The notes under the pieces: model-generated | The model's input: only the letters and a program-made list of their open reading frames with translations | What the model was told of the DNA's origin: nothing | Databases searched by the model: none | Position numbers and translations under genes: made by a program | Assembly: GCA_964471095.1 (NCBI GenBank) | Contig: CAYYFU010000001.1 | Location: 8,138 to 36,442 of the forward strand | From: an uncultured Pseudomonadota bacterium | Lineage (GTDB): Bacteria > UBA10199 > JACPAL01 | Reading direction: 5' to 3' | DNA length: 28,305 nucleotides | Part shown: one piece after another, positions 1 through 28,305 of the stretch | Position numbering within the stretch: the first letter of the stretch is position 1 | Layout: every line of letters starts with the position of its first letter

Positions 1-1187
1 AGGGTCCGGCAGAGATCCGGAGTGGAATCGCTATTTGCCTCTCCCGCGTCACATTCCTCATCTCCGGCCAGTTCTCCATCACCGCAGACTGAACAGAGAT
101 CCTCCTCCGCCACCGCTGGTGGTTTGCATTCGGCGGGCAATTCGGTCTCTTTCCACGGTGTCTCGCCAAATTCCCCCACCATGGTAAATCTGACAATCCG
201 GCAACTCCCCCACGGCTGTCCGACCGCCAGCTCCACGGAGCAGGAGGTATGGATGGAGCAGATTTCCGTCCCCGATTTTGGGGACTTTCCCTTGCCAGTA
301 CTGGCGGCCGGAACGAGGACCTTGGTCTCGCCAAAATAGGCAGGGTCGATGTGATAGACGCCATTCGCATCCGGAGAAATCGGGCCGGACGAGAGCTCCC
401 CATTGGGATTGGAGATCGTCACGCTGGCGGGATTCCCATCGATGGTCACGTCGAGGGTGAGGATTTTGCAGTACGGACATGAGGCGGGATCCAACGGTTC
501 CGGTTCGACGCATTCTTCCTCCGGCGGTTCCGGCGCGGGGGCACAATCTTCTCCTACGGCATCGCCATGCTTGAGGTGTTTGTGGAGGTCGACGGAGCTC
601 TCATCGACGCAAATGAATTGGACATTGGCCGGATTGCCGGGAGGGATATGGCAAATCGCAATCTTGTGGTCTTCACAGGGAAGGGTCTGGGGATGCTTTA
701 CGGATACGTCATCTCCGTCGTGGTGATCCTCATCGCTCGTCTCGCTTTTCTTCTCGGATCTCCTTGCCGTCCTCCCACTGAAGGTTAGCTCTCCCAGATC
801 GATCGGCGCTCCCTCCGACGCAATCTCGCGTACGGTCGAACCCTCCATCATCAGGACAGCCACCACCTCGTCTTCCTTCTCGAAGGTAATCACGCAGGAT
901 TCCCCGACCGGGACCTCGAGGCTAAAACTGCAACCTTCCTCCACCGGGGTCGAAAAGGTCTCACCATCGGGGACGGTGCAGGTCACCGTATCAGCCTCAC
1001 ACCCCTGCTCCTCGGAAGGGACAGCCCCTTGGATAATCCTCAGCGCCGCCGATGCGGTGGTGGTTGCTTCACCTTCCTCAATCACACCGGTTGGCGTCAC
1101 CTCATTCCGGTCCGACGAACCACCGCAACCTGACACCATCAGGACGATCGCAACGGACCAGACCATATTTCTTAAAATAATTGTCAT
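1..1187 (-). CDS. Cys-rich modular lipoprotein (3' end runs off window); ICHIPPGNP module and Myxococcus-type cysteine-rich (CGDG..EECD) repeat
   Basis: Hand translation of the minus strand from ATG 1187 is open to base 1 (absent from the ORF track). It reads MTIILRNMVWSVAIVLMVSG|C (lipobox, Cys21 at 1125-1127)...KIAICHIPPGNPANVQFICV...ICSIHTSCS...CGDGELAGDEECDAGEANSDSTPDLCRT. Alternative start at Met8. Confidence 0.85.
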   Translation of the reverse strand, partial: MTIILRNMVWSVAIVLMVSGCGGSSDRNEVTPTGVIEEGEATTTASAALRIIQGAVPSEEQGCEADTVTCTVPDGETFSTPVEEGCSFSLEVPVGESCVITFEKEDEVVAVLMMEGSTVREIASEGAPIDLGELTFSGRTARRSEKKSETSDEDHHDGDDVSVKHPQTLPCEDHKIAICHIPPGNPANVQFICVDESSVDLHKHLKHGDAVGEDCAPAPEPPEEECVEPEPLDPASCPYCKILTLDVTIDGNPASVTISNPNGELSSGPISPDANGVYHIDPAYFGETKVLVPAASTGKGKSPKSGTEICSIHTSCSVELAVGQPWGSCRIVRFTMVGEFGETPWKETELPAECKPPAVAEEDLCSVCGDGELAGDEECDAGEANSDSTPDLCRT

Positions 1188-1338
1188 TACGGCATCTTAT
1201 TGTGAGCAATAATCAAGCCAAACTAACTTTTTAGTGTTTTTATTTATTTATTAAATAAACACTAATTATTTCAATATATTATATTGTATATACTCTGAAA
1301 ACTTTTGGAAATAGATAGCGGAAATATGTTTAATATCA

Positions 1339-1374
1339 GGAAATATAATTCCGTTTTAGGAAATTATGTTCCTA
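1339..1374. promoter_or_regulatory. Tandem GGAA-N6-TTCC inverted repeats, candidate operator in AT-rich region upstream of the lipoprotein gene
   Basis: GGAAATATAATTCC (1339-1352) and TAGGAAATTATGTTCCTA (1357-1374), 20 bp apart; partial copies at 1307 and 1320. Confidence 0.35.
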
Positions 1375-1406
1375 ACTTATAAATTTGCCTCGATTTTTCG
1401 GAATGA

Positions 1407-2510
1407 TTAAAATCGGTAAACCAGCAGGGCACGAACCACCGGTTGAAAGAAATTTCCCGAACTGATCCGTCGATAGACCCCTGCAAATTCGCCCACCAGT
1501 GAGAGTCCGGAGCCGGTAATGAATTCATAACCGACCCCGGCCCCGCCGACCCAGGAAAACTGTGTCTCGGCCCGGCGCGTCGAGAAGCCGGCGACCTGCG
1601 TCCCGCCCCCGGAACGCGCGATCGAAGGACCAACCCCGCCAAAGAGATAGGCGTCCTCCATCCAGAAATAGGAAACATGGGGGACAAAATCAAAGAAGTT
1701 AAAAATGACATCGAACTGCTTGGTGAAACTCCATTCCCCGTTCAGCGATACCAACCATTGGTCCGTGAGGCCGTATCCGCCGCGCAGATCAAGACCGATC
1801 GCCGGCCGGCGGATCTCGTTGACAAAACCGGAAACCTGGGGACCGGCCGCGGCAAAGAAACCCTTTCTCGGCTTGGCGGGGGAGTTGAACGGCTCTCCGC
1901 TGGTGGTCCATTGCGGCGTCTCTTCCTCTTGCCCAAAGCTGACCATCGGAAAAAAGGAGACCAGGAGAAAAACAAGCAAGAGGATTTTTGGCATCATCGA
2001 TTTTAAGGTTCCTTCTTGAGCGGACTCGCAGTGACAATCTTTTTTATTCAAGTTCTCTCCGCACCGCGGGCAAATTCCCTTGCAAGTCTCCTGACACAGA
2101 TACCGAATCGGGATCGAAAGCAACAAAAACTCCCGGATGATATTCGCGAGATCGATCGTCTCTCCCTCGTAAAAGGAAAAGTTGAGATCCTCCTCCACCA
2201 GCTCCCGGTCATCGCCGGCCAGTTTCTCCGGCTCCTTCCAGGGGGCGAGGACCATTTCGACAGGAACCGAGACCTGCCGGGAAAAGGGCTCCAGACAGCG
2301 GTCGCAGGTGGGGTTCAACTCCAGATCGGCATGGCCGTCGATCGAGACATTGTCACAGGTCTTGAGGAGATGGAGGTTGATGACTGCCGTGCCGTTCCGA
2401 AAATCCTCGCCATAGACCTCCTGAACCACCTGCCGGTACCAGGGATCTTTGGCGGATTTCGCCGTCAGATCAAACCCTTCGGCCGGGATGTCAAGGAGCC
2501 GGAGCTTCAT
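1407..2510 (-). CDS. yceD: DUF177/YceD-family metal-binding protein in frame with a signal-peptide-bearing outer-membrane beta-barrel (the barrel probably also starts independently at 1997)
   Basis: N-terminal ~170 aa has YceD motifs (TCDRCLEPF, IDLANIIRE, LCQETCKGICPRCGENLNKKDCHC). It continues without a stop into MMPKILLLVFLLVSFFPMVSFG (signal peptide, ATG 1997), amphipathic beta-strands and a C-terminal LLVYRF. Confidence 0.8.
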   Translation of the reverse strand: MKLRLLDIPAEGFDLTAKSAKDPWYRQVVQEVYGEDFRNGTAVINLHLLKTCDNVSIDGHADLELNPTCDRCLEPFSRQVSVPVEMVLAPWKEPEKLAGDDRELVEEDLNFSFYEGETIDLANIIREFLLLSIPIRYLCQETCKGICPRCGENLNKKDCHCESAQEGTLKSMMPKILLLVFLLVSFFPMVSFGQEEETPQWTTSGEPFNSPAKPRKGFFAAAGPQVSGFVNEIRRPAIGLDLRGGYGLTDQWLVSLNGEWSFTKQFDVIFNFFDFVPHVSYFWMEDAYLFGGVGPSIARSGGGTQVAGFSTRRAETQFSWVGGAGVGYEFITGSGLSLVGEFAGVYRRISSGNFFQPVVRALLVYRF

Positions 2511-2516
2511 CTCTTC

Positions 2517-2545
2517 AACCTAACAAAGTCACTTGCCAAACTCAA
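2517..2545 (-). promoter_or_regulatory. Candidate sigma70 promoter giving a leaderless yceD transcript
   Basis: Minus strand TTGAGT-N17-TAGGTT-N6-ATG(2510); no Shine-Dalgarno. Confidence 0.4.
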
Positions 2546-2572
2546 CTCTCTTGAACTAGCCTGCGGGCCGCC

Positions 2573-2953
2573 ATGTTGAGGGCCTTGCTCAAATCAAAGA
2601 TCCACCGGGCGCGGGTCACCAAGGCCGACCTTCATTACGAGGGGAGCATCTCGATTGACGCCGCGCTGATGAGGGCGGCCGATCTGGTCACCCACGAGCA
2701 TGTCCATGTCTGGAACGTCACCAACGGAAGGCGGTTTGAGACCTATGTGATTCCGGCGCCACGCGGCTCCGGCCAGATCCAGATCAACGGGGCGGCGGCC
2801 CACCATGCCCGCAAGGGGGATCTGGTGATCATCGCCAGCTTCGCCCATCTGTCGAACACGAAGGCAATCCGGCATCGACCGCGGGTCGTTTTTGTCGACA
2901 CGAAGAACCGGATCGTCCGCATCGCCCGCCAGAGCGGGGCTGACAGCGCCTGA
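2573..2953 (+). CDS. panD: Aspartate 1-decarboxylase
   Basis: [18 protein letters not shown]|SISID self-cleavage site, [23 protein letters not shown]; 126 aa. Confidence 0.97.
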
Positions 2954-2974
2954 TCGAAGCAAAGTAAATCGTTA

Positions 2975-3001
2975 GCAACCTTTGTCCGGTCCAGCCGACA
3001 A
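2975..3001 (+). promoter_or_regulatory. Sigma28-like promoter copy 1
   Basis: GCAACCTT-N11-GCCGACAA, 26 nt upstream of ATG 3028. Confidence 0.65.
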
Positions 3002-3027
3002 GCCTGTCAGAAGGGTCGGCCATCACC

Positions 3028-3735
3028 ATGGGACTGGGTCCAGACTTTATTTCCTGCCTGCAGAGGGAGTATCAGCCGCCGCCTTCCGGCGGGGGTGACC
3101 CCCTGTTCGCGGAGACAACGGCACGGGTCAAAACGCTGAAAGGTTGCAGTCGGTTCCTCCTGCCCGGGCAGAAGGAGGAGGCGGCTGTCTGGGTCTTTTC
3201 CGGCCTCTGGCGGGATGCCCTTGAGAAGAGGGGGGTAAAGAACCTCTCCCTCCCCGAACAATCGTCAGTCGCCGCGGATATCTACTCCGGGGTCCGCGAG
3301 ACCTATTTCCACTGGCACCTCTTCCCTGCCGGCGGGGCGATCCTCGGGGCGGTCCTTACGCGCCTGCCCAGTGAGGGGCATCCGCCTATGGTACTCGGTG
3401 CAGTGGTGGGGAGTCTGTTGGGGGGGATGTACGGAATGACCGTCGAGGTCCAGGCAAGGGGGGATCTCGCCCATCTGCTTTCTCAAGACCCGGAGCAAGA
3501 GAGCCGGGCGGTTGCCGATTTTCAGACCAACGAGGCCTTTTACTCCGGCCAGCTCTGCCTATCGGCCGTTATCTCCCTCGCCGGTCTCGCTGTCCTGATA
3601 ACACGCCGGGGGTCTCGGTTGAGCCGGAGGGTTGTCTCTTCTGTCGCCGCCTTATGGGTAGTGGCCCTTGCCCCGGAGGCCCTCATCGCAAGACGGAGGG
3701 GGAAACCAACCCAGTTGATGAACATGCTGGTCTAG
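3028..3735 (+). CDS. Hypothetical membrane protein (about 4 C-terminal hydrophobic segments)
   Basis: 235-aa ORF fills the panD-lipoprotein gap; Gly-rich TM-like stretches (AGGAILGAVL, MVLGAVVGSLLGGMYG, LSAVISLAGLAVLI, VVSSVAALWVVALA); preceded by the promoter motif. Confidence 0.7.
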   Translation: MGLGPDFISCLQREYQPPPSGGGDPLFAETTARVKTLKGCSRFLLPGQKEEAAVWVFSGLWRDALEKRGVKNLSLPEQSSVAADIYSGVRETYFHWHLFPAGGAILGAVLTRLPSEGHPPMVLGAVVGSLLGGMYGMTVEVQARGDLAHLLSQDPEQESRAVADFQTNEAFYSGQLCLSAVISLAGLAVLITRRGSRLSRRVVSSVAALWVVALAPEALIARRRGKPTQLMNMLV

Positions 3736-3965
3736 AAAAGGAGCTGCTTATGTCATTTTTTAGCGAAGTTCAGGGCCACAAAAGGACCGGTACTTACGAT
3801 CGAACGGCTGATCGGGTTGCGGTAACAGTCCCGTCGGGTGATTCCGGGACGGGAGGCTGCTGGCGACAGGGATCCGTCCCGTTAGCGGGAATCACCGGAG
3901 TTTTGGGCGTTTGGGTGCCAAGTCTGTTTCGGAGGGTCGTCAGACCACCGTTGGCGCTTGGGTCC

Positions 3966-4463
3966 ATGTTGAGGATGCCGGTGCCGCTCCGGGGCCCCTG
4001 GATGGTTGGCCTGACACTCTGCCTGGCGGCGATCGGATGCGGGCAGGAGGGTAATGGGACAGGTGGGGTTCGGGGTCTCGACGGCATTGATGGCGAGACC
4101 GGTCCCGCCGGTCCAACGGGACCTCGGGGTCCTGAGGGGCCTGAGGGACCGACCGGCCCGAGCGGGGCCGTAGGGGTTTTTGATCCTGCCCTGTGTCATC
4201 TCGTGGAGGAGCAGATTTCTCTGACTTCCACTCAGGCGGTCGAGGCCTCCTGCGCCGAGGATGAATTTCTCGTGAGTGGCGGGTGTGACAACCAAGGTAA
4301 CGGCAGCTGGCTGATTGACGTCTCCATCTTTACGGACAAACCGCTGCCCGGGGGAGGAGGGACGCTCCTCGGTGGGGCCTGGAGGTGTGGGATCTCGGGT
4401 TCAACAGGGGGGTCCGGAAGCCCAACGATCACCGCCTATGCCATCTGCTGCAACTCTCCTTGA
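3966..4463 (+). CDS. Collagen-like (Gly-X-Y) lipoprotein with small Cys-containing C-terminal domain; start uncertain (3750, 3966, 3975 or 4002)
   Basis: VGLTLCLAAIG|C lipobox (Cys 4038), 13 consecutive Gly-X-Y triplets (4056-4172), then ASCAEDEFLVSGGC...WRCG...ITAYAICC. An in-frame ATG at 3750 has a good AAGGAG Shine-Dalgarno. Confidence 0.8.
   Translation: MLRMPVPLRGPWMVGLTLCLAAIGCGQEGNGTGGVRGLDGIDGETGPAGPTGPRGPEGPEGPTGPSGAVGVFDPALCHLVEEQISLTSTQAVEASCAEDEFLVSGGCDNQGNGSWLIDVSIFTDKPLPGGGGTLLGGAWRCGISGSTGGSGSPTITAYAICCNSP
4056..4172 (+). repeat. Collagen triple-helix Gly-X-Y repeat (13 triplets)
   Basis: GTG GVR GLD GID GET GPA GPT GPR GPE GPE GPT GPS GAV. Confidence 0.9.
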
Positions 4464-4515
4464 CAATCCCAAGGTACGGGGATACGGCAGAATGGGGCAT
4501 TAGGGAGGAATTCCA

Positions 4516-5028
4516 ATGAAGACAATCGCAGCTTTCTTCCTCGTCATTTCCCAAGTTTCACTGATACCGGGCGGCCCCCTCTGGGCCTCAACCCCTTCTC
4601 TGTTGCAGGAGAGTCCGGTCGTCCAGCGCCTGTCCGAAGAGGAGATGGGGAACCTCTGGGGCGGGACCTATTCCTCCCAGCTCGACATCGAGAACCCGTA
4701 CCACGACAACTCCATCAACACGACCTCCACCTTTTACTACCGAGTCAGCTACCGGTCGGTCGACGGGGATTCCGGTCAGAATCTCCGCCTGCGCATCTGG
4801 CTGGATGATTACTTGGCCCGAGATGACGTCATGACCACCAACGGCAGCTGGGCCCTGAGTGGTGAGGTCTCCGGTAACTTTTCCGGGAACCTCGTGACAA
4901 GGGACCCGACCGCCTTTGTCGCCGAAATCGTGAAGGACTACGACGGCTCCACCGATACTTATTGCGGCGATTCCGCCACAGATCGTGTCATCCTGGCTCG
5001 GGAATCGATCCTCCTGCATCCCTACTAG
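4516..5028 (+). CDS. Secreted protein with Sec signal plus double-glycine leader peptide (putative C39 substrate)
   Basis: GGAGG Shine-Dalgarno; signal peptide MKTIAAFFLVISQVSLIPGGPLWA; LSEEEMGNLWGG at residues 39-50 (4630-4665) matches L(-12)S(-11)xxE(-8)L/M(-7)xxI/L(-4)xGG; ~120-aa beta-rich mature part. Confidence 0.85.
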   Translation: MKTIAAFFLVISQVSLIPGGPLWASTPSLLQESPVVQRLSEEEMGNLWGGTYSSQLDIENPYHDNSINTTSTFYYRVSYRSVDGDSGQNLRLRIWLDDYLARDDVMTTNGSWALSGEVSGNFSGNLVTRDPTAFVAEIVKDYDGSTDTYCGDSATDRVILARESILLHPY

Positions 5029-5037
5029 GAAAAGAGA

Positions 5038-7062
5038 ATGCAGTGGCTTGCCGCCTTTTTCTCGGGGGGGATGATCCTCCTCGCACTTCCGCCGTTTGAT
5101 TTAAATAGTCTGGCCTGGTTCGCCTTCGTCCCGGTGTTGATTGCCCTCCATCGGTGCCCTTCCCGCACCCAGGCTGTCTTTCTTTCCGTTCAAACGGCAC
5201 TGATCGCGCTCGGCGGAATTTTTTATAGCGTCTGGTTTTTTTCCAAAATCTTTACCCTGGGCGGCTGGTTGGGGCTCTCCCTCCTTTTTGGGGCGGTCGG
5301 CCTTCTTTACCACCGCGCCTACCGTAACCTCTATCCGACCCTCTGGACCCCCTGGCTGGCTCCCTCGCTGTGGGTTTTGATCGAATATCTCCTCACGAGT
5401 CCCACGGTGGCACTCCCGATTAACTTTGCCGTGGCCGGGACTGCGTATCCCCGTTTGATCCAGGTCGCCTCCGTGACCGGCATCTTCGGCGTCTCCTTCA
5501 TCTTAACCGCCGGCAGCGCATCGCTCGCCTACGGTTATGACCTGATTCGAGAGAAGCGATGGCGTCCCCTCGCTGTGCACACGGTGATCCTCGGTTTCCT
5601 CTCCCTCCTCATTTTTCTTTATGGGGGCACCCGTCTCCACCGGGTCGGCGACCGTCAAAAGGCCCTTTCCTTTGCGGCGCTCCAACCGCGCGTCCCGTCC
5701 GAGATCTATCGGTACCGCTGGTTGAGGCCCGAGATCCGCCAGGGGCTGACGAACCACCTCGACCGGCTGTCGCAGACGGCCCTCTCGCAGCCCGTTGACC
5801 TGTTGATCTGGCCGGAGGGAGGCAACGGTTATTTTAACCTCCGCATTCCGAGTCTGCGGGAAAAGATTCAGCGCCTGGGGCAAAAGGGTCGGGCCGACAT
5901 TCTCCTCTCCTCTGCCGATCTGGATCAGGAATTCAGGCGGTTCAATTCGATCTTTTCGATTTCAGCTGAGGGTCGCCTGCTGGGGAGATACGACAAGAAT
6001 TACCTGACGCCGATCGGCGAATCGCAGTTCACCGCAGGAACCGGAGGCAAGCTTCTGCCGACAAGATATGGACCTTTCGGCGCGATGATCTGTTTTGAAT
6101 CCTGCTTCCCGACTTATGCCCGCCATCTGGCCAACGAGGGGGCTCAATTCCTCTTCGTCTCCTCCTCGGATGCCCCCTTCCGACGGTCGGTCCTCCCCCT
6201 CCTCCACGCCCGCGTGGCCCAGTTCCGGGCGATTGAAACCGGCCGATTCCTGATCCGGGCTGCCAACACCGGCCCCTCCTTTGCGGTGGATCCGGCAGGG
6301 CGCATCACGACCCACTTGAATTTTTACGAGGAAGGTGTCCTGATGGGCGCGGTCGAGCCACGAAATGAGCGGACGCCCTACATGCGCTTTGGCGATTGGC
6401 TGGTCGTTGTTTCCCTCGTGTGGGTCGGCGGAGGGCTGTATCCGTTGAGAAAAGTGCCTCCTCCCGCCCTGTCCGCCGGAAGAGCCCCGTGGAGAGGTGT
6501 CGTTTGGCAGACGGCGGGCGCTTGCGGCATGGCAGTCCTGATGGCCGGTTCAAGCTCCTTGGCGGTCCATTATCAGACGCGGGAGACAACCGGGTCCTTC
6601 GCCAGCCTCTCGGAAAACGCCCTGAGGTCAGGGGAGCCGGTGACGGCGGTCTTCGAGCAAAGGAAGAGTCATACCTGCGGCCTCGAGTCCTTGGCCTATG
6701 TGATGAGTTACCTCGGTGAGGAGGTCTCGTCGGCGGCCCTCGAGAAAAAAGTTTCTCTCACCCCTCAGGGTCTCCCGATGAGCGAGTTGGCCCGGCTGGC
6801 CCGAGAGACCGGTTTCACCGCCGTGGGGGAGAAGCGGAACTACCGGGCCCTGATCGATGCACCCAAACCGCTGATCGCCCACATCCGGGACGATCACTAT
6901 GTCGTGATTGTCGAGAGCGATCGCAGGAGCGTCACGTTGTTCGATCCCGCAAGATCCCGGGAGGGGTTCCTTCGCGTCCCGGCGGCCGGTTTCCAAAAAT
7001 TCTGGCGGGGGAATCTCCTCAGGATCGGAACCAAGGAAATCCCAAAAGAGGTGTCCTCATGA
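5038..7062 (+). CDS. lnt: Apolipoprotein N-acyltransferase (Lnt)-like protein fused to a C-terminal C39 cysteine peptidase domain
   Basis: N-terminal TM bundle; nitrilase-fold triad WPE260G, YDK320NYLTPIGE, IC352FES, RAIETGRFLIRAANTG. After two more hydrophobic segments comes a C39 domain: QRKSHTC547G, DH620YVVI, LFD636PA. Confidence 0.9.
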   Translation: MQWLAAFFSGGMILLALPPFDLNSLAWFAFVPVLIALHRCPSRTQAVFLSVQTALIALGGIFYSVWFFSKIFTLGGWLGLSLLFGAVGLLYHRAYRNLYPTLWTPWLAPSLWVLIEYLLTSPTVALPINFAVAGTAYPRLIQVASVTGIFGVSFILTAGSASLAYGYDLIREKRWRPLAVHTVILGFLSLLIFLYGGTRLHRVGDRQKALSFAALQPRVPSEIYRYRWLRPEIRQGLTNHLDRLSQTALSQPVDLLIWPEGGNGYFNLRIPSLREKIQRLGQKGRADILLSSADLDQEFRRFNSIFSISAEGRLLGRYDKNYLTPIGESQFTAGTGGKLLPTRYGPFGAMICFESCFPTYARHLANEGAQFLFVSSSDAPFRRSVLPLLHARVAQFRAIETGRFLIRAANTGPSFAVDPAGRITTHLNFYEEGVLMGAVEPRNERTPYMRFGDWLVVVSLVWVGGGLYPLRKVPPPALSAGRAPWRGVVWQTAGACGMAVLMAGSSSLAVHYQTRETTGSFASLSENALRSGEPVTAVFEQRKSHTCGLESLAYVMSYLGEEVSSAALEKKVSLTPQGLPMSELARLARETGFTAVGEKRNYRALIDAPKPLIAHIRDDHYVVIVESDRRSVTLFDPARSREGFLRVPAAGFQKFWRGNLLRIGTKEIPKEVSS

Positions 7063-8618
7063 GAGTCCTGCTCTTTTCCATGCCGGACGGGACCCATCCG
7101 CTTTTCCCCCGGTTTTGCCGTCCGCCGAACCTGGGGCTCGCCTCGCTGGCCGGAAATCTGAAAGAGGAGGCGGACGTCACGGTGGCGGATCTGATCCTGA
7201 AACGGGAGAACGTCCCAGCCGCGATCCGTGAAGCCCTTGAAAAGGTCAGGCCCGACGTCGTCGGACTCTCCTGCATGACCTTTCAATATGATACGGCCAA
7301 ACGGGTTGCGGCAGAGATTCGTTCTTGGAATCCCGACGTTCCGATTGCCCTGGGAGGCTATCACCCCTCCATGACGTACCGTCAGATCGGGGAGCAGGAC
7401 ACACACCGCTTTGATTTTATCTGCCGCGGGGAGTCCGAGGTCACCCTCCGGGAGCTCGTTGTCACGCTCAAGCGGGGGGATCAGGATTTCGGCCCGATCC
7501 TGGGACTCTCTTGGAGACAGGGGGGATCTTTTCACCACAATCCGGAGCGTCCCATATCACCGCTCGAACAGATCATGCCGCCGGCTCGAGGTTCGAGACT
7601 GTGGGGAGGGTATCACATCCACGGTCGTCGCTTTGATCACGCGGAGTCCTCCCGCGGCTGCACGCTCCCCTGTAACTTTTGCAGCATCACGAAGATGTAC
7701 GGTCGGAATTTCAGACCGTATCCTCTGGACCGCATCCTCGACGATCTGACCGAGGCGGCACGCCTCGGGACGCAAGAAATCTTTTTTGTCGACGACAATA
7801 TCACCCTCAAACCAGGACACCTGGAACAACTCTGCGACGGGATCATCGAACGGCGCTTAAACCGGGTCCTGGAGTTCTCGACCCAGGCGTCCGTTGCCGG
7901 ACTCTACCGGGACATCCGGGTGGTCCAAAAGATGGCCGAGGCTGGATTTGTCCTGGTCTTCCTCGGGATTGAAAATGTCTCCAAGCGAAACCTGCTGAAT
8001 TACAAGAAGGGGAATATCGTGGAACTGGCCCGTGAGGTGATTCGGGAACTCCGGAAAAATAAAATCATGATCATGGGGGGGTTCGTCCTGGGGAGCCCCG
8101 ACGATTCGGAGGAGGATCTGCTGGACCAGTTTGCCTTCATGCGGAAGCAGGCCCTGGACTCCTACCTCGTTCAGATTCTGACGCCCTACCCGAATGTCCC
8201 CTTGACGGCCGATCTGGAACAACAGGGGATGGTCGTCAACCCAGACTTCCGGCGCTACTCGGGACTCTTTGCGAATGTCAGGACCAAGCACCTCTCTTCC
8301 TATGATCTTGATTTTTTAAGATGGAAACATTTCCCTTACTATCGGGATCTCCGCTGGTTCCTGAATGCGGTCGCTCCGCGGAGATTCACTTGGGGCGTCT
8401 TCAAGGAAACGCTCATCCGTTTTGGCGAGTGGCTCACCGAAAAATGCCGCAAGTTCCTCGTGTCCGAAGAATACGCTTTTCGAAAACAGATGAAAAAGCA
8501 GATTGCCTCTAATCTCTTTTTTGGGGAATCCCCCGAAGTGACCTGGCCCGACCGGGTTGCCCCTGCGGAAGCCCGCTTCCCCCAACTGGCCCTGGACAGC
8601 GTCCGGAAACTGTACTAG
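7059..8618 (+). CDS. Cobalamin(B12)-binding radical SAM enzyme
   Basis: N-terminal B12-binding domain (PNLGLASLA, PDVVGLSCMT, LGGYHPS), RGCTLPCNFC (CxxxCxxC at 7659-7682), FFVDDN, FLGIE, LTPYP; ATGA overlap with the lnt-C39 stop. Confidence 0.92.
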   Translation: MRVLLFSMPDGTHPLFPRFCRPPNLGLASLAGNLKEEADVTVADLILKRENVPAAIREALEKVRPDVVGLSCMTFQYDTAKRVAAEIRSWNPDVPIALGGYHPSMTYRQIGEQDTHRFDFICRGESEVTLRELVVTLKRGDQDFGPILGLSWRQGGSFHHNPERPISPLEQIMPPARGSRLWGGYHIHGRRFDHAESSRGCTLPCNFCSITKMYGRNFRPYPLDRILDDLTEAARLGTQEIFFVDDNITLKPGHLEQLCDGIIERRLNRVLEFSTQASVAGLYRDIRVVQKMAEAGFVLVFLGIENVSKRNLLNYKKGNIVELAREVIRELRKNKIMIMGGFVLGSPDDSEEDLLDQFAFMRKQALDSYLVQILTPYPNVPLTADLEQQGMVVNPDFRRYSGLFANVRTKHLSSYDLDFLRWKHFPYYRDLRWFLNAVAPRRFTWGVFKETLIRFGEWLTEKCRKFLVSEEYAFRKQMKKQIASNLFFGESPEVTWPDRVAPAEARFPQLALDSVRKLY

Positions 8619-8633
8619 AGGTCGGTCCTCACT

Positions 8634-9647
8634 ATGGCCACCATCTATTACGATAAAGATTCCCCGCTCGAACCGCTCAAGAGGAAAAAAATTGTCGTCT
8701 TCGGTTACGGTTCACAAGGACATGCCCATGCGCTGAATCTGAAGGACAGCGGGCTGGATGTCATGGTCACCCTGCGACCGGGGAGCAAGGCGATTGACCG
8801 GGCGAAGGCGGCCGGGCTGACGGTCACGACCGATGCCGATCAGGCGGCACGCATGGCCGACGTCGTGATGATCGTCGTCCCGGACGAAAATCAAAAACAA
8901 CTCTGGGACGAGCATCTGCAGAAAAACCTGAAGAAAGGGGCGGCGCTGTTTTTTGCCCACGGCTTCAACATCCACTTCAAGCGGATCATCCCCCGGCCGG
9001 ACCTCGATTGCATCCTGATCGCCCCCAAGGGACCGGGGCATCTGGTCCGGACGCAGTTTCAGGAGGGGGTCGGGGTTCCTTGCCTCATTGCCGTCGGACA
9101 AGATGCAACGGGCCATGCCCGGGAGACCGGGCTGGCGTATGCCAAGGGGCTGGGGGGAACACGGGCCGGCGTCATCGAAACCACCTTCAAGGAAGAGACC
9201 GAGACCGACCTGTTCGGCGAGCAAGTGGTGTTGTGCGGCGGTGTGACCAGCCTGATGCAGGCCGGTTTTGAAACGCTGGTTGCGGCGGGGTATCAGCCGG
9301 AGATTGCCTACTTTGAATGTCTGCACGAACTGAAGCTGATCGTGGACCTCGTTTACAACGGCGGGCTCGCGAACATGCGCTATTCGATCTCCAACACCGC
9401 CGAGTACGGCGACTATACCCGCGGGCCGCGGATCGTCACGAGCCAGACCCGGAAGGAGATGGAGAAGATTTTGAAGGAGATCCAGTCGGGCGAGTTCGCC
9501 AAGGAGTATATCGCCGAGTGCGAGAAGGGAAACCCGGTTCTCAACAAGGGACGCGATGAGACCGTCAAGAGCCAGGTCGAGAAGGTGGGGGGTACGCTCC
9601 GTAAGATGATGCCGTGGTTGCAGGGTTCGGTGAAACAGAGGGAGTAA
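8634..9647 (+). CDS. ilvC: Ketol-acid reductoisomerase
   Basis: [78 protein letters not shown]. Confidence 0.98.
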
Positions 9648-9658
9648 CACCCCCCGCT

Positions 9659-10468
9659 ATGACGATACGCAAACCGGCCGTTGCCGGCAGTTTTTATCCC
9701 GCTGAACCTGAAAAACTCAAAAAAGAATTAACCCGTTGTCTGGCCGGACCGCCAATGCCGAAGCGACGGGCGATTGGTCTGGTCGTCCCGCATGCCGGAT
9801 ACATGTACAGCGGCGCGGTCGCCGGGGCGCTGTACCGGCAGATTGACCTCCCACAAAAACTGATCATCCTCTCCCCGAATCACACCGGCTCCGGCGCCCC
9901 CTGTTCGATCGACCTGCGCGACGGCTGGGAGACCCCACTCGGTGTCGCGCCGATTGACCGCGATCTGGGGAACCGTTTCATGAAAAATTGTCTCTCACTG
10001 GAGGAGGACACTGAGGCGCATCTTCAGGAGCACTCGCTCGAGGTCCAGCTCCCATTCTTGCAGTCCCTGAAGCCCGATTTCTCTTTCGTGCCGGTCACGC
10101 TCTCGTATCTTCCGTACGAGATTTGCCTCAAGATCGGCAAGGGACTTGCCGAGACCGTCCGGTCATCGCCGGAGCCGGTGCTGATCATCGCCAGCTCCGA
10201 CATGAATCATTACGAAAACCAGCAGGTCACACTCAAAAAAAACCAGGTGGCGATCGACCAGATCCTCAAACTCGATCCGGAAGGACTTTACCGCGAGGTG
10301 AAGAAAAACGGCGTCACGATGTGCGGGATTATTCCAACCACCGTGATGCTGGTTGCCGCCCGGGAACTGGGGGCCAAAAAGACGGAGCTAATCCAACACA
10401 AGACCAGCGGCGACGTGACCGGCGATTACGGCTCGGTGGTCGGGTACGCGAGTTTGATCGTCTCTTGA
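9659..10468 (+). CDS. amrB: AmmeMemoRadiSam system protein B (MEMO1-family, dioxygenase-like fold)
   Basis: IRKPAVAGSFYP, VVPHAGYMYSG, SPNHTG, EHSLEVQLPFLQ, IASSDMNHY, TMCG, TSGDV...VVGYA. Start moved from 9614 to ATG 9659, which removes the overlap with ilvC. Confidence 0.93.
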   Translation: MTIRKPAVAGSFYPAEPEKLKKELTRCLAGPPMPKRRAIGLVVPHAGYMYSGAVAGALYRQIDLPQKLIILSPNHTGSGAPCSIDLRDGWETPLGVAPIDRDLGNRFMKNCLSLEEDTEAHLQEHSLEVQLPFLQSLKPDFSFVPVTLSYLPYEICLKIGKGLAETVRSSPEPVLIIASSDMNHYENQQVTLKKNQVAIDQILKLDPEGLYREVKKNGVTMCGIIPTTVMLVAARELGAKKTELIQHKTSGDVTGDYGSVVGYASLIVS

Positions 10469-10479
10469 CTTCAAGTGGT

Positions 10480-10500
10480 TTCTATAAGAATATATAAGAA
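10480..10500. promoter_or_regulatory. Candidate toxin-antitoxin autoregulatory operator
   Basis: TTCT-ATA-AGAA inverted repeat (10480-10490) and TATAAGAA direct repeat (10483, 10493) just upstream of the antitoxin Shine-Dalgarno. Confidence 0.35.
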
Positions 10501-10514
10501 ACAAGGAGGCGGGG

Positions 10515-10751
10515 GTGGGTAACTGGACCATTTATGTTGCCGAGGACGAGGAGAAGCTCCTCAAGAAAAAAATTCAGGAGATTGCCGGACGAAATCGCTG
10601 GTCCTTTTCGCAGGCAGTATCCGGCGTGCTCCGGGAGCACCTAATCGATGAGAAGCAGCGGATTTCCGACGACGTTCTCTGGAATCTGTTAAGCGCCCAG
10701 TCCTTTTTTGAGGGGTATTCCGAAAAGGATGCCGTTTATGACGCCCTTTGA
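10515..10751 (+). CDS. Putative type II antitoxin (ribbon-helix-helix-like N-terminus, acidic C-terminus)
   Basis: AAGGAGG Shine-Dalgarno and GTG start; TIYV strand then two helices (SFSQAVSGVLREHL); acidic tail FFEGYSEKDAVYDAL; overlaps the toxin gene. Confidence 0.75.
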   Translation: MGNWTIYVAEDEEKLLKKKIQEIAGRNRWSFSQAVSGVLREHLIDEKQRISDDVLWNLLSAQSFFEGYSEKDAVYDAL

Positions 10752-11067
10752 GATGGGCGACATCCTGCTGTTGAACGTCTTTCCCTTCTCGAATCTCCAG
10801 GAGGCAAAAAAACGGCCTGCCGTCGTGCTCGCCGACATCGGGGATCAGGATATCGTACTTGCACGCATGACCAGCGAATCGCCCCGGGACACCTATGACC
10901 TGGAAATCCCTCACTGGAAGGACTGCGGGCTGTTGCTTCCTACCTGCATTCGTTTGTCGAAGATCGCGACGTTGAACCGAAGGTTGGTCGTTCGAAAGCT
11001 CGGCCGGCTCGGCAGTCCGGATCGCCGCAAGGTGCGTGCCAAGCTCAAGTCAATGTTCAATCTCTAG
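10738..11067 (+). CDS. MazF/PemK-family toxin
   Basis: GDILLLNVFPFSN..KKRPAVVL...ARMTS, GLLLPTCIRLSKIATL, RKLGRL; start moved to ATG 10738. Confidence 0.88.
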   Translation: MTPFEMGDILLLNVFPFSNLQEAKKRPAVVLADIGDQDIVLARMTSESPRDTYDLEIPHWKDCGLLLPTCIRLSKIATLNRRLVVRKLGRLGSPDRRKVRAKLKSMFNL

Positions 11068-11104
11068 CAACCAGCTCCCCCCGACAAAGACCTTCCTTGT
11101 TTGA

Positions 11105-11932
11105 TCATTTCTTATTGACGAAAAAACCACCACCGGGCCTTTGATTGTGAACGATGAAAAGGTAGCCTCCGTCCTTGAATCCGCCAAAAAAGCGAGGAGG
11201 ATTGAATCCGACGTCTCCTTTGTTATCGTAGTAAGCGACGTAGACGATCCCTTGCTCCCGATCTTCCACCACCTCAAAGGCGGTGTTGGGCAGTTTCGAT
11301 GGCTCGTCAGGAATCATCAGCGTCGTCTCCACCCACTGAGCAAAATATTCATCCTCGGGCCGCCGCTCTTTGTACGCAAAGGTCTGAGCGTTGCCCCTGA
11401 TTTTTACAAATCGGGTTGCGTGTTCCTCGATAAAGGAATCCCGTTTCTCAATGACACGCTGATCGAAAGTCGGGTTGAAATCAGTGAAACAGGTCCGTTG
11501 CGTTGCCGCCTCGTCACAGCAATTGGGGCCCTCTTGATAGAGGCGGGAGCCGCCCCATCCCATAATCATATGCATCTCTCCTAATTGCGGGAATCCGCCT
11601 CCCGGACGTGATGCGACGGGGTCGCTGATGATTTCCAGATCGATATCCGGCTCGCCGTCAGGTCGCAGACCCTCCATCCACAGCATATAGCCTGTCGCTC
11701 CAGAAACCGTTAAAAGGCCCTTCACACGGAACTGCCCCGAGTAAAAACTGTTCAGGCGCGCCGGATCGCATTGAAAGGTAGTCGTAGTCGGGGGAGGGAC
11801 TCCTGGTTTTGGGGGCGGCATCGCTCCCGTTCGACCTTCTGCCGGAGTTTGGTCTTCTTCTGGCGATCTTAATGCTCGCGTGGCGGCACAACCAATGAGT
11901 GCGGCAACGGCGGTTAAGGCTAATCGTGACAT
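11105..11932 (-). CDS. Hypothetical lipoprotein with Pro/Thr-rich linker
   Basis: CAGGAGG Shine-Dalgarno 7-8 nt before ATG 11932; MSRLALTAVAALIG|C lipobox; PPPKPGVPPPTTTT linker. Confidence 0.75.
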   Translation of the reverse strand: MSRLALTAVAALIGCAATRALRSPEEDQTPAEGRTGAMPPPKPGVPPPTTTTFQCDPARLNSFYSGQFRVKGLLTVSGATGYMLWMEGLRPDGEPDIDLEIISDPVASRPGGGFPQLGEMHMIMGWGGSRLYQEGPNCCDEAATQRTCFTDFNPTFDQRVIEKRDSFIEEHATRFVKIRGNAQTFAYKERRPEDEYFAQWVETTLMIPDEPSKLPNTAFEVVEDREQGIVYVAYYDNKGDVGFNPPRFFGGFKDGGYLFIVHNQRPGGGFFVNKK

Positions 11933-11978
11933 AAATAATCCTCCTGTGAAAAAACAACCTTTGTTTGCTCTCTCTTGC

Positions 11979-12005
11979 TTGTCGGCTGGAATGAGAAAAG
12001 GTTGC
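11979..12005 (-). promoter_or_regulatory. Sigma28-like promoter copy 2
   Basis: Minus strand GCAACCTT-N11-GCCGACAA, 46 nt upstream of ATG 11932; shares CCAGCCGACAAGC with copy 1. Confidence 0.65.
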
Positions 12006-12039
12006 GGATTATTTTGTTGCCTTTCTCTATGATTCACCA

Positions 12040-12073
12040 TTTACAATCGTCTAAATATCGTCTAATATTAGAC
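12040..12073 (+). promoter_or_regulatory. Candidate fic promoter overlapped by a palindromic operator
   Basis: TTTACA-N17-TAATAT (12040-12068); perfect palindrome GTCTAATATTAGAC (12060-12073); ATCGTCTAA direct repeat (12046, 12057). Confidence 0.5.
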
Positions 12074-12077
12074 CAAT

Positions 12078-13109
12078 ATGTTTGCGCCAAAATACCGGAT
12101 TAGTGATTTATTATTAAGTAACATTAAGAAGATAGCAACGATTGTCAGCGAATTAAACAGTCGCTCATTCACCCAGACCGTGTTGGCCAAGTTTGAAAGG
12201 GAGGCAACCTCCCTGTCGGTCCATGCCTCGACCAGCATCGAGGGGAATCCCCTGCCGCTGACCGATGTCAAAAGGATACTCAAAACGAGGCCGGAGAATC
12301 TTCGGGAGACCGAACGCGAGATCCTGAATTACAACAGCGCCCTGGAACGGCTCCACCAACAGATGAAGGGGGGGCAGGTTGCCGTCAGTCTTCAGCTGAT
12401 ATGCAACATCCAGCAACAGGTCACCGACCGCCTGATTGCGAAGCACCGATGCGGAAAAACCAGAACAGAGCCGGTTTTCGTTAATGACCCAAGGAGCGGC
12501 AAAACGGTTTATTGGCCGCCTGATCACCAAGACGTTCCACGCCTGATGGACGAATTGCTCGACTTTGTCCGTTCCAAAAGAGGCCTGGCCGATCCTCTCG
12601 TCCTGGCGGGAATTTTTCACCGGCAGTTTGTCATCATTCATCCGTTCATGGACGGAAACGGCCGAACCGCGCGACTTGCCACCAAAACTATCCTCGCGGA
12701 TATGGGGCTCAACACATTCAACCTCTTCAGTTTCGAAAATTATTACAACAATAACGTCTCCGCTTATTTTCAAAAGGTCGGCGCCATCGGCAATTATTAC
12801 GACATCGCGGCGGATATTGATTTCACCGAATGGCTGGAATATTTCACCGGCGGGATCATTGATGAGTTGTTGAGGGTGAAAAAGGATTTGGCGGTTGAGG
12901 CGGCGTCGCCATCGACGCGGTTGCAACCGCATGACAAGGCAATTTTGGATTTCATCCGCAAGGAGGGGTTTATCACCGATCGGGATTACGCCGGTCTAAC
13001 GGATCGGGCCAAGGCGACGCGGGCGCTGGATTTCAGGAAGCTGATCGAACAGGGGCTGATCGAGCGTTTTGGAAAAGGCAGGGCGACCCACTACAAACTG
13101 AAATCCTAG
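12078..13109 (+). CDS. Class II Fic-domain protein with C-terminal winged HTH
   Basis: Inhibitory motif STSIEGN, catalytic HPFMDGNGRTAR, C-terminal ILDFIRKEGFIT...ATRALDFRKLIEQGLIERFGKGRATHY. Confidence 0.93.
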   Translation: MFAPKYRISDLLLSNIKKIATIVSELNSRSFTQTVLAKFEREATSLSVHASTSIEGNPLPLTDVKRILKTRPENLRETEREILNYNSALERLHQQMKGGQVAVSLQLICNIQQQVTDRLIAKHRCGKTRTEPVFVNDPRSGKTVYWPPDHQDVPRLMDELLDFVRSKRGLADPLVLAGIFHRQFVIIHPFMDGNGRTARLATKTILADMGLNTFNLFSFENYYNNNVSAYFQKVGAIGNYYDIAADIDFTEWLEYFTGGIIDELLRVKKDLAVEAASPSTRLQPHDKAILDFIRKEGFITDRDYAGLTDRAKATRALDFRKLIEQGLIERFGKGRATHYKLKS

Positions 13110-13125
13110 CACAGCATCCTCCCGG

Positions 13126-14502
13126 TCAATTCAACGAAAACGTCTCGAGATAATCCGGGATCTCACAGGACCAGTGGAGATCCTCGGCGATCCGCTTGCG
13201 GAGCGTCTCCGAGGCGAGCGGCTCCCCATGGGTGATGTAGGTCATCTTGGGAGGACGCTTAAATTTCTTCAACCAATCGATAATCTCCTGGGAGTCGGCA
13301 TGGGCCGACAAGGTTTGATTCAACACCACTTCCGCCCGAACCGGCACGATCTGCCCGTGAATCTTGATCTGATCCCCCCCGTTGATCAGCGCCTCTCCCC
13401 GGGTGCCTGCCGCCTGATAACCGACAAACAAGATGATGTTCCGGGAATCTGGCGCCAGGAATTTCAGGTGATGAAGCACCCGCCCGCCGGTCGCCATCCC
13501 GGAGGCGGAGATGATGATCGCCGGCCCTTTCACCGTATTCAGCCGCTTGGATTCTTCCATCGACGTCACAAAACGGGAGACATTCCGGATCTCCTTCCAC
13601 TCCTCTTCACTGAGGCGAAGCTCTCCGGAAAAATTGCGGAAGATCCCGGTCGCCTCCACCGCCATCGGGCTATTGAGGTAAATCGGAATATCCGGAATCT
13701 GCCCGACCCGCTTCATCCGGCTAAAGAGATACAAAATTTCCTGCGCCCGCCCGACCGCAAAGGCGGGAATCAGCACCACCCCGCGGCGCTTGACCGCCCG
13801 GTCAATCACTGCCTTTAGTTCGGTCTGAGGGTCAACCGCGGGATGAGATCGATCCCCATAGGTTGATTCCACCACCAGATAATCGGTCTCCGCCAGTGCG
13901 GTGGGCGGCTTCATCATCAGATCATGCGGCCGTCCCAGGTCTCCGGAAAAGGTAACCATCCTTCCGTTCGCATTGAATCGGATAAAACTGGCCCCCAGAA
14001 TATGCCCGGCCTGCAGAAAATGAAACGACGCCTGCCGCGACAGGGAGATTTTTTTCTCCCAAGGGACCGTCTCAAAATATTGGAGCGACTCGACGGCATC
14101 TTCTTCGGTGTAGAGCGGTCGTGCCGGCTTGTGCTTGGAAAAGCGGTGCTTGTTGGCAAACACCGCGTCTTCCTCCTGGAGACGACCGCTGTCCGGCAGC
14201 AGGATTTTACACAGATCCCTCGTTGAGGAGGTGCAATAGACCGGTCCTCGAAACCCGTTCTTGATCAACAGGGGGATATAACCGCTGTGATCAATATGGG
14301 CGTGGGTTAGGACCACCGCATCGATCATCGCGGGCTTGATCGGGAGCGGGTGCCAATTGCGAAGCCGAAGCACCTTGAGACCTTGAAAGAGCCCACAATC
14401 GATCAGGGTATGCTTGTTGCCGACCGAGAGGAGATATTTGGAACCGGTGACGGTGCCGGTGGCACCAATGAACTGAAGTTGAGTCGCCACTCTCTGGATC
14501 AT
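13126..14502 (-). CDS. Metallo-beta-lactamase/beta-CASP nuclease (Ysh1-like RNA-processing family)
   Basis: FIGATGTVTGSKY, IDCGLFQG, THAHIDH, AGHILGA, SGDLG, ESTYG, SAHAD, THGE. Start set at ATG 14502 (GTG 14490 possible); the longer ORF start overlaps gltX antisense. Confidence 0.92.
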   Translation of the reverse strand: MIQRVATQLQFIGATGTVTGSKYLLSVGNKHTLIDCGLFQGLKVLRLRNWHPLPIKPAMIDAVVLTHAHIDHSGYIPLLIKNGFRGPVYCTSSTRDLCKILLPDSGRLQEEDAVFANKHRFSKHKPARPLYTEEDAVESLQYFETVPWEKKISLSRQASFHFLQAGHILGASFIRFNANGRMVTFSGDLGRPHDLMMKPPTALAETDYLVVESTYGDRSHPAVDPQTELKAVIDRAVKRRGVVLIPAFAVGRAQEILYLFSRMKRVGQIPDIPIYLNSPMAVEATGIFRNFSGELRLSEEEWKEIRNVSRFVTSMEESKRLNTVKGPAIIISASGMATGGRVLHHLKFLAPDSRNIILFVGYQAAGTRGEALINGGDQIKIHGQIVPVRAEVVLNQTLSAHADSQEIIDWLKKFKRPPKMTYITHGEPLASETLRKRIAEDLHWSCEIPDYLETFSLN

Positions 14503-14518
14503 TGGAAAGCATTTACGG

Positions 14519-14547
14519 TTGAATTGCCAGCTTTTTTTACCTAGATT
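14519..14547 (+). promoter_or_regulatory. Candidate sigma70 promoter giving a leaderless gltX transcript
   Basis: TTGAAT-N17-TAGATT-N6-ATG(14554); no Shine-Dalgarno. Confidence 0.4.
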
Positions 14548-14553
14548 GCCGCC

Positions 14554-15933
14554 ATGCCGGAATTTCCACGACTCCGGTTCGCCCCCTCCCCGACCGGTCA
14601 CCTGCATATCGGCGGGGCGCGAACCGCCATCTTCAACTGGCTCTACGCCCGCAAACAGAAGGGGGTCTTTATCCTCCGGATCGAGGACACCGACCGGGAA
14701 CGCTCCACGGAGGAGTACGTCAAGTCCATCGTCGAGGGGATGGAATGGCTGGGGCTCGATTGGGATGAGGGCCCGTATCATCAGATCGACCGGATGGATA
14801 TCTACAAATCGCATGTCGATAAACTGTTGGCCGAGGGGAAGGCCTATCGATGTTTTTGCACTCCTGAGGAGCTCGAGGAGCGGAAAAAGGCGGCTCTCGC
14901 TCGCGGGGAAAAACCAAAATACGACGGGCGCTGCCGGTCAATCGATCAAAATCAGCAAAAGCCCGGCTGTGTCCGCTTCAAGACCGGCGAGCGCGGCACC
15001 ACAACGGTCCATGATCTGATCAAGGGGGAGGTCGTTTTTCAAAATGCCGAGCTGGATGACCTGGTGATCCAGCGCACCGACGGGATCCCGACCTATAACC
15101 TCTGTGTGGTGGTCGATGACGCCCTGATGCGGATCAGCCACGTGATCCGGGGGGATGACCATCTGAATAACAGTCCACGCCAGATCCAGCTCTATGAGGC
15201 GTTTAACTACCTGCCACCGCTCTTTGCCCACCTCCCGATGATCTTGGGGGCCGACAAGACCCGCCTCTCCAAACGACACGGGGCGACGTCGGTCCTCGCC
15301 TACCGGGAGATGGGGTATCTGCCGGACGCCCTGATCAATTTCCTGGCCCGGATCGGCTGGTCTCATGGAGATCAGGAGATCTTCACCCGGGATGAGTTGG
15401 TTGAAAAATTTTCCCTGGATCATGTCGGCAAGTCAGGCGGGGTATTCAATCAGGAAAAACTCCTCTGGTTGAACAGCCATTATCTCACCACGACGGAGGA
15501 CAAGACCCTCACCGTCTCGCTGATCCCCTTTTTGGAAAAAGAGGGGGTCCGTGTGGTGTTGGATGAATCTCTCTATCGGAGTATCGCCTTGAACAAGGGA
15601 CGGGCCCGCACCCTTTTGGAACTGGCCCAGATGCTCAAACCGTACCTCACCGAGGAGATCACGCCGGATGAAAAGGGGCTAAAATTTCTCCGGAACACCC
15701 AACCGCTGGTCGACTATCTTTCGATTCTCGAAAAGACCGGGGCGTTTGACGAGATCTCCCTCAAAACGATGACCGAGCAATACCTGAACGAACGAAAGTT
15801 AAAATTGGGGGAGATCGCCCAACCGCTGCGTGTCGCCCTGACCGGTTCAACCGTCTCACCCGGCATTTATGAAGTGATGGCGCTGTTGGGAAAAGAGCGG
15901 GTCTTGAGCCGGATCAAAAAAGTCATCGGATGA
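14554..15933 (+). CDS. gltX: Glutamate--tRNA ligase
   Basis: RFAPSPTGHLHIGG (HIGH), LRIEDTD, YRCFC, ISHVIRGDDH, RLSKRHG (KMSKS-like), QPLRVALTG. Confidence 0.98.
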   Translation: MPEFPRLRFAPSPTGHLHIGGARTAIFNWLYARKQKGVFILRIEDTDRERSTEEYVKSIVEGMEWLGLDWDEGPYHQIDRMDIYKSHVDKLLAEGKAYRCFCTPEELEERKKAALARGEKPKYDGRCRSIDQNQQKPGCVRFKTGERGTTTVHDLIKGEVVFQNAELDDLVIQRTDGIPTYNLCVVVDDALMRISHVIRGDDHLNNSPRQIQLYEAFNYLPPLFAHLPMILGADKTRLSKRHGATSVLAYREMGYLPDALINFLARIGWSHGDQEIFTRDELVEKFSLDHVGKSGGVFNQEKLLWLNSHYLTTTEDKTLTVSLIPFLEKEGVRVVLDESLYRSIALNKGRARTLLELAQMLKPYLTEEITPDEKGLKFLRNTQPLVDYLSILEKTGAFDEISLKTMTEQYLNERKLKLGEIAQPLRVALTGSTVSPGIYEVMALLGKERVLSRIKKVIG

Positions 15934-16640
15934 GGCAACTCGCGACGATCCTTGTCATCCTCCTGCTCCCTGCCACCTCCTGGGGGTGGCGGGAACTCCC
16001 GGCCCACCTCTGGGGTGACGTCAAGACAACCTTTTGGAACCCCTGGCATGCGGTCGGCCTCGCCGCGGGGACCGGGGCGACTCTTGGGCTCCATGAATTC
16101 GACCGTGAGATCCAAGACGAATTTCATCCGTCGGATCCGCTGGGGGATTCCCGTCACGTCTTTAATATCATGGGAGACAGTCTCGTGCTGGGTGGCGCCA
16201 CGGTTGCCGCCGCTGTCATCACGAAACTTGTCGATTCCCCCCAGGGGATGCTCACGACCGAGGCGATGCTCGAGGCGCTGGCGATCAACTACGCCCTCAC
16301 CTTTCCCCTGAAATTTGCGACGCAACGGACGCGACCGGACGGCTCGAACGACCATTCGTTTCCCTCCGCCCATGCCTCCGGCGCCTTTACCCTGGCGACC
16401 GTCACCGAGGTCCTCTACGGCCCGCTTTACGGGATCCCCAGTTACGCCCTGGCCGGCATGATCGCCCTCTCCCGGATCGATGCCAACAAGCACTTTGCCT
16501 CGGATACCGCAGCCGGCGCTCTGTTGGGGACCCTGGTGGGACTCGGGACGGCAAAGTTTCACCAAAAGGAAAAACCGGGGATTTTCGTCCTCCCTATGGT
16601 AGAATCGGGAATAGGACTCAGGTTGGTCGGCGAACTTTAA
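15930..16640 (+). CDS. PAP2-superfamily phosphatase
   Basis: K-x6-RP (KFATQRTRP), PSAH, SR-x5-H-x3-D (SRIDANKHFASD); N-terminal hydrophobic signal; ATGA overlap with gltX. Confidence 0.88.
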   Translation: MRQLATILVILLLPATSWGWRELPAHLWGDVKTTFWNPWHAVGLAAGTGATLGLHEFDREIQDEFHPSDPLGDSRHVFNIMGDSLVLGGATVAAAVITKLVDSPQGMLTTEAMLEALAINYALTFPLKFATQRTRPDGSNDHSFPSAHASGAFTLATVTEVLYGPLYGIPSYALAGMIALSRIDANKHFASDTAAGALLGTLVGLGTAKFHQKEKPGIFVLPMVESGIGLRLVGEL

Positions 16641-16649
16641 AGAGGGGTT

Positions 16650-17222
16650 ATGGAGTTAAACGAGGATTTGAAAAAAGAGCTCTGGCGAAAGACCCTGCAT
16701 ATGGGGGTGATCGTTTTTTTGCCGATCGCCTCCCTCTCCAAGGGGATCCTCGTGCTGATCATCTTTATCCTCGCCATTCTTTACCTCGCCCATGAATCGT
16801 ACGCGGGGGAGGGGCATGTCGTCCCCTGGATTACCCCGGCGCTTCAACGGGCCAAGCGTCTGGGGGAACACAAGATCGCCCGCGCCCCCTTTCTGATGGG
16901 GGCCGGGGTGCTCGTCACCGTCCTGATTTTTCCGTTGAAACCGGCAGCGGCGGGGCTGATGCAACTCGCGTTTGCCGACATGGCCGCCTCCATCGTCGGG
17001 ATGATCTGGGGGAAACGGCCGCTCCCTCACTCCCCGAAGAAAACCGTGGAGGGGGCGACCGCCTTTTTCTGCATGTCGTTTGCGCTGATGCTGGTGGTCT
17101 ATCCCTTCTGGACAAGCCTCCTGCTGGCCCTTGCCGGCGCGTTCATTGAGTCGCTTCCTTATAAGGATTGGGACAACTTCCTGATCCCAACCGGCGTCGC
17201 CGCGATCGCTTCGTTCTTCTAG
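16650..17222 (+). CDS. Phytol/dolichol kinase-like CTP-dependent membrane kinase (CTP_transf_1/Sec59-like)
   Basis: RKTLH, ADMAASIVG..WG, PKKTVEG, AFIESLP..DNFLIP; polytopic membrane protein. Confidence 0.82.
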   Translation: MELNEDLKKELWRKTLHMGVIVFLPIASLSKGILVLIIFILAILYLAHESYAGEGHVVPWITPALQRAKRLGEHKIARAPFLMGAGVLVTVLIFPLKPAAAGLMQLAFADMAASIVGMIWGKRPLPHSPKKTVEGATAFFCMSFALMLVVYPFWTSLLLALAGAFIESLPYKDWDNFLIPTGVAAIASFF

Positions 17223-18997
17223 GGGCTCGCGGCTGGTTTTGTCCGAGCCAACTCCTGCTCCACAGACCTGATCAGAGAAAGCTGCCAGGCAAGGAGGCCG
17301 CCAGAGGCCACAAGACCGAACAGTCCTCCGGCGACGAAAATATTACAGGCCAAGGGAGAGAGCAGCGACCTCCATTTCGCCAGAAACCCGACGGCAAGGA
17401 GTGCCACGGAGACCAAGGGGATCCCAAAGTCATCGGGGAAGTCGAGCGAGAGGGTCGCTTCACCACCGACCGGCGGCGGTCCCCATGACTCTTGTTCCAG
17501 GTTGGGGTACTGGACCTCGAGCTCGGCGTTGAAGGCGGCAGTCCCCCCCTGTCGCAGGGCATCGACCGCGGCAAACAGCCCGTGAATCGGGAGGCGGTCC
17601 GCCTCGTACGGATGCCAGGGGTGCCAGTTGAAAAAGAGGTCGGCGAAGAACTCCCCCTGGTCGGAGAGACTGTAGCGTGAGGGGAAGAACCTCCCCAGTT
17701 GGTACTTTTTCCACAACGCATCCAACCGTTTCTTGTCCGCCTCCGGGAGAGCAGCGATGTCCGGGGAATCAAGGACGACCCTCATCAAAAAAACGAAATC
17801 ACCCCCGCGGGGGACCCCCGCCTGCGACAGTCCCCGAATGACGAGGCCGCGAAAATCTGCATTCGTCAGGGGATCTCCCACGGATCCCCGCAAGGCATGT
17901 CCGAATTCGTGGCGTAAATCCGGGCCGTGACACCAGAGGGCCTCCTGCGCATAGCGCGCCGGATCCGCCTTCAGGAAAATGGTCCGGCTCTCGTGACAGT
18001 ATTCCCCATCCCGATCCTCGGCCGGAAGGCAGAGGGAAATGCCCGCCTGCCGGGCCATCTCCGTCATCTCTGGCCAGGAACCCCAAAAGATCGTCAGCGA
18101 CTCAACCGAAAACAGGTCAAGGAAGGGGGCCAGATAGACGGCGCCGAACAGGTTGTCCCAGAGCTCCGCATGGCCCACCGCCGGCGAATCGGGGGGGGCC
18201 TCGAAGTGGATCGCCGTCCCGTCAATCACCGCCGTCTTTTCCCGGGGATAAAAGGAGACCTCGTGATCGGCAACAAGGCGGTCGAGCGAACGATAGAATC
18301 CATCCCTCTGCCACGGCTCGTCAAAGGTGAATGAATCGATCGTAAAGGAACGGGTCGTCTTGTCCGTAAAGATCGGGGAGCGGCGATAGGGGTTGAGATA
18401 CCGGATGTTGATATGCCGCGCCTTGCGGGGGGTCCATGGGTCGGGGCTCTCGACAAACCGGTGGAGCCAACCGTCGGCCGCGGCAAGGAACGGCCTCCCC
18501 CCGACATGCCAGGTGGTCTGCGTGGTGAGCTCGGCATCGGTCACGCCGGCCTCCGAGAGGATCTGCTGCCGGTCGCGGATCAATCGGCCGTCCGGTTTTC
18601 TCACCTCCATCCGGTACCGCCAGCTGCCGAGCCCCTTCTCCTCCTCAAAGAGATGTCTCTCGGTCAACCCATCCTCACGCGGGCAGGTGAAATCAAGCGC
18701 ACCCTGCGGCTGACATCCCGGCGGAAACGAAAAGAGCTGGCCACGGCCAAAGGCGACAAGATGCTGGCCGTCCTCGGTCCGCATCCCGGAAGGGCGGGCG
18801 GGATTGGCGGAGGCCTTCCGAAGAAAGGTGTCAAGGAGGTCGGCGGTCATCTGGCGGGAGGCAAACGGGTCGTTGCCGTTCTGATCCACCAGATCACAGA
18901 CCTCGATACTCTCGGCCGGCATCGGGCCATTTCGGGGTTCCAGCCCCCGCTCGTAGAGCAGGGGGGAGGGAAGGCAATCGTGACGCACCGCGGTCAT
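17219..18997 (-). CDS. Zinc metallopeptidase-domain protein (HExxH, anthrax-lethal-factor/PPEP-like motif set) with two C-terminal TM segments
   Basis: LRHEFGHAL (HEFGH at 17897-17911), downstream RYSLSDQGEFFADLF (putative third ligand Glu at 17651-17653), C-terminal hydrophobic pair. Start at 18997 is supported by the promoter motif spacing. Confidence 0.75.
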   Translation of the reverse strand: MTAVRHDCLPSPLLYERGLEPRNGPMPAESIEVCDLVDQNGNDPFASRQMTADLLDTFLRKASANPARPSGMRTEDGQHLVAFGRGQLFSFPPGCQPQGALDFTCPREDGLTERHLFEEEKGLGSWRYRMEVRKPDGRLIRDRQQILSEAGVTDAELTTQTTWHVGGRPFLAAADGWLHRFVESPDPWTPRKARHINIRYLNPYRRSPIFTDKTTRSFTIDSFTFDEPWQRDGFYRSLDRLVADHEVSFYPREKTAVIDGTAIHFEAPPDSPAVGHAELWDNLFGAVYLAPFLDLFSVESLTIFWGSWPEMTEMARQAGISLCLPAEDRDGEYCHESRTIFLKADPARYAQEALWCHGPDLRHEFGHALRGSVGDPLTNADFRGLVIRGLSQAGVPRGGDFVFLMRVVLDSPDIAALPEADKKRLDALWKKYQLGRFFPSRYSLSDQGEFFADLFFNWHPWHPYEADRLPIHGLFAAVDALRQGGTAAFNAELEVQYPNLEQESWGPPPVGGEATLSLDFPDDFGIPLVSVALLAVGFLAKWRSLLSPLACNIFVAGGLFGLVASGGLLAWQLSLIRSVEQELARTKPAASP

Positions 18998-19007
18998 CTT
19001 GATTGGA

Positions 19008-19034
19008 TTATCGGCTCAATATCGAACCGGTTGC
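19008..19034 (-). promoter_or_regulatory. Sigma28-like promoter copy 3 (perfect GCCGATAA -10 element)
   Basis: Minus strand GCAACCGG-N11-GCCGATAA-N10-ATG(18997). Confidence 0.7.
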
Positions 19035-19038
19035 TAAG

Positions 19039-22000
19039 TTATTTGACCTGCACCGGTGAGTCGTGCTGGACAATCAATTCGATCGCCTGGGTCTTCTGGT
19101 TCCCGGTCGTATCGGCTACCGTGACGACGATCGTGTAGGTCCGGCCGGCCCCGGCCCCCTCACGCTCGGCCCGCAGGTTAAAGGTCGCGAGGTAGCTGCC
19201 ATCCCCCTCGGGATCGTAGAAGTCGATCACCACCGGCGTGTCGTACCCGTCCGCCCCGTTCACATCACCGGTCGTCCGACCGTCGCCCAGTCCCGCGGCG
19301 TCATCCGGCTCACTGCTGGTGGCATATGCCTCGAGGATCGCGATCTCGGTCGGGGCGGCGAGGTCGTCGGTGAGCGAGAGGTTCAACGTGATCGGGACCA
19401 TCTTGTGGTTCGGCGGCCAGAGGTATCCCATCGGCGACGTGGTCAGGAGGACGGTCGGCGGCGTGGTATCGACCACCGGCTCCGGATCCTCGCTATGGAT
19501 CGTCCCGACCGCCGAGACCTCGGCACGGTTGGCGTCACGGATCACCAGCGTCATCGTCTCATCCGCCTCAAAGAGGTCGTCGTTGATAATCTCGACCCAG
19601 ATCGGGACCTCCGTCTCCCCGGCCCCGATCGCCGCATCCTCCGAAATCCCGTAATAGTCCTCACCGGCAATCGCCGTCCCGTCAACCGTCTCAACATGGA
19701 TCGGGATATCGTGGCTGCTCGGGATCGAGAGGGTCGCCGTGAAGGCGAGGGTGGCGCCCGGTTCATCCCCCTCGACCGGCGCCAGGGTCAAGACCGACGT
19801 GTCGTTGTCGGTGATCGTCACGGTCGCCTCCGGCCATGCGAGGGTCATCCCTTGCGGATCGGTGAACGAGAGCATGAATGCCTCGTCATCCTCATCCAAC
19901 TGATCGTCGTTAATTGGGAGCTGGATCGTCCAGAGAACCTCGCCCGGCGGGATCACGATCAGCCCCCCCATCGGGGTGTAGTCGTCGAGGGCGGTCGCCG
20001 TTTCATCGAGCTTTGTGTAGGCAAAGGAGACCTCATGGCTCTGCGGGCCGGAAAGCCCTGCCCTGAAGAGGGCGAAACCTGAATCTTCCTCTACTTGAAT
20101 CGCCCGCTCAAAGCTTAAAGCGGGGGGATCGTTGTCAAGGATCAGGACGGTTGCCTCGGCATCCCCCAGGGTTGCGTTGGTCGGGTTGGAGAGATGGACC
20201 AGGAAGGTCTCGTCGAGCTCGGGGACAAGGTTATCCACGAGGACCACGGAAATCGTCTTGGAGACCTCGCCGGGGACAAAGCTAAGGGACCCACTGGTGT
20301 CGGTAGAGGCATAATCGTAACCTGCGGCGGCGGTCCCATCCACCATTGCGTAATCGACCGTGATCTGTTTGCCGCTCGGGCCGGAGAGATTGACCGCCAC
20401 GGTCGCCGACACGCCTCCTTCCAACACGGCTGAATCCAGAACGGAGACGGTCGGGGGATTGTCGTCATCGGTGATCGTCGCAGTAGCGGTCGCGTCCCCG
20501 AGCAGGGCGTTTTGCGGCGCCGAGAGCGTCACGCTGAAGGTCTCGTCGTCCTCGTCCAGCGAATCGAACAGGATCGGGATCGAAACCGTCGCACTCGTGG
20601 CGCCGGCCGGGATGATCACGAACCCGCTGCTCGCCGTGTAGTCGTTCCCCGCTGTCGCCGTTCCGTCGGCGGTCGCATAGCTGACCTGCACGTCAAGGCT
20701 CGTCGACTGCGACAGCGTGACCGTAAAGACCGCCGTGTCGTCACCGCGACCTTCAATGATCGTCAGGTCGCCGATTGAGATGGTCGGGAGGACGATCACC
20801 TGATCGTTGTCGATGATGCTCCCGATCCCTAGTGCATCGGCGATCGTCGCCATCTGTGGCCCGAGGAGTTTCAGGTAAAAGAGCTCGGTGTTTTCAATAA
20901 GGCTGTCATCAAGGATCGCTACACTGACCGTCTTGGAGGTCTCGCCCGGCGCGAAGGTCAAGGTCCCGCTCACCGCGGTGTAATCCGAGCCGGCGGCGGC
21001 CGAATAATTCACGGTGGTGTAATTCACCTTCACGATAAAGCTCGATCCCCGGGAGAGGGTGACCGGGAAGAGGGCCGGACCGGCCCCTTCGGTGATCGAG
21101 GTGTCTCCCACAGCGAGCGTCGGCGGGGCATCGTTGTCGTTGATCGTCCCGGCGCCGATCCCGTCGGCCACCGAGGGACTCCCGGAGACGTAGGTCAGTT
21201 TCATCTGGTAGGTCTCGCTCGGTTCATCGGTTAGGTCGTCAATGATCGGGACCGGGATCTGCTTGACCGTCTCGCCCGCCGCAAAGGTCAGTGTGCCGTT
21301 CGTGGTGGCAAAGTCGCTCCCCGCCAGCGCCGTTCCGTTGGCCGTTGCATAGTTCAGTACCGCGGTGTCGGAGGAGGCGAGGTCCATTGTTACGGTGAAA
21401 TTAGCGTTCCCGGCCGACTCGAGCACCGCGACATCGTTGATCGAGAAGGAGGCGAGCAGGAACCGGGCGATCACCGCATCGCTGTTTCCGCTCGTATTCG
21501 TGCCATAACCGGTTGTGATGAGACGATTGTCGGAGGTGACCGCCATGTCGTTCATCCTCGCATTGCTGACCGGCAACGCCCGAACCTGGGCCCCGAAGAT
21601 CGGATCGAGCGAGCCGTTGGAAAGGTACCGTGCCATGGCGAAAGCGTAGGTGTTGGTCTGGGGATTGAGAACGTATCCGCCCAGCAGGATCTTCCCGTCC
21701 GGCTGGAGATCAGCGGCCGTCATCTCTCCTCCCCCGTAGTTGGCAAAGGAGGTGGTCACCTTGCCGGCCGTCCCGAAACTCGAGTCGAGCGCCCCTGATG
21801 CGAGATATCGGGCAATGGCAAAACGATCCCCGTACAAGGTCGCGAAGGAATCGCCGGCCGCCACAATCTTCCCATCTGGCTGTTGAAAACAGGAGTTTGC
21901 CGAATCATTCCCATTGGTGAGCGACGTCACCACGATGCCGTCCGTGTCAAAGGTGGCGTCGAGTGTCCCGTCGGAAAGGAGGCGGGTCAGCGCAAAGACG

Positions 22001-22752
22001 CCGATCAAGTGGCCCGTTGCCGGGTTAAGCGCCGCCGCCGTTCCACAGGCGACGATCTTCCCGTCCGATTGGATGAAGATATCATTCAAAAATTCGTCAT
22101 GATCGATCGTCTGATATAGCGATGCGGCAGAAGAGACATTGACCAAGACAACCCCATCGGTCCCGAAGGTGGTGTCCGTCGTCCCGTCGGCATTGACACG
22201 GGCGATCCCGAAGCGGTTGTCGTTGTCGATCGTGTGGGTGCCGGCGAGGAGCATCCCTCCATCTGCCTGAAGGACAACCCGCCGCGGGCCGATCGTCTCC
22301 AGGATGACAAACCCGCCGGTGCCGAAATCCGGATCGAGGGTCCCGTCCGGGAGGAAGCGGGCCAGAAAGGCATCGTTCGTGCCGTTGGCGTAGCCGACCG
22401 CGACGATCTTGCCGTCCGGCAACAGGGCGATGTCGTTCACAAATTCATTCTGTTGCAGGAGATCGGTCACCGCGATCCCGCCGGTGCCGAAGTCCGGATC
22501 GAGGGCCCCGTCCGGCAGATAACGGAGCAACATAATGTCCGATGTGGCACCGCCGGTCTGGCCCCCGACGATAAACCTTCCGTCCGGCTGTTCGATGACC
22601 GCCTTCGCGGCGTCGATCTGACCGGAGATGTCTGTGATCGTCTTGCCGAGCGTCCCAAAGGAGGGGTCAAAACCGCTCGGGGCGGCCGCGACTGAAAGAG
22701 GGAAGAGGAGAACGAAAAAGAGGCCAAACCAGATTGTGGGCCTGTTCATCAT
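19039..22752 (-). CDS. Large secreted protein: 7 delta-60-type beta-propeller repeats, 6 Calx-beta repeats and a C-terminal WPPNHKM domain (adhesin-like)
   Basis: Signal peptide MMNRPTIWFGLFFVLLFPLSVAAA; seven QPDGKI-like/LDPxFGxGG repeats; six Calx-beta units (Y.T.DGTA.AG.DY....G.L.F..GET.K.I.V.I.DD...E..ETF); GYLWPPNHKMV...LRAEREGAGAGRTYTI. Start moved from TTG 22809 to ATG 22752. Confidence 0.9.
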   Translation of the reverse strand: MMNRPTIWFGLFFVLLFPLSVAAAPSGFDPSFGTLGKTITDISGQIDAAKAVIEQPDGRFIVGGQTGGATSDIMLLRYLPDGALDPDFGTGGIAVTDLLQQNEFVNDIALLPDGKIVAVGYANGTNDAFLARFLPDGTLDPDFGTGGFVILETIGPRRVVLQADGGMLLAGTHTIDNDNRFGIARVNADGTTDTTFGTDGVVLVNVSSAASLYQTIDHDEFLNDIFIQSDGKIVACGTAAALNPATGHLIGVFALTRLLSDGTLDATFDTDGIVVTSLTNGNDSANSCFQQPDGKIVAAGDSFATLYGDRFAIARYLASGALDSSFGTAGKVTTSFANYGGGEMTAADLQPDGKILLGGYVLNPQTNTYAFAMARYLSNGSLDPIFGAQVRALPVSNARMNDMAVTSDNRLITTGYGTNTSGNSDAVIARFLLASFSINDVAVLESAGNANFTVTMDLASSDTAVLNYATANGTALAGSDFATTNGTLTFAAGETVKQIPVPIIDDLTDEPSETYQMKLTYVSGSPSVADGIGAGTINDNDAPPTLAVGDTSITEGAGPALFPVTLSRGSSFIVKVNYTTVNYSAAAGSDYTAVSGTLTFAPGETSKTVSVAILDDSLIENTELFYLKLLGPQMATIADALGIGSIIDNDQVIVLPTISIGDLTIIEGRGDDTAVFTVTLSQSTSLDVQVSYATADGTATAGNDYTASSGFVIIPAGATSATVSIPILFDSLDEDDETFSVTLSAPQNALLGDATATATITDDDNPPTVSVLDSAVLEGGVSATVAVNLSGPSGKQITVDYAMVDGTAAAGYDYASTDTSGSLSFVPGEVSKTISVVLVDNLVPELDETFLVHLSNPTNATLGDAEATVLILDNDPPALSFERAIQVEEDSGFALFRAGLSGPQSHEVSFAYTKLDETATALDDYTPMGGLIVIPPGEVLWTIQLPINDDQLDEDDEAFMLSFTDPQGMTLAWPEATVTITDNDTSVLTLAPVEGDEPGATLAFTATLSIPSSHDIPIHVETVDGTAIAGEDYYGISEDAAIGAGETEVPIWVEIINDDLFEADETMTLVIRDANRAEVSAVGTIHSEDPEPVVDTTPPTVLLTTSPMGYLWPPNHKMVPITLNLSLTDDLAAPTEIAILEAYATSSEPDDAAGLGDGRTTGDVNGADGYDTPVVIDFYDPEGDGSYLATFNLRAEREGAGAGRTYTIVVTVADTTGNQKTQAIELIVQHDSPVQVK

Positions 22753-22805
22753 TTTGGTTGTAGCTATCAGGAAGCAATTATCCGACCAATCCACGGGATA
22801 TCTGA

Positions 22806-22839
22806 TCAAAATGATTTTGAAATAGCATTAACTAGTTAA
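22806..22839. promoter_or_regulatory. Two adjacent palindromes in the divergent AT-rich intergenic region
   Basis: TCAAAAT-G-ATTTTGA (22806-22820) and TTAACTAGTTAA (22828-22839). Confidence 0.3.
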
Positions 22840-22959
22840 AATTAAACAAATTCATATGGTAATAAAACTTAACTCAAGAGGCCATTTGGGGGTGGCTGTG
22901 GATAAAAAACAGGAAAAAATCAAGAAATAATTTTCCGAAACCGGAAAGTAACTTCAGAC

Positions 22960-22986
22960 GCAACTTTTTTATGAGTCGGCCGACGA
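22960..22986 (+). promoter_or_regulatory. Sigma28-like promoter copy 4
   Basis: GCAACTTT-N11-GCCGACGA-N10-ATG(22997). Confidence 0.6.
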
Positions 22987-22996
22987 GGGTAGCAAG

Positions 22997-24232
22997 ATGA
23001 TCCCAAAGGCTCGAGTGGTGGCCACCCTCGCGAGGGAGGTCATGGGGGTGGTTCGCCGCAGTCCATCGCTAGCCGAGAAATTGGACTCGTTTTGCCTGGT
23101 TGGCGGACCTAAGGCAGGCGGGCTAACTGACCCTCGATGTTTTATGGTTCGACTGGGGTGGACCGGCCTTCCAAAACCCCCTCACGTGGGAACGGTTCTC
23201 CGGGCAATCCGGGCGAGAAAGGGGCTGACACTCCTTCAAATCGAACAGATCAGCGGCATCTCGCAAACGGTCCTCTCGCGCATCGAAAAGGGGAAGGTCC
23301 GTCCAACAGAGGAATCGGTCCTAAAGATCACGCAGGCGCTTTTTAACGACGGTCAAATCGCCCCCGGGGATCTTAAGGCCGTTTACACCCATTTGAATCC
23401 GGAGGTCCGCTCCCTCCGCTATTTCACCGAGACCGGCACTGCCGGCACCTTTTGGATCGATCTTCCGCCCGGCATCACCCTCGACGACATCATCCACCTT
23501 CATGTCAGCCTGTTCATCGAGCGGGCGATCGTCCGCAGGGGGCTCAAACGCCGTGATGTGGCCCGCCAACTCGGAATGCGATCTGAAACCTTCGAATCGC
23601 TGTTGAAGAGAGATCTCGGTCCGGTCCCCCTGGAGACCATCCAAAAACTCGCGGCAATCACCAAATTGCCGGAGAGCTTCCTGTATTTCGGCTACCACCG
23701 CGAGATGCGGTTTTTTCTTGAGATCGCAATCCGGGGGGCACGCGGTGGGACTTTGAGTCATCCCACACCGGCCGCTTTTCAGACCAAAGAGGTCCTCCGC
23801 CGCTTTCGCTCCCATTGCCGAACGCAGGGGGAAAGTGACTATCTGGAGCTGATCGAATCGGCTTCCCCGAGCGAACGGGACGCCGCTTTTTATTACCTCG
23901 ATCGGGGACACAACACCAACCTAAACCGAGTCTTTTACACCCTGAAGGTGCCGGCCCCCTTCTCCAGCATCGAGGAGATCCGGGCGATCGATCTTCGAGC
24001 CCGCCTCATCGAACGAAAGGGTCGCGAAAGTATGGACGCCTTTATGAAAAGGCACGGATTGGGTCGAAAGGTCTTCGAATCTACCTTTCCGCTGGGGGCG
24101 GCCGAACATGTCCTGCCGCGGATCCCAAAATTAAAGAGTCTGGCAAGGGCGGCCGACCTGCCGGAACCGGTTGCACTTCTCTGGTTCTGGCCGCATCTGG
24201 CCAAGAAGGTTGAGGTCCTGTTCCGCTGCTAG
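22997..24232 (+). CDS. Multi-XRE-HTH domain protein (two clear and one degenerate HTH)
   Basis: VGTVLRAIRARKGLTLLQIEQISGISQTVLSRIEKG; RRGLKRRDVARQLGM; RESMDAFMKRHGLG...KLKSLARAADLP; linker GTFWIDLPPG shared with neighbours. Confidence 0.8.
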   Translation: MIPKARVVATLAREVMGVVRRSPSLAEKLDSFCLVGGPKAGGLTDPRCFMVRLGWTGLPKPPHVGTVLRAIRARKGLTLLQIEQISGISQTVLSRIEKGKVRPTEESVLKITQALFNDGQIAPGDLKAVYTHLNPEVRSLRYFTETGTAGTFWIDLPPGITLDDIIHLHVSLFIERAIVRRGLKRRDVARQLGMRSETFESLLKRDLGPVPLETIQKLAAITKLPESFLYFGYHREMRFFLEIAIRGARGGTLSHPTPAAFQTKEVLRRFRSHCRTQGESDYLELIESASPSERDAAFYYLDRGHNTNLNRVFYTLKVPAPFSSIEEIRAIDLRARLIERKGRESMDAFMKRHGLGRKVFESTFPLGAAEHVLPRIPKLKSLARAADLPEPVALLWFWPHLAKKVEVLFRC

Positions 24233-24246
24233 GCCAAACTTTTCCC

Positions 24247-24273
24247 GCAACCTTGTCGGACAACTCACGATAA
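24247..24273 (+). promoter_or_regulatory. Sigma28-like promoter copy 5
   Basis: GCAACCTT-N11-CACGATAA-N10-ATG(24284); lies within AAACTTTTCCCGCAACCTT (24236-24254), identical to 25342-25360. Confidence 0.65.
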
Positions 24274-24283
24274 CCGGCTTGTC

Positions 24284-25339
24284 ATGGTCCTTGGCCCGCC
24301 CATTTCGTCCCGGCCGATCACTTGGGAATCCTCTCCATCAGCCGACCAGCCGCCCGATTCTCCCGCCTCGCGCCTCTTCAAGACGACCTTCAGCATTGCC
24401 GGGCTCACTCTAGCTGTCGTTCTGGCGGGGAAGGGGGCGGGCGGATCAACGCTGGCACAATTCGAGAAGCTCCTTCCGAAACTGATTAACGGCATCGTCG
24501 CGGGAGGCAAAGCGGTCAAAATTCAGATCGGATTGCTTCTGTTTTACGTCCGAAAGGACCCGGCGTTTCAGGACCATGCGCGTGAGGTTGTCTTTGGGCG
24601 ATGGAGAGGGGCTCCCGCCAATAGCGAGCTGCGGGTGGTGTTGGACGACCTCCTGAAATTGGTCAAAAATCCCCCTCCGGAGAAGAGGCTTAGGGTGGTT
24701 AAGAAGGCCGTTGTCCGGCAACGACACAGGCCGATCGATGGACCGCTCGCAGAGGTTGCCCGGTTGCTGATCGCCAAGCGGGAATCACTCAGGTTGTCCC
24801 AACGAGTCGTCGCCACAGGGGCCGGTGTCGACCGTTCCTATTACTGTCGATTGGAGGGGGGGAAGGCATGTCTGCCCCACTCTCTGCTGAGGGTATTGCG
24901 CTTTTTCAACGAGCGCGCCCCCTACACCGACGCTGAACTGATCGCGATCTACCGGGCCTGGCGGCCAACGGAGATCAAGACCGAATGGTTCGATCTGGAG
25001 CGGGGAATCTTTTGGGTCAAACTTCCGCCCGGAATGACCCTCGAGCAGGCGATCGCCCTCTCCTTAAGTCAGTTCGCGCAACAACTTCTGCGCGACAAGG
25101 GGCTCTTGCAGGCAGCGATCGCCGAGGCGATCGGGCGCACCAGCGGCTCGTCGACCGACCTCTTCTCCGGACTCACCCATCACCTCAAGTTAGAACAATT
25201 GGAGGCCTTGGCGCGACTCGGCCGGGTTGACGGCTCCCTCGCGTACCTCGCCGGCCGCCCCTATCTCGCTGATTTTTGGACGATCGGCATCCGGAGGACC
25301 AACCGGAGTTTCCGCCGACCGGTCGCCGCCCGGTTCTGA
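24284..25339 (+). CDS. Double XRE-HTH protein, paralog of the upstream gene, with Ser/Pro-rich N-terminus and a hydrophobic segment
   Basis: LIAKRESLRLSQRVVATGAGVDRSYYCRLEGG; GIFWVKLPPGMTL; DKGLLQAAIAEAIG...LEQLEALARL. Confidence 0.78.
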   Translation: MVLGPPISSRPITWESSPSADQPPDSPASRLFKTTFSIAGLTLAVVLAGKGAGGSTLAQFEKLLPKLINGIVAGGKAVKIQIGLLLFYVRKDPAFQDHAREVVFGRWRGAPANSELRVVLDDLLKLVKNPPPEKRLRVVKKAVVRQRHRPIDGPLAEVARLLIAKRESLRLSQRVVATGAGVDRSYYCRLEGGKACLPHSLLRVLRFFNERAPYTDAELIAIYRAWRPTEIKTEWFDLERGIFWVKLPPGMTLEQAIALSLSQFAQQLLRDKGLLQAAIAEAIGRTSGSSTDLFSGLTHHLKLEQLEALARLGRVDGSLAYLAGRPYLADFWTIGIRRTNRSFRRPVAARF

Positions 25340-25352
25340 CAAAACTTTTCCC

Positions 25353-28305: not shown

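Follow-up and report, generated by a model that had tools for sequence, protein, structure and literature searches.

The sequence of this locus points to an undescribed route by which exported proteins are trimmed and probably lipid-anchored. The window (the whole stretch of DNA that was analyzed, 28,305 nucleotides) encodes a 170-residue exported protein, here called the target, with a double-glycine (GG)-type leader behind its Sec signal. The gene immediately downstream encodes a fusion of Lnt to a C39 peptidase domain. The favored reading is that the target is a client of a two-enzyme maturation machine encoded by this next gene. Taken as a whole, the three-step statement of Sec export, cleavage by C39, and acylation by Lnt is one that we judge rather probable. 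The features on which this reading is built are listed here.

4503..4508 (+): Shine-Dalgarno-like GGGAGG, read directly from the sequence, 7 nt ahead of the target ATG
4516..5028 (+): target ORF, 170 aa, from the ORF call and its translation
4516..4587 (+): Sec-type signal peptide MKTIAAFFLVISQVSLIPGGPLWA, aa 1-24, with n, h, and c regions by inspection
4588..4629 (+): spacer STPSLLQESPVVQR, 14 aa (aa 25-38), the N-terminal portion of the propeptide
4630..4665 (+): double-glycine-type leader LSEEEMGNLWGG, aa 39-50, with predicted cleavage after G50
4666..5028 (+): mature domain, aa 51-170 (120 aa), beginning TYSSQLDIENP, a predicted beta-sandwich, plus stop codon
5038..7062 (+): Lnt-C39 fusion ORF, 674 aa, with LNT_N, CN_hydrolase, and C-terminal Peptidase_C39 (Pfam)
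5038..6453 (+): Lnt part, aa 1-472, with membrane domain, periplasmic nitrilase-like domain, and H8-equivalent helix (Pfam LNT_N and CN_hydrolase)
6091..6093 (+): codon of C352, which with E260 and K320 makes up the Lnt catalytic residues
6490..6576 (+): extra transmembrane helix, aa 485-513, after a K/R-rich cytoplasmic loop (AlphaFold2; hydrophobic segments in homologs)
6601..7029 (+): C39 double-glycine peptidase domain, aa 522-664, predicted to be periplasmic (Pfam PF03412, 4.5e-20)
6676..6678 (+): codon of C547, one of the C39 residues Q541, C547, H620, and D636
7059..8618 (+): B12-binding radical SAM gene (Pfam B12-binding and Radical_SAM), with a 4-nt overlap with the Lnt-C39 stop codon

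The translation of 4516..5028 agrees exactly with the original prediction, which had described a Sec signal, a 14-aa spacer, and a GG leader stacked one behind the other, the signal here being assessed by inspection and simple hydropathy rules. Its n region is MK, its uncharged h region is TIAAFFLVISQVSLI, and its c region, PGGPLWA, combines a PGGP helix breaker with L-W-A at -3 to -1, placing Leu at -3. The 24 related proteins that were tabulated share this layout, with clearer -3/-1 sites (VFA/VYA/ANA) than in the target, in which signal peptidase I probably cuts after L-W-A24. A lipobox ([LVI][ASTVI][GAS]C with Cys at +1) is absent from the target, and aa 1-149 lack cysteine altogether. One cysteine, C150, sits in a D-x-Y-C-[GE]-D motif (window 4957..4974, aa 148-153) that is shared with the homolog P0122 and missing, as far as the cysteine is concerned, from the relatives in locus L008. 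Pfam and NCBIfam scans of the target gave no family match, and a promoter/terminator scan was uninformative. The region is present only in DNA runs from groundwater metagenomes, and all six window proteins that were looked up are singletons at 90% identity. Directly upstream of the target, a collagen-repeat (G-x-y) protein is encoded at window 3966..4463 (+), inside ORF 3654..4463; it has a probable lipoprotein signal (LAAIGC), a cysteine-rich C-terminal domain, and no GG leader.

Is the motif at aa 39-50 a true leader? Its residues are L-12, S-11, E-8, M-7, L-4, G-2, and G-1, which satisfy the GG-leader consensus (L-12, S/T-11, E-8, L/M-7, I/L/V-4, G-2, G/A/S-1), so that the earlier claim of a match at -12, -11, -8, -7, -4, and GG is borne out for LSEEEMGNLWGG. 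When the window is translated in six frames (49,350 residues), the strict pattern L[ST]..E[LM]..[ILV].GG appears a single time, against an expectation of 0.0033 per window (mean of residue shuffles). When a leader model trained without the target or P0122 was applied to 717 window segments, the target came out on top, with an E value of 0.18 that is not significant alone. The leader is not at the extreme N terminus, being preceded by the 24-aa signal peptide and the 14-aa spacer; a cognate C39 peptidase is nearby, as a PF03412 domain in the next gene downstream. Together, the sequence features support a genuine double-glycine-type leader behind a Sec signal, and cleavage after the GG is predicted to make T51 the new N terminus.

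The target stop codon is followed after 9 nt by the Lnt-C39 gene, and this gene overlaps the radical SAM gene by 4 nt. The three look like one operon, the membership of the radical SAM gene being possible. The Lnt part of the fusion scores 178.9 bits against TIGR00546 (NCBIfam lnt; cutoff, 132.9), and besides passing this model it has the eight-helix membrane domain, the nitrilase-like domain, and the E-K-C triad of the class. The N-terminal part of the fusion aligns with Lnt structures. A profile of the C-terminal part, compared with the PDB, finds the double-glycine proteases LahT150 (7e-18), PCAT1, and ComA as closest, with E values from 7e-18 to 3e-11. The AlphaFold2 model of the fusion (pLDDT, 84; pTM, 0.86) superposes over its first ~500 residues on full-length Lnt structures, with target-normalized TM scores of 0.74 to 0.81. 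A homolog search recovered 14 full-length Lnt-C39 fusions with 31 to 39% identity. In their alignment, E260, K320, and C352, the accessory residues E328 and E354, and the C39 residues Q541, H620, and D636 are invariant (14/14), and C547 is conserved in 13/14. A scan of eight ORFs, fusion-flanking and other large ones in the window, revealed no ABC-transporter domain. A radical SAM gene lies directly downstream of Lnt-C39 in four loci (window 7059..8618 [+], L008 4418..5737, L012 3273..4364, and L022 1167..2048), and the copies of the last three are close to one another and only ~23% identical to that of the window. Its product may modify the client ahead of export or take part in lipid chemistry.

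On which side of the membrane would the C39 domain work? Lnt has eight membrane helices, with both termini in the cytoplasm and the catalytic domain in the periplasm between H7 and H8; H8 brings the chain back to the cytoplasm (PMC5500888). In the AlphaFold2 model of the fusion, two helices lie between the domains, at 447-472 (the H8 equivalent) and 485-513, and the homologs analyzed have two hydrophobic segments with a K/R-rich loop between them. Because one extra membrane helix follows the H8 equivalent, because the Lnt termini are cytoplasmic, and because the loop between the helices is K/R rich, the C39 domain is expected in the periplasm, where the Lnt active site also lies. Such a topology would remove the contradiction between a cytoplasmic GG cut and a Sec signal. 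A cytoplasmic C39 domain was considered and rejected, since a GG cut there would strip the Sec signal from the cargo and no transporter was found among the nearby ORFs scanned. Both the pairing of the leader with C39 and the topology of C39 are, on comparative grounds, well supported.

Further evidence comes from recurrence. The C-terminal profile was run against species-representative genomes and metagenome contigs and, with contig look-ups added, yielded 29 distinct Lnt-C39 loci from Gammaproteobacteria (including Thioalkalispiraceae metagenome-assembled genomes [MAGs]), a Desulfocapsa MAG (L008), a delta-proteobacterial MAG (L015), and unassigned metagenome contigs; the fusion is thus a rare family. 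At least one neighboring gene encoding a signal peptide, a spacer of 3 to 26 aa, and a double-glycine-type leader is found in 18/29 loci, usually immediately upstream of Lnt-C39 and in three loci immediately downstream. In nine of the 11 loci with no such client, the sequence breaks off within the Lnt-C39 gene or ≤0.8 kb upstream of it. When only loci with at least 1.5 kb on both flanks are counted, 11/13 have a client, the two well-flanked loci with none nearby being L015 and L032. Under the leader model, the scores of real leaders are 18.8 bits or higher, whereas in the control loci (87 kb, with other C39 proteins and Lnt-CPBP fusions) no score exceeds 4.6 bits.

There are 26 client proteins, with at least five unrelated mature domains and cargo of 86 to 720 residues that consists of folded proteins. 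The consensus of the 24 tabulated leaders is L(-12) [TS](-11) D(-10) x [EA](-8) M(-7) x x [IA](-4) V(-3) G(-2) [GA](-1), and the residue at +1 after the cut is mostly G, T, A, or S, with E or N in a few members. The mature types are (i) the target-like beta-sandwich, in the window, P0122, and L008; (ii) a ~95-aa domain, standing alone or at the N terminus of DUF1800 proteins; (iii) cysteine-rich proteins of 320 to 405 aa; (iv) a zincin-like 385-aa protein; and (v) a 146-aa protein. Pfam found no family match in the clients scanned, except for weak, subthreshold metallopeptidase matches in L039. The signal peptide, GG leader, and ~95-aa N-terminal domain of the small clients are also present in the DUF1800 clients (L002 872..3238, L004 1412..3724, L011 4053..6350, L013 4058..6361, L033 50..2347, and L034 56..2380), each of which is followed by a DUF1501 partner, an arrangement that links both of these uncharacterized families to the Lnt-C39 system. 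Another recurrent neighbor, just upstream of Lnt-C39 or of the clients (L002 5120..5827, L004 119..763, L008 1512..2174, L009 3..596, L010 2252..2959, L012 3..296, L019 115..750, and L024 121..729) but absent from the window, is a gene for a membrane-anchored peptidyl-prolyl isomerase of the cyclophilin type; its product may be a folding helper for the system. In L037, the Lnt part (203..1645) and the part with the transmembrane helix and C39 (1626..2240) are two overlapping ORFs, through a natural split or a frameshift, and a protein with signal peptide and leader follows at 2333..2773.

In a neighbor-joining tree of 118 Lnt homologs, built without bootstrap, the Lnt domains from the fusions group in a single clade, with 49% identity within the clade and 33% to others. 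Tandem Lnt-C39 copies occur in two loci, and the loci are accessory in character. The single clade, the tandem copies, and the accessory loci argue that the fusion Lnt is a specialized paralog and not a housekeeping enzyme to which C39 was added as decoration. A separate Lnt clade of about 31 proteins of 620 to 714 aa (a subset of P0017-P0056) has a weak C-terminal Rce1/CPBP-like protease domain in the eight members checked, and the two genes whose surroundings were examined (L043 5001..7055 and L044 5001..6941) lie in a secA-lnt-prfB housekeeping context with no leader-bearing neighbors. Given this context, Lnt-CPBP was rejected as a parallel protease-Lnt system and served as a negative control only.

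What is the target itself? The original prediction of a beta-rich mature domain of ~120 aa is matched by the AlphaFold2 model, in which aa 51-170 are all-beta, at a low confidence (pLDDT, 55) obtained from a four-sequence alignment. The model has 7 beta strands over aa 56-169, a disordered N terminus, and a short helix at leader aa 41-47. Foldseek gave only weak, nonsignificant matches to beta-sandwich, CBM/Ig-like folds, and an Ig/CBM-like sandwich is the probable fold. A word-indexed homolog search found the target itself only, and in an exhaustive search, 1.8 billion representatives yielded a single real homolog (P0122, 31% identity) and a single repeat protein (P0123), a membrane-anchored surface protein with repeats of a target-like domain. 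Other relatives are P0124 and P0125, together with the repeats within P0123. A profile built from four target-family sequences found no additional homologs, the family having four members only, and a Pfam scan of P0122, P0124, and P0125 had no matches.

P0122, the sole clear homolog, has a signal peptide and the leader LTFSEMIKLVGG at the position equivalent to that of the target; it lies on a 1.7-kb contig with no adjoining Lnt-C39 gene. With 24 more proteins of this design encoded beside Lnt-C39 genes, the leader proves to be conserved, which the original prediction had made a check on itself. In L008, the genes for P0125 (232..783) and P0124 (835..1320) are adjacent and encode paralogous beta-sandwich proteins distantly related to the target. 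One of the pair has a signal peptide and GG-type leader; its neighbor lacks a leader and carries instead a V-V-G-C lipobox-like signal, an ambiguous call given the A-G-A signal peptidase I site that comes after it. The pair hints that target-type proteins may be anchored in the membrane by either route, leader or lipobox.

Other features of the window are worth recording. At 1407..2510 (-), no stop codon separates a YceD-domain ORF from a second protein in the same frame, which has a separate signal peptide (MMPKILLLVF..., from 1997) and an outer-membrane-protein-like C terminus (...LLVYRF); this is probably two genes, or a read-through. Four consecutive large ORFs of 411, 351, 577, and 397 aa at 22997..28205 (+) look like a tandem family, with an XRE-type helix-turn-helix in the first two and no family match in the other two. 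The product of the ORF at 19039..22809 (-) is a secreted protein of 1256 aa in which six Calx-beta domains are combined with DUF5122 beta-propeller repeats; its signal peptide is ordinary, and it lacks a GG leader.

How might the pieces work together? In the proposed mechanism, the signal peptide would take the target precursor through Sec, and signal peptidase I would cut after L-W-A24. The remaining 26-aa propeptide would then offer its GG leader to the periplasm-facing C39 domain of Lnt-C39, and a cut after G49-G50 would leave T51 as the new N terminus. Finally, the Lnt domain, with its active site at the periplasmic membrane surface, would move a phospholipid-derived acyl chain onto the new alpha-amino group, giving a lipobox-independent, N-terminally lipidated envelope protein. 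The leader would be a sorting tag that marks otherwise unrelated exported proteins for Lnt-C39. Very probably, the propeptide is removed in the periplasm by the fused C39 domain; this part of the original prediction is strengthened by the adjacent C39 domain, its topology, the P0122 leader, and the further 24 proteins of the same design. The coupled acylation of the new N terminus by Lnt is more evenly balanced. It is proposed on the basis of the fusion, the intact catalytic residues, and the AatD/CexE precedent, and the hand-over is plausible because C39 yields a free alpha-amine and the fused enzyme acylates protein alpha-amines at the periplasmic membrane surface. Lipidation, to which the original prediction gave no thought, nevertheless looks more likely than the “activation or assembly switch” that it put forward. 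The most general version, in which Lnt-C39 is a sorting and lipidation pathway with a GG tag behind a Sec signal, periplasmic cleavage, and immediate N-acylation of a noncysteine N terminus, is advanced tentatively, as a little short of an even call.

The Lnt-C39 system would work like a hybrid of three known arrangements, the PCAT/C39 leader-peptidase pair, the Lsp-to-Lnt hand-over, and AatD/CexE, while being a member of none. With PCAT1, LahT, and ComA, it shares the leader consensus at -12, -11, -8, -7, -4, -2, and -1 and a cognate C39 domain with Q/C/H/D next door. However, classical leaders lie at the extreme N terminus and are cut in the cytoplasm in a process coupled to ABC export, whereas here the leader comes after a Sec signal, the C39 domain is fused to Lnt rather than to an ABC transporter and is predicted to be periplasmic, and the cargo consists of folded proteins of 86 to 720 residues instead of short peptides. 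From the Lgt-Lsp-Lnt pathway come the Lnt fold, catalytic triad, and topology, as well as the logic by which a protease exposes an amine that Lnt then acylates. The differences are that here there is no lipobox cysteine and no diacylglyceryl step and that the exposing protease would be an Lnt-fused C39 cysteine peptidase in place of the aspartyl peptidase Lsp.

A direct precedent for the acylation step is AatD, an Lnt homolog of enteric E. coli that N-palmitoylates CexE/Aap on its N-terminal glycine once this protein has passed through Sec and been cut by signal peptidase I, with a requirement for glycine at +1 (PMC7943197). Both cases feature a Sec-exported protein with no lipobox, an Lnt homolog that acts (here, by proposal) on a noncysteine N-terminal amine in the periplasm, and a prevalence of small residues (G/S/T/A) at the first positions past the cut. 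In the AatD system, though, signal peptidase I exposes the N terminus directly, with neither a propeptide nor C39, whereas the target has a propeptide and Thr51. AatD also stands as a protein in its own right and works with the AatPABC exporter, a kind of transporter not found in the window ORFs scanned, and its acylation is proven, while that by Lnt-C39 is proposed. FapD, the stand-alone periplasmic C39 peptidase of Pseudomonas Fap amyloid operons, whose Fap proteins have no canonical leader (PMC5557850), resembles the system in that a C39 peptidase acts (here, as predicted) in the periplasm on Sec-exported proteins. It differs in that the client here has a canonical leader and the peptidase is membrane tethered through Lnt, and no Fap genes are present in the window. 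What stands of the original interpretation is therefore a GG leader behind a Sec signal with a peptidase most likely outside the cytoplasm; a stand-alone, FapD-like peptidase does not, as the enzyme is an Lnt fusion. Neither an Lnt-C39 fusion nor the design of Sec signal plus GG leader is described in the literature searched (full text), which is no proof of novelty.

Could the target be an ordinary secreted protein with a chance GG-like motif and no tie to the downstream gene? The motif spans few residues, only four proteins make up the target family, and the independent leader model gives an E value of just 0.18, but a strict motif is expected only 0.003 times per window, the arrangement recurs in 18 independent loci beside the same rare fusion with unrelated mature domains, and the control loci are empty, all of which makes coincidence very hard to credit. 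A more serious contender is that the periplasmic C39 domain does nothing more than remove the propeptide, for maturation, activation, or release, with Lnt as an anchor or an ordinary lipoprotein enzyme and no lipidation of the client. The Lnt domain does score as an ordinary Lnt and could be the cell's housekeeping enzyme. Moreover, AatD needs Gly at +1, a position occupied by Thr in the target and by E or N in a few family members, and FapD shows that a periplasmic C39 peptidase can work without any acyltransferase (PMC5557850). Set against this, the fusion unites on the same membrane side two enzymes that act on N termini, one yielding the type of substrate that the other uses; neither the Lnt triad nor the accessory residues vary; and the fusions form their own Lnt clade, with tandem duplicates and accessory contexts, while Lnt-CPBP sits in secA-lnt-prfB. 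Cleavage with no lipidation is accordingly the leading alternative, though we regard it as unlikely.

The remaining variant concerns the first cut. The hydrophobic segment might escape signal peptidase I and tether the precursor as a signal anchor, in which case C39 would remove the signal, in an Lsp-like role, before acylation. Leu at -3 is less favored at signal peptidase I sites, and the target has it (L-W-A); L001 has a poor obvious -3/-1 site, and in some members the leader begins just 3 to 8 residues past the hydrophobic core. A membrane-tethered substrate would also suit a membrane enzyme. In most of the 26 proteins, however, the sites are good and A-x-A-like (VFA, VYA, ANA, LAS), with a spacer of 8 to 26 residues behind them, and the substrate of AatD is soluble in the periplasm, so that an uncut signal seems improbable. 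The preferred reading thus remains Sec export with signal peptidase I cleavage, GG cleavage by the periplasmic C39 domain, and acylation by Lnt.

Double-glycine leaders are regarded as cytoplasmic export-and-cleavage tags for ABC transporters. Lipoprotein acylation is regarded as needing a lipobox cysteine, AatD being the single exception known to us. The window locus and its roughly 28 relatives suggest that both systems have been joined in one membrane enzyme. If this is true, GG-leader recognition has shifted to the periplasm, possibly giving rise to lipobox-independent lipoproteins, a second class of lipoprotein in several bacterial phyla whose clients so far include small beta-sandwich proteins, DUF1800 enzymes, cysteine-rich proteins, and a zincin-like protease. 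Confirmation would add a new sorting signal that current genome annotation overlooks, a first mechanistic handle on the DUF1800/DUF1501 systems, and a compact pair of tag and enzyme for the directed N-terminal lipidation of exported proteins.

Follow-up and report, generated by a model that had tools for sequence, protein, structure and literature searches.

An open reading frame that continues past the end of an apolipoprotein N-acyltransferase (Lnt) into a C39 peptidase raises the question of where the protease resides, since the canonical Lnt C-terminus is in the cytoplasm whereas the Lnt active site is in the periplasm. An earlier note had proposed, from the sequence alone, that a second hydrophobic segment following the terminal Lnt helix returns the chain to the periplasm, so that both catalytic domains face Sec-exported substrates and could channel them. 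To examine this proposal, we analysed the ORF at 5038..7062 in its context, a 28,305-nucleotide stretch of DNA from an uncultured Pseudomonadota bacterium (contig CAYYFU010000001.1), referred to here as the window. The features to which we refer, with assignments that are computational throughout, are as follows.

4516..5028, + strand: candidate substrate gene, 170 aa.
5038..7062, + strand: whole Lnt-TM9-C39 fusion ORF, 674 aa.
5041..5643, + strand: Lnt membrane domain, helices TM1-TM7, aa 2-202.
5644..6375, + strand: predicted periplasmic nitrilase-like acyltransferase domain, aa 203-446, with catalytic triad E260, K320 and C352 (C352 codon at 6091-6093).
6397..6453, + strand: TM8, aa 454-472, the canonical terminal Lnt helix, predicted to run from periplasm to cytoplasm.
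6454..6489, + strand: short basic/Pro loop, aa 473-484, predicted cytoplasmic.
6490..6576, + strand: extra helix TM9, aa 485-513, predicted to run from cytoplasm to periplasm.
6577..6648, + strand: predicted periplasmic linker, aa 514-537.
6649..7029, + strand: C39 double-glycine leader peptidase domain, aa 538-664, with Q541, C547 (codon 6676-6678), H620 and D636.
7059..8618, + strand: B12-binding radical SAM gene.

First, we asked whether both enzymes are complete. The reading frame is uninterrupted, and Pfam profiles identified LNT_N at aa 9-158 (PF20154, 60.1 bits against a cut-off of 27.1), CN_hydrolase at aa 237-440 (PF00795, 92.8 against 23.2) and Peptidase_C39 at aa 538-663 (PF03412, 72.3 against 22), while the NCBIfam lnt model TIGR00546 scored 178.9 bits against a cut-off of 132.9. 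E260, K320 and C352 are invariant in 59 aligned Lnt sequences, and C352 lies in ICFES, which aligns with ICYE of solved Lnt. The protein aligns with E. coli Lnt over aa 5-459, and its AlphaFold2 model (mean pLDDT 92.4, pTM 0.92) superposes on all solved Lnt structures (5N6H, 5N6M, 5VRG, 5XHQ) with a target TM-score of 0.75-0.83 over about 510 columns, although sequence identity to solved Lnt is only 21-24%. In the model the membrane domain comprises helices 2-16, 23-39, 43-61, 70-98, 104-119, 149-171 and 175-202, in agreement with the established topology of Lnt, which has eight TM helices, both termini in the cytoplasm and the nitrilase domain in the periplasm between H7 and H8 (PMC5500888). 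In the C39 domain, Q541, H620 and D636 are invariant and C547 is conserved in 13 of 14 fusion proteins, and a family profile matched LahT150 (6MPZ, E = 3e-19), PCAT1 (4RY2) and ComA (3K8U) with Q, C, H and D aligned. Thus, a complete Lnt is followed by a catalytically intact C39 domain.

We next tested whether the fusion could be an artefact of two genes joined by error. A word-indexed search with the C-terminal 233 aa alone gave no hits, and a later profile search of limited candidate depth returned only 5 fragments. However, an exhaustive HMMER search revealed 13 further full-length homologues from independent samples with the same layout at 31-39% identity, and dozens more among 50%-identity representatives. 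Relatives come from Gammaproteobacteria, Thioalkalispiraceae and Desulfocapsa MAGs. Together with the absence of any stop between the domains and a continuous, confident model, this conserved architecture all but excludes a sequencing or assembly error, even though split versions of the pair do exist in other samples.

Having established the fusion, we examined the region between the two enzymes. The terminal Lnt helix (FGDWLVVVSLVWVGGGLY, aa 451-468; AlphaFold2 helix 454-472) aligns with the start of H8 of E. coli and P. aeruginosa Lnt, and is followed by the basic loop RKVPPP..GRAPWR (aa 471-486) and the second hydrophobic segment (GVVWQTAGACGMAVLMAGSSSLAV, aa 487-510). Kyte-Doolittle (KD) hydropathy at a threshold of 1.5 missed both C-terminal helices, and the second segment of this protein, rich in Gly, Ala and Ser, is the weakest in the family (KD19 = 1.42). 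On the Hessa scale (3.8), nevertheless, it is more favourable than four accepted Lnt helices of the same protein (5.9-6.9) and far below the minimum of either soluble domain (10.2 and 11.5). Moreover, the segment is present in all 14 aligned family members (KD 1.4-2.6), and 38 of 38 fusion proteins examined have exactly two hydrophobic segments after the nitrilase domain. AlphaFold2, which does not model the membrane, gave a 29-residue helix at aa 485-513 with pLDDT 77-92. The linker that follows is near neutral and of conserved length in the family (19-34 residues, median 27), with a lower pLDDT (63-83; 63 at aa 531-540), so the C39 domain may be mobile.

To investigate the orientation of the extra helix, we turned to charge distribution and comparative evidence. 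The loop between TM8 and TM9, which with its flanks (PLRKVPPPALSAGRAPWR) contains 4 K/R and no D/E, has a K+R density of 25 per 100 residues across the family, equal to that of the other cytoplasmic loops; in the 38 fusions, K+R/D+E is 196/47 in this loop but 101/127 in the linker after TM9. Over the whole nine-helix model, 'in' loops have 184 K+R in 865 residues (21%) and 'out' segments 42 in 1215 (3.5%; odds ratio 7.5), and the charge alternation of TM1-TM7 fits an N-in topology. Importantly, in three independent loci (designated L018/19, L021 and L023/24) the protein is split exactly in this loop, giving an Lnt that ends in TM8 plus a basic tail, followed at -8, +20 or -4 nt by a gene for a basic N-terminus, a TM helix and C39. 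In addition, 38 standalone relatives have a homologous N-terminal helix with the charge asymmetry of a signal anchor (N-flank K+R/D+E 97/10, C-flank 64/41). One relative is a fusion of C39 to OEP, a TolC-like outer-membrane protein, and is followed by an MFP and a MacB-type permease, and L018 encodes Lnt, TM-C39, PD40, OEP and MFP in order.

We then asked what the enzyme might act on. The gene immediately upstream (4516..5028), preceded by a strong AGGGAGGA ribosome-binding site, encodes a protein with a predicted Sec-type signal peptide (aa 1-24, MKTIAAFFLVISQVSLIPGGPLWA, followed by S), a pro-leader (aa 25-50) ending in the double-glycine motif LSEEEMGNLWGG, followed by TYSS, and a mature domain (aa 51-170) with no Pfam or NCBIfam match; the protein has no lipobox cysteine. 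It is the only ORF in the window with the signal plus GG pattern. It aligns with 10 homologues from other Lnt-C39 loci, the invariant positions being the Pro and Ala of the signal-peptidase site and the first Gly of the GG motif, and a neighbour with signal peptide and GG leader was found at every locus that has upstream sequence. As a control, 12 ORFs have both features where about 2.5 are expected. The leader differs slightly from the classical consensus, since across the family the hydrophobic residue falls at -3 and the acidic residue at -10. On the other side, the start of the B12-binding radical SAM gene overlaps the Lnt-C39 stop (ATGA), so it is probably co-translated; an orthologue follows the split TM-C39 gene in L021, and radical SAM genes follow in two further loci, L006 and L008. 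A promoter and terminator scan of 2500-10600 was no better than shuffled sequence, and a PHROGs scan gave nothing relevant.

Taken together, all the computational evidence, resting on hydropathy, charge statistics and comparison, agrees that TM9 returns the chain across the membrane, and we conclude with fair confidence that the ORF encodes a nine-helix inner-membrane protein in which the C39 protease probably sits in the periplasm on a ~27-residue tether, on the same side as the Lnt active site. The proposal of the earlier note is thus supported as to topology, while channelling between the two domains remains an inference. The substrate is most likely the upstream protein, which would be exported by Sec, lose its signal peptide to signal peptidase I after ..PLWA, and then be cut after the GG by the C39 domain; like the periplasmic location, this cleavage is a strong inference. 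Acylation of the new N-terminus by the Lnt domain is possible, and would resemble the action of AatD/CexD on the N-terminus produced by signal peptidase I, giving a non-cysteine N-acylated lipoprotein. However, the residue after the GG varies (T, S, G, A, N).

Several alternatives were weighed against this model. The C39 domain could process the neighbouring GG-leader proteins in the periplasm while the Lnt part is just the ordinary lipoprotein N-acyltransferase, or only a membrane scaffold, without any coupling or channelling. We consider this less likely but possible, since the Lnt part passes the lnt equivalog cut-off and keeps every canonical catalytic residue, the residue after the GG is not conserved, unlike in AatD substrates (PMC7943197), and a predicted classical lipoprotein (lipobox-like LAAIGC) lies just upstream at 3654..4463. 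On the other hand, standalone TM-C39 proteins anchor themselves, so no Lnt scaffold is needed, yet the pairing is kept as a fusion or as overlapping genes across very divergent lineages; one locus (L004) carries two tandem Lnt-C39 paralogues next to three leader-bearing ORFs, which looks like a dedicated system rather than a housekeeping gene; the nearest Lnt relatives are fused to a different protease, CPBP; and relatives sit in OEP/MFP/MacB operons that parallel the Aat lipoprotein system. It is also conceivable, though improbable, that the order is reversed, with the Lnt domain acylating the pro-leader after signal peptidase I cleavage and thereby holding the pro-protein at the membrane until the C39 domain releases the mature protein by cutting at the GG. 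The constant length of the pro-leader (~20-26 aa) in all substrates and its similarity to the tether length would fit such a membrane-proximal cut, but there is no precedent and the residue after the signal-peptidase site is not conserved either (S, F, M, A, V), while nothing in our data distinguishes this order from cleavage followed by acylation.

Very unlikely, in our view, is that the second hydrophobic segment is interfacial or packed against the protein, leaving C39 in the cytoplasm as in PCAT transporters. The moderate hydrophobicity of this protein's segment would allow it, all characterised transporter-linked C39 domains are cytoplasmic (PMC5557850), and the nearest solved relatives are PCAT domains. 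However, the segment is strongly hydrophobic in homologues, the loop before it is K/R-rich whereas the linker after it is not, split and standalone forms begin with the signature of an N-in/C-out signal anchor, a relative is fused to OEP, the candidate substrates carry Sec signal peptides, and no ABC exporter is encoded in the window.

Comparison with known systems showed where this protein departs from each. Relative to solved Lnt, it carries about 200 extra C-terminal residues and is encoded next to non-lipobox candidate substrates. It shares the fold family and Gln/Cys/His/Asp catalytic set of PCAT/AMS C39 domains, and the associated substrates have a double-glycine or Gly-Ala leader with an L-S-x-x-E-L-like amphipathic motif, but here the domain is C-terminal, not attached to an ABC transporter (no ABC_membrane or ABC_tran domain was found, and NCBIfam PCAT models matched only the ~120-residue C39 portion, at 43 bits against 853) and predicted to face the periplasm, and the candidate substrates carry a Sec signal peptide in front of the GG leader, whereas PCAT substrates have none. 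FapD of the Pseudomonas Fap amyloid system is a C39 peptidase that works on Sec-exported proteins, requires its catalytic Cys and was shown to be active in the periplasm (PMC5557850); it is, however, soluble with a cleavable signal peptide, sits in a fap operon and has an undefined substrate motif, whereas here the domain is tethered by a signal-anchor-like helix, is fused or adjacent to an Lnt and has a clear GG leader nearby, with a GG-leader protein, a B12 radical SAM enzyme, KARI and a Memo-like protein as neighbours and nothing Fap-like found. In the Aat/Cex system, an Lnt homologue, AatD/CexD, N-acylates in the periplasm a Sec-exported, proteolytically processed non-cysteine N-terminus (PMC7943197; PMC13622617). 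Aat has no C39, and signal peptidase I creates the invariant N-terminal Gly that AatD needs, whereas in our candidate substrate Ser follows the predicted signal peptidase I site and Thr the GG. OEP, MFP and MacB-type genes, the same parts as AatA, AatB and AatP, occur in the loci of relatives (L018, L020, L023) but not in the window. The CPBP fusions, about 35% identical over the Lnt part, also carry a protease after the terminal Lnt helix, but it is a polytopic intramembrane glutamic protease rather than a soluble cysteine protease predicted to be periplasmic.

While periplasmic C39 activity and non-cysteine N-acylation are each known, we found no description in the literature of this fusion or of its dual-leader substrates. 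A more far-reaching interpretation, which we offer only tentatively, is that the Lnt-TM9-C39 proteins and their split versions define a previously undescribed protein-lipidation pathway of diderm bacteria, in which a pre-pro-protein is exported by Sec, its GG pro-leader is removed in the periplasm by the membrane-tethered C39, and the fused Lnt paralogue immediately N-acylates the new, non-cysteine N-terminus. This would create a class of lipoprotein independent of Lgt and LspA, which some lineages then hand to a MacAB-TolC-like exporter.

If the predicted topology is right, these proteins are a second, much larger group of C39 double-glycine proteases that work outside the cytoplasm, FapD being the first, and they come with a clear substrate signature of a Sec signal peptide followed by a GG pro-leader. 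That changes how such GG-leader ORFs in Gram-negative genomes should be read, because they need not be bacteriocins exported by ABC transporters. The fusion would also give a natural example of how adding one helix re-targets a normally cytoplasmic catalytic domain to the periplasm. Moreover, the physical fusion to an Lnt paralogue makes testable the specific hypothesis that proteolysis creates an N-terminus which is then N-acylated, and this would extend the recently discovered AatD/CexD type of non-cysteine lipoprotein from a few enteric pathogens to environmental Gammaproteobacteria and Desulfobacterota.

Having located an open reading frame at 5038..7062(+), which is a continuous 674-aa frame, we first asked which domains it encodes and whether these retain their catalytic residues. 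Pfam finds LNT_N (aa 9-158), CN_hydrolase (237-440) and Peptidase_C39 (538-663), all well above the gathering thresholds, and NCBIfam's lnt equivalog model TIGR00546 scores 178.9 bits against a cut-off of 132.9. The earlier note had described a terminal Lnt helix, a short basic/Pro loop and a second hydrophobic segment between the nitrilase domain and the C39 domain, and we found these segments exactly where it had placed them. The Lnt triad E260/K320/C352 is invariant in a 59-sequence alignment. The C39 residues Q541, H620 and D636 are invariant, and C547 is present in 13 of 14 fusion proteins; one family member, P0014, has a Tyr instead of the catalytic Cys (..NPSYGAA..), and it may carry an inactive, substrate-binding C39-like domain. 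Moreover, a profile of the C-terminal module aligns these residues with the solved double-glycine proteases LahT150 (6MPZ, E = 3e-19), PCAT1 and ComA. Both halves of the protein therefore look catalytically competent.

To rule out the possibility that the fusion results from two genes joined by a sequencing error, which the earlier note had named as a possible refutation, we searched for proteins of the same layout. A full-length search found the window's own protein plus 13 other full-length proteins (662-720 aa) with the same three Pfam domains, which are only 31-39% identical and come from independent JGI, ENA, NCBI and Logan samples. An exhaustive HMMER search with aa 441-674 against 1.84 billion cluster representatives gave 1274 hits at E <= 1e-3, and the top of the list is dominated by further 640-760-aa proteins with the C39 at the C-terminus; those tested have LNT_N + CN_hydrolase + C39. 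The joining of two genes by error is therefore excluded. Interestingly, the closest Lnt relatives of the Lnt-C39 clade (P0016, P0018, P0020, P0022 and others) are ~680-aa proteins in which Lnt is fused to a CPBP/Rce1-like intramembrane protease (PF02517), P0016 having seven more hydrophobic segments after TM8, while one protein, P0119, fuses Lnt to TatC (PF00902). Lnt paralogues appear to be fused to proteases repeatedly.

We next examined the extra helix. By Kyte-Doolittle (KD) hydropathy the second segment of the window protein is only moderate (1.42) and failed a threshold of 1.5. On the Hessa biological scale (3.8), however, it is more favourable than four accepted Lnt helices in the same protein (5.9-6.9), and it is far below anything in the two soluble domains (minima 10.2 and 11.5). 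In homologues the segment is strongly hydrophobic (KD 1.65-2.56), and across 38 fusion proteins there are always exactly two hydrophobic clusters between the nitrilase domain and the C39 (38/38). In agreement with this, AlphaFold2 (59-sequence alignment, mean pLDDT 92.4, pTM 0.92) models a helix at 454-472, a 12-residue loop and a 29-residue helix at 485-513 before the C39 fold.

To investigate on which side of the membrane the C39 domain lies, we started from the established topology of Lnt, for which crystal structures show eight TM helices, cytoplasmic termini at both ends, and a nitrilase domain in the periplasm bridging H7 and H8 (PMC5500888). The window protein aligns with E. coli Lnt over aa 5-459, and its model superposes on every solved Lnt structure (target TM-score 0.75-0.83 over about 510 columns); TM8 therefore ends in the cytoplasm. 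Six independent lines of computational evidence then support a location of the C39 outside the cytoplasm. One additional helix is present in every family member, and the charge distribution follows the positive-inside rule, since the TM8-TM9 loop has K+R/D+E = 196/47 whereas the linker after TM9 has 101/127. Over the whole nine-helix model of 14 proteins, predicted cytoplasmic loops carry 184 K+R in 865 residues and predicted periplasmic segments carry 42 in 1215 (odds ratio 7.5), and the TM8-TM9 loop has 25 K+R per 100 residues, the same density as the other cytoplasmic loops.

Importantly, in three loci of relatives (L018/L019, L023/L024 and L021) the same module is encoded as two genes. An Lnt ends right after TM8 with a short basic tail (C-termini ..FLHRKDKESE and ..IFQSARNKSRK) and is followed, at an 8-nt overlap, a 4-nt overlap or a 20-nt gap, by a ~190-217-aa protein that starts with a basic N-terminus (MNKK.., MKFKSLK.., ..KKQKRR..), one hydrophobic helix, about 35 residues and the C39. 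The break lies exactly in the basic loop, and a protein of that form is a classical N-in/C-out signal anchor. Consistently, 38 standalone relatives of this kind have an N-flank K+R/D+E of 97/10 against 64/41 after the helix. Furthermore, one relative (P0194) is a C39 fused to a TolC-family outer-membrane factor, which must be exported, and it is followed by a HlyD-type adaptor and a MacB-type permease. Classical PCAT architectures, with an N-terminal C39 in a ~720-aa ABC transporter, appear only far down the hit list, at E of about 1e-9. Relatives of this C39 clade sit in envelope-spanning gene sets, as follows.
L020 234..4737: a C39-OEP fusion, a HlyD-type MFP and a MacB-type permease
L018 1..3889: Lnt, TM-C39, a PD40 beta-propeller, OEP and MFP
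L023 69..3550: OEP, Lnt and TM-C39
Relatives come from Gammaproteobacteria, Thioalkalispiraceae and Desulfocapsa MAGs, all diderms.

The sixth line of evidence comes from the likely substrates. The gene immediately upstream (4516..5028), which has a strong AGGGAGGA ribosome-binding site and a stop codon 9 nt before the Lnt-C39 start, encodes MKTIAAFFLVISQVSLIPGGPLWA / STPSLLQESPVVQRLSEEEMGNLWGG / TYSS..., where the slashes separate the parts. This reads as a Sec-type signal peptide with a signal-peptidase I site, followed by a ~26-residue pro-region that ends in a double-glycine leader motif. Homologous small proteins with the same two-part N-terminus lie upstream, on the same strand, in every other locus that has upstream sequence (L002, L004, L006, L008, L010, L012, L013, L014 and L016), the first part ending in P-V-F-A and the second in L-(S/T)-(D/E)-x-x-(M/L)-x-x-x-(V/I)-G-(G/A). 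In the locus L001 a larger Cys-rich protein carries the same arrangement of a signal and ..DAELARVVGG. Large DUF1800 proteins (followed by DUF1501) in L002 and L004 start with the same signal peptide, GG leader and small N-terminal domain as the small substrates, and the leader is therefore attached to more than one kind of cargo. As a control, we scanned 449 six-frame ORFs in 12 non-redundant loci (149 kb); fourteen have the GG pattern, and 12 of these also have a signal-like start, against about 2.5 expected. Since classical PCAT substrates have no Sec signal, a leader arranged as a signal peptide followed by GG makes sense only if the protease is periplasmic.

The surroundings of these genes, in the window and in the loci of relatives, contain the following features.
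window 3654..4463 (+): ORF directly upstream of the substrate gene, with collagen-like Gly-X-Y repeats (PF01391, below threshold) and an internal Met followed by MVGLTLCLAAIGC, which looks like a lipoprotein signal peptide with a lipobox cysteine
window 7059..8618 (+): B12-binding radical SAM gene overlapping the Lnt-C39 stop codon (ATGA)
window 12078..13109 (+): Fic/DOC family protein (PF02661), among housekeeping genes (a beta-CASP RNase, gltX, and PAP2 and CDP-alcohol-type lipid enzymes)
window 19039..22809 (-): 1255-aa protein with six Calx-beta domains and DUF5122 beta-propeller repeats, probably a large surface or secreted protein
window 22997..25339: tandem HTH (XRE-type) regulator genes flanking the preceding ORF
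L021 881..1360: orthologue of the B12-binding radical SAM gene, following the split TM-C39 gene
L006 8164..9255 and L008 4421..5740: other radical SAM genes, following
L002 5171..5827, L004 131..763, L006 4564..5187 and L008 1515..2177: cyclophilin-type peptidyl-prolyl isomerase gene just upstream of the substrate/Lnt-C39 genes
L002 941..3238 and L004 1412..3724: the DUF1800 proteins with the signal peptide and GG leader
L004 5879..7867 and 8001..10109: two Lnt-C39 paralogues (P0013, P0011) in tandem, next to three leader-bearing ORFs
The radical SAM enzyme, which is cytoplasmic and probably translationally coupled to Lnt-C39, may modify the precursor before export. The cyclophilin gene is conserved in four relatives, but it was not found in the window.

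Comparison with known systems showed that a periplasmic C39 is not new in itself, since FapD of the Pseudomonas Fap system has a Sec signal peptide and was shown to be active in the periplasm, its authors noting that this class is uncharacterised (PMC5557850). N-acylation of a non-cysteine N-terminus by an Lnt paralogue is also known, from AatD/CexD, an Lnt homologue that acylates the N-terminus of a Sec-exported, signal-peptidase-processed protein in the periplasm (PMC7943197; PMC13622617). However, we found no description of an Lnt-C39 fusion, of its ninth helix or of substrates with a Sec signal and a GG leader; no paper in the library searched mentions peptidase C39 together with Lnt, and no NCBIfam model is specific to the fusion. 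By the criteria we could apply, the protein qualifies as an Lnt and as a peptidase C39, while it lacks the defining architecture of PCAT transporters, the operon context of FapD, and the gene set and Gly rule of the Aat system. Thus, what appears to be new lies in the fusion, its ninth helix and these substrates, and we do not regard the protein as a new category.

Taken together, these data allow the strong inference that the C39 faces the periplasm and removes the pro-leader of the neighbouring Sec-exported protein. We further propose, more tentatively, that the Lnt domain then N-acylates the new N-terminus. Speaking against this step, the +1 residue is variable (T, S, G, A, N) rather than an invariant Gly, the Lnt part scores as an ordinary Lnt, and the window has no OEP, MFP or MacB genes. 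On the other hand, the two activities stay paired, as a fusion or as overlapping genes, across very divergent lineages, the locus L004 has its two tandem paralogues next to three leader-bearing ORFs, the nearest Lnt relatives are fused to a different protease, AatD/CexD provides a precedent, and relatives lie in operons with OEP, MFP and MacB-type genes, the same parts as AatA, AatB and AatP. The earlier note had suggested that the two catalytic domains could channel their substrates, which remains an inference; the linker at aa 531-540 is modelled with lower confidence (pLDDT 63), which suggests a flexible tether. In summary, the topology proposed in the earlier note, in which the added helix returns the chain to the periplasm, is supported by six concordant computational lines, and functional coupling of the two active sites is plausible.
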